NCBI GenBank assembly: GCA_030264375.1
Contig: JASCQW010000099.1
Location: 45,643,514 to 45,707,513, forward strand
Length of the DNA stretch: 64,000 bases
Source: Carcharhinus longimanus
Taxonomy: Eukaryota
Direction: 5' to 3'
The notes below the pieces were generated by a model. The model worked only from the letters and a program-made list of their open reading frames with translations. It did not search any database and had not been told where the DNA came from. Positions 1 through 64,000 of the stretch are shown here, piece after piece. Each line of letters begins with the position of its first letter. The first letter of the stretch is position 1. The position numbers were made by a program, and so were the translations under genes.

Positions 1-369
1 CATGTATGCATCGACCCCAGCCTAATTCCAGTTCATCCCCACAAAAATACGAAGTGCCATGCTCTGCGGCAGGACTTGAATTTCTGAGCTAGTCTGTCAT
101 TTTTGCCAAGATGGAGTGGCTCTCTATTGTAAAAATCTGGGCTCTAATTTAGAAGCTCGCTGTGGGGGTTAATGTTTCCTCAGTGTTCTATTTGTAACGC
201 AATTAAAAATGGGCAAATAATCACATTACAAATAATGCAAGAGGAAATCTTCCCCTGCTCTATGAAGCATTGAGGTACAAACATACACCTTACATTGTGT
301 TTCACAGCATGTTGGGCCTCAAATTGGTTTAGCTCTTCTAAAAACAAGCAAACATATTTAGTGGTTACA

Positions 370-675
370 AAGAAATAGAACCAAGAAATCAGGACATTTG
401 GCCCAACATGTCCTCATTATATTTTTTCTCCACACTTGTCTCCTATGCCATCTCATGTAGCCCCCTCAGCATATCCTTCTAGGCTTTGCTCCCTCCTGTG
501 CTTATCTAGCCTCTCCTTGAATGCATTAGTTGCTCCCAATGGTACTAACTTCCACTTTCTAACTTCTCTCTAAGTCAAGAAATTTCTCCTGAATTCCCCA
601 TTGGATTTATTTGTGGCTAAATTATATTTATGGCCCTGAGTTCTGGTGTCACTAGCAAGAGGAACCATTCTCCCC
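370..675 (-). mobile_element. Old CR1-type LINE 3' fragment
   Basis: The reverse complement near 560-595 reads like the CR1 ORF2 C-terminal RRNFFTQRVV region, with a degenerate tail at 370-410. Confidence 0.55.
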
Positions 676-3600
676 ACATGCTGTAAAAAGGGGTTACAGG
701 CTCCTTGCATCCAACTGAGCTGCCCATGACACTACACTGCTGCACTGTGGGAACATGCTGCATTGCTCCAATATTGTCCAGCCTGAGTCAGAAGGTTGGG
801 TGAAATGGGATCAAAAAGAAATTTGGGCGAGTAGGAGGGGAGCGGCAATCCAACTCTGATTACTAGTCTATGGAAGTTCCAGTCCAATATATATTGAGAT
901 GTAATTGTGTTGTTTGACGGCATCTCCAATAGCCTTTGTTTATGCACCACTATGATGTGCAAAAGAATGGCATTATATAATGTTACAAGTCACACCTCAC
1001 AATTGCATGATGAGCATTTTAAAAATAGTGGACAAAGCAGTTTATTTTTTCCATGGAGGGGCAGACATGTTCAGTGCTAATAGCTTTGAATAGGAGCTAT
1101 TCAATGACAATAGTAGATCTCCACTTGACCTTGCCATCTACAGAGCTTACTCTGCATCCCTAATTGGATGGCGAAAGCAAAGATGATCCTTTAATTGCCT
1201 GCCTCCAGAAAAATAGTGCAGACAGGGGACCTAGATGCTACTGAGGTTGGGACCTATAAATGGGCCTGTACCCATTTAATAGTGATGTTGGTAAAATTTC
1301 ACCTGTTCAGTCTGTTTCTCCCTTCACACCTCTTCTCTCAGATGCTCTCAGACCAGCTGAGCATTTGCAGCATTTTCCTTTCTATTCCTTGATGTGAAAA
1401 TCTGAATTTTTTTTTGTGTTCAGAGGTGAAATTTGGTAATTCTTCACAAGACATGATACAGAATATTTATTAGATAGGTTTCACCACTGGTTATTGTCAA
1501 TATCCATAAACTATTATGATCTTTCTAGATTCTCTACATCAATGGAACTAACATAAACATTGCATTCAGCATCTATGACATTAAAAGAAGTTTGAAATAT
1601 ATAAAAAAAAATTTTGAAGAGTAGGCACTTGTCAGAATCAAGTTTTTTAGGGTTCCTAAAAAGCATTTATTTCTAGCACGCTCTTTTTATTTCAGATTTC
1701 TTGTATCTGCAGTATTTTACCTTTGCACATCAAGGAAACAATGAAATTAATCAAACCAAAGAAAGAAAATACTTGAATATTTCAAGACCATAAATTATTG
1801 CAGCAGCAATTTAATTTAAAGTTTGAACACAGATTAATGTGTCAACAACAACAATATCTATTTGATTTGACAAATCTCAATTGAACCTTAAAATAAGACT
1901 GCAATGGTATCTATCTTGTATCAAGTGATCAAGTCAGTCTTCAAATGGTGGTTTGATCAACTGCTGATTTTGAGACCAGAGGAAGGAAAGGACTAATCAC
2001 TAGCTCATATCCCTTTGCACAAACCTGTGGTCAAAGATTTCCATTTAAAAGTTTATTACACACAACTTATTGCACATACACTTATACATGTTTATTGTCT
2101 AGTGTATTTTATATATGTGTGAAAATATGCATGATTAGTATGTGATTTCCACAAATATAAAATAGGCGGACAAACATGCATGCATAAATGTGGGCATACA
2201 AACAGATACCTGTGTGATAAACTTCTATTTGTAGTTTCATGTTCAAGTCTTCTAATTCCATGTGTAAATCTTAATGCCACTATGAAAAACAAGCAGAAGA
2301 AAAATATAATAGCATGAGGGGCAAATAAATTATAATTTATATCTACAATTGTCCTATTTCTGATTTCCTTCATATTCCTGCACCTGCCACTGACTTTGTC
2401 TCGGCCATAAACATCTGCTCGTTCTACAGATCTCCCCACTTGATTCTTGCGCCTCCAGGTTTCTGACAGGACTCAACTTATAGCTGTTGCTTATTTTCCT
2501 CCTTATTTTAAGCCCCTTCCAGGCTTCTATTCGTTACCCAGGAGATATATTTGTGCATAAACGCATGCACGTATATGCAACTGGTATCTTTCATTTTAGT
2601 ACATTCAGTTACAGGTACTAGTTCTGTTCTATAGCACTGCTCATTTGCAACAACCTTTTGTGTTCTAAAGCTACAACTGTTTTTAGAATTCATTCATGTG
2701 TCAGAATTAAATGGCTTGCCAATGTTAATTTGATGGAATGCAAAGAAAAGGATTAAAAAAAATGTTCTGAGTGTTGACTGTGCCTACCAACAAGAATACA
2801 AATAGGTGCACTTAGCCACAAAAAGAACAAAAATGAATTGCTAAGAAGAAACCTGAAAATTGAAAATTATTGGCTGGGTGTAGAAATGTATTCTTAATTT
2901 TGTTTCATTTTTAACATTTAAACTGAAAGATGTTCATTAACAAGTTTAGGAAAACCAGTTTTTCCAATACATGTGATCATAAGCAAATGTTGAAAGTTGT
3001 GAAATTAGAATAATCTTTGTATTAAATATACAAAACATTTAGATAGATGGTTATATTATTATCTTTCACATACCATGGCTAACTTCTTTTAAAGATGACA
3101 AGTGATGCCTGTTTTGCTTTCAAGAGAGTTGCTACTTGTACCAAATGCTTTGTCCTTCCTGTGTTCCCATGTGGTCACCTTTTGGTTCATTTTCTCCTCC
3201 TGTATCTGCAGTGAGAAAGTTTATTTTCTCACTTGCTATTGGTTTGTGTGAGAATTTCTTTCCGTTGGCTGCAATTCCCATCTGACCTACTATGATACAA
3301 ATAGTTGCTGAGAGCTATGTCTTCAAACTCTATTGAGTTCAGGAAGGTTTTTTCCAGTACCAGTTTCTGCTGATTGTTATACTTCCAAGTGTCATAAATC
3401 TAAATTTTATGAAGTCTATTGAAGAAGCCGTGAAGCATAAAGACTTCCACAGCTTGAAGTGTTGAAGGATTTACAAGGATTATCACAATTCTTTCCATAT
3501 CTAAAAGACAAGTCACATTGATATTGCAAACAGGTACTCTTCATCCAGATGGATTTCTTTTTCCTTTCTGATGCTGATGCATCTGCCATGTACTTCTGAT

Positions 3601-4489
3601 ATTTGTCTTTTTTAATAACTCTTTGGCTTTCAATGTTTTTCTTATTTATCTCAGTGAATGAGGCATTGAAGTGGAATCACACTTCGGTACCAAACTTTTA
3701 GCAGAAAAAGGATTTTCTTTTCATCAGCACTCAGGATGCGAAGAAGCAGTCAAAATTCTTCTTGGAAGTCTATATCAGGATGAGGATAGACTTATTTTAG
3801 GAATAAAGAAGTCATTAGGCTGAGGCACTGCTGTGACATTAACTGGAACCTATAGAGTTGCAGATGCTTACAGCCTCCCATTTCGGTGAACGGAACAGGA
3901 AGTGAAATCTGTACTGAGAAATTGTGCAAATGGACTGTAGAATGTCCTAAATCTGCTCCACTTTATTTTCCGTTAATCCTAGTGGATTCAGTATATGCTG
4001 CTTGAAAGGATTGAGAGGCAGATACAATAGCAACATTCAAAAGGTTTCTGGAAATTTACGTACGTGAAAATGAAAAGGCATTTGTAAAGCCACGGGGAAG
4101 GAACAGGAGAAGGATCCATTTGGATAGCCTTTGCAAGGTAGCAGCACAAACACAATTGGCTGAATGGCATTGTTCCAAGTTATATTATCGAATTACGTAT
4201 CTGACAAATTAGAAAGCTAAAACAGCAAGGCCTCAATCTTATGATATCCCCTGAACTAAACAAAGTGAGAACAGTAAAAGCGGACAAGGATCACAGAAGG
4301 GTGATCAATGGAAAAACAATAACTTCTTTCATTTCAAATATACATTTTCAGTAGTCAAGTGCATTGTGTCATGTTGTTCAGGTTTCTAGTGATTTATTTT
4401 TGATGGGGTATTCATTTTGTTTTCAGGCTGCACAGGTATTGACAAAGTTCAGAGAACATTTTAAGTATATCAGTGCATTTTGTTTCCTA

Positions 4490-4680
4490 CCGCATCATTC
4501 TGACTTGGAACTTTATCTCAATGACGCTGAGTCAAACCTTGAAACTCCCTCCATACACCACATGGTCTACACCACTTCAAAAAAGTGCCTCACTACCATC
4601 TTTTCAAGAACAATGAGGGATGAGTGACAAATTCTGGGGTGCCAGCAAGTCTCTCAGCCCAACAATGAAAACAAAAATGA
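4490..4680 (+). mobile_element. 3' end of a CR1-clade LINE (tail shared with the SINEs at 14829 and 27645)
   Basis: ctgacttggaac...gagtcaaaccttgaaactccct...caccacttcaaaaaagtgcctcactaccatcttttcaagaacaatgagggatg...; a diverged match to the reverse complement of 21250-21480. Confidence 0.6.
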
Positions 4681-6732
4681 TAAAAGATTTCAATATTTGA
4701 ATAAGTGCTTCAGAAGAAGTTATTTAATGTTCATATTGGTCATTATCCCAGGAAGCTGTCGCTCTCAGACCCAGTAAAAATGTTGTCAGGATTCAGATGG
4801 TTTTGTAACCTGAGTAAAGTGGACTGCCTTTTGCTCTGTTTTAAGCTTCCACTATCTTAACAAAGTGCCTGTTAAAGATGCCTAAACAGGTACAAATATT
4901 CAAGATTAAAGCTAACTTTATCCAGAGTGCTTTGTTATCAAGGTAAAGTTAATTGTCCACTATTACTCTCCTTCAGTAACTGGCTGCACCTGATAGCAGA
5001 AAGGTACCAATTGGAATATTCTGGAAAAAAACCTTTTAAGCAGTGAGTTTCCAGTTTCTGTTGGATTGGTCTATTGGTCGCATAATTATTTATTTAGTAG
5101 CTTCTTGAAACGTGTTGACATTTTCTAAACAGTCACAAAACTGCAGCTGAAAGTATTCCTCAAGGTTTGAGTTAAATGGCACCAGCCACCCTTGTTTCCT
5201 ATATATCAAACTCTAACTACCTGAATTGAATTGAACAATATAATGCTCATCTGGACTGTATCATACATTTTTTTATGATGCAGGAAAATACTGAGTAGCA
5301 GAAGATTGACATTCTGAAGCTCACTTTGTTCTGGACCACCTTTTTTATTGTTCACAACACAATTTTTTCAATGCTGCTGAACACCGCTTGCTAACACATG
5401 AGGAAGTAGCACAATGTTTTGTTAAGGAAGCTGATTGTAGACCCGTACAATGCTTTATTACTCAAATTCAAGGCTACCCAGCCTAAGTAAATAAAGAGAC
5501 TTTTTTTTAACAAGTAGAGCATGTCATGTTCTTTAACTTGCTTAAACAAAACTGATGAAGATCACACATTGGTACTGGAGGTAAAACCTTGTACTTAGCA
5601 ACTCAATCGGTATTCAGAAAACTGTGCAGGCCTACTCAGCACAATCCTAATGTTGCCTCATCAATTAACTGACATTTCTTGCCAAGAAAGAGCTATTTAT
5701 CACCAGCAAAAACATTTAATTTGAAACCTTTGAAAAAAAAATTAACTTCTGTGAATCTCTTTCCCACCATTCTGGCACCTTGATGATACAACTGTTAGTT
5801 ATGACAAGAGAAGGATAACCATTATTTCCCTGATTCTAATGTTGAGGGTATTGATGAAGAACCTTTTTCCAATTTGTTCATTATAACGAGTAGCATCAAT
5901 TTTAAACTGTATCAGAACATGCAAAACTCCGCCCTCCAATAAGACTGGGACCTAATTATATTCCTCCCATCATCTCGGGGTACTTGTTTTCAAAATTGCC
6001 TCCCTTTCTGTCTTCAGATCTACCTTCTTGAAAACTTGTACGTATTCATTGCAGTGGATAATGAATTTCCTTATGTTTTCCTTGTATCATTTTATAAGTT
6101 TTCTAATTTTATAGAAACAGCCATTAGCTGTTAAATTATCCATTGCATAGAAGGTCTGTCTAGCTTATGATTTGCTAGTACAGCTTTCAGCATGGCTGCT
6201 CCAATATTGATCTTATCATCTGCATTTTGAAACTTCTTGAATCTTATTCATGAAAGGTTTTGGTTAATCCAAAACCAGGTTCTGCCATTGTATGCATTTG
6301 AACAAAGTGCCATCGTATGGTCTCCCATGAAATCTACATTTGGGTCTTTAGTATAGCAGGGCTTCCAGTAACAGGTTTCAGTGTTGGGAAAGAGCACTGT
6401 GCAGAAGAACAGGTTTGCCTGTCCCTGCAGGGAGCAATGTCTTTGACAAGCTGAGGGGCAGAGCCAGATACTGAGAGGCGAGAGTGAAAGCAGCAAGAAT
6501 GAGTCCACAGCTTGTGAGCGGCAGGAGCTTAGAGCAGATTGAAGCCCTAAGATTGGCAAAGGAGTCAGGGAGAGAATCAAAAACTGAGTCAAACTGAATG
6601 GCAGCACCTGTGTCTGAGAAGCCTCATTCATGAGAGAATAGGACTGCAGCCAGGAGCCAGGCAGTAGAGCAAGCATGGTGACTGACTGTATTGATTAGCC
6701 AAGGCCCCGAATAAGAAAAAGATCTGGAGCAT

Positions 6733-6985
6733 CATAGAACATAGAACATAGAACATTACAGCGCAGAACAGGCCCTTCGGCCCACGATGTTGCGCCGACC
6801 AGTTACNNNNNNNNNNNNNNNNNNNNNNNNNNNNNNNNNNNNNNNNNNNNNNNNNNNNNNNNNNNNNNNNNNNNNNNNNNNNNNNNNNNNNNNNNNNNNN
6901 NNNNNNACCACGGTTCCCTAGATCTACCAAAACCACCATGCCTGACAGGGACATACCTATCAAGGACTCGCAGTAGCTGCTCCAT
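6733..6985 (-). mobile_element. Young CR1/HER1-like LINE, mostly hidden in the N-gap 6807-6906
   Basis: (catagaa)3 tail plus acagcgcagaacaggcccttcggccc lies left of the gap with CpGs intact. Right of the gap the minus strand gives EQLLRVLDRYVPVRHGGFGRSREPW, typical of CR1 ORF2 after the APE domain. Confidence 0.8.
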
Positions 6986-7884
6986 CGTCAGTGAATATTC
7001 TCTGTAGCTAGTTTGTTTCTGAAAGTTATACTTTCCCTTGACAGTTTATACAGTTATGATACTGGTGGACTTTTTTTCTTAACCTTCATGCAGTATAGAT
7101 TATGAAACCACACAATTCCTCTTGGCATAATTGGCATGATTCCACAAAACAAGCATTAGGTTATGACAGACAAAACAGAACAGTGCCTGGTTGAGATAAA
7201 ACAGATGGGATAGGAACTTGAACTGCACCTGCCCCGCTAGGGAGGCTGAAGCAGCTGCAGTTCCAGCAGAAGCACAGGATGAAGCTGAGAGTTGAAGCAG
7301 TGATCAGAGAACTGCTTCCAGTGTGCCTTCCTTTAATGTAACAGGGGATGCATGACATATCCCATTATTGATACCATGCCACAGGGTGGGAAGCTGGATA
7401 GATTTGGGGGAAGACTGGAGATGTTCAATAACCTGGTGGTTGAGAATGGGTTGGATATAGCATCCAGTGGCATCAATGAGAGGGAGTCCACAGAATTTGT
7501 GATGGAACATCTGTACAGAAAAGCTTGGCAGGAAATATTGGAAAAAGTTGCAGATGCTCAAAGAGGTTTGTGGCAGATTTTTGACATCCAGGCATTAGTT
7601 TTTAGGGACAAGAGTAGTCTTTCAAAGCTACAGCGTAAGTTTTATGATTAAAAGCAAACCAAAGAAAAGGACCTGGTCTCTGTATCCCTGGATCTGGTGA
7701 AGTTGTTGACCACATTGCCTTCCTGGATCTTGCTTCAGTTCGACCAGGTATCTGCAGCTGAAAGATCGCCTTGCTGTTGCGTTGAGGGATGAAGATTTTC
7801 AGAGGGATTTAATGAGACTCAACAGTGAAAACCCCAATTGTTTTCTTTGACATGTATACTTATTCTCTGGAGCATTCGCAGGAT

Positions 7885-8810
7885 GGCAGGCTGTTACTAG
7901 TGGGGTATTGCAAGAATGAGAATTAGCTCCACAATATGTATAAATAATTTAGATGTGAGGGCTAATTGTAATATTTCCAAATTTGCTAATGACACCAAAC
8001 TGTGTGGGAACATAAGTTGTGAGGAGAATGCAAGGAGGCTTCACAGGTACTTGGACAGGATAAGTGAATGGGCTATAATTTGGCAGATGGTACATAAATG
8101 AGTAAGTGTGAAGTTACTCACTTCGGTGGTTAAAAAAAACAAAAAGGTAAAATATTTCTTTAATGGTGACAGAGTAGAAGTGTGGGGGTCAAAAAGGACT
8201 TGGGTGTTCTTGTTTATGACTCTAAAACTTAGGATTTAGGTAGAGCAAGGATTTTTTTGTTGCAGTATATAGAACTTTGGTGAGGCCACAGCAATTTTGG
8301 TTCCCCTATCTGAGGAGGGATATACTTACCATATATCACGTGAAACACAGGTTCACCAGATTAGTCCCTTGGATAGTGGGATTTTCTTATGAGGAAACTG
8401 GGTCTGTGTTCCCTAGAGTCACCAAGAACAAGAGGTGGCCTTATTGAAACTGATTTTTTTACAGGGCATTATAGGGTGGATGTATATGAGATGTGTCCCC
8501 GGCTAGAGAAAGTAAAATGAGGGGACATAATCTTGGGTTAAGGGGTACACCATTTAAGACTGAGAAGAGGAGGAATGCCTTCTTCAGAGGATGGTGAATC
8601 TTTGGAATACTTCACACCAGAATGCTGTGGAATTCAATCATTGAGCATATGCAAGACAAAAATTGATACAATTCTGGAGGTGAATAACATCAAACAAATG
8701 GAGATAGTAAGGGAAAATGATTTTGAAGTAGATGATCAGCCATGATCTGATTGAATGGTGGAGCAGGCTCAAAGGAGTGAATGGCCTCCTTTGTTCCTAT
8801 ATTCTTATTG
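7885..8810 (+). mobile_element. 5'-truncated CR1 LINE (RT C-terminus plus 3' UTR), degenerate
   Basis: Reads INNLDVRANCNISKFANDTKLCG...RRLHRYLDRISEWAIIWQM (FADDTK motif decayed), with 3' end gatcagccatgatctgattgaatggtggagcaggctc...cctatattctt. Confidence 0.9.
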
Positions 8811-10849
8811 TATCATTCAGAGCATAGGGTAAAACTAGACGTTTAAGACCAGGAAAGAAACCATGATCAGGGAGTTGGTGGGAACGTAATCCTCAAGCTG
8901 AAGAGGCAACAGAATAAATTACTGCACAACAAGCTCAAATCCAATTCTTGCTGCCGTTGATTGAGGACATATCGTCATGACAGGATATGTCCAGAGTATA
9001 CTTCAAAGAGGTGCTGGAATTCCAACAGGGTTGGGCATTTCCAGTGAAACTGCCCTCAACATACACTGCAAACATCAAGCATGATAACTCCGTCTCCAAA
9101 ACCCCATTCCTCATCCAATATCAGAAGATACAGGCCTAGCAAAGTAAATGAAAATGCTGAGGCCCTCAGCTGGATGACTGAATATGGAAGACAACCTACT
9201 TTTGCCAGGTCAGAGAGGATTATAGTAGATGCCATGCCCATACCTCAAGAAAAGGCAGCATTCACACACCAATCCTCTGTAGAATCTGGAAATGGAATCA
9301 TCATAATTTCACCAAAGCAGGAAGGTGGTTTGGCATTGATCATCACACCCATAACATCAGATGTAGAGCTGGAAGTCAAACTCAGAAAGCCATTCCCACG
9401 GGGGAAATGCTTGATGCCAAAAGTTGAGTGAATGATTTGAGGGCAAGGAGCCCACTTAACAGTTTGGTGGAACCTGAAACAGTAGCTGACAGTAGTCTAA
9501 GTGAAGAGGAATCAGATAGTGATAGGACATCCTGGAATGTGTGTGTCAGGGATTCTGTGAGTGCATCTGTACAGTGGCTGACTCTAGTGTTAGTAGGAAA
9601 TGCCAAGATGTCTGACAGGGAATGCTGCTGATCATATGTTCCACTGGAGACTTGATCAATTTCAATCCCTATATGGCTGATCCATCACAGAGTCTGGGTA
9701 ATTTTGGCAGTGCTTGATTAGAAGGAGGGCTATGATGGTCATCTTGAGCAAGTGCTGGATATCATCCCAACCCATACCATTTGTCCAGATTAGTGATGCA
9801 CAAAGGGAATGTTCCCACCAACATGGACTTGAATCTGCTAGCTGTTGAATCTCAATTGAACCAGCTGATTATGCAGTGGCTTAGTAAGCAGTCATTGTGT
9901 GATATGTCTCATTGCTGAGACGGCAAGGCACAAGTTGGGAAGCGTTTTTAGGGATCCCCAGCAGCAGGTGGCGATATTGAAAAAAAAATACTGAGGAGGG
10001 GAACTGGTTGGCCCATGTGCATCTCTCCCTGCAGGGAGCAGTGTCTTTCACAAGTTGAGGGACAGTGCCAAATTCTGTGAGATAGGGAGAAAGCAACAAG
10101 GATTAATTCAGGGTGTGTGACAGGAGCCTAGGGGAGTTTGAATCTCCTCATATTGGCTGTAGAGACTAGGAAGGATCTGGAAACCTAGCCAAGCTACCTT
10201 GCAACACTCTGGAGTCTGAGAAACCATGAGAGAATAGGACTGCAGTGAGGAGCTGGGCAACAGGATAAGTCTGAATAAGCCTGGGAGTTGGCTGTGTTGA
10301 GGAGTCATTGTCTTGTCTAAATAGGGTAGAGATTTGAAGCAGTGATATTCTAAGTTTGTTTCTTGGACTTGCACTTTCCCTTGAGAGTTTATACAGTTGT
10401 GACGCTGGTGGGATAAGGGAATATTGACTTTTTTTAACCTTTGTTGCTGTTTGGGTGCTTAATCCCTATGTTGCCCTAGCATCTTGAGCTACCCTGTTTG
10501 TGCTATAATTAGTGACTGATCACTGACTCATTCCATGAACCCTGTCATTCTTTGGGGTTGGCTTTTTCTCCCAGTCATATCAGTACAATCTCCACTCATT
10601 ATCCAAGTAGATCTGACTCTTATGTGCATTAATCAATTTCAATCAGATCATTCTTTTAAGTACACACAAACGCCACCCTTCTGAAGCTTCAGTGGGATCC
10701 TCTCATACATGGTGCACAAGCTGTTCATTCTTGTTAGCTTCAGGTCTGAACTATTCTGAAAGGCTAACTACAGCTTGCTAATTTTAGGAAAATGGGATAC
10801 TAAACATGTCATGTCAGCACAACTAGTGCAATCAGTAAGAATGTGAAAG

Positions 10850-10975
10850 GTTATCAGAAGATAGGCAGGGATGGGAAGTTGCGATTCAAACTAGTTCAGT
10901 CATGATCTTATCCACTGAGGATCAGGCTCGAGGGGTCAAGTGGCCTACTTTTGCTTTTAATTCCTATGTTCATCT
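10850..10975 (+). mobile_element. CR1 3' tail fragment
   Basis: ttcagtcatgatctt...caggctcgaggggtcaagtggcctact...ttcctatgttc, homologous to 58270-58365. Confidence 0.7.
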
Positions 10976-11299
10976 AAGCAAAAGAGATCAAATCACCAAT
11001 AATGTGCGTTAGCCTCATGGAGCAGGCACTGCAATGGGATAATGACCAAATTCAGGCATGATCCAATTTCATGCATTCAAGGTTCCAAGATGAGTTGGGA
11101 TGATAAAATCTTTGCAAACTGATTTCATATTTCTGGAACAGCAACTGTGCTTGATTCTAATTATTTGTTCTCAGGATGGGTGTGATACTTGCAAAATTAC
11201 ATTTATTGGCTCGCACCAGTTTCTCAAAGAATGGTAAAGTTTTCCTTTGAAATTTTACAGTTTTTGTTCTGAAAGTGTTTTCACAATCATGTTAATGGA

Positions 11300-11460
11300 A
11301 AGAGCTTGTATTTAAATTGTGCTTTTTGTGACTGCAGGACTAATAAATTGTCTGAAATTGAAGCGTAGTATGAAGTGTAATAATTGTTGGAATGGAGGAA
11401 GATATTGTGCAAAGTAAAGCCCCACAAATGGCAGTGATGATGAACACCCTAGTGACCTGT
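11300..11460 (-). mobile_element. Ancient Deu-domain SINE (SacSINE1-like) fragment
   Basis: Weak reverse-complement similarity to the 56830-56960 fragment (ccccacaaatggcagtgatgatga; cttgtatttaaattgtgcttt). Confidence 0.35.
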
Positions 11461-13075
11461 CAGCTTAGATTGTGACAAAGTTTTTGACTTTGTTTTTAAC
11501 TGACAACTTCTGAATTAAAAATAAGAGTGCTACCATTGCATCAAGTTTCATACTTGAAGGTAGGGAATGCTAGGATTTTGACCCAGTGATGATAAAGGTA
11601 CAGTTATGTGGCTTTCTGGGAATGTTATTGTGATACTACTCCAAATATGGCTGCATTTCAAGTAAATCCCATGTACTGGCCTCAACAACCATCTCCAGTG
11701 ATCACCTGAATAAAGAAATGCTTTCGGGATTCTGTCACAAACTGGCCGTTCAAAACCTTGTTTGTACACTTGTCCTACTGCTTTAGTATAGTTGAAACAT
11801 ATTGGGAAGGATTTAATATGGTGGCAAAGGAAACAATAATCTGGTTGCACCCTTGCTGACCTGACCTCTGGAATCACACCTACCCAAGCTCCAGGCTCTC
11901 CTGAGGATATTTAATTGCTGCGCTATTAACTGGGGTCAAGAGCAAGGGTGGATAGGTGTCCACAAGGTCTGGTTTCTGTGGGCTGCACTTTCCTGATGCT
12001 GGATCCCTTAAATGGGCATGCAGTGCCTGAGAACTCCTCTACAAAGCCTGCAGCCAAACCAAACAGGATTTGTTGGATGAAGTGTCTCCTCCCTGCCAAT
12101 GGTTGAATGGCAGTGAAATGAGACCCTGATGTAGCCTATTCGGAGCCTCAATTGGCCTCTAGGCACAGTGGCCACCCACAATCCCTTCAGCTCTGGACTT
12201 AATAGGGGGAAGGTAGCTGCACCTCCACACTGTACCCCCTGCCCCTGCAGTCCCCTCCCCCCCACAAATCACACAGCCCCTTAAATGTCAACCATTGTTT
12301 CTTACCTTTTCTGTGACGTGATTTTGGGGCTAAACAGCCCTACCTTGGCTAAATGATTGTTAGATTTGATCCTCCTTACATTAACGATCAGGCCTGTTGC
12401 TCACCTCTGCCCTGCCTCTGTGTTTTGATGATTTTCTTATGATACCATGGCCACAGTTCAATTGAATTTCAGCACGATCACGAAGATTTCAATTCAGCAA
12501 ATTTGGCAATATAGCTCATCATTTTTGTACTCTTGGTTGCCATCTTATATTTGAAAGTTTTTAAGTTCAGTGATAATATCTTGCGTTTTATTCAATCTGA
12601 ACTTGATTTGCTATATCGAAGCAAATGCAAGTCTTCTAACGTTCCCTGTCTTATCTTTTGCACTGATGACAAGGATTTGATAATAATTCCAGCTTTTTTT
12701 GGTGAAAAAATGACCACATGGGGAATATTTTACAGAGGACACAGCTAGGCAATGACACATGATAATGAATAGAAATGAAGTGCAGGCATTACTTTTTTTT
12801 CCCATGTTATGTGAATCATAATTTAGAAACATCTAATTATTATGCCTAGAGGTGAGTAATCTTCCTCATCTTATAGTTTTGTCATGCTTGCCTTTCCAAA
12901 ATAATTTATAATTATTATAGTGCTATGGTAAAGTGTATCATTCTGATGGCAATATATATACTTATTCTTTCTTGCTTGCTTTTTGATGGTCAAAGGCCTG
13001 CTGTCATATCTTTTATTTGTTATTGCATCTTTCTCTCCTTTTAGCAGCATGTTTGCGCTAAATTATTTCTGATGT

Positions 13076-13139
13076 TTGCTAACATGCCACTAATGCTTAC
13101 TAACCTTTTACATATTTTGCTTTTATTTTGCTGGCAAAG
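13076..13139 (+). promoter_or_regulatory. Branch point, polypyrimidine tract and UGC-containing acceptor region of the microexon
   Basis: TACTAAC at 13098-13104, ACTAAT at 13089-13094, a T-rich tract with TGC at 13118-13120 and 13129-13131, and the AAG acceptor. Confidence 0.7.
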
Positions 13140-13166
13140 TTGCATTGATGAAAGCTGACTTGCAAG
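13140..13166 (+). CDS. NRXN1: 27-nt alternative microexon (neurexin SS6 insert) encoding VALMKADLQ between LNS5 and EGF-C
   Basis: ttttattttgctggcaaag|TT GCA TTG ATG AAA GCT GAC TTG CAA G|gtagat. Phase 1-1 and frame-preserving: G|TT gives Val and G|GG joins the EGF exon. A perfect TACTAAC branch point sits at 13098-13104. The peptide matches the recalled Nrxn1 SS6 insert. Confidence 0.9.
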
Positions 13167-13573
13167 GTAGATAGCTGTGTGTTTGTACAAAACAAGACTG
13201 AAATCTATGTTTGTGCAATACTTATACAAACAGCACATATCTGCTTTGGAACTCGATTGCATTCATGTCAAAATTTCAGAATCAGATCAATATTTTTAAG
13301 AAGTATTGCCTATATGGGACTTTCAGTCTTGAATGTTTCTATATCAGTTATTTTAGTATGTTGAGTACATTTGTTTTACATTCTTCTTTGGATTCTGGTT
13401 TCCACTAGTAACTGTTTTAGAAACGTAAAGTTATTTTCTTCATTCTGACATCCAACCTAACCATGTTCCTTTCTATGTCCAATTATCAGTTGACAGAACG
13501 CATGCAAAACTCATTAATATAAGACTAATGATGTGCTTAGGCCAAAATGCATGTTTTGTCTGTTCTAACTTAG

Positions 13574-13693
13574 GGCCAAGCACAACCTGCCAAGAGGATT
13601 CTTGTGGAAACCAAGGTGTCTGTCTACAGCAGTGGGATGGCTTCAGTTGTGATTGCACTATGACTTCCTATACGGGAACCCTGTGTAATGACC
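13574..13693 (+). CDS. NRXN1: Alpha-neurexin exon encoding the third EGF-like domain (EGF-C), (G)[39 protein letters not shown](P)
   Basis: Acceptor ttctaacttag|GG and donor GACC|gtaagt define 120 nt, phase 1-1. The six-Cys EGF pattern is nearly identical to the recalled mammalian NRXN1 [40 protein letters not shown]. Neurexin family is very secure; the paralog call rests on closest recalled match plus the upstream VALMKADLQ microexon. Confidence 0.93.
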
Positions 13694-14750
13694 GTAAGTA
13701 CACAAATGGGTGTTTGGGATGTATCATGCTGTTGTGGTTCCAAAATTATTGCATTGCTTTGAACTTTGACAAATTATAATGCAGCCTGAAGTTGAAGGAT
13801 TTGTGCAATAATCCAATGAGTGTGGGATCATTTGATAAAGAGGTTGATTATGAAGGGCAAAATGAAATGCTGAAACCAATATAAGGTGCTGCTGATCTAA
13901 TTGTTTCAGGTGCAATGAGTGGTGCTTAATAAAAATATTGCTGAATGTGGTTGTCCAAAAGTAAAAAATGTATAAATATGGCAGTGTTCTGTAAAGTTTG
14001 TTTGAGAGTATCTTCCTAATTTGATGTTGCCTAACAGTGTCTTTCTGTGGTATTATTCTGTGAAATTAGCTAAATGAGAAGCAGTGGTGAATAGAAGTCT
14101 AGTTAGTGAAGGTAGATTGTGTGAAGTGCACTGACACGTTGAGTAACGTGTAGGAAATATTTAGCTTTCCAGAGCAATACACTATCACATTGTTAACTGA
14201 TCTTTGGCTCAGTCTGCTTCTTTCTTATCCTGATTGCAGCCAATCACCTGACTCTGCTGCTCTTTTCCAATACTCAAGGGATGATTCTAACCCTGATTGC
14301 CACGCAGACAGGAAGTTAAAATCATTAGTGGATTTCCCATTATCAGCTCTCTTTGACACACATGTGAGATTATGACCTGTTAGCCCAGTCCTCCTTTAAA
14401 TTTGCAGAATGGGCTCCAATGATGACATTATTCAGGCCTGATTATATTCCAGTTGTGGGCCTGAGCAGGGAAGCTCTTGTGGCTTTCCTCTGCAAGGTCA
14501 GAATTCAGAGCCAGAAGATGTCCAAAAAGATAAGACCACATTTTTCACTTTCTTGTAGGATCATGAACACCAAGAAATGCTCCCCCCGGCCTCTCAAAGA
14601 AGATCTAGGCCTTACCTACCCAGGACTTCCTCAGATGATCAACCCACCTGGCATGTTGGGAATTATTACTTTGGTCATTGGCTGCCAGCCTTTGTCATTG
14701 CTCACTCACCTGCCAGCCACTGATTGCTGGTTACAGGTAGAAAATTAACT

Positions 14751-15780
14751 GGGGGTGGAATTTAATGCCCTCCCTTTAGGTATGTTTGGAGGCAATGGAG
14801 TATTTAATCAAGCGGGAGGCTGTAGGTAGCATTGATCATAGTAGTATTATCACTGGATTAGTAGTTCAGAGGTCCAGTCTAATGATCTGGGGACATAAGT
14901 CAAATCCCAACATGGCAGCTGCTGGCACTTGAATTCAATTCATAAAATCGGAAATGAAATCTAGTCTCAGTAATGGTGATTTTGGAACCATTGGTGATAG
15001 TCATAAAAACCCACCTAATTCACAAATGCCCCATTAGAGAATAAAATCTATCTGTGTGTGATTCCAGTCCCAGAGCAAGTTGGTTGACTTTTAACTGCTC
15101 TCTAAAATAGCTTAGTGAGCCATTCGGTTCAAAGACAATCAGGATAGGCATCCAATGTTGGCCTCGCCCTGAAGTCCGATTAAAGAATAAATAAAGTATG
15201 GTGACCCTGTCACCTTCCTTCCTCTGCCCGGATTAAGTCCAGGGTTGAAAGACAGATTAATGCTTCCTACCCCAGTGCCAATTGAGGTCCCTAAGTGAGC
15301 AATTAATGTCTATTTAAGGGTTTCATCCCACTGTGACTGGTATTCATTCACTGACAGCCAAGACAGTTACCGTGCAAGAAGCTTGAAAAGGAAACCTTGA
15401 GTTTGGTTGCGGCTCCCAGGGGATCCCCTGAGTACCTCTGAATGAGGGGCCTGGTATTCACAAGAAGGGGCTGCTGAGAGCTACCCCCTGCCCTTTCTTC
15501 CAAATCTCTGTGCCCCCACTAGCCAGTGATGCACTTTTTGCAATCTTCAACCTACACTTACCTGTAGCCTAGATCCTGCATTGCCAGCAGCTACCATCTA
15601 GTGGCAGTATTGAGCAATGAGGAACGACCGGCTCTTGTTTAACTCGCAACTCCCGGAGCGCGGAGATGGACTTCTGGAACCTCAGGGAAATTTTGCCACT
15701 GACTACTTCAGTGCTTTTCTGGCATTTAATATGGTAGGCCTTACCCAAAGAAAGTGTCGCACCAACATGTCAAGTCTCCA
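14751..15780. mobile_element. Non-autonomous DNA-transposon (Harbinger-like) relic with a nested SINE
   Basis: Begins gggggtggaatttaatgccc. The internal ccaattgaggtccctaagtgagcaattaat is shared with 40171-40200, and the element is locally GC-richer. Confidence 0.5.
14829..15195 (+). mobile_element. tRNA-derived SINE with CR1-clade LINE tail
   Basis: Head tagtagtattatcactggattagtag...caaatcccaacatggcag, colinear with 27645-28008, ending aagaataaataaa. Confidence 0.8.
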
Positions 15781-16472
15781 ATGATGTAACTAAATTGCAG
15801 ATTTAACTCAGGATTTATGACACATTAAATCTTTCTTTTACCATCATATTTAATGATGTTAGATAAATATAATTTTGAGAAAGTTACTGAAATGTTAATG
15901 TTCGTTGCATAATTATAAAAATTGCAAGATCAGAAGACGTCAGAAAGCATGACATTGAAGCCAGCCAGCTTCTCAAAGTATTGTTTCACAACTCCCGGGA
16001 GAATGCACCTGATTCTGTATTGTACATGAAAGACATTAATACATTACAAATACATAGAACAAAGTACAAATAATGGGCTTTTGGCTTCTTGCGAGAGACA
16101 GTGAGTGTGATGCAAGCATTTTAATTAATGAAGTGGGTAAATGTTATGGATGGTAATTTCTTTCAACTACGTTTCTTTGAAAAAGTAGGGAAATAATAGA
16201 TGATTTGAAGATTGTTAACTAAACAACAATTAAGAAACTTTTTTGTTTAAACAGGTTTATTACTTTCTGAAATAAGTTACTCCACATGAAAGCCTAACCT
16301 TACTAAATTTCCAGACTTACTAAAAGAATGCTCGGCAGAATCTGCTGCCACGAAACAGGATGAAATTTTGATTTGATTTGTGTCATTGAAGAGGCTCAAG
16401 TTTAGACTAAACAACTCTCAAAAAGAGGAAATAATACCTTTGACCTTTACAATCTTACGATTGGTACTCATT

Positions 16473-16660
16473 GGGCAGGATTTTCCATGCTTCGGAGTGG
16501 CAGAGGTAGCTTACCGTTGCCAACAGCGGGATCTTCTAATCCTGCCGCTGTCAACAGGGTTTCCCATTCTACACATCTCCCTCACTGGTAAGAAACCTGT
16601 GGCAGGGGTTTTTCATCAGCAGGACCGGAAGATCCCGCGAGCGAGAACGGCCAGAAAATA
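16473..16660. mobile_element. Short palindromic MITE
   Basis: gcgggatcttctaatcctgc (16526-16545) is inverted to gcaggaccggaagatcccgc (16619-16638) at 17/20, with termini gggcaggattttc / gaaaat. A related decayed copy lies near 36586-36690. Confidence 0.65.
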
Positions 16661-19600
16661 AGTATTTGTGAAAGAATGCTGTGTGGTTAGATATTTATTT
16701 TTAAAAAGTGGCCCTGATGATGGCAAATATGGGTTTGTTTAGCGGGGCCTGGATTTTTCCATGTGGCATAGAGCTTTAACTCCACAGTACACCATGATTT
16801 TCTGACAGGATTTCCAACTGGAAGTAAACCCGGTTAGCTGGCTTAGCTTCCAGTCAGGTAGGAACCACTCCCAGAGCAGGCTGCAGCCACTCCTAAGCTG
16901 AATGCTCTTTCAGTAAGCTCATTGGTCAAGCTTTAATTGGGAGCAATTTACTACGAGTAACAAACTTGGGGAGAGGAAATAAAAAACTCTTCCTAATGGT
17001 TATTTAGTTAACAGTTTTTAAATCTTTGATTATTACCCTAGTTTTATCCAACAAATTTAAAGGCGTAAGGAATTATCATTCATTCTATTTATCCTATTAA
17101 TTTATTAAAATAGTGAGAATGTGGGTGGGTAGGATCTGATCCTGCGGAGGGGAGAGTTTGTATTAAGTGTTCGGTGTAATGTAATTGCTTTTAAGTCACA
17201 TTTGTTGTTGAGCTTTTGAATTCCTTGAGATTAATAACCAGTAATTAGATGAACTGTCTAAGTCTAAGAATGCCATGTCTAAGTTTCAAAATAAAAATAG
17301 ATTGCTTTCAGCTTTGTTTATATATGTATGCATGTTTGCGATGTGTATACACTTTATCATGTATTATTCAGTAACAAGAAATGGAAAGCAGTTGTGAATA
17401 AGTTATATGCCATCTGAACATGAGGTGAAGCTGTGTGCCAAAATCTATCACAAATTATAAGTGTCATCACATGCTAACTGTCCTTTACTATTCCTTCATG
17501 TGCTGTAGGAACTCAATGTTAGCACTGAGATATTAACAATGACCAGCAGATGGCATTGCACTCATTTAAATTGTATCATAGTAGCTACAGTTCTCCTTTT
17601 ATCCCTGAGGTACACGTAGAATTAATAACCATGAAGACAGTCATACAAAATACTTAACCTTTTATTCCTTGCAATCTAATGCTGCAGTAAGTTCACAAAA
17701 TGATACCTTTGAAAATTCTGCTTGACTCAAGTATGTTACTTATTTGCTTATAAAAACATGAGTCAGTAAGATTCTGTTGCTGCTGTAACCAGTTGGCACT
17801 TATGTTGGCAAAAGTATGCTGCTCTTCTAAGATGTACATATGTCAGCACATTTTATAAATATTATTGATTTCCCAGTTTCATTTTCCATGATCCTTTGAG
17901 CATAAATTGGAACCCAGGAAAGGAAATAACACAGAATTCAGCATCATCACTACAGAGCTATTATTATTGAACACAGAAACAACTTCTAATTCTTCCCTTG
18001 GCCACCAGTTAGACTAGCTGAGTCCATGAATACAATGTGCACAGTCATAGGCGTGCACCCAATTCATTCCATGTTCTCGAATAATTTGGAGTTGAATGTT
18101 AAATGCAAGTATATACTTCTCTAAATAGTGAACTAAATGATCTTAACTGGAAAATATTGCACCATCTTATGTTGTGAAGTAAAAGATATGCTTTGTCTCA
18201 GATGCTTGGTAGGTTTGTGATGAAACAATGCAACTATAATTGCCTCATTTAATTTTGTATGTGTGCCATTTGTGTTAATGTATAACATAATAAAAACATA
18301 CGCATGATTTCACTAGAAATAGTGGAGAGAATCTGCTCCTCCCTCCGAAGTTAGTGGTACTGCAGTACAGTGAATGGATTCAATGCCTGAATGCACACTG
18401 TTTAGTTAAATGTTCATTGCTTTAACTTGTTATGTTTTATCTTAGAATGATGTCACATAGTTTGCATTGTTTGTTACAAATCAATATACCAATTAAAAAT
18501 GTAGGCATTAATATCTCTGTTAAAATAGAGGACAAATAAATATAGTTTAAAGAAATCAGGAGAATGAAAACCCATGAGTCACAATGCCAGTGCTTAAACT
18601 TCTTAGAATTTCAGGGGTCAATTGGAGGGCACAACACATGTAAAGTTCTCATATATCCATTCATTGTTCATATGCAGAATAACTGCTGACATTAACTAAA
18701 ATTTGAAGCCTGAATGATATGCACAGTTGAATGAAGTGGGTAATGATGTTAAGTGTACTAATCTGTGTGAAGAGAACTCACACCAAATGAATGCTAAAGG
18801 TAAAGGACACCCACAAGCTGGCTCCCAGGCCTGTGGAATATTTTCAGCAATTTCTGCTTTTTAAAAAAAGGTTTCCAACATCTTAGGTATTTTGCTTCTG
18901 CAGCAAACATAAAGCTACTTGAGTAATCTAGAATGTTGCAGTTGGAGAGTGGGCAAATAGTGAGTGGAACCAATTTCATCAATCCTGCAAGCATGCAGGG
19001 ACTGAGGCGTTTCTTATCCAAACAGTGCAAAATGAAAGGGAATCTGGGGGGAAATGATCCCAAATGCTAAATAATGTGCAAAGTATGGTGCATTTTAAGC
19101 CAATTTTCTGAAAAAAACTACACTTGTAACAAGAAAAGGATTATAACTGTAATTTTACCAGATGCAATGATTAATGTTGAATATCAGAACAAATGTGAAA
19201 TACCACTGAAATATATAAATGAATAAACCATGAGATTTCCTAATATATTAGTGATTTCTGTTTAACATATATCAGCAAGTTTTCTATCTTCCCTTTAGTG
19301 ATCTGTTTACAGGACACGGCTATGGCTAGTCACGTTTGCCTTATAATTACTAGAATAAACTGTGATTTACCAGTGAATTCCATGCTCAGAATTGCACTGA
19401 ATTACTGTCAGGCAGTGAAAGGACTGATCGGTTCATTGTACGTGCGTGTTGTGTGTGTGAGTGTGCGTCGGAAGTAGTTTCATTTAATTATATCCTAGAT
19501 ACATTTATGGTAAGATCTGTCACTTGTAGCGAAGCACAGTATTTGTATTTAGATAGCATCTAATGCGTGCACTCAAAATTTGTTTTTCCATTCAGGTCTG

Positions 19601-21249
19601 TGGAGATGTCCATGGACCAACAGCGCAAACTTTGTATTCCCTCCGATTCTAAGATCCAGGCTTCAATTAAATAATAAGCCACTTAGTTGTGTTTATGTTG
19701 TCAGTGGTCCTAACTATATCTTGCTTTATATTACTGGTGTCCCTTTCAACTCTACAGCAGTTGCTGTAATGCTCCAAAGTTTTACATGATCCTGACTCAA
19801 CTTCATGTTCCACATCTGGTCTATTATTATAAAAAACTGGTTGCTCTCAAAGATATTGACTGTTTTTAACTTCTTCCCATTGCTATTGAATCTCTCCATC
19901 GAACCTTTATGCTCTCACTCTTTACGATAATGTCCTAACTAGCCTCTCAGTTCCACCTGACATCCATCATTTGTTGCCCATAATCTCACATCCACTATTC
20001 CCATGTTTATATCATATTCCCAAATTGTCGCTGTGGAAACATGTTTATAGGAATTTCCCTCCCAGGAGGCTGAACATTCNNNNNNNNNNNNNNNNNNNNN
20101 NNNNNNNNNNNNNNNNNNNNNNNNNNNNNNNNNNNNNNNNNNNNNNNNNNNNNNNNNNNNNNNNNNNNNNNNNNNNNNNNNNNNNNNNNNNNNNNNNNNN
20201 NNNNNNNNNNNNNNNNNNNNNNNNNNNNNNNNNNNNNNNNNNNNNNNNNNNNNNNNNNNNNNNNNNNNNNNNNNNNNNNNNNNNNNNNNNNNNNNNNNNN
20301 NNNNNNNNNNNNNNNNNNNNNNNNNNNNNNNNNNNNNNNNNNNNNNNNNNNNNNNNNNNNNNNNNNNNNNNNNNNNNNNNNNNNNNNNNNNNNNNNNNNN
20401 NNNNNNNNNNNNNNNNNNNNNNNNNNNNNNNNNNNNNNNNNNNNNNNNNNNNNNNNNNNNNNNNNNNNACTGAGAGTTGGGGGTATTGAACTGCAATGCA
20501 CAATGCTTTATTGCACTACTCAACATCACTGCCAGATTGAATTTCAAAGATTTATCAACTTATGCAAACATTCATTTCACAGATCAAGATTCAGTTTGTC
20601 CTGAAATAATCAAAACATTACGGGTTGCAAGTTGAGCATTGTTTGGCAGAATGTTCAGCCTTCTGATCAACTAATAGGCCAACATTGTATAGCAATGTAT
20701 TGCGCAATATCTATATCTATATCTGTGTTCATGGAATGATTCTTGAACATGTACCTTTTCTTTAAGATGTGATTTGGGAAATAATACACTGCTGTGCAAC
20801 ATAATTATGAAAACAACCCTAATACAATCAGTTTGCAAAACAATACAAAAGGAATTGTGTTAGTTTAGGGAACATTCCAGACATTGGATATTGTATGTGG
20901 AATGAGCTATTAAAATTATAATCAGGGGTCAGGATTAATCAGTGAAATGTTATGTACATAAAAATGGGTGATTATAAACAAAGATAGGAAAGATCAACTG
21001 CAGATTAGGTCCATTAACAAGAAAAAAGTATTTTACCATCATACTGAAAATTCCTCTTAATGGAGATGAAATTGTTCCTTCAACACACCCAGTTATATGC
21101 TGGCTGTAAATTATACACCAGATGTTGTTCCTTCCATCAGTGCTTTCACCCCCAGGAAGACATTCATGAGCCTAAGACTCGTATTGTTCGGAATGCCTTT
21201 ATCCATCTTGTATCAGTATAGTTGTTACTCGTGTCATCTTCTTGCAGTT

Positions 21250-22290
21250 TTTTTCTTCATTCACAGGATGTGGGAATTGCTGGCTAGGATAGCATTTGTT
21301 GCTTAATTGCCCTTGAGAAAGTGGTATTGAGCCGACTTATTGAACCACAAGAGGTCCATATCATGTAGGTACACCCATGGAGCTGTTAGGAAGGCAGTTC
21401 CAGGAATTTGACCCAACAACAGTGAAAAAACGGTGATGATTGTCAAGTTAGAATGGTATGCATCTTGGAGGGGAACTTGCAGGTGGTGATGTTCCTATAT
21501 CTGCTACCCTTGTCCTTCTAGGTGGTAGAGGTCATGGGTTTGGAATATGATGTTAAGGGAGCCTTGGTGAGTTGCTGCTGTGCATCTTGTAGATTGTACA
21601 TACTAATGTCACTTTGTACATGGTGAAAAGGGAATGAATTTTAAATTGGTGGATGGGTTGGCAATCAAGCAGGCTGCTTTGTCCTAGATGAGTTTTTTGA
21701 GTGTTGTTGAAACTGAAACTTCCCCATTGTGGAGAGTATTCAATCACACATCTGTAGATGATGGGCACTTTTTGGGGAGTCAGAAGGTGAGTTACTCATT
21801 AAAGAATTCCCAGCTTCTACAACCTGTCGTAGTAGCTGCAGATTTATATGCTGACCCAGTTCAGTTTCTGGTTGGTGGTGACCCTGCAGGATGTTGACAG
21901 TTAGGGATTCAGCAATGATAATGTCAGTAAGTGTCAAAGAGAGATGGTTAGATTCTCCCTTGTTGTAGATGGTCATTCCCTGGCATTTGTGTGATACTCG
22001 TGTTAATTGCTCCTTTTCAGTCCAGGCTTGAGTGTTGTACAGGCCTTGCTGCTTATGGACACAGATTGCTTCACTATCCGAGGAGTCACAAGTAATGCTG
22101 AACATTGTGCAACATTAGTGAAAATGCCCATTTCTGACCTTATGATAAAGGGAAGGCCATTGATGAAGCAATGGAGATTGTTGGGCCCAGGAGACTACAC
22201 TGAGAAACCTCTGTGATAATGTTCTGGAACCAGGATAATTGACTTCCAACGGCCACAATCATCTTCCTTTATGTTAGGTATGACTCCAAG
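21250..22290 (-). mobile_element. CR1-clade LINE 3' ~1 kb, degenerate
   Basis: The minus strand gives QQGLYNTQAWTEKEQLTRVSHKCQGMTIYNKGESNHLSLTLTDIIIAESLTVNIL (RT C-terminal QQDLDNIQAWADKWQ-like), with the 3' tail at 21250-21330. Confidence 0.85.
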
Positions 22291-25200
22291 CATTGAAGAG
22301 TTCAGAACTTCCATTTGGCTGTCATGGTAATGCATCTTTTATTTTACATGAACAATACGATATCAATGATATGTTTTAATTGCCACTATGCTTACAGCTG
22401 GTTAAGAAATCCAGGGAGGAAAACTTTGTTCATATAGTACCATTTTGCTACTCAGCCAACAATCAATTCCCTGAGAAGAGACAGTATCATGGGCTATCGC
22501 CTGTAGATTTGAAACCCAAGCAGTTGCACAGGTAAACTCACTACCCCAAAAGGGAAAAAAAAGTATGGAGTGCTTAGGGGAGAAGAAAAGGAGACGATGC
22601 AGAATATTGTGCTACAGTCATAACTAGGGTGGAGTGAAAGGTCAGCTTAACATAAGGTAGATTGGCCAATACTCCTGTGTTAGCTGAATAGCTGGAGATT
22701 CATGTAAGCAGCGAGAGGTAAATATAATACCTCTTGCCCCCTGGCCCCCAGGTTCTACTTCACCATGGTCTCTGAGACCGTGCCTCCTACCCTCCTCATC
22801 AGGGCCTGTCAGCTTGTTACCTGGTGAAACTGAAATATGTACAACATTAATATCTAGCACAGCTTCTCACTCATCGCCTGCTTGTGGCACTGGCAGTAGC
22901 CACTGCTGCTCTCGGAACGGGATTTGTCGCATCCGTCATGAGTGAATAGGAGTTGTTCTCATTCTAACAAGCACCCGCTACCCCCACCACCACCATTTTC
23001 ATTATTTCCCAGCCCCCCAGCCAGCCCAGGAATTTTGAAATATTGAGCAAGGTGTTAAATTGCATTGTGGAGACTATAGCCCAAGGCTTTCTTCAGCTGA
23101 TGTCAAAAGATGAGTGTTTATATGTTCCTCAATCACTCTCAGTCACCTCCACCCGTCTGTACTCTTGGGATGCTGAAAACAATTGCAGCAGTTGTCAGTT
23201 AAATATGTGAAAAGAGACATTGATATTTAGATGCTAGAACTGAGACATCATTTTGATCCTTCTGATTAAGCTGTACACTGAATTTAATCGTACTCCCTTT
23301 TTAATTTAGCACTGTTTGGTTCGCCATCAGTTCACTCCTCATCATGTTTAATTTTCTGTTTTCAATCCCAAATTGTCAAGATTTCCCAGTTTGAATTTTT
23401 CAAAATACACTTCCAAACTATTCAGCTGAAGGCACATTTCCAGCAATTATTCCACATTCATTTACAGAGGAAAAAAATCAGTGACATCAAAAGATTACAA
23501 CAACAGCATTGTGAAAAAGAAGTGTTCTGTGATTTCTCCATTTGAATTCTTTATTAATTCATTATACCTGCGTCCTGATCAAATATAGTTCTTTCTAAAT
23601 ATTAATCTTTCTTTTGTTCCACATATCCCTTGTTTTACCGCAGGCATATAGTGATATACATTATTAAAATAAGAGAATAAATGACATAAATATTCCCCTT
23701 TGTTATATTTTAAAGACCTGGATTATTTTTAAGCTCTATTTGTGCAGTGTGATTTTAAAATCGCCTGCAGTGATTATTAGCAAAGGGCTAGCTGTTCTCT
23801 GTATTGACACAGCAAAAGCCTGAGCTAATAGAGAAAAAAACTTCCATTTTAGTTTGTCTCCTCATGTCTCCTTTTCTGTTTCAACACTCACCCCCCCCAC
23901 CCATGCAATATTTGACTTGCATGAAGGTAGTCACTNNNNNNNNNNNNNNNNNNNNNNNNNNNNNNNNNNNNNNNNNNNNNNNNNNNNNNNNNNNNNNNNN
24001 NNNNNNNNNNNNNNNNNNNNNNNNNNNNNNNNNNNAAAAAAATGTGTTTGTTTCCAAAGTCTTCAAATGATTTATTTCTGAACCTTTCCATATGAAACCC
24101 CTTTCACAACTATATTAATGAAGGAGTTAACCCATCTATTTTGAACAGGTACTAGCTCGATTAAATAATATCAAAGCATTGTGATAAAATGTGTTCAGCA
24201 GTCATACACTAATATTGCACCAGATTCTTCAAGGCTCGAGTGTTTTATTTGCTCTCAAGTTGTAGATTCCCCAGCTGTCCTGCATCCTTTCCTGCTTGAG
24301 AGAGCAGACAGGCAATTTGTTCCCAGGCGACTGTTGATGGGCACTCTCACCCAGCTGCTAAGAATCATTTGAAAAGTGCCTGGGGTAGCTTGCCTGCCAC
24401 TTTACTTTCCCTCCCTTCGTCCCTATAGAGAAAGACCTGGCCTTAGATGAAGAACTATTATGTGAAGAATTCTGGGTGTGAGCACATTCTTTACCACATG
24501 TGGATCAGCACCTTGGAGCAAAAATCTGCTGCACTGAAATACAGCTTTCATTTCTTTATTTTTGCTTCTGATTTTAAATGCTGAATGCTTTCTACTTTTT
24601 CAATATTCACCTTGCTACCCAATTTCTCAGTTCCCTGGGTCAAGTGATTGCTTGCTATTATTTCCAAAGAATTAATCATCATTTGAGGGTTGATTGACAG
24701 CAGATTTCAGGGGCTCTTCCCATAGATTGCTTGCCAACAATGTGTGTGATAGTTGTGACAATCTGAGGTGCAAAGGAATCATTGACAATAGCTTGAATAG
24801 AAACAGAAAGGTCAGTCAGTGGCTTTGACATCATTGAGAGAATGCAATTTATGCAATGTTATGCTGTAACACCATCCAGACAGCCAATCACTACTTATAC
24901 AAATATTTGTCATTGTGAGTCCTTGAATGAAATTCTGTTCTTTATGTATTGCTGAGTCATAGTGTTTTGGGGGGGAAAAAAACTCTATGCTCTTGGTTAA
25001 AAGTTGTTGGAAGATAGTTGGCATTAATTAAGAAGAATCTCATGAGAAATGTTTAACATATGACAGATTATCAAACAATTATCCTTTTAGCTTGTCACCA
25101 GCAAAGGTGCTTGTTCGACTAATGTTTGAGCAGAGACTAGAAGAGTTGGGAATGTGGCTCAAATAGTTGCTGAATTAGTGATAATGCAGTCTGCCCGTAT

Positions 25201-26219
25201 TATCCTGGGGAACTGACGGTAACATATCATCACCTGATTTTCCAGTTTGATGTACTCTGCTCAGTTCCTCGGGGCAATGCAGGTTGGCTATCTATCATTA
25301 CTTAATGCTGCACAAAATGCAATTTTAATGCAGTCAGATTCTACTACAATTTGAATTGAGCTCTGTTTATGACTTTGCAAGGTAAGATGTGAATCACTTG
25401 CCACAGAGTACCTAGCCATTGTCCTATTTTTGTAGCCATGGTGTTAATAATTGACCAGTTCAGCTTCTGGCGAATGGTGTTGTCCGCCCAAATACTTATC
25501 CACTGATATGCTTAAATTACTCTATCAACTCAAAATCACTCTGCCCAGAGAATCAGGGGAAATTTTAACCTTATCTGTTTGTCCCAGACCAGGCAAATAG
25601 TTAACTTTTTCAGTTGGTTTGCCTATTGACATCTCCCACCAATCCCATGATCATCTATTTCAGCCTGCTCTCCTCAGCAGTTAGCTACCTTAAAGCCTGA
25701 AGCCAACAGAGTCCTTCTTTAATATGCAAATCAGGGGCCAATTATGTAATCAAACTCAACCACAGTTTAACTGTGATCTGAGCTGGAAAGCCTTTGTGGG
25801 AAGATGCCTAAACATATCATAATTGTATTTTCCTTGTATGGACAGGAGGAACAGCAGTATTTCTCGGTCACAAAAGAAAAGTTTACACTTGTCCTGTGCT
25901 GCAGTCCCACCCTACCCATCCCACCCCACATTCTTTCTCTACTTGAAAATCCTCCTGAAAATTCCTTCCCCATGATCTACCTTCTTTCCAGAGACCCTTT
26001 CTTTTAGTTTAGGCTGGTGGCTATCTGATATCCTGCCTAAAGCCACTGGCCAGCTGTTGCTTCCAATCTGTTTTGGCTCGACCATCACGAATGGTCAGTA
26101 GATTAGTCCAGAATTTAATACCACTTGAATCTTATGCTGAGGTCAAGTAGTTTGCACTCACCCCTGTTTGCTCAATTCCTTTTCACAGTCAAAATTAGGG
26201 TTGCTAGGTCCTGTATTAT

Positions 26220-27310
26220 CACCCCACATGTGAAGAAATTTGTTACAGCATCAGTCTTGAACTTGCCTTTTGCCGGCTACTACCTATGTTGCTTTGTTCT
26301 TTAGTCACGTTTAACTTGACATGACTTTTAAGGTGAAAGGTTTATATTCTATTTTGTATCTCTCATACTACTTGAGATCCCATCTTATTTATCTCCTTTG
26401 AAGGCAAAAGAGTTGTTCCAACCTTCCTTCATAATTTCATCTACTGATATTGGGAACTAACCTTACCAACTTTCTGTATTATTATCATGGCTTGGACATA
26501 TCCCTTGTGTGTCACTGATTAGGACTGAATGCAGTATTTAAGATGAGTCTGACCCAAGCATCTTCAGCATGATCATGTCTTATATACTTTACTGACATGG
26601 TGATGCTGCTCAGTATTTTGTTTGCTTTGTTCATTACTGTTTTTCAATAATTTGGCATCATCGGTATAGGTTAGTGACACTATCAGGTTGTTTTCAGCTT
26701 CTTCGCCAGCTATAGCCTGTGCCATATTCTTTTGTATTTCCTCGTGTTTTCAAAATGTATAAAATCTTGTGCTTTTATTTTGAATTTTATATGCAATAAT
26801 CCTCCCCACTTAGAAATATGTTCAAAGTCCTTTTTCAATTCTTTGACAGTTCTGTTTAACTGAACTGCTTTCTTTCCTCCGATTGCATAACAGAGCAACT
26901 TGCAGTGTGTGTCTGAATCCATTAATTTACATAGATCAGAAACTATTGGTGTTCTGATGCCAATCACTAGGGCACTCCATTAATTCCATCTCCCAAGCCT
27001 GTCATTTTCTTCTGTTACTCAACACTTCTCTTTTCACCAATTCTATATCCTCCATAATTTATCAGGATGCACACACTGTCTTAAACTTGTGAAACAGCCG
27101 TTAATATAGAATTTGATAGGAAAACATTTTGGAATTTTTGGGGAAGTCACTTGCTCAAAGAATGTTGAAGAGCAGTCAGACCTCATTTGCCCTTTCTAAA
27201 ACCATGTTCCAATTGGCTAGTGTGTAAGAGGATTATTTTTATGTAGGCAATTGCAAAAGGATTTAATGTACGATTTTCAATATTTTGCCATTTACTGACG
27301 TAAAACTATT
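26220..27310 (-). mobile_element. Very old CR1/L2-type LINE fragment
   Basis: The minus strand gives traces such as ELKKDFEHISKWGGLLHIKF and EYCIQS-like (ggactgaatgcagtattt), with many disruptions. Confidence 0.55.
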
Positions 27311-27327
27311 GAGCCTGTTTTTTTTTG

Positions 27328-27540
27328 AAGCAAAACAGAAAAATGCTGGAAAATCTCAGCAGGTCTGACAGCATCTGTGGAGAGAGAATAGAGTCAATGC
27401 TCTATTTGGCCCTGACAAAGAGTCATTCAGACTCAAAATGTTGGCTCTGTTTGCTCTCCATAGATGCTATCAGATCAGAGATTTTCCAGCATTTTTCTGT
27501 TTTTGTTTCAGATTCCAGCACCTGCAGTATTTTGCCTTTT
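27328..27540. mobile_element. Palindromic Penelope-derived short repeat
   Basis: A perfect 26-bp inverted repeat aaaacagaaaaatgctggaaaatctc at 27332-27357 and 27478-27503 encloses a decayed hammerhead-like core at 27412-27443. Confidence 0.7.
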
Positions 27541-27644
27541 TCTGTCTTTGTGGAGGTTTGATTTTTTGGAGGAGCATTGATGGAAGTTTTGGTGAATTCA
27601 AACCAGTTACTTTCAACTTCTAAGGTTTGCTCATTGGATGAAAT

Positions 27645-28008
27645 GGGCAGTAGCACAGTGGTATTGTTGCTGAACTAGTAATCCAGCGACCTCAGGGTAA
27701 TAATCTGGGTTCAAATCCCACCACAGTAGGTGTTGATATTTGAATTCAATAAGAACCTGGGATTAAAACTCCATTGATGACCATGAAATCATTGTCTATT
27801 TTTGTAAATACCCATCTGGTTCACTCATGTCCTTAGGGAAGGAAATCTACCATCCTTATCTGGTCTGGCCTACATGTGAATCCAGACCTACAGCAACGCG
27901 GTTGACTCTCAACTGTCCTCTGAATCTCAGTTCAAGGACAATTAAGGATGGGAATTAAATGCTTGCTGAGGCAACGATGCCCACAACCCATGAACAAATC
28001 AAAATAAA
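27645..28008 (+). mobile_element. tRNA-derived SINE with CR1-clade LINE tail (near full length)
   Basis: A-box-like gcacagtggtattg, B-box-like gggttcaaatccc, and tail ttcaaggacaattaaggatggg...gcccacaacccatgaacaaatcaaaat. Confidence 0.85.
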
Positions 28009-28010
28009 GT

Positions 28011-28490
28011 TTGCAAATTTGCCTTCCACAGGAATTCACTTCTGTTATGCCGGTGGCAGTTTACATCCCACCCCATGCGGTTGTGAAGATCACACTGGAT
28101 GAAATATACGCCAATACGGAGAGCCTTGAGATGAAACATCCCAAGGCCTTGTTCAATCAGGCCAAGCTCAAGAGCGTACTACCAAGTTACCACCAACATG
28201 CCTCCTGTTCCACCAGAGGCCCAAATACCCTAGACCACTGCTACACAGATATTAAACATGCCTACCACCGTATCACCTGCCCAACTTTGTGGTCAAACCA
28301 GACCACAAGGCCTTGGTCCTGCTCCCGGCTTACAAGGAAAAACTGAAGATGTCGAATCCATCAAAGAGAGCTGTGCAGTGTTGGTGTGAGGAATCAGGTG
28401 ATCTCCTACAGGATTGCTTGGAGTCAGTGGACTGGTCAGTATTTAAAAACTCTGTGAATGAGTACGCTACTAGAGTAACTGACTTCATTA
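28011..28490 (+). mobile_element. Rex1/Babar-type LINE, APE endonuclease fragment
   Basis: Reads LPQEFTSVMPVAVYIPPHA...LDEIY...NQAKLKSVLPSYHQHASCSTRGPNTLDHCYT, then in a shifted frame KPDHKALVLLPAYKEKLK...LQDCLESVDWSVF. The GDFN segment is deleted. Confidence 0.85.
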
Positions 28491-28491
28491 C

Positions 28492-28645
28492 GCACGGTAG
28501 CACAGTGGTTAGCATTGCTCGTCATAGCTCCAGGGATTTGGGTTCGATTCCTGGCTTGAGTCACGATCTGTGTGGAGTTCGTAGATTCTCCTCATGTCTG
28601 CGTGGGTTTCCTTCAGGTGTTCCGGTTTCCTCACACAGTCCAAAG
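28492..28645 (+). mobile_element. HE1/V-SINE 5' portion (tRNA head plus V domain)
   Basis: gcacggtagcacagtggttagcattgct...gggttcgattcctggcttg...tctgtgtggagtt...ctgcgtgggtttcc...cacagtccaaag. Confidence 0.85.
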
Positions 28646-28684
28646 CTTCTGTTTTTTTTTGCAATTTAATTCTCAGAACCTTCC

Positions 28685-28790
28685 ACAAACCTGACGAAGG
28701 AACAATGTTTCTGAAAGCTTGTGGGTTTACTATCGAATAAACTGGATGGACTTTAACCTGGTGTTGTGAGACTTCTTACTGTGTTTACTT
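28685..28790 (+). mobile_element. Penelope-like element 3' end with minimal hammerhead-ribozyme-like core
   Basis: cctgacgaaggaacaatgtttctgaaagctt...aataaactggatggactttaacctggtgttgtgagacttcttactgtg. Confidence 0.6.
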
Positions 28791-28851
28791 CAGGGCAGAG
28801 ACAATTAAGACTGATCTTACTATGGTTTAACCTCATGGTTGTTCAGTCTTT

Positions 28852-29330
28852 GGGCCCAATCTTACCGTTGTGTCACACCCATTTTTGGGTGAGCAAACAT
28901 GGTAAAGCTGGGTGTGAGTCCATTAACACAATCCGTGCCCACGTCCACTCAGATGGCCACTTTACCGAGACCTGAGAATGGCCGCGATCCGATTCATGCC
29001 CGAAACGGACTTAAGTGAACTTAAATTGCATTAATGAACTGCCTGCCCAACTCTATCAGCATTTCTTCCTTTACCACCATGTTCGTCGAACTGGAATCCC
29101 GCCGAAATGGACCTGTTGAGTGAAAGTCTGAATCGGGCGCTCCAGCGAGCTCAGCGCTTCGAACAGCTCGCTGACTCAATTGGTGGTGGAAGGGAGGAGG
29201 GAGGAAGGTCAGATCATTTTCTTATGACGGGGTGGGGAGGGAGGTGGGTCCGATGCACCTCTGGGGGGTGGGCGTGGGAGTGAGGCCTGATCATTCTCTG
29301 GTTTGGGAGGGGGAGAGTGAGGCCAGATGG
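28852..29330. mobile_element. Harbinger-like MITE, opposite orientation to the copy at 41453-42277
   Basis: Terminus gggcccaatcttacc. Segment 28960-29145 is homologous to the reverse complement of 42015-42180. Confidence 0.7.
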
Positions 29331-29331
29331 A

Positions 29332-29557
29332 AGCAGATCCTTCAGCCCAACTTGTCCATGCCGCCCTTTTTGTTTTAAACCCATAACGAATCCCAATTGC
29401 CCGATTTTGGCCCATATCCCTCTATACCCATTGTACCCATGTAACTATCTAAATGCTTTTTAAAAGATTAAGTTGTACCTGCCTCTACAACTATCTCTGG
29501 CAACTTGTTCCAGACACTCACCACCCCTCTGAACACTTAGGCATCTCTCCCCTCTCA
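29332..29557 (-). mobile_element. CR1/HER1-like LINE 3' end running into an N-gap
   Basis: cttcagcccaacttgtccatgccg...ggcccatatccctctatacc...ctctggcaacttgttccagacactcaccaccc. Confidence 0.8.
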
Positions 29558-30309
29558 NNNNNNNNNNNNNNNNNNNNNNNNNNNNNNNNNNNNNNNNNNN
29601 NNNNNNNNNNNNNNNNNNNNNNNNNNNNNNNNNNNNNNNNNNNNNNNNNNNNNNNNNATGTTCATTGATTGCTTCATGATGACTGTCAGCACTAAGTAGA
29701 TTTTGCCTCTAGAATCATTTAACAATCTTGGTTGTGCGAACTCATCCCTTGAGATGGTTTTGAACTCTTGCAAGTGAAACCAAAGTTTGGATTTCTGTCA
29801 GACCTCCTATGATAAGTGGCATGCTACTGGTGTCTTTTCTATTGAGTACTCCTAGGAGGTAGTAATTTAATACGGTAACTATTTCCATATCATTTATAAA
29901 TTTGCACCCCTTTTTCTTTAATAGTGCTCTTGCTCTATTGTACTGTCAGATTTTTGTTTTGTAATGCCTGACTTATGCAGCTATTAATTTCCAATTGTCT
30001 TTGACCACCACGTTTACATTAGTTTGGAAATTCCTGTCGGCTTTCAAAGGTATTTACCCAATTTTTGGATAGAATTTCATTGTAACACACTCACTGACAG
30101 TTGGGGTTGGGGGTGTGGAGGAAGTAGTGAAGGGCAGTGTTTCAGTCACAGACTTTGCTGTGGCTGTTTAATTCAGCCATAGTATTAGCATACTGCTTTT
30201 GGATTTCCTGTGAGAAGCTTCTCAGTGAAAGGCTCCATACTAAAAGAAACCCAGTAACGGTCCAAATAGCTACATTCAGCATTATTTGAGAAGGCAGAAT
30301 GATAGGAAG

Positions 30310-31150
30310 ACATGAGAAGGTTGCCCCCTTGTTCTGTGACTCTTTTTTGAAGGTGATGCTGGTAATAATCAGATGAGAAGAAAAGTGTTGTTCCATACAG
30401 ATGGGAGGAAGAGGCCAGTTGCCTAAACTAAGCGAGAAGTCCCTGAACTAGTGGACAATATGAATGTGTTGATGCCTTGTAACTGGATTCAATGCTACAA
30501 GAGGTTATTGACTTAATAATGGCAGGAAAAGTGAGTGGCATCCTATTTGCAGGTGTCAGCTCCCACTTTCAGAATTACCCAGCATCCTCTGCACAGCACT
30601 GCCCAGACTAGCACACTTTCCAGATCCATTCATGCTCCTCCAGGCACCACTTCACTTGCCCATCTCAACAGCCAACACACATCCACCCCCATCTTATTAG
30701 TTTCTCACAGCCATCCCTCACAATCATCTTGCACAAATATTGTCATTCAACCATTGCCACATATTCACATCTCACACTCAGAGATCTCTGCTCTCTTTGA
30801 TTACAGAAGGGAGCATGCAACTTCAGGGAGAAACAGATAACTGGGGTGGGCCTATGGGCCACATTGATTGCTATGGAGGAACAAACTTTTTACATTGGAA
30901 AGGTAACACAGTTCATGGGTTTAGGCAATGGAGAGATTTAGGCCTCATAAGTACCTGGTGATTGCATTAGATATCATACTTCTACTTAACACAACACTTA
31001 CTCACTCATACCCATGTCAACAACAATTCATTCATTCAGAGGAGTCAAGCACTCTGAAGATGCACAACCGCTTAACTCATGCACACTGCACACTATTGCA
31101 GATATACACACCTTAGTGGGTACTGCAGAACCTGGTGGAAGGCACTCTGT
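30310..31150 (+). mobile_element. Relic of a PIF/Harbinger Myb/SANT-like gene region
   Basis: Traces of APRFSD..LEV...RREVLF..DGRKR (gccccttgttctgtgac...gtgttgttccatacagatgggaggaagagg) and W.QC.KR..DL (tggattcaatgctacaagagg). A similar relic lies at about 59600-60300. Confidence 0.4.
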
Positions 31151-31161
31151 CATATTTTAGA

Positions 31162-31505
31162 GACATAGAAACATAGAAAAACCACAGCACAATACAGGCC
31201 CTTCAGCCCTCAAAGTTGTGCCGAACGTATCCCTATCTTAGAGATTACTAGGCTTACCTATAACCCTCTATCTTACTAAGTTCCATGTACTTATCTAAAA
31301 GTCTCTNNNNNNNNNNNNNNNNNNNNNNNNNNNNNNNNNNNNNNNNNNNNNNNNNNNNNNNNNNNNNNNNNNNNNNNNNNNNNNNNNNNNNNNNNNNNNN
31401 NNNNNNCTATCTTACTAAGTTCCATGTACTTATCTAAAAGTCTCTTAAAAGACCCTATCGAATCCGCCTCCACCACCGTTGCCGGCAGCCCATTCTATGC
31501 ACCCA
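31162..31505 (-). mobile_element. CR1/HER1-like LINE 3' end
   Basis: Tail (acatagaa)2 plus cacagcacaatacaggcccttcagccc; the minus strand gives VEADSIGSFKRLLDKYM. Confidence 0.85.
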
Positions 31506-33104
31506 TTATAACATTTTTAAATGTTATACTCTCAAATTAATTTTAAAATAACTACCCTGGAAACATCTGTTCATAACTTCACAGGTCTGCACTGCCAGCA
31601 AAGATCTCTATATGGATGGACATTGTCTATATAGTCTTCAAGCTATTAATTTTAATCTTGGGCTCAAAATTACCCCTTCAGTGCTTGTAAAAAAAAAACA
31701 CGACTCTTACCTACTGATGAAATATAATCTACAGCTATTGAGATGTCTTTTGCTGAAAGACAGAGGAAAGGTGAAAGGAAATACTTATTGTTCAAAGGCT
31801 CACCCATAGTCTGTCACTTTTTTGGTAAACAATGCTACTTACATGAAAAAATTACCCTAATGGAGAGCCATCATTTTTGTTCTCCCTTTCTTTCAAGGTT
31901 GCTGCGATTAGATTTGATCAAACGTGGAGTTCAGCCATCTACATTGAACATTAGACTCCATTTAATGATAAATCATCTTGAAATCTTTTGAATATCTATT
32001 CATCTTAGGCCTGAAAGTTTAATGTTTGCTTAGTTGTCTGAGTGCAGAAAGTATTGATAAAATTTGAAGGTAAAGGTACAGCTAATGTAGGCTTTGTTTA
32101 TGATCATTCATTATCACTTCATGAAACAGATGTTGAGTTGCTTCTTCCAGTATAAATATTGAGCATATTTGCCTCAGGGAAGCTGTTGTCATTTCAATTG
32201 CATAGTACATAACCATTTCCTTCTGTGGAATTAAAAAAAATGATTATTTCATTCTTGAAAACAAGAAGCCCCCATGCGAGCATTATTGAGTCAGCTTTGA
32301 TATAACAAAAACAATTAGGAGATTGGCATTTATTAAATTTTCAAAATAACTGTTTTCTGCAGTATCATTTTCAAACATGAATTTTCTTCACATGATAGTT
32401 TGCAGGAATTTAAATGCTGTGAAAATAACGTAGCATGTTATCCAGGTAAACAAAATAAATCTGTCTCTCTTGATATCACTGATCTTTCACATGAGCAGAT
32501 TTGTGTAATATAATTTCCACGCAGCCAAAATTGTATCACTGCCTCTCTGCATTTCATGTTTATATTGGATAGAGTTTAGGGTTACACACAAGTACTTTCA
32601 ATCTGATTTCATTCCAAACCTGTTTGGCTAAGTTTTCTATTTTTGCAGCTCACAGTGACTACTGCCTCCCACCCCCACCACCTCCCCACCACCCCCGCAA
32701 CACACCCCTCCCTCACCCCACACCCCTGTTGCATTGAGCTAACTTTCTCATGTTTAAGATTAAGAGTAGCTGCTTTCTATTTAGAAGATGGGGATAAAGA
32801 AGACTGAAAATTTCATTTGAAGAATGTATGAAACCTAATGTCAGATATAATTGTAATATACAAGTGGCATTAAAGATAACTTTGGGGAAAGATGAATTTG
32901 TACTACATATAAACATTCTTAACACAGCTAAAATTATTTTAATTCTTTTCTTTCTCTATTTTCTACTGACATTGCTAATCCTATTAGGTATATGATTTCA
33001 TAACTGATGGGTTTTTTTTTAACCTCTCCCAAGAACTATTCTTCATGTTATGATCTAATTAATGATGGTCAATTAGCTATTCAGGCACAAGATGAATCAC
33101 TTTT

Positions 33105-33460
33105 TAAAAAACTTATTCATTCTTTGGCATTTGGATACCACTGCAAAGGCCAGTATTCCTTGTTTTCACTGAAATTGGTGAGCTGCCTTGTTGAATTGCT
33201 ACTGTCTGAGTGGTGAAGATTCACTACCACTGCTATTGAGCAGGTAGTTCAAGGATTATGATATGATATTATGATATCATAAGGATTATGATACATAATA
33301 AAGGAATGGCATCATATGTTTAAGCCAGAGAGGAATTTTGAGGTGATGGTATTGCCATGCACCTGCTACTCCTCCTCCTAGGTAATGGAGGTTGCAGATT
33401 TGGGAGGTGCTGCCAATGAAACCTTGGCAACTTACATCTTCTGAATGATACGTAATGCCA
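33105..33460 (-). mobile_element. CR1-clade LINE 3' end, old
   Basis: Homologous to 21250-21600 (ctaggtaatggaggttgcagatttgggaggtgctgcc). Confidence 0.65.
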
Positions 33461-34089
33461 TTGGGTGGTATCTTGAACCTGTGTTCGCTGTCTGTCAGTT
33501 GCCAGTGGGGGCTCAAGATCCAGAAGGCGCAGTTCTCTCAGGTGAGAATGCAATTTTGGATCTTACCCTCCCTCCGTCAGTGATGTCATCAGATCATGCC
33601 CACAACATTGTGAATCTGATTTGCATGGATTTCCATTTCATTTCAATATTATTAACCCAACCCCTCGCTCAATATTGACCCTCCTGCCATATCTTCAAAC
33701 CACACTGGCATGAAGTCACATCAGAGTGGTTGAGTGGTTTACAACAGGTACAATCAGGTTCACACAGACATGAGCCAGTTTTGCGGGTCTCCCCGGAGTG
33801 CTAAGCAAAACATAGCCCTGGGGGACAAGGGACATGTTCGAGCAGTCAATGCCCCCTTGACACTGCCCCTTGGACCATTCTGTCCAGACCACCCTGGCAG
33901 TGCTAACCTGTGCCAAGGGGAGCCCCAGTGGGAGCCTAATTGGAGGAGATGGGGAGGGAGGTGGATCTGTGCTAATGTGGTTGTGGGCCAAGAGCAGACA
34001 AATGAGGAATGACAATGAGGGTCATTTGTGGGGATGAGGGTGGTGACACTGGAGAGAAGGAACCTATGTTTGCTGTTGGTGGGGGGAGG

Positions 34090-34250
34090 TCAGGGGTGGG
34101 GGGAAGAGAAGGGACCAATGATCATGGGAGGGAAAGAAAGGGCCAATGGTTGAAGGGGGGACCAAAGGGGCTGATGATCATGTTGGGGGAGGAGAAGGGA
34201 CTAATGATCACAGTTGGAGGGTGGAGAAGGGGACGGATGATTGTAAGAGG
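34090..34250. repeat. Degenerate ~30-bp purine-rich tandem repeat inside a GC-richer DNA-transposon-like relic (about 33500-34545)
   Basis: Recurring aaggga-(c)taatgatca(tg)-ggggga(g)gag units, about 4-5 copies. Confidence 0.5.
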
Positions 34251-37200
34251 GATTTTAGTGTGAATGCTGGTTCCAATTGGGGGGTGGGGAGGGAAGCCCC
34301 TGAGCCCTCAGTGATGGGGAGAGGTTTAGTTTTGCTCTGATTGGGGTGCCCTTTAATGGTAGCATCTGATCTCTGAGCAACCGGGTTTTGGCAGTGTGTT
34401 TAGGACCTGCCTGCTGTATCATGCTCCCTTGGCAGTGTGGGCTAGAATTTGGAAACAAACCCGAGTGGTATAGCTGGAGAGAAATATGTGATTTTCTCAC
34501 CAGAAACTACACTCTGTCATTTTTTTGATAAAATTTCGTCCACTGTATGCTGGTAATTGAGAGAATGGATGTTTCAGCTGGAGAATTGGTTGCCATTTAA
34601 TTCGAATTATTTGTCTATGATAGATTTAAGGTACTTGGATGTTTATATAAGCTGTACAAATACAAGCAAGTGCAGGGTATCCCATCACTCTTCTAACATG
34701 CCTTTGAGGTGATGGAGAAGCTCTGCTGAGCCACTCACCACAAAATACCTAGCCTCTTATTCAAATATCAAGTTACATGTCAGATGCAATGGTTTTGAGA
34801 GTTTCTGGTCAATGGCTACCCCCAAAATGTTGATAATGGACCTCAACAGTAGTGATTAGTATTGAATGTCAAGGGGATGTGGTTAGGTTCTCACGTGTCA
34901 GAGATGGTCATTGTCGGACATTTGTTTGACGTGAATTGAGCATAAACCTTCTGTCCCAATCATTCGCCAGTTGTTTTTAGTGGGTGAATGTGGTTAAAAA
35001 TCAGGACTGGTGATCTTAGTTAATTAGCATGGAGGTTGGAGGGACAAATGGTGCTGGGAAGGTTAGAATATGTTTGCATGAGTTGTCATTGGAGATATCA
35101 AGAGCCATGTGGATGAATGCGCATCATGGATTATCACGGAGGGTATGAGTGGCCATTGGAGGTAGACATTGACATGGGGAGTGGGTGGGGGGAGGGGGGT
35201 GCTGAGGCTGTGTGAAGGGTGAGGGCTAGAGAGACTAATGTTGAAGAAAATAACTGGGCAAAGTCCTAGAGAACCAAGGAAGGCCATTTGAACACTTGCC
35301 AGCCCCTATGGTCACCTCCACTTGGCAGTCAGGAGCAACAAGTCCAAATCTACCCTCACCCATCCCTTGAAATGGAGATCCTATCATTTGAGCAAATTTC
35401 TCCCAAAGTAGCAGGGAGATTTCCCGACTCTCACTAACCAATTTAGGAACAAAAATCTGGACCCAAATATTTGATGATCGAACCATTTTACTATTTTTCT
35501 TTAAATTATCTGGAAAATAATTTGCAAAAAATAAATGCTGTAAAATTTCTTTGGTTATGATCCTGATTTACAATCACTAGTATTGCATTGACCAATGTTC
35601 TCCAGTGCTGGCTGTACGAGAGTTTGCAGGGTCACAGATTAGCATGGGTTCGTTGGGGTCCCTAAATTGGTTATTGCAGCACTATAGGAATAGCTGTGGG
35701 CTCTATCTGTCCCTTGCCTATGGAATTTTGTGCTTGAGTGCACTTTTGGTGAGGGGCGGGGAGGTTTGCGCCTCTCCCAATGTGAGACACATTCTTCTCA
35801 AATTGAATGAGAAACCAATCTTTTGAGGTTTTTCTTAAATGTTAACCTTCAGCAATCCAGGCTGTTTGTTTTATTTGTACCCCTTTGGTAGCCTAATACG
35901 TGCTTCTATGGAGGCTGGTACACATCCATTCACCACGAACACCAATCACCGACTACCAACTTAGGAGCAAGATTGACTTTGTTCCACATCAGCCTGTCAT
36001 TTATCTTGTAAAGGGTGGAAGTTTGATGCCCTATAAAGCACAGAAGAAACGTTATCATTTTCCCAGGGGTTGTAGCAAGAGGCTGACAATGCAGAAGGAA
36101 TTTCAAAGTCAATATAATTTAACGAGCTGCAGCCCAGACAATGTGCTCATTACTGAAGAATTGCATATTGCAGGATGTATTGGGCCTGAGCTAGAGAACG
36201 TTGATAAAGTGGTCCTATGATAATACAATGCATTCAAACATTGAATTAAAACAAAAATATAAATATTTATAAAGCTGAGGCTTGTCAGCAAAAGGAGATA
36301 GCACAACTTTCTCAGAGTATGCCACATCAGCATCACATGTGCTCAGGTCAGGTATATCATGAACAAATGTTGTTTGAAAGCTCTCTTGACATGAATAATA
36401 AGCCTGAACCATAACCCCAGAAGACAAAATTCCATGTATGTATATTTCCCACACCATCTATCTTTATGACTTGTTTTGTAATAACCTATTTATGCTGAAT
36501 GAGGGGAGTTCTGTATAATGTTATGATGGCAGCTGTTAATACTGGATAAGTTAGATCCCAGAGTGAAACCTGACTTGATAGATGCTGACCGGAATTCTCC
36601 ACCGGATAGGTTTCCTGTTTGCATTGGGTTGCTTCAGTTGGAACTGCCATTGACATCAGAGAGAGCAGAAGATCCTGCCATCGAGAAAAATGCTGAGTGG
36701 AGGCTAACTTTTTTTTGAAAACCTAGAGGAAAGTTACTGCACAAATTCATGTGAGTCTGTTAAAGAAGTTTTAATGCAAAGAGTAGTATATTTATCAAAC
36801 AGGAAAAAATATTACACCAGACACACAGTTTAGAAAGATCTCAATACAAACACAAGAAGGCAATTCAAATTCCCATTATTTCTTTAGCCCAGCAATATCT
36901 TTATAGAGACACAAACCGATCTTGATTTACCACTAGCTTGACATAAATGTTTCTCACTGGGGACTGGCACACTTTCACATTATTTTCTTCAGGTGGATTC
37001 CTGAGCATTCGCTGCACTGTAAACTCACTGCTTCTTCTACCTACAGAGCAAATAAATAAGTTTCCTAAATATAGATTTCCAGTAGCACCTCTGCTAAACT
37101 GATCACTTTACTGAGTCCCATTACTTATTATTCAGTTAACTACTGTCCCCCGGCCTTGCAGTTTTTATCTTCAGAAGAAACCCTTGTATCTTTCTGGCAT

Positions 37201-37439
37201 GCATTCTGAACTCACCCTCTCTCAACTCTGCCTTTTCTGTGTGCCGCTATGCAACAGTAGGCAACACTAGGCAATGGACAAAACCTTTTCTACTTCATGC
37301 TTTGTTTTCAGAATCTTTGAGTGTTCAAATCCTTTTAACCTACTCCTTTAAACTTGGGGGCTTTAATGTTTACATATACAAATCCAAAAGACTTCAAACC
37401 TTTCAATCAAGTCTATCCAGACAGCTAGGCATCAATATC

Positions 37440-37735
37440 TTCACTCACCCTGCACGTATTCTCTTCCACCTCCTTCCATTGGGAAAAAAATACAAAAGTC
37501 TGAGGTCACGTGTCAACCAACTCGGGAACAGCTTCTTCCCTGCTGCCATCAGACTTTTGAATGGACCTATCTTGCATTAAGTTAATCTTTCTCTACACCC
37601 TAGCTATGATTGTAACACAACATTCTGCACTCACTCCTTCTCTATGAACGGTATGGTTTGCCTGTATAGTGCACAAGAAACAATACTTTTCACTGTATGC
37701 TAATACATGTGACAATAATAAATCAAATCAAAAAA
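37440..37735 (+). mobile_element. Rex1/Babar LINE 3' end
   Basis: Reads THPARILFHLLPLGKKYKSLRSRVNQLGNSFFPAAIRLLNG*, with a 3' UTR ending gtgacaataataaatcaaatc. Same family as 60305-61020. Confidence 0.9.
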
Positions 37736-37809
37736 ACTGTCCCCAATACTCCAGGTGTGGTCTCACTAAGACTTTTTAGAGCAACATAAAGACAGCTTCT
37801 CAATTGAAA

Positions 37810-38060
37810 TTTGCTTGCCTGGTGTGTAACCAAGTATTATAGACAAACAACAAGCCAGATTCAATCCTTAGTCTCTGCTATGTTAGCTAATTTCATCTGT
37901 GATGGCCCTATGGGCACTACAATTTGTATCAATTCACCTAGACTTGGAATGGGAAAATGAAGCATTTCTCCTGATCACTATTGCATTGATTGGAAAATAC
38001 ATCCATGTGAATCTCAACTGAAGATAGAATTAAATTCCAAGTGATAATTGACCACTTGAC
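37810..38060 (+). mobile_element. Ancient SINE-like relic
   Basis: B-box-like ccagattcaatcctt followed by tctgctatgttagct...gcactacaatt...ctcctgatcactat. A possible inverted relative lies near 47462-47650. Confidence 0.3.
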
Positions 38061-39099
38061 CAATGAGAGTCCATGACCATGCTCCTTTCCCCAGTTTGAA
38101 TTACTGACTTCTGAAGACAGATAAAATTGGAGAAGAGTAATGTCGACGGTGAACTATTCTGACAGAAATTGATTCCTCCACTCCCTCACATTCCATGCCC
38201 TGCCAATGATTTAAAACTTGAGTGAATAAGATGTTCCTTTTCTTTGACTGCAAGACTTGGAGCTTGCTTGTTTGAGCAAATTGCAAATCCTTTCTTTGAC
38301 TGAGAGCAGCCAGCACACCTATAAATATAACTATAGCAACAGCAAAGAATACTGTCACATGTAATCTCCTACACTGCCTTGAAGCAAGTTACAGTTGCTA
38401 ACAGGTTCTGTATTAATTCAAAAGTAAATTGTTATATAACACATAAAAATGTGATAAAATGAGCTATCATGTGCAATGGCGTCAAGTGGACCTGATAGTT
38501 GGGAGAATAGATTCACATAATTTGCACACTAAAGTACAAACCCCAAATGACTGAAGCAGAAGAGGGGGGAGGGAGTTGAGTCATCCCATTGTACAGAATA
38601 ATCAAAGTATGGGTCAATTCATCATAAAACAGTGCTTAATGCTAATTGAGCTATGTAAAATTCATTAGGAACTGTGTAAATTAAAATGATCAAATTGCAT
38701 AAGGCCACACCACCCAAAGTTGAAAATAAATGACAAGACTGCACAAAATTAGATATAACGTCATTTGGCTTTTCAAGTTTTAGCCAACATTGGAATTACT
38801 TCTAAGTTCTTAAATAGAATTTATGGATGAATTTCTATCAAGAACAGAGTAGTCGCTGCCAATGATTCCTCTTGTTCTTTACAGCTAAAAGAATGAAGAT
38901 GCACAAGCTCGTGGTTAAAACAATGAAAATATGTGTGTCTGGTGTATTGGTCTTTATAGCTTGAGCAATAATGCTGCATAGCACTAAATAGTGTTAAATC
39001 CAGAAGCTGACTGCTCTCAACTTATATGTCAGGATATGAGACATTATTAAATAAAACTGTACTGCAACAAAACCCAATATTCACTGAGAATTTGTCAGC

Positions 39100-39570
39100 A
39101 TTTTTTTAACTTGTTCTTGGAATTTGAGCATTGCCGACAAAGCCAGCATTGTTACTCTTAAGGAACCTTCAGAAGATGGCGGAGAGGTGTCTTCTTAAAC
39201 CACTGCCGCCCATCTGCCTGGGTACAGAGTGCTGTTAGGAAAAGTGTTCCAGGGTTTTAACCTAGTAATAATGAAGGAACAACAATATTATTCCAAGTCT
39301 GGCTGTGTGGCTTGGAGAGAATTTGTAGGTGGTGGTGTCTGCATGTGTCCTGGATCTCACGGGGTCAGACTGGAGGGGAGGTTTGGGAGGTCGCCAGAGG
39401 TGTGATGTTGGCAAGAAGTGACATGTCATGACAGGGAGTGGTGAGGAGAACACAGTGGGTGAGAGTTCAGAGGAATGGGCACAGGATATCCTACTTGTCC
39501 TATTATGTGGTATAGATCACAGTTTTGGAAGGTGTTGTCAAAGAAGTCTTGACAAGTCACTGCATCTGAT
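39100..39570 (-). mobile_element. CR1-clade LINE 3' end interrupted by a ~140-bp inverted insert
   Basis: Colinear with 21250-21590 except for the block 39347-39491. Confidence 0.7.
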
Positions 39571-40458
39571 AGAGGCTGTTGTTATGTGTTGAATGATGTA
39601 ATTTAGCACTGTGTGTGCTCATATGGATAAATTACATGGTTTCCCACTTCTTTTCAAAAAGGACTGTCTTTTAATTTTTTTCATGTTTTACTGACTGTAA
39701 TTTCAACAATAGAGCACAAGTAGCAAATCTTTGTGAGTATGCATTCTTGGCAAGATGGCAACTGGCTGTTTTTCCCTTAAACTACATTTACAAATCAAAG
39801 AACAAAGAACAACACAGCACGGGAAACAGGCCCTTCAGCCCAACGAGCCCGCACCGCCATCTTAACAATGTGTTTTTCCTCCTCCACCCTTGACCCATGT
39901 CTATGCTTATGGTANNNNNNNNNNNNNNNNNNNNNNNNNNNNNNNNNNNNNNNNNNNNNNNNNNNNNNNNNNNNNNNNNNNNNNNNNNNNNNNNNNNNNN
40001 NNNNNNNNNNNNNNGGGGGGGGGTGTGGGGAGTGGTGCATGATAGGTGGGTAGGGTTGTAAGATGGGAACCATGCCAGCGAAAACGTGCCCACAGTCTAA
40101 TCAGCCTTCCCACCAACCAGCAGGTAATTTTATGCAGGTAGGAGTGTTGGATGGCCTGCTTGCCTGTGGGCCAATTGAGGCCATTAATTGGTCAACTAAT
40201 AGTCACTTAAGTCCGACCTCCTACCACTACTAGGATTTTACCCACAGCAGGCACACTAAAGGCCGCCCAGAAAGATCTATCAGCCTGTTGAATGGATCGG
40301 GGCGGTGCCTCCTGGTTGGGTACCCTGTGCCCATTCCTTTGAACTCTCACTCACTGTGTTCTCACCACTCCCCATCATGACATGTCACTTCTTGCCAACA
40401 TCACACCCCTGGCACCTCCCAAACCTCCCCACCTGTCTGACCCAGTGAGATCCTGGAC
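39347..40458. repeat. ~140-bp inverted repeat pair (39347-39491 and 40318-40458)
   Basis: ggtgtgatgttggcaagaagtgacatgtcatga is the exact reverse complement of tcatgacatgtcacttcttgccaacatcacacc, and the flanks also align. Confidence 0.9.
39798..39914 (-). mobile_element. CR1 3' tail running into an N-gap
   Basis: aagaacaaagaacaacacagcacgggaaacaggcccttcagccc. Confidence 0.75.
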
Positions 40459-40680
40459 TCGTCTCACAGTCTGGGCTGCATCACAGAACATCTTCCTTGG
40501 GGACTGTTGTAGTCCCAGCCGTGGCCACTGCTTCTAGTGATGCTGCTGGGACCAACTATTTAATTGGCAACTCTTTTAGACAGACTTCCTCTTAGAATGG
40601 GAAAGAAAGCTCAGCTCAAATCAATTGAAGATCCAATGGTCATTACATGTTTGTGGGATGAGCCAGCCAGTTTGTCCTTT
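40014..40680. mobile_element. Harbinger-like non-autonomous element relic
   Basis: ccaattgaggccattaattggtcaactaat and gtggccactgc...gctgctgggac motifs are shared with 14751-15780 and about 22880-22920. Confidence 0.5.
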
Positions 40681-41039
40681 TGTTCAGGCATTTGCTGTAT
40701 TTGTTTTCTTTTGATCAACTTTTATATTTTTGTGTTTCATTGTCTCAGCAAGTATATTAACAGCCTGTGTTTTAAGGGTACAGTGTGATATTAAATTCCA
40801 TCTATGTATGTGTTTAATGTGAGATATTGCTGTTTCTCATGAACCACATTAAACTGTACTAAATGTGAGACAAATCCAATTTTGTAAATATCTTAGTTCC
40901 CACAAACTCTACATACAAATCTTGAGAGCTTGATAATGGATACTGCTCATTATACACTACCTGGTTGACTTTGAATGTCTGACTTGGGAACTGCTATAAA
41001 TAGGATTGCCTGATCACTGTTGTCAATTTTTCCACCTGC

Positions 41040-41450
41040 CATTTTTGGAACATCTGCAGAGTGTCCACGATGCCAAGAAAATCCAAATCCAAGGAGGCCA
41101 GCTCCCGTGTTTAATGACCTCATTGAACACTGTGCATGTTCAAAACATATGAATACACAACAACAGCTTTTACAAATATTGAGTTCAACAATTTCAGACC
41201 ATAACCTCGGCTTCTTTCTTTACTTTTAAGTGGTGGCTGCTCATCATTCTGCTATTCAGACCTCCTCTAGTAATATTTATTGCTTCCATACTTGCCTGTT
41301 CCCTTTGGTTTCACCAACTTTTGTGTCACTTAATATCTTCTGTCTTTCATACTACCCCAGATCTTCTCTTTATATATTTATTTTCATTCCACCCTCCCTA
41401 CTTTCAGTTACTGCTTCAGATGAAAATCTTTAATCAGAAAAGTTGACTCT
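41040..41450 (+). mobile_element. Penelope-like element relic (GIY-YIG C-terminus and terminal region), continuing at about 42280-42330 after a MITE insertion
   Basis: aatattgagttcaacaatttcaga encodes NIEFNNFR, typical of the Penelope ORF end. The tail tatttccagcatttttgcttttatt resembles 27480-27510. Confidence 0.45.
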
Positions 41451-41452
41451 TT

Positions 41453-42277
41453 GGGTCGTATTTTACCACTTTAATTCTAAGTGCTGGGCAGACTTGAAAC
41501 TGGGGGTGTTTTAGATCTGACTTTTAGACCCATTCTCAGATGCTCCTATATGCACTCTGCCTGAAAAACAAATCAACAATTCTGAATCAGGCTGCAGAAG
41601 CCTGTGAGTGGGGCTTAATGTGCCCAAAATCCTGCAGCTCCAATTGTTGCCTCCAACTGTGCATGTACAGAAAAAAAGAATTTAAGAATATGGCTCCCCT
41701 GCCACATCACTCCCGGGTTGGTTAATGCCTTCACCGGCCCCCACAGACATTGCCCCACCCCTACACCATTACTGATCCTATTACCACCTCCCTCAGCCAC
41801 TCAGGCCAATTGCAGGCCCTAACACCCCTCCCCTCCCACATTAATCTCAAGCAGAGTCGCCGCCGNNNNNNNNNNNNNNNNNNNNNNNNNNNNNNNNNNN
41901 NNNNNNNNNNNNNNNNNNNNNNNNNNNTTACTAATCACAGGCAAATTGGCAGTGGATCCCCCCACTGATCTCAAGCAGAGAGTTGTCGGACACTCGGCAC
42001 TTACCTTGTCACTAACTGGAGCGCCCAAATCAGACTTTTGTAGAGTGCATCGAAACTGGATCGGCAAATGCGGTGATAAAGGAGGAAGTGCCAGTAAGGT
42101 TGGGCATGCAGCTCATTAAGTCAATTTAAATACATACAAATCGCCCTGATCGCAGCCATTTTTGGGCCTTGGTAAAGGGGAAACAATGGCAGGTGCGGAT
42201 CGCGCTACTCAACTCACACCTGACTTTGCCAAGTTATTGTGCCTGGAAGTGGGCAGAACTTCATGGTAAAATTGGGC
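41453..42277. mobile_element. Harbinger-like MITE with imperfect TIRs
   Basis: 5' gggtcgtattttacca and 3' tggtaaaattgggcc; CpG-richer; homolog at 28852-29330. Confidence 0.75.
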
Positions 42278-42944
42278 CTTTTATCTCGGCCTCGCCAGCT
42301 GCATATTTCCAGCATTTTTGCTTTTATTATAACACTCTTGATTATGGGATGGAAATGTACTGCCTAAATGATCCTTGTGGGATAGGGAAAAGTGTACCTG
42401 AGAGTGTCTGAAACAGCCATTGCTATATAAATTCATCAATATTGTGGGCAACTTGCTTCAAAGGAGTCTGAAAATAGCTTTCCTCAATTCTGTTGTTCAT
42501 AGATAAACTGCAAGCTGCTGCAATATGTGTGAGCACTAATAGGAAGGAAACTGGTTATATCTTTTTCAATGGTGAAGGCAGTAGACAAGTACATTTTTTT
42601 CTCATCTTTTTGAAAGCATTGATAGTATCTTCACCTTCAAGAAGGACTTTTTGCCAATATTTCGTGTTTGTAGTCGAACGTCTTCAGATTTTTTACAAGG
42701 TGCTCATTGGAAATCATTTTGGCCCAGATCTTCCAGTCAGTGTCAATGCCGTCAGCTTGGTCACTGCCTGCAAATATTCCTGCCATCCAACATATTGTGT
42801 TACTTCAGCTGGCTTCCGATCCTGGCTAAAGCAACAGCGGGTCAGCACAGACATCCAATGATCTGCGAAGACAGGAAATACACCCTTCTCACAACATTAG
42901 CTGCTGTATTCAGATAAATTTTTAATTGGCTCAACTATTTCGTT

Positions 42945-43110
42945 GGGTGAGTAAGTGCATGAGTGTGTACCTGGGTGGGTGGGTGGCTGAGTGAGTACCT
43001 GGGTGGGTGGGTGGCTGAGTGAGTGAGTTAATGGATGAGTGGGTTAGTGAGTGAGTGGGTGACTAACTGATTGAATGGGTAGGTGGATGAGTGGGTGAAT
43101 TGGTGAGCGG
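42945..43110 (+). repeat. (TGAG/TGGG)n low-complexity tract with a 28-bp tandem duplication
   Basis: gtacctgggtgggtgggtggctgagtga occurs twice at 42967-43022. Confidence 0.85.
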
Positions 43111-43469
43111 TCAAGTGAGGGTGTTGGTCGTTGGAGAGAGAGTTGGGTCAGATTGTGCAGGCGAGGGAGGGTAGTTGGATCATATTGTTGGGGTAGTTGG
43201 GTGCGATGTAGTCATATTGGGAGGGAGTAGCTGTTAGCTATCATGCTTTGATCAATTATAATTACTAATCACACAGATAGATCTGTTATTAACTGGCATA
43301 ACATTTCCAGGATAAATATGGAGTTAAGTCCCATGTATTGGGCCTAAATTTCTAACACTAAACTCAGTGTTAATGACTTTCATGCAGGTTCAAGGTAGTG
43401 GGTCCAGATCAGTGGAAATCAGTCCATCAGAAGCTTAAACTTCCTGGGTAATTTTAATGCATGTGTGTT

Positions 43470-43755
43470 ATCAGAAAAGTGACTTGGTGAGTTGCTGCAG
43501 TAATCTTGTAGATGGTACACATTACTGCCTCTTTGTGTCCGTGATGGAGGGATTGATTGAATGTTGAATGAGGTGCTAATCAAATATGGTACTTTGTCTT
43601 GGATGGTATCAAGCTTCTTGGGTTTTGTTGGAGTTGAATTCATCCAAACTCGTGAAGAATATTCTGTCATATTCCTGACTTGTGTTTTGATGGTGGACAG
43701 GCTTTGGCTGGCTCAGTTCAATTTCTGGTCAGTGGTAACCACAGGATGTTGATTT
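43470..43755 (-). mobile_element. CR1-clade LINE internal fragment
   Basis: The minus strand gives EYSSRVWMNSTPTKPKKLDTIQDK; homologous to 21560-21900. Confidence 0.75.
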
Positions 43756-43764
43756 AGTAGTAGA

Positions 43765-44040
43765 ATCATAGAAACCGACAGTGCAAAAGGAGGCCATTCG
43801 GCCCACTTAGTCTGCACGGATCATATTGCCACTCAGGACCTATCCCCATGGATTTACCATAGCTAGTCCCCTTAACACATCTTTGGAGTGTGGGAGGAAA
43901 CTGGAGCATCCGGAGGAAACCAAACAGACACAGAGAGAATGTGCAAACTCCAAAAAGACAGTCACCCAAGCTGGGAATCGAACCCGGATCGATTCCTGAC
44001 ACTAGCGCTGTGAGGCAGCAGTGCTAAACACTATGCCACC
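43765..44040 (-). mobile_element. HE1/V-SINE with CR1(HER1)-type tail
   Basis: Reverse complement of the head ggtggcatagtgtttagcactgctgcctcacagcgc..., a V domain, and tail aatcatagaaaccgacagtgcaaaaggaggccattcggccc. Confidence 0.88.
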
Positions 44041-46348
44041 CATGTTCGTAGATGATCAGGTTCACAATGTAGATCATGTGTGCGGTGTGTCACATGCAGC
44101 AGGGATAATGACTATTGTCAGTTGCAATGAAACAGACTAGTTTTGATTTCTTTTTCCATTTGGTGTTTTAAGGAGGAAGTGGTCACAGGTGATAAAGCCA
44201 TAATTACCCAGTGAGCCTTGTATTGACATATTAACCACAAGATCAGTATATTGTTCACCAGGTTGGTCAACTCATCACCCTACCTATGAAATGTTTGGTT
44301 CAACATGCTCAATCGCTTGGCCTTCTCCATATTACTGGGATCTTCAGTGTAAATGATAGTTTGTCCTTCTGTTGACAGATATCACCTGTATGAATAGGCT
44401 GGGGTTCTACGCTATCACCATTCAACTTGTTTGTGACTATTGCCGGAGTATCATGCAGGTAAATGCATGATTTCCTGGCAAACCAATGTTTTATTTTATT
44501 TGGAAAACAACATATTTATTATTTTCAGACATCTAGCAAAAGGTGAACAGTAATGTTTTTAGGTGAACAGCAATGCATATTGTCATTGGTGTTTATAGAC
44601 GTTCTATACCATTCAGGTGAAGTGCAATTAAGTTCATGTCTCCACTGAAGCTATCATTGGAAAGCATGCTGAGGCTACCTGGACAAACCAGAGAACATTC
44701 TGTTTTTGCAACTTACCACATTGTGCAGAATCATTATCTGTGTCATTCAGTGTCACAACTGATAAAGTTGGAGCTTGGATAATTAGTAGTAAGTAAAGAA
44801 AAATGGGGGAGAGTAACTGAGTAGCCAAAAGATTGAGTAGCCCTGGCCAGCTTGCCTGCTTTGAGCTGATCATGATATTTAGAAATCATTATTTAATGAA
44901 CCATTCTCACAGAAGGATACAACCACCATTTCCCTTCACTGCGTGAATTTCTACTTCTATCTCAGTAATAACAGTATGGGAAAGCACTTAAGGCAGATGA
45001 ATAGGTGAAAGTGACTCCTAACATACAATGATACCGGCCAAATTCTTTATTCTTCCACATTCACCCATGTCCTGGAATTTAGTGGTTGTTCTCATCTCTT
45101 GTTCCTCTGTGTATACAGATCTTTCCAAACAAATGTGGACTTCTTCTCAGAATTGACCCTGTGGCAGGAACCAGTGAGTTGGCTGTCAGTTGCATATCAG
45201 TGGAAGATTTTGGAGGTCATGGTGACTCTTGAACTCATTCTGTTATAACTCCCAAATATTTCCATTTGAGTCAGTATGTGTATGGCCAACGTCAGGTTCC
45301 CCAATTACGAAGTGCACTGTCCATCTGTTTTCTGTTCTAAAAATGAACCCAAACCAACCTCTACTCCATCCTTATTGATCTTTCTTCCCAGTTGAAAGGA
45401 GAAATCTGAGTTAAGCTTTAATGTAGTTGTGCAACTACAGGTGCAACGTGGAATGAGATATTTAATATACCACTCTATACCTTGTTCCATTGAACCCATG
45501 TGTTTCAGATTGAGTGCTACTGACTTTTTGAACCTGAAAGCTGTGATTGGCAGTCAGTGGGGTTTTCAGTTGCCAGTCAGATTAGGAAAGGCTGCATCTG
45601 CAATTTGAAAATCAAATTCCCTGATGAAGTCCCTGGGAAAGAGGGAGGGAAGGGGGATAAAGTAACCTTCTTGCCTCCAATTCAAAGCCCCATTAAGCTC
45701 CTTGAGGAGCTTGTTAACACTGGGCAGAGCAAGAACGCAATTTTCAAAGCTGGGATCACCAAATCCAAATAGTCTGGTGCATGTTAGTGCACAGTCATGA
45801 AATTCAAAATTGGCCAAAATCAAACGTTTAAAAAAAAATTGGGAGCTGGGAGAATTCTACGCTTGATTGTGTGCTTCAATTTGTATTTGGCCAATTCTGT
45901 GCTCAGTGAGGCTGTTGGCATTCTGATATGCTGCCTCCTGTGTTCTTCAAATAGCAGGAGCCTTGTTGTGGCCGCTGTGGTAACATTCAACACCATTAAT
46001 TGGACATCAAGCTTGCACCCAGCCCACCCATCAAGTTTCAGAACCCAATTTGAAAATTCAACTTGTTATCTTTAAATGAAGGGGTGTTTTTACATGCTGG
46101 TTCCATGAAAATAAAACAAAGATATTCCTTAATACAATCAGAGTGGACCATATAAGTAAACTTTGCCCATCATATCAGAATACATTATATTCATCTTAAA
46201 CTGATGATAAAAACTGATGAATATTAACTGAAGTGATGTAAATAATATNNNNNNNNNNNNNNNNNNNNNNNNNNNNNNNNNNNNNNNNNNNNNNNNNNNN
46301 NNNNNNNNNNNNNNNNNNNNNNNNNNNNNNNNNNNNNNNNNNNNNNNN

Positions 46349-46447
46349 GAATTCCAGAGATTCACCACCCTTTGAGTGAAGAAGTTCCTCCTCAACTCTG
46401 TTCTAAACCGCCTCCCCTTTATCTTGAGGCTGTGCCCCCTAGTCCTA
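46349..46447 (-). mobile_element. CR1 ORF2 C-terminal fragment beside an N-gap
   Basis: The minus strand gives RRNFFTQRVVNLWN. Confidence 0.85.
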
Positions 46448-48872
46448 CTGTACTTTCTGAGCAGTTATTGGGACCTTGAAAATTATAGTATCTAACAAAG
46501 AACACTTTATTCAAGTTACATACAAATACTCTGTGTTCTAATGATGCTGTCAGACACTGAAGTTTTAATGCAAATTGTCATTTTTCTCACCATCTTAGCT
46601 GTTTTTATTGGACTTAACTGTGACCAGCACAATATTCGTCATAGTGCAAACACAAAATTCCTAATTCATCCCATTATAGTCTCCCATTAATTGACAGAAT
46701 TGCTACTGTTTTCAGTTGATTGCATTCAGTTGACAAAATGGTGCTAAGTATGTTTGCCTACCATAAAAGCTGGTTAGTTTATTCATAATTGCATTTTATA
46801 GACATTATGATGAATTGTTCCTCTTATCTCTGATTTTACAGTACTCAACCCTGAAATGAGAGCTAAAGTTACTGCCAAGTATCCTAATTTGAGATTTTGT
46901 TCACAGGCAGGATTGTGAAACAGCATACATTTAAAGTTCAAAGATGTTTTAACCAAAATGTATGCAAACACAGTTTGTTTTTTTAAAGAGATAAAAAGTC
47001 ATTAAGATTCTAATGAATGGACATTGATGTTGTTTCCCCAAAGGCAATAAAAATTAGTTAGCTAATCTTAATAACCAATAAACACCTAAAATTCATTGCG
47101 TTGAGTGTATGATCCCACATGTTTGGTTGTCCAGCACAGCTGGATGTGAAAATAGCAAGATAAAATAGGGAAAGAAGCACATACTTGCAATTGAGAGCAT
47201 GTAGATTGATAGTTTGATGTTTTATTTGATCCAGACACAAATGACCCACTGATGTGGAAGAGCATACTGTGTATCTTATTTTACCAAGTCAGTTTTTACT
47301 GCTTGAATTGCATGAGCCTGGACTTAAAATGTTGCTGTTTAACTAAACTTGCTGCCTGCCAAATAAAACAATTTAATGTCTTATTTTGCCCAAATATCAC
47401 TTAACGGTTTGTCAACTTGAAAGATTGGAAAATCAAACGAAAAGCACATATCATCACTTAAGTGATTACACTGGGATCACATCCACTCACACTTTCCAGC
47501 ACTGATCCCATCAGAATTTGTTGGTTCAGTTGGAGGCCACCTCATTACAGTGGGACAGGAATAACCTCAGACACATCGCCAGTGTTTGTCTGCTCATGGG
47601 CAGGGGGAGAGCATAGTTATTTTGGTCTTCTTCCCCAATCCCAACCATCCTCTCAGGTCCTTTAGTAACAGGCTTATATGTTAAAATATGTCAGACAATC
47701 CAGCTGCCTCGGCCACTTTTCTAGTTTATGCTGCACAGTGGGGGATAGGGAAGTAGGTGAATCCTATACCTGCCTGTGGAGGCTAGCGAACCACACCTGA
47801 CTCAATGACTGATCAATGCTCTCTTTAAGCTGTTTGCAGGTGACGCTGCATGGCAATCTTAAAGTGAACGTGCAATACAACTAGCAGGTGGCAAATAGAA
47901 TTTAGGGGGAATGTTGATATTAATGCATTGAATACTGACTGAACCTGAAAAGCAGGATCTGCCAGAATAGGGGAACTATGCTTTTTGCTGTGCTTTTCCT
48001 TGCATAGAGTGCATAAATATTCCAATCTGTACACAGTAAAGTAAAAGAAATGGGGCTGGATCTTCCTGTTCTGATGTGGGCAAACCTGTGTTGGGCGGTC
48101 AGAAATTGAAATGTGTGGGTTGTGCCCTCAGAGCTCTTGTCCCCATTAGTATTGCCTTCTATTTTAATCAGCATGGGAAAGAAGCAGGCTGCGATCCTAC
48201 ACACAGCATTCATGCCCTGGCTGGCTCCAGTGAGGGGGTGGGCGATTTAAAGCACCCACTGTTTTCATAGAGTCAGGCTGGGTTCTGAAGGAAAATACAT
48301 TTGTAACAGCTCAGCGGTGTCGTAAACTATAGAGAAACCCTTGTATGGAGTTGGGAATCTTTTGACATGTTCGTTCAAAAAGTGTCATCAACTTCACAAT
48401 TTATTATGTACCATTTATGGTTGGCTAAATATGTTTTTGATTAGGGCTTGGTTCTTAAAAATTAAGCAACCATTAAATCCACCAACATTGCAAAAGGGAA
48501 AATATGCTCAGATGCATTAGAGTAAAGTGTCCAATGGATTAAGTGTTTTTCTGCATTGAATTCAGGTTTGACTGTGTCAGTTGTCCACCATAATTTCCTA
48601 CTTTATTGAATTACAGCTTAAAAATCTGTTCTCCTGCCCTTTAAGTATAAAGAGATGGCTGAAGTCTTTCAATGACTTTAAAAGTTCGAATGTATTCAAC
48701 TCGGCGCTGTGGAATCACGTTATGAATGCTTAGCTGAGGTTCAAGTCCCACTAATCGATTCAGTTCAGCAGGGTTAGTAACACAATCATTCAGTAGAATC
48801 TCATTATTTTTGCTTCGCTGAACTGCAAACCCCACGAAAGGAATTAGCTGAGCAGCTGTTATTGACACTAAA

Positions 48873-49002
48873 GCCAGAATTTTATCGCCCCAGCCACCAT
48901 GGGACTCAGAGTGGATGTGGGGCGGACAATGGAAAGGTCCATTGCCCACTGGGGGGGGTGCTTTTACAGTTTTGGAACAAGTGAGGCCATAAAGTCTCAC
49001 CC
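48873..49002. mobile_element. ~130-bp MITE (second copy at 55570-55695)
   Basis: Shared ccaccatggga-tcagag...acaatgg-aaggtccattg...ttttacagttt-ggacaag-gaggc-taaa. Confidence 0.7.
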
Positions 49003-51065
49003 TATGAGTTTGTTTATCTTGACAATTTTTTACTACTTAAGGGTATTATGTTTTTTGAAGTTGTTTTGAATGCTATTTATCTTGTCAGTTTCAAAACCAT
49101 CTCAAAGACTTCCTGATGTTACTAAAAAGCCCAATAGTTCATAGTGGATTCTGGATGGGTGAGTGTACATGTGGATGAAGGATGAGGGAGCGAGTAAGTG
49201 GGCTTTGGGAATGGAGGAGATATAAAGAGGTATGAGTGACAAAGGAAGTGAGGAAGTAAAGTGAGCATGGGGAGTGAGAGGTGGGTGAGTGGGGTGAGGG
49301 TAAAGAGTACGTGGCCTCAAAGCCATGTACTGAGAGGGGCATAGTCCTGTCAAACAGAGACAGAGCTTTTGACCTGACCACTTTGGCATCTGCCCACCTC
49401 TGTTTCCCCCTCTGCTCTGCTTTGGCAGGGAACAGCTCCTATTCCAGCCTGCCCCCAACTCTGAAAAAAACATGATGGGAACACATGGCCACTCAGGCCA
49501 AATCACAATGTCCTGATTCCTCCTTTAAAGGGGGAACTCAGTCCATGTCCTTATTGTTTATGGCATATTCTGCTGGTTCTGCACTGGCATTGTGGTAGAG
49601 ATCAGTGAAAAACCCAAGGAACCTTGCAGTGATGTTGTCAGCTGGGACATATTGTTGTGTCCCTTGCATTACATCATTATATAGATATATACTGGACAGT
49701 TGGATTTTTTTAATGTGCGAAACAACAGGAAATTTCTCCAAGTTCATGTTAATGGACACAAAAATTATTGGTTGCTGAGATCAGATGTGAGAACAGGCCA
49801 ATTGGTTAATGAAAGGAAGAAGAAATTAAATGTTGAAAGAAAACGGTATTCTTTAGTGTACTGAGAATGTGCCATCACATGCATGCATGCATTAATTGAT
49901 TTCAGAGTTGGAAAAAATGATCACTCTCTTGCTTCTCTTGTTTTTCATTTCAGTCTCACCAGCTTTTATCTTCCTCCAGCTTTTCGCTTCACTTTTTTGA
50001 GGTGAAGTACTGGAATGAATGGCATTTTGTGGTTTGAAACAGGACCACCAACAACTTTTAATGAATTGCCCAATGACGTAAATAACATTGTAAATATGAA
50101 CAGGACTGTTCATGGCCCAATCCCCCTCTCATCCTCGGGGAAATTTGTGGAGGGTGGAAATGGGGCAGCTCAGCAGCCATTTTATTTGCTGCACTGGTTC
50201 CGTGACCAACTGATTCAGGCTTTGAAAGTTCCATTCCAGAGGTCCCTTCACTGCAAATAAATTTTCCTTATCCCATCCATGTCTTAATATCCCTTCCCAT
50301 TTGTTATTTCAAACACCACCTAGGAATCCACAAGACTGCAGGGAAAATGGCACAGAAACAGCTTTTTTGGCCCTAACCAATCTCTAGAAGTGTTTATCCA
50401 CTCAAGTCCTCTTCCAGCTTTTCTGTTTGTTTTCTTTTAAAATGCAACTTAACAAAATAAATGAAATTAGAATAAGGAATAAAAACTTGACTGTTTATAT
50501 CATTCTCTACATTTTTTCTCTTAATCCCTTCTCTCTCCTAATCTTCTTTCAGTTGCTCTTCACACACTCTCAACCCCCTCAAATTTTGTTTTCCTCAAAT
50601 ATTTTGTTAGTTTTCAGATTCAATTTGATATCTAATTCAGATGAGGAAACAGGCAACAAGTCTTCCCCTCTCTATTTATATATTTCATTCCCTCCCTACA
50701 TCCGTTATAATTCAGGTCCTTTTGTTTCAAAGATGTAAAAAATTAGCAATGCCATTGGCGTTTTCCAACTGTTAACCAAACTCATGCCATAATTGGTTTG
50801 CTTTAAAATTCAACTGGTATTTTCTTTCAAAATTAACATTTTACATGATTCACAGGATTTAGAATGTAAGACTATATAGGCATTTACTGATGGAATCCTC
50901 AAAGGAATTACGGATATGTGTTTTAATGGTAATTTAAAATGTTGTGATCAATCTGAAAATCGTTCCAAATTTTTTAAAAATTGTTCACTAATGGTAAGAA
51001 TGTATAGGTAAACCAACGGTCTTATTTGGTACAAATCCTACAACAGTGTAATTCACGTACATGCA

Positions 51066-51345
51066 AACATATGTACAAATAGGAGCACGAGTATGCTACA
51101 CAGCCCTTCAAGCCTGTTCTGCCATTCAGTAGGATCAGGACTGACCTGTTTGTAACTTTAACTCCACATTTCTGCCAAATCCCCAATAACCTTTCAGCTC
51201 CTTACTAATCAAGAATCTATCTAGCTCTGCCTTTTGAAAAAGATTCAAAGGCTCTGCCTCTAGTGCCTTTGGAGGACGAGAGTTCCAGAAACTCATGGAC
51301 CTCTGAGGGAAAAAAAACCCTCCTCATCTCCATCTTAAATAATCT
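51066..51345 (-). mobile_element. CR1 3' end
   Basis: aaataggagcacgagtatgctacacagcccttcaagcctgttctgccattcagtaggatcagg is the reverse complement of the CR1 tail seen at 8735-8810. Confidence 0.8.
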
Positions 51346-52439
51346 GTCGTAAATTGTTTACAAAGTTTATCCAAGTTTTTACCATTATGCTTTTTGATTG
51401 TTCCATCTACATTTTGGGCCTGATTTATAAGTATTAAAAGTGATTACACATCAGATGAAAAATTAGCACGTAATGGCATACTGAAATCAAAGGTATGCCA
51501 AAATGGAGACCCACAACAAAATTTCAAGCACAATAATGCGTTCTCATTACCAAATGACTAAACAAGACAATAGAAAAAAATCTGTACAAATATATGACTC
51601 ACTAATGGTGAATATCTCAATGTTTATGGGACTATATGTTAAAATTATAAAGTAATTTTAAGGCTGATGCAGCAACCTATTATATAATCACTTCACTTGT
51701 GATTGTTATCTGTTTTAACCCAATTATTGAACACTATTTCAGCTTATACCTTGAAGTAAAAGGTTTGATTTCCTTGTACCCAAAATAATTAACGGAATCT
51801 TTGATTCTGTAATTCAGGATAAGAAGTTAAGCAACATAAGATTGAATTTTCTTTGGATACACAGAAAACAAAATTATACCTGGCTATGCCCTTAGGGGAG
51901 CACACAGCAATAAAAGCTTTCCCTCCTTGTGTTTTTATTTCAAATTTCCAGTTTGATGAAAAATGCTTTATTAACGTTATAACATTATGCTTATAGATCC
52001 AAATGCATTGACATCAAAATCTATTGAAGCCCCTATGCATCTGCTTTAACAGGGAGAGGGAAGTCACATTTTCAATCCAGTCAGGTTCGAAACAAATGAT
52101 TGAGATTTTAACAAGAATTTGTTAAAGTGCCATAATTGTGCAGGAAATGGAAGAGCAGAGATTGTTGTGGAAAATCGGATTTGAAAAATTTTAAATATAG
52201 GTAGCAACTGACTGCAGCAGTACAAGCAGATCTTTAATCCAAAGTAATTAAAATAAAGCACTTGGAGTTGCTTTGCGTTTTATATGATGACAGATCTTAT
52301 TAAAAAGAAAAAAAGAATGATTTGCATTTATATAGTGTTATGATCTCGGTGAAGACTATTAACTTTAAATCAGAAATTTGAACTCCCTGTTATTAACAAA
52401 GCAAAACACCCCACAAGATTTCACGTTTTTAAAAAAAAT

Positions 52440-52706
52440 TTAAAGTTTATTTATTAGTCGTAAGTATGCCTCTGTTAACACTGCAGTGAAGTTACTAAAA
52501 TCCCCTAGTTGCCACACTCTGCTTATTCGAGTACACTGAGGGAGAATTTAGCATGGCCAGTGCACATAACCAGCACATCTTTCAGACATTGGGAGGAAAC
52601 CAGACCACCCAGAGGAAACCCACATACGTATGGGGAGAACATGCAAACTCTACACAGACAACGATCCAAGCCAGGAATCGAACCCAGGTCCCTGGCGCTG
52701 TGAGGT
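52440..52706 (-). mobile_element. V-SINE with a different (Rex1-like) tail
   Basis: ggaatcgaacccaggtccctggcgctgtgagg (B box, reverse strand), a V domain, and tail tttaaagtttatttattagtcgtaag...gaagttact. Confidence 0.85.
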
Positions 52707-53749
52707 TAAACAAAGAATGTACTACTAATGTTATGCTATGGGCCGAATAACATGCTCCAAAATTGGGAGCATTTCCCACTCATGCTGATGTATTATTGGG
52801 TGTGAGTACATGGGGTTGAGTTCCCAATGTCATGGGAATAATATGGCAGGTGAGCAGGGTTGAAAATCAGGAAGCCCATCTGTGTTATTCAGATTTAAGT
52901 AATGTGTGTATTTCAGCACATTAATGACCCCAATTATCTGGTATAATAAGTAGTGCCAGCAAGATGAAGAACTGATGGGGATCTGGATGTTTATGATTTT
53001 AAGTTGGTATCGTGATAAAATGTTTTGGGCAAAATTAAATAAAATGTAGGTAATATTGGAAAAAAAAATGCACTTGCTGAGTCTTTTTGACACCATATGG
53101 GGCTTGTGTTTTGATTTGGAGGCAGCTTGTTCAAGTGGGTGTAAAAGTTCAGCTGACCATTAGCAATTCAGTGTTCTGATGCTGCTGGAAATACTTTCTT
53201 CAAAGAACAGAGATTCCATTTAAACTAATACTAATTAGAAGCCCCTTTCCTCCTGCAGAGTGGTCCAGTTAGACTTTGTCTATCACCCCAGGCTTTAAAG
53301 TAGCCAAAAAATGGACATTGTTGTCTCTGTGGGAGACATAATCTCCAGTGAGGAGGAGATTGAAAAGAAGGAGCGATCAGGAGGTTCAAGATTTACTGGT
53401 AGTGCATGAGGAGGACAGAGCTGCATCACTCCTAGATGAAGCTATCATACATCCTCAGCGGGAGGTGCAGCAGGACTTATGCAGTCCCTTGAGTATACAG
53501 GGACTGAGCTATAGTGACGCAATGCAATAGAAGGCTCAACCTTTCAAGAGCCATGGTCACATCATTTGCTAGCATGCTCACAGGGAAGATCTCCTCCAAC
53601 TTCGCTCAAGTTCTTTGTGACATGCTCCTTTCAGGAAGCATGTGGAAACCTCAGTGACATATCACTACCTATTGCAGGTTTTCACTGATGCTCTGCTTCA
53701 AAGGGCAGAGTCAACTGAGTAAAGCCAGAGGATTTATGGCTATTGAAGA

Positions 53750-55550
53750 TTTGCGCAGTGTACAGGGAGCCAATGATTGCACACTTGATACCATAAAGTC
53801 TTCGGCTGGACAGACATTTGAATTCAACTTTGTTTTCTGTTAATACACAAATGATCTTTTGAGATACAAAGGTCCCTTAGGTCTGTGATTAGGTCTATGA
53901 ATTTGAGATTTTGTGATGTTACCATGAAGATATGAGCTATTTTGTTGTGAGAACCTGCAAGATAATCAACTTAGTTATACTGCTGAAGATGATTTGATCA
54001 TCTGTAGATGCATAGAAGTCAATGACCTGATCCTGAGATAACTAACAATGTAGTCAGCACTTGGTGCTCATTGTGGTGAGTGAACTTTTTATCACAGGGA
54101 TACATCTACCAACGTTCACATGCATTGATGCAGGCTAGTATTTCGGCTCTCTAGTACAGTATTCCTGTTCTGTTCCTGTCAATAGATATGACACATATGC
54201 AATTGGTTGCTCATTTCCTTCAATGTACTGTGATAGTATAGCTCCAGTTGCAGTTCCCAGCCCATCACTATGACATACATTTCAGCAAATGACCTGAAAT
54301 GCATGAGGACTGGTGGAAATGCTAGCTTCACCTTTAATGTTTCAAATGCTGTTTGCTGTGCGATTGTGTTTTTTTGCGCATTATCTTCCAAGGATGCTCT
54401 ACAATCTCTGCATATTTATGAACAGTTGTGTGATATAAGTTGGTTGTACTCAGGAACATGCCAACTATTCCCCATTAGACATGATCAGAAGTTCATGAAT
54501 GGCTTTGACTTGTTACGTTTAGGCTGTATTCCAGCTGCTGTATTGTAGAAGGTCCACCTTGGATGATACAGATCTGCATTTGTCCTTGTTGAACATTACG
54601 TTGAGTTGAGTAAGCACTGCTGATAATCATTGATCATATTCTGCTTTGTCCCTTCCATGGACAATTACATCATCATTTGGCTACCTGGAAAGTGAACCTG
54701 TCTCGTGTGAAGCTTTTATAGCAGACCAGATCTATGACTGTCCATGAAATTGGAATGAGTCATCTTAAACTTGAAGTATATCTGTCACAGGAATGGGAGG
54801 GAATTACAAAAAATACTGATGGTAAAGTTTGTCATTCAATGCAGATATTTTTGCACCAAGATTGATAAGAGCTGAAGTGGGATACCCATTATGTTGACTG
54901 AGCATTCTTTAAGATGACTTTTGGGATCATATATACGTCACATTCAGGAAGAACCTTTTCCAAATATGAATTGATGAAGTTTTCTTCAATAATCTGCAAA
55001 GTGATTTCACTTAAAGAATGAATTCACTTTTTAACCTCAGGCCTGGTGTGGTGGTATAACTCGATTTGCATTTCCACAACTTGGACACAGTTTGGAAGAT
55101 ATCTTACTGTGATGGAACACACATTAATGAGATTGCTGAGCTATCATTCTCACAGTCAAGCTGGTTGCACAATGTAAGGGTGCATTGCTATGTAACCTCT
55201 TTGAATTTGACATAAAAAAATTGATTTGTTCTGCCGAGGTTAGAATTTTTCCAAGGTTAAATCACCATCCTCTATACGGAGATGTTCCTTAATTCATGGA
55301 ATTGAATTCCCTTCAATTAACTGGCCACAAATTAGTTCACTGGATACTGTGTCAAATTTACATGTAAAAGACATTTGTTGCAACACTACCACGTACTGTT
55401 TAATGGGTTCATCATTTCCTTGACATCTCTGATGGAATGTATATTGCTTGATCATTGCAATTGTCTTTGGAGGAAGTATTTTTCAAGAGCACTCACTGCT
55501 CTATCTAACGTAAACGTATCTTCTGTGCACTGCTCAACTATTCTCTGGTC
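53750..55550 (-). mobile_element. Decayed Ty3/gypsy pol (RT-RNase H) remnant
   Basis: The minus strand gives QQTAFETLKVKLAFPPVLMHF, then EQPIAYVSYLLTGTEQEYCTRE, LACINACERW and KKFT...HQVL. DDVIVHG near 54655-54680 is the decayed YxDD region. Outer limits are uncertain. Confidence 0.7.
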
Positions 55551-55569
55551 TTCTGCTCCAAGACAATCA

Positions 55570-55695
55570 CCAGAATTCTACTGACCTGCCCCACCATGGG
55601 AATCAGAGCAGGCAAGGGGCCAACAATGGGAAGGTCCATTGACCTTGGGCAGGATTTTATAGTTTCAGGACAAGCAAGGCTGTAAAATCCCAACC
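55570..55695. mobile_element. ~130-bp MITE, same family as 48873-49002
   Basis: Direct sequence similarity between the two copies; termini ccagaattcta / taaaatcccaacc. Confidence 0.7.
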
Positions 55696-56827
55696 AGTGT
55701 ACAAGTACTGCTTTTTTAAAGATTGCTGGTACACTGGGACTCTTCATACCTGCCGCAAGCAAGTAGGTTTTGAATCTCAAAATCCATTGATCACAGGAAA
55801 TGGGAGAATCTCCCGGAAATGAAAGAAATGGTTCTTGGGTGATAAAATTAAACTTTCCTCAGCCATCCTTGTCAATAAGTTGTTATGTATTCACCAGCTT
55901 GCTGTATATCTAATCTATCTTATATAACAGAGTGATATTGGGATTACACTAATTCTAAAACTACAAATTTGTTTTTTTACAATACTTTAAGATAATAAGC
56001 ATGGCATTTATATGCACATGTTCAAGCTTAGAATCTGGAACATTCTGTAGTTGTATCTGTTACTTATAGCTTCACCCACAGGCTTAAGCAATTAAGTATA
56101 ATAATCATAGATCGCTGAAGTAACTAACATCAAACACAAATCAATTTTACCATAGAACCCCAGAGCAACATGACACACCTGAGATATCCAGGCAAAGAGT
56201 TAAACTGATTATCTCTGACTTTAAATCTATCTTTTAGTCTGGGAAACCAGCATAATTTAAAGCCATTATAGAGACAATTGTAGACATTCTGTCACCACTG
56301 ATTTAGAAAGGAGTCACCCATTGTTTAATGTTTTCCTAATTCCACCTCTGACATTATTAAATAAACATAGACCATCCTTTGAATTGCAATTACTCTAGGC
56401 TTTGTTTACCAGCATTTCAACCTGGCAGCTTCCATTTTTTGCACTTAAACATTTCAATCCCTAAACAAGCAGTTCATCCTCCTTTGGGCAAACATATTGT
56501 GGGTTAACTTATTAAAATTAGGTACATGGGAACAGTTATACACAGGAATACCACCTGAAGATATCATAACTGTGTGTTTGTGCTCTGCTCAAAGCAAAAG
56601 CAAAACTAAGACTGTATCACATGACACATATCTCTGCTAATGATGTCATGCTGATATTTCTAAAAGGCATATTATGATATTCCCCTTTCTTTTTAAAGCT
56701 ATTTTCCCCTTCCAAAAAGTCTAACTATTTACAATACATGTTCCCCATTTAGTTAACATTACATAAGTGCTTAGAACTGATGAGCCTATGAGCCTTTAAA
56801 GTAAAATATTCAGTTCTCATTCAATGT

Positions 56828-56960
56828 ATAAAAACAGATTTTCTGATCACTATTTGCAGTTGGGAGCTTGTTGTGTGCAAACTGGCTGCTACATTTTCTA
56901 GATATTGACCACATTTCAAAAGTACTTGGTTGGTTGTAGAGTGTTGTAAAATGCATTTAA
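56828..56960 (+). mobile_element. Deu-domain SINE (SacSINE1-like) 3' fragment
   Basis: aaaacagattttctgatcact...tgggagcttgttgtgtgcaaactggctgc...ttcaaaagtacttggttggttgta matches the recalled DeuSINE 3' part. Confidence 0.6.
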
Positions 56961-57525
56961 GGGAGATCGGCATGGCACCACTAGAGGGGCTAGTGTGCAG
57001 TGTGATCCAGACTTGGTTTCATTTTAGCTAGGCATTTCTCAGGGGTTCACTTTTAGAGGCCAGCAAGTCAACATGCCAGAATCTTTATGGCCTGATTTTC
57101 TTCACTCATACATGGGAACAGATCAGATGTGAAGTCTTAAGAGAGACAGCCTATTGGCCAGCTACAAACAATGACATTGAAGTAGTTGTCAAGCTGATAA
57201 ATGCCAAGAGCAGCTGCCAAGTCAGCACAATGGACCATTGATTGCACATGAAGTTCCTCCCCATCTTTGCTCCAAAATTGCATCCTCAGTATAACAGAGG
57301 ACAAACCAGATCCGTTTCATATCCTCAACCACAATACAGTCCTATTGCATCTGGAATAACATCCCAAATGCAACTAGGAACCATATCCAAGCATGACAAT
57401 ACTACTGATCACTGCAAACAATTAAAAAAGCCTCCAGCCAAGGTTATCATTACAAGATCTGAGCTAATCAGCAGATTATCTTTGTGCTTTAAAGACTCAT
57501 TCAAAAGCACCTCAAAGAGTGTAAG

Positions 57526-57830
57526 ACGGCATGGTGGCACATGGTTAGTACTGCTGCCTCTCAGCACCAGGGACCTAGGTTTAATTCTGGCCTTGGGTGA
57601 CTGTCTATGTGGAGTTTGCACCTTTTCCCTCTGTCTGCATGGGTTTTCTCCAGATGCTTCAGTTTCCTCCCACGGTCCAATGAAATGTGAATTAAGTTGA
57701 TCGGTCATACTTAATTACTCCTTAATATCGGGGAGATTAGCATGGTAAATACATGGGGTTACAGGGATTGGGTCTGGGTGGGATTGTTGTTGGGCTGAAT
57801 GGCCTCTTTCTGCACTGAAAGGATTCTAGA
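57526..57830 (+). mobile_element. HE1/V-SINE, full length, diverged
   Basis: ggcatggtggcacatggttagtactgctgcctctcagcaccagggacctaggtttaattc..., a V domain, and tail gggctgaatggcctctttctgcactg. Confidence 0.88.
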
Positions 57831-57899
57831 CTTTGATGAATCTTCAAACTATTTTTTTCTGGAATTTGAAATCTTTTCACGAGCATTACAGTGGGTCAA

Positions 57900-58365
57900 A
57901 GGGGGAACCAAAACAGAAATTCATCTCTTAACTAATTAGGGGGGGGGAGGGTGCGAGGGTAGGTGACATTAAGAGGCCTAAAGTTAAGGAGAGGGTACAG
58001 GTAAGGGTAGAGGCCGAGGATGTCCCAATAATAAAGGGAGTAGGGGGCGTGAGTATGGTTGGTGGCGTTCCGGCAAATAGGGTCCAGGTGAAGGCTGGGA
58101 TGAAGGCACTTTATCTGAATGCACGAAGCATTCGGAATAAAGTNNNNNNNNNNNNNNNNNNNNNNNNNNNNNNNNNNNNNNNNNNNNNNNNNNNNNNNNN
58201 NNNNNNNNNNNNNNNNNNNNNNNNNNNNNNNNNNNNNNNNNNNGAGAGGGCGGGAATGTGGAACTGAGCCACGACAGATCAGCCATGATCTCATTGAATG
58301 GCGGGGCAGGCTCGAGGGGCCAGATGGCCTACTCCTGCTCCTATTTCTTATGTTCTTATGTTCTA
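57900..58365 (+). mobile_element. Young, possibly near full-length CR1 LINE collapsed across the N-gap 58144-58243
   Basis: Left of the gap is KALYLNARSIRNK, the start of the CR1 ORF2 APE domain. Right of the gap is an intact 3' UTR with CpGs and a (cttatgtt)n tail. Confidence 0.85.
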
Positions 58366-60304
58366 AATGTTTACATAAGCAGTTTCAATTATAAATGTTG
58401 ACATTAAAGCTTAAATCAAAAATTGTGTCAAAGGAGTTAAGGTTTGTGGGTAGGAAAGACATGTTATAAGCAAGAGTTTTGATAATGTATAAATACCACA
58501 AATAATTCTCTCTTTTCATCTTCATTATATTTTGATCTGAACCATCATATTTCATCTTCCCAAATAAAAGATAATACAGCATTAAACAAAAAACAATTGG
58601 GAAAATGAGAAATAGTTTTATTTTTAAATTAATATTGTCCTTGGTCCAAAAAAAGATTAAGAACATCTGCAATGATGGACAGATATGTAAACAAAGGACC
58701 AACCAAGTTGATAGTTCCTTTCCTTGACTGTTCGCCCACAGATCACAAATATAGGGTGGAATTTTACCAAAATTCAGAGTGTGAGGTTCAGACTGAAAAC
58801 CAGCATGTATCTCTGCAGACCCACACCAAATTTTCGGACCAGATTTACTGGTGCTGAATGCATATCAAATCTAGTGGCCGTGGTTTGCACTGTCATTCTG
58901 TATGACCCAGGCTGGCCAACAGGAGACTGTTTGTCTGTTAAGGCAAAGTCTGTTTGTCTGTTAAGGCAAAGGCCCTTTCAACCTCCCTCTCAATTCTTAA
59001 TGGTTGAGACATTTAACAATCTTGGGATCCAGATAAGGGATACATGTTCTCACGAAAGGTAATGTGCGGAGATGTGAGTCATGTGACATGGACTTCTTGC
59101 TGAACTGCAATGTCTAAATCTCACTCGCGACCTCGCAGTCAAGGCGTGCTGGTCCAGGTTGGACTCCTGGCCCTATCTACACTGCTTCTGCTGGAAGTTC
59201 TATATTATTGCCTGCAAGATTGATTCATCCCTGTATGCCGGTCTCAATATGTGAAGTCAATATCATTAGAAAAGTGAATTATATAGCATTGGTTCTCAGT
59301 CCCTTGACCTCTATGAAGGAATATCTCATTGAACTTTGATTCTGGGCTCTGGAATGTGCATCAAACAATATTTATGTTCTCTGTGTTCTCAGGACTGCAA
59401 ATCTTAATTTTCTCTATCCCATTTTTACTGCATAAATGCACAGGAGGCAATGTTGTGACTCTTCTCCCAGTTTTTCAATATGTGCAAATAAACTAACCCT
59501 TAAGTTCATCATATCTCAAATTTGCTTTGGGGTTATTAATTGAAGTTGGATCACACCATAACTGAATGGTTGGGAGATATGCCACCAGTTATAAAAGGGG
59601 AAATAAATCAAAAGCACCTTTCTGTTTATGGAGGGGTACAGTGAGAAGAGAATTGGTTCTGTACAAATTAATCCTCCTCCAGTCCATTGCAAAAGGGAAA
59701 TGCATCTCTAAGGAACCAGGAGGTCCTTAAAAGTGATCGTTTGAAGGGACTGGGAGTGCAGGCCAGGGAGATCAGTTTCTTGTATCTGAACTTGCAATCA
59801 TGGCTGCAGTGTTACAAATATAAAGGCCTCACCCAGTTGGTAAAGGTCAGTAAACACATCTTCTCATGGCATTTCCTATCCATCACACCACCAACCTCTC
59901 ATGCTACTCACTGCATCATACCCACATCACTCCTGGACATTCAGGACTCATGTTTAACATTCAGATACTCCATCTTGCCCTCAGCGAACTATCAATCATG
60001 TGAGCCTCACTCTCACCTCTCCCTGCCTTCACATACTTCTAGCTATTCAGCTGTTGCCGGCACATTACCCAATCACAGTGCAACAAAATCACTGGCATTC
60101 TGTTCTCTCTCATATGGGCCTCAGTGCCACACATAGAGGGAACCGAGCAGAACCCATGGGGGAAAAGATGCCTGCATCTTCTGAGTACTACGGAGAAAAT
60201 AGTTCTGTTATTCATGGGGACAGCTGTGATGGAGCCTGCAGCACTTCGTGTCACTGAAAACTTTGAGGATGGTGGCATATCCCCCCGCCCCCCCCCCATT
60301 GCTA

Positions 60305-61020
60305 CACTGTAGTTAAGAAAGCCCACCAATGCCTCAACTTTCTCAGAAGACTAAGGAAATTTGNNNNNNNNNNNNNNNNNNNNNNNNNNNNNNNNNNNNN
60401 NNNNNNNNNNNNNNNNNNNNNNNNNNNNNNNNNNNNNNNNNNNNNNNNNNNNNNNNNNNNNNNTAAGAAAGCCCACCAATGCCTCAACTTTCTCAGAAGA
60501 CTAAGGAAATTTGGCATGTCAGCTACGACTCTCACCAACTTTTTCAGATGCACCATAGAAAGCATTCTTTCTGATTGTATCACAGTTTGGTATGGCTCCT
60601 GTTCTGCCCAAGACCACAAGGAACTACAAAAGGTCGTGAATGTAGCCCAGTCCATCACTCAAACCAGTCTCCCATCTATTGACTCTGTCTACACTTCCCA
60701 CTGCCTCGGAAAAGCAGCCAGCATAATTAAGGACCCCACACGCCTTGGACATTCTCTCTTCTACCTCCTTCCTTCGGGAAAAAGATACACAAGTCAGAGG
60801 TCACGTACCAACCAACTCAAGAACAGCTTCTTTCCTGCTGCTATCAGACTTTTGAATGGACTTACCTTGATCTTTCCCTACACCCTAGCTATGGTTGTAA
60901 CACTGCATTCTGCACTCTTTTGTTTCCTTCTCTGAATGGTATGTTTTGTCTGTATAGCACGCAAGAAACAATACTTTTCACTGCATGTTAATATATATGA
61001 CAACAATAAATCAAATAAAA
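60305..61020 (+). mobile_element. Rex1/Babar LINE 3' ~0.6 kb
   Basis: Reads VVKKAHQCLNFLRRLRKFGMSATTLTNFFRCTIESILSDCITVWYGSC...LLPSGKRYTSQRSRTNQLKNSFFPAAIRLLNG, with tail acaacaataaatcaaataaaa. Confidence 0.92.
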
Positions 61021-61372
61021 TGTTCCTGCCTCATGCACTTATTGAACTCCCAGCTCATTCTGAAAGTTTGCATGATGAGCAATCTATTGGTGGTATAACG
61101 AAGGACCCCTTGCTTCTCAACTGATCCTGCTTGTCTCGTACCAACTGCAGCCTTTCCAGCCACAACAGCCCTAGAGAAAAAGAGGGAGTGATGACACAAT
61201 GCTAATGATGATGTCCTGCCATTTAATCTGACACTCTCAGCTACCAACTGAGATAGTGGCAGTGCACCTAACGTGGAGGCCATTGTCGAGTTGAGATCAG
61301 CTGTGATGGAGCCTGCAGCACTTGGGGGGTCACTGAGAACTTTGAGGATGGTGGCATGACCCCTCCCATTGC

Positions 61373-61728
61373 TACACTGTAGTTAAGAAGCCCACCAACA
61401 CCTTTACTTTCTCAGNNNNNNNNNNNNNNNNNNNNNNNNNNNNNNNNNNNNNNNNNNNNNNNNNNNNNNNNNNNNNNNNNNNNNNNNNNNNNNNNNNNNN
61501 NNNNNNNNNNNNNNNAGACTAAGGAAATTTGGCATGTCAGCTATGATTATCAACAACTTTTACAGATGCACCATAGAATGCATTCTTTCTGATTGTATTA
61601 CAACTTGGTATGGCTCCTGCTCTGCCCAAGACTGCAAGGAATTACAAAAGGTCGTGAATGTATTCCGATCCATCATGCAAACCAGCTTCCCATCCATTTA
61701 CTCTTGTCTACACTTCCCACTGCCTCGG
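61373..61728 (+). mobile_element. Second, 3'-truncated copy of the Rex1/Babar fragment
   Basis: Reads MSAMIINNFYRCTIECILSDCITTWYGSCSAQDCKELQKVVNV, with the same 5' junction as 60305. Confidence 0.88.
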
Positions 61729-63189
61729 CTTAATGCAAGTGATCTGCAGCTGTCTGGTAGGTGAGGTCATAGCCAAGTCCAGCTGCAGAGGACTCAGAAA
61801 AAGGTCTTGATAATGAATCATACAAGAGAGTGCTGATGGCATGTGCACTGAGATGCTTGTTGCATTGGCTGGCTTAACAAACATTTTCCTAAGATTGTCA
61901 ATGAGGTGTCCAGTTGCAACTAGGCAGTGGGTGTCACAATCTTCCTGCAACCTCCACTCCATTTCCCTGTCACGGTGCAAATCCAGAGACTACTGCCTCC
62001 ATGTTTGTTGCAGTCTTTGTGTGGACAGGTCATCTGATCCTCTGGCAAGTCGAGATTCACCACTACATCTCCAAAAACACTCCAGAATGCCTCCAGAAAC
62101 TTTGCAATTACAGACATATTTCATAATCACCTTCCCAGCTAGATGTTTTTTGACCTTTTAAATAGCATTACTACTGGGCCCATCTTGCAGCTCATGTTTG
62201 TAGACTGGTGAGTGAATTTGTTGTCTGGACCCAAGAGGTGCAAATGAGGTATTCTGGTTTAATTTCAACTGGTGAGTTGGTGTGATATCAGGGCAACAGT
62301 CCGGCTCAAGAGCTATTGCCACAAACCACTGGTAGCACAGTGCGCCTGAGCAAAACTGTAGCGATGCTGCAGCGATGAAGCTTGTGCTCTCATTTTTTAC
62401 TCTGTCCTCTTTTCATGATATTCACTGATATCTGGTTAGTTCGTTTATAATGGTTTAGTTTTTTTTAAATGGATGCAGTACATTAATATCATCTTTCACA
62501 GCACAAGTTTGCAGATACATTATTTGGCTGATGTGCTGCCAACATTGCCACACAACGAAGATGATCACTGAAATACAAGTCTGATTAATGTATGCATTAT
62601 GATGGGTTTAAGCTATTTAACAATTCTGTAGACATAAAAGTCACTGCAATGTAAAAAGTTGCTGAATTTTATCACGCATTTGTCTCAATTCATCATGGTG
62701 CCCAGTGTGTACCATTCATTATTCTGACAATAACAGTTCTTTACAGATAGAAGATTAGTGTCTATGATTTTGCAAAGGGAAATTTTTCAGTTTGTGAAAT
62801 TGGACCTCCTTTGAACCTGCAGAGGGCAGCATGGAGAAATACTGAAATGATAATCATCAATAGATTTGTTTGTCATAACGCCTTTACGGTCATGGTAATA
62901 AGTCTGTGTTTTAGTTGAGGCAGAGTTCCCTTAATAACAGCAAGCCCATTGATAGATTTCTACTGTAACTAAAGCAATTCAGGTTCAAATCTATTAGATA
63001 CTGTAAACAAATCAAAATACTTCATTTGATTATTCCTTTGATTTCTTAATATGCCATACTTCCTCTCACATTTAACACCATCTAGTAACTTTCATTAGTG
63101 AAATTCATGAAATTAAATAGCTGTTGGAAGTAGCTTCTGATATGGAAGCTGTTTACACTGAGCATCCCCTTAACTTCTGAATTTCCAAT

Positions 63190-63610
63190 TAACAAAGTAT
63201 TCTGATTTGTCTTTCTCAAATCCAAAGCTGATAACTTCATGTTTGAATTCAATCTGTCATAGTTTAGCCTACATCCATCCACTAATTTTGCTATACCTTC
63301 TAATTTAAAGTTGTCTACAAAAGAAAGATAGACAGCACCTTCACCAAAATCACAATATATCGAGGAAAATTGGTGTTGCACTGCAGATCAGACTTGTCAC
63401 ATCTTTCTCATTAGAGTAAGAACCCTTTACCTCTACTTTCTGTCGCCTATCTACCAATTTAACATCATTACATGTCACAAGGTTACTCACAGTTCCATGT
63501 ACTCGATATTTTTGAAAGTGATCTAATACAGAGCCTTATCAAATGCTTCCTATGAGCCTATGTTGATAACTATAGCCACGCTCTTACCAACGATATTAAA
63601 TACAATCCTA
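63190..63610 (-). mobile_element. Very old CR1/L2 RT fragment
   Basis: The minus strand gives LSFVDNFKLEGIA (FADDTKLGG-like), and ccttatcaaatgcttcc reverse-translates to the AFDKV-like motif. Confidence 0.5.
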
Positions 63611-63649
63611 TCCCAAGCTTCACTCATTGGCATTTCTACCAACTACAAA

Positions 63650-63915
63650 CTATTTTGTACCATTCTGCACTAAGTCTGTCCACCCATCATCTGAGCCTCT
63701 AATTCCCTGTCCTCTATATTGATTTCAAAATCTTTAGTCTTTGTTATACATCCTTTTGAGGCTTTGTTTTGTCCTGTCTGAAATATCTGCAACCCCTTTT
63801 CATGGATCTCATGATTTGCTCTTTTGAATCCAGTTTGCTATGTACTCTTTTCTTCTCCCCTGTTGTTGATAGACTTTCCAGCCGTCATAGCCCTGCACCA
63901 TATTGTCTGGAAAAT
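63650..63915 (+). mobile_element. L2-like LINE 3' relic
   Basis: tccctgtc...attgatttcaaaatc resembles L2 LHWLPV..RIDFKIL; gactttccagccgtcatagccctgcac. Confidence 0.35.
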
Positions 63916-64000
63916 GCTGAGTTGTGATGACTAGGGAGATCTTGAAATGATGGGCGGATTCCTATTCCAGGATTCCTGACCCTAGTCTTGGGTTGTCTGA

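Follow-up and report, generated by a model that had tools for sequence, protein, structure and literature searches.

Among described systems, the closest to the element analysed here is alternative splice site 6 (SS6, also AS6) of the alpha-neurexins, which was described by Treutlein 2014 and Schreiner 2014 (as cited in PMC12665717 and PMC4489214). According to the review PMC12665717, SS6 is present in Nrxn1 and Nrxn3 alpha and absent from Nrxn2. The supplement of PMC4489214 lists the assay peptides used for the mouse proteins, which are GCEVALMK for NRX1-AS6(+) and GCEVALTK for NRX3-AS6(+). In that study, the AS6 insert is placed where the L-shaped ectodomain has its hinge. Mouse NRX1alpha without AS6 is reported there to show threefold higher adhesion to LRRTM2, and adhesion to neuroligin-3 is slightly greater with the insert. 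SAXS and electron tomography are reported to indicate that SS6 relieves the restricted flexibility between L5 and L6 (PMC13212319, citing Liu 2018). Inclusion of SS6 is given as rare in mouse (PMC4489214). The human counterpart, exon 17, is described as mostly skipped, with variable usage in fetal pyramidal cells (PMC12642523).

The window, i.e., the whole stretch of DNA that was analysed, has a length of 64,000 nt, and its features are collected in Table 1. The microexon follows the last LNS5 exon and precedes that of EGF-C, and its frame agrees with both. It is flanked by AG on the 5′ side and by GT on the 3′ side, and reading in phase 1 yields VALMKADLQ. The donor matches the consensus at 7 of 9 positions. 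On the + strand of the window, TACTAAC occurs twice, and one of these copies is the branch point of Table 1. Outside the window, 17,693 nt 5′ of the microexon, lies the last LNS5 exon, whose 3′ end is at G000:C99:45638959 and in phase 1. As this exon ends in phase 1 and the microexon comprises 27 nt, the included and the skipped forms are both in frame. The next alpha exon (LNS6) follows near G000:C99:45992355. The rest of the window was searched for other neurexin exons and for the beta first exon, and none was found. The preliminary description had reported the position of the exon, its length, phase, peptide and AG/GT borders, the branch point and the distance to the EGF-C exon; we obtained the same result for each of them.

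Table 1 Features of the nrxn1 locus in the window (positions are those of the window)
Feature	Position	Strand	Remarks
NRXN1 SS6/AS6 cassette microexon, VALMKADLQ	13140..13166	+	27 nt, phase 1-1
Consensus branch point TACTAAC	13098..13104	+	branch A 37 nt 5′ of exon
Predicted SRRM3/4-type 3′ splice site	13105..13139	+	pyrimidine tract U-rich, not adjacent to acceptor
Intron between microexon and EGF-C exon, 407 nt	13167..13573	+	GT...AG
Neurexin-1 alpha exon for EGF-C, the third EGF-like domain (120 nt, phase 1-1)	13574..13693	+	PF00008
3′ portion of the intron (17,693 nt) that follows the last LNS5 exon	1..13139	+	
First part of the very long intron that follows EGF-C	13694..64000	+	

The host gene is nrxn1 of an elasmobranch, as judged from sequence identities. 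The EGF-C exon shares 98% identity with Chiloscyllium neurexin 1a, and among solved structures it is best matched by neurexin-1 alpha in its third EGF domain. A search of the same genome with Chiloscyllium neurexin 1a returned one locus, at 44.65–46.40 Mb of contig C99 (1.75 Mb), with 87–98% identity. The host exons match NRXN1 of zebra shark and skate in 58/58, 62–63/64 and 39/40 residues, the last value being that of the EGF-C exon; these matches support the earlier characterization of the genome as shark-like. For the last LNS5 exon, all 58 residues are identical in NRXN1 of zebra shark and skate, compared with 42–43 of 58 in NRXN2 and 40–46 of 58 in NRXN3. NRXN2 was considered as a host because the EGF exon carries a T at one NRXN2-like position; it is ruled out by the exon identities and by the mapping to C99. 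Paralogous exons were located elsewhere in the genome, nrxn3-like ones on contigs C112 and C142 and nrxn2-like ones on C187, C180 and C122. The exons of both genes are split across contigs, so gaps or scaffolding errors affect the assembly at nrxn2 and at nrxn3. In the PDB, NRXN1alpha chains were matched. The entries 3qcw and 3r05 differ by 9 residues somewhere between EGF-B and EGF-C, a difference which we take to be SS3.

Several other elements were noticed in the window. An open frame at 60267-60932 matches the Pfam family PF09004 (ALKBH8_N) with an E value of 6e-11, and dispersed repeats adjoin it (37460-37733/60755-61020 and 60498-60709/61516-61728). This family presumably often marks LINE remnants in fish genomes, and the frame is likely a retroelement fragment. 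Two likely transposon remnants were also seen in the long intron, an imperfect palindrome of 185 nt at 27326-27510, self-complementary to 76%, and a pair of inverted repeats of 148 nt (39347-39494 with 40315-40458, 89%). Exact short duplications flank 100-N gaps at 60314-60363/60464-60513 and 31268-31306/31407-31445; such duplications are more typical of scaffolding overlaps than of real repeats.

The peptide of the microexon recurs in NRXN1 of other vertebrates. Among 120 listed neurexin matches, 11 carry exactly these nine residues at the LNS5/EGF-C junction, all of them from birds and lizards (swift, penguin, three geckos and an anole), one is a cyprinid neurexin-3b with a related insert, and 108 are free of an insert there. 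In the thorny skate (Amblyraja radiata), the insert of XP_032881149.1 and XP_032881152.1 is identical to that of the window. The zebra shark (Stegostoma tigrinum; XP_048392679.1 and others) and the brownbanded bamboo shark (Chiloscyllium punctatum; XP_072436962.1) have the SS6 insert with M for L at residue 3. The chondrichthyan NRXN1-alpha isoforms listed from RefSeq, which are predicted (XP_) gene models, include the insert in 7 of 32 cases and skip it in 25, in a sample that is biased by a query without the insert and covers 15 of the 294 members of the cluster. Four of the including isoforms are from zebra shark, one is from bamboo shark and two are from thorny skate, and each of these species has included as well as skipped models. 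Zebra shark isoform X1 (XP_048392679.1), which represents the chondrichthyan NRXN1 cluster of 294 members, contains the insert. The insert was absent from all 13 listed NRXN1 alpha isoforms of lungfish and from all 14 listed nrxn1a alpha isoforms of cyprinids. In these two groups the exon may be dispensable, or it may only be unannotated.

The insert peptide, its position and the host-exon matches confirm the identification as neurexin SS6 that was made in the preliminary description, with NRXN1 as the host gene. The peptide had also been proposed to be identical across lineages. This is correct for skate, birds and lizards, but the insert is not invariant, given the M at residue 3 in zebra and bamboo shark. 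The idea that the exon is hidden and easily missed by automated annotation has to be dropped, as the RefSeq models of skate, zebra shark and bamboo shark contain it. Hence, the shark exon is real, already known in mammals, and already annotated in sharks and a skate.

Stop-free stretches of 27 nt between AG and GT are common; the + strand of the window has 139 of them, so that the pattern alone means little and could suggest a chance stretch within the long intron. Three of the 139 pass a filter for pyrimidine content plus donor, and the branch-point motif is found only at the exon of Table 1. The exon also matches an independently annotated insert exactly, and at the exact intron position. 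The probability that an AG-27-GT stretch codes for exactly the skate RefSeq insert by chance is about 5e-11 in a base-composition model with about 18,100 intron positions. With this value and the matching inserts of birds, lizards and skate, a chance origin was ruled out; we regard its probability as negligible. It is very improbable, too, that the exon is orthologous but vestigial, with its sequence conserved and its splicing-in lost in this species. Such a loss would agree with the rare inclusion in mouse (PMC4489214) and with adult human cell types, most of which lack the exon (PMC12642523), and inclusion in this species is predicted from gene models of its relatives. The acceptor, the 7/9 donor, the perfect branch point, the frame and the peptide are, however, all intact, and in related sharks and a skate the exon is included in some RefSeq isoforms.

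In an exon of 27 nt, splice-site and enhancer sequences take up most of the length. The exon could therefore be spliced and yet be conserved mainly through RNA-level constraint, i.e., by overlapping splicing signals and not by selection on the nine residues. The first half of the insert, which varies by lineage and paralogue (ALM, AMM, ALT and GFT), is in line with this explanation. On the other hand, KADLQ is common to NRXN1 and cyprinid NRXN3b, length and frame are constant everywhere, and the insert alters ligand adhesion in mouse, as reported in PMC4489214. On balance, we consider RNA-level constraint as the main cause unlikely. Very probably, the exon is orthologous to the known SS6 cassette of neurexin-1, and some of the neuronal alpha-neurexin-1 mRNAs are likely to contain it. 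Inclusion in this particular species is likely, judging from the gene models of the related sharks and the skate.

The region upstream of the exon resembles that of regulated neural microexons. UGC motifs are located at −22 and −11, the acceptor is AG, and 6 of the final 9 nt are purines. Between the branch point and −10, the sequence consists of 65% T and 77% pyrimidine, and about 10 nt lie between the end of the tract and the acceptor. Neural microexons under the control of SRRM3/4 range in size from 3 to 27 nt, and the SS6 exon, with 27 nt and a preserved frame, lies within this range. Its 3′ splice site fits the layout described for SRRM3/4-regulated microexons in bioRxiv 10.1101/2024.09.17.613571, where UGC is given for 79% and 74% of two classes and is no strict requirement. 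By analogy with these exons, SRRM3/4 acting on the UGC motifs would favour inclusion in neurons, with skipping by default, which we think is somewhat more probable than a different mode of control. A literature search for SRRM3/4 dependence of SS6 found no report; the accessible text of MicroExonator names Nrxn1 microexons without specifying which.

When included, the exon would lengthen the LNS5/EGF-C hinge by nine residues. The insert is predicted to loosen the LNS1-5 arm against EGF-C/LNS6, to lower LRRTM2 binding and to spare neuroligin binding. These effects are adopted from the mouse data, and we give about even chances to the looser arm and the altered ligand binding holding in sharks as well. 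The insert has nine residues in the exon and in all RefSeq inserts listed, whereas the discussion section of PMC4489214 says six. A nine-residue hinge insert that acts as a ligand-preference switch in mouse is unchanged between an elasmobranch and amniotes.

We also inspected the paralogues. SS6 was absent from all 158 NRXN2 records that contain the hinge; a further 15 records lacking this region were left out of the count. The 14 shark NRXN2-alpha records without the insert are from Heptranchias (11), white shark (2) and basking shark (1), and two further elasmobranch NRXN2 records lack it as well. The expectation that NRXN2 has no SS6 is borne out by these records, in agreement with the statement in the review PMC12665717. 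In the neurexin-2-like gene of Heptranchias perlo, 3 of 11 alpha isoforms carry another insert of six residues at the LNS5/EGF-C junction; its sequence is unrelated to SS6, and it likely arises from the use of a later donor site. The EGF-C exon of the genome's own nrxn2 was not found on C187, C180 and C122, where the fetched stretches consist of up to 100% N. A look-alike of the SS6 peptide on L009 is on the wrong strand and has no donor, and it was dismissed.

For NRXN3, the nrxn3b record of the cyprinid Sinocyclocheilus contains VGFTKADLQ at the same junction, twice in a duplicated record. In the genome's own nrxn3, the LNS5/EGF-C intron (G000:C112:7984138-8012951, − strand) revealed no SS6-like exon in the readable 21.6 kb (75%), as 7,196 of its 28,814 bases are N, and two nrxn3-like exons are placed on another contig. 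The best of 104 open AG-27-GT/GC candidates in this intron scored 17, compared with a self-score of 41–45. This blank may reflect loss, a gap in the assembly or misplacement.

NRXN1 and NRXN3 have SS6 at the same site, in sequences that are related, and the genome has separate nrxn1, nrxn2 and nrxn3 genes. From this we infer that SS6 predates the duplication that separated these genes. As this duplication is older than the split between sharks and bony fish, an origin of SS6 before the split of the jawed vertebrates is already implied. The preliminary description had dated SS6 to at least the jawed-vertebrate ancestor on the basis of the shark exon. This minimum age stands, but it is not new, as it follows from the sharing between NRXN1 and NRXN3. 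The missing insert in 158 NRXN2 records, 14 of them from sharks, indicates that the loss from NRXN2 is likely as old as the jawed vertebrates. Single records of hagfish, acorn worm and locust have no insert, and with one isoform each they are too little to date the origin.

The blanks in nrxn3 of this genome, in lungfish and in cyprinid nrxn1a may be annotation or assembly gaps. If they are real, they imply lineage-specific retention of paralogues. In such a scenario, SS6 would have arisen once before the neurexin duplications, and retention would differ by lineage: NRXN2 lost it before sharks diverged, this elasmobranch kept it in nrxn1 and lost it in nrxn3, cyprinids kept it in nrxn3b and lost it in nrxn1a, and lungfish lost it from NRXN1. 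We put this forward only tentatively and regard the complete pattern as unlikely. If it is true, the hinge switch would be kept in at least one alpha-neurexin, and the lineages would offer natural knock-outs to test. A literature search found no paper that maps gains and losses of SS6 across vertebrates, the original SS6 discovery papers being outside this search; the evolution of AS4 is treated in PMC3933685. Which paralogue retains SS6 in which lineage is the remaining point of interest.

In comparison with the known systems, the shark exon shows no substantive difference from neurexin-1 SS6/AS6 (human exon 17). With mouse NRX1, it shares the gene and the LNS5/EGF-C position, and insert residues 1–5 agree with GCEVALMK, which is the extent of the mammalian comparison. 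The chondrichthyan RefSeq isoforms with SS6 contain the same exon; the window has L at residue 3 like skate and amniotes, whereas zebra and bamboo shark have M. SS6 of neurexin-3 alpha occupies the same position and encodes a related peptide (GCEVALTK in mouse, VGFTKADLQ in Sinocyclocheilus), but it belongs to a paralogue. With SRRM3/4-dependent neural microexons, the exon has in common the length of 27 nt, the preserved frame, the strong branch point, the pyrimidine tract set back from the AG, and UGC between branch point and AG. The shark exon is a tidy example of microexon conservation, which confirms the minimum age of SS6 directly and leaves the date unmoved.
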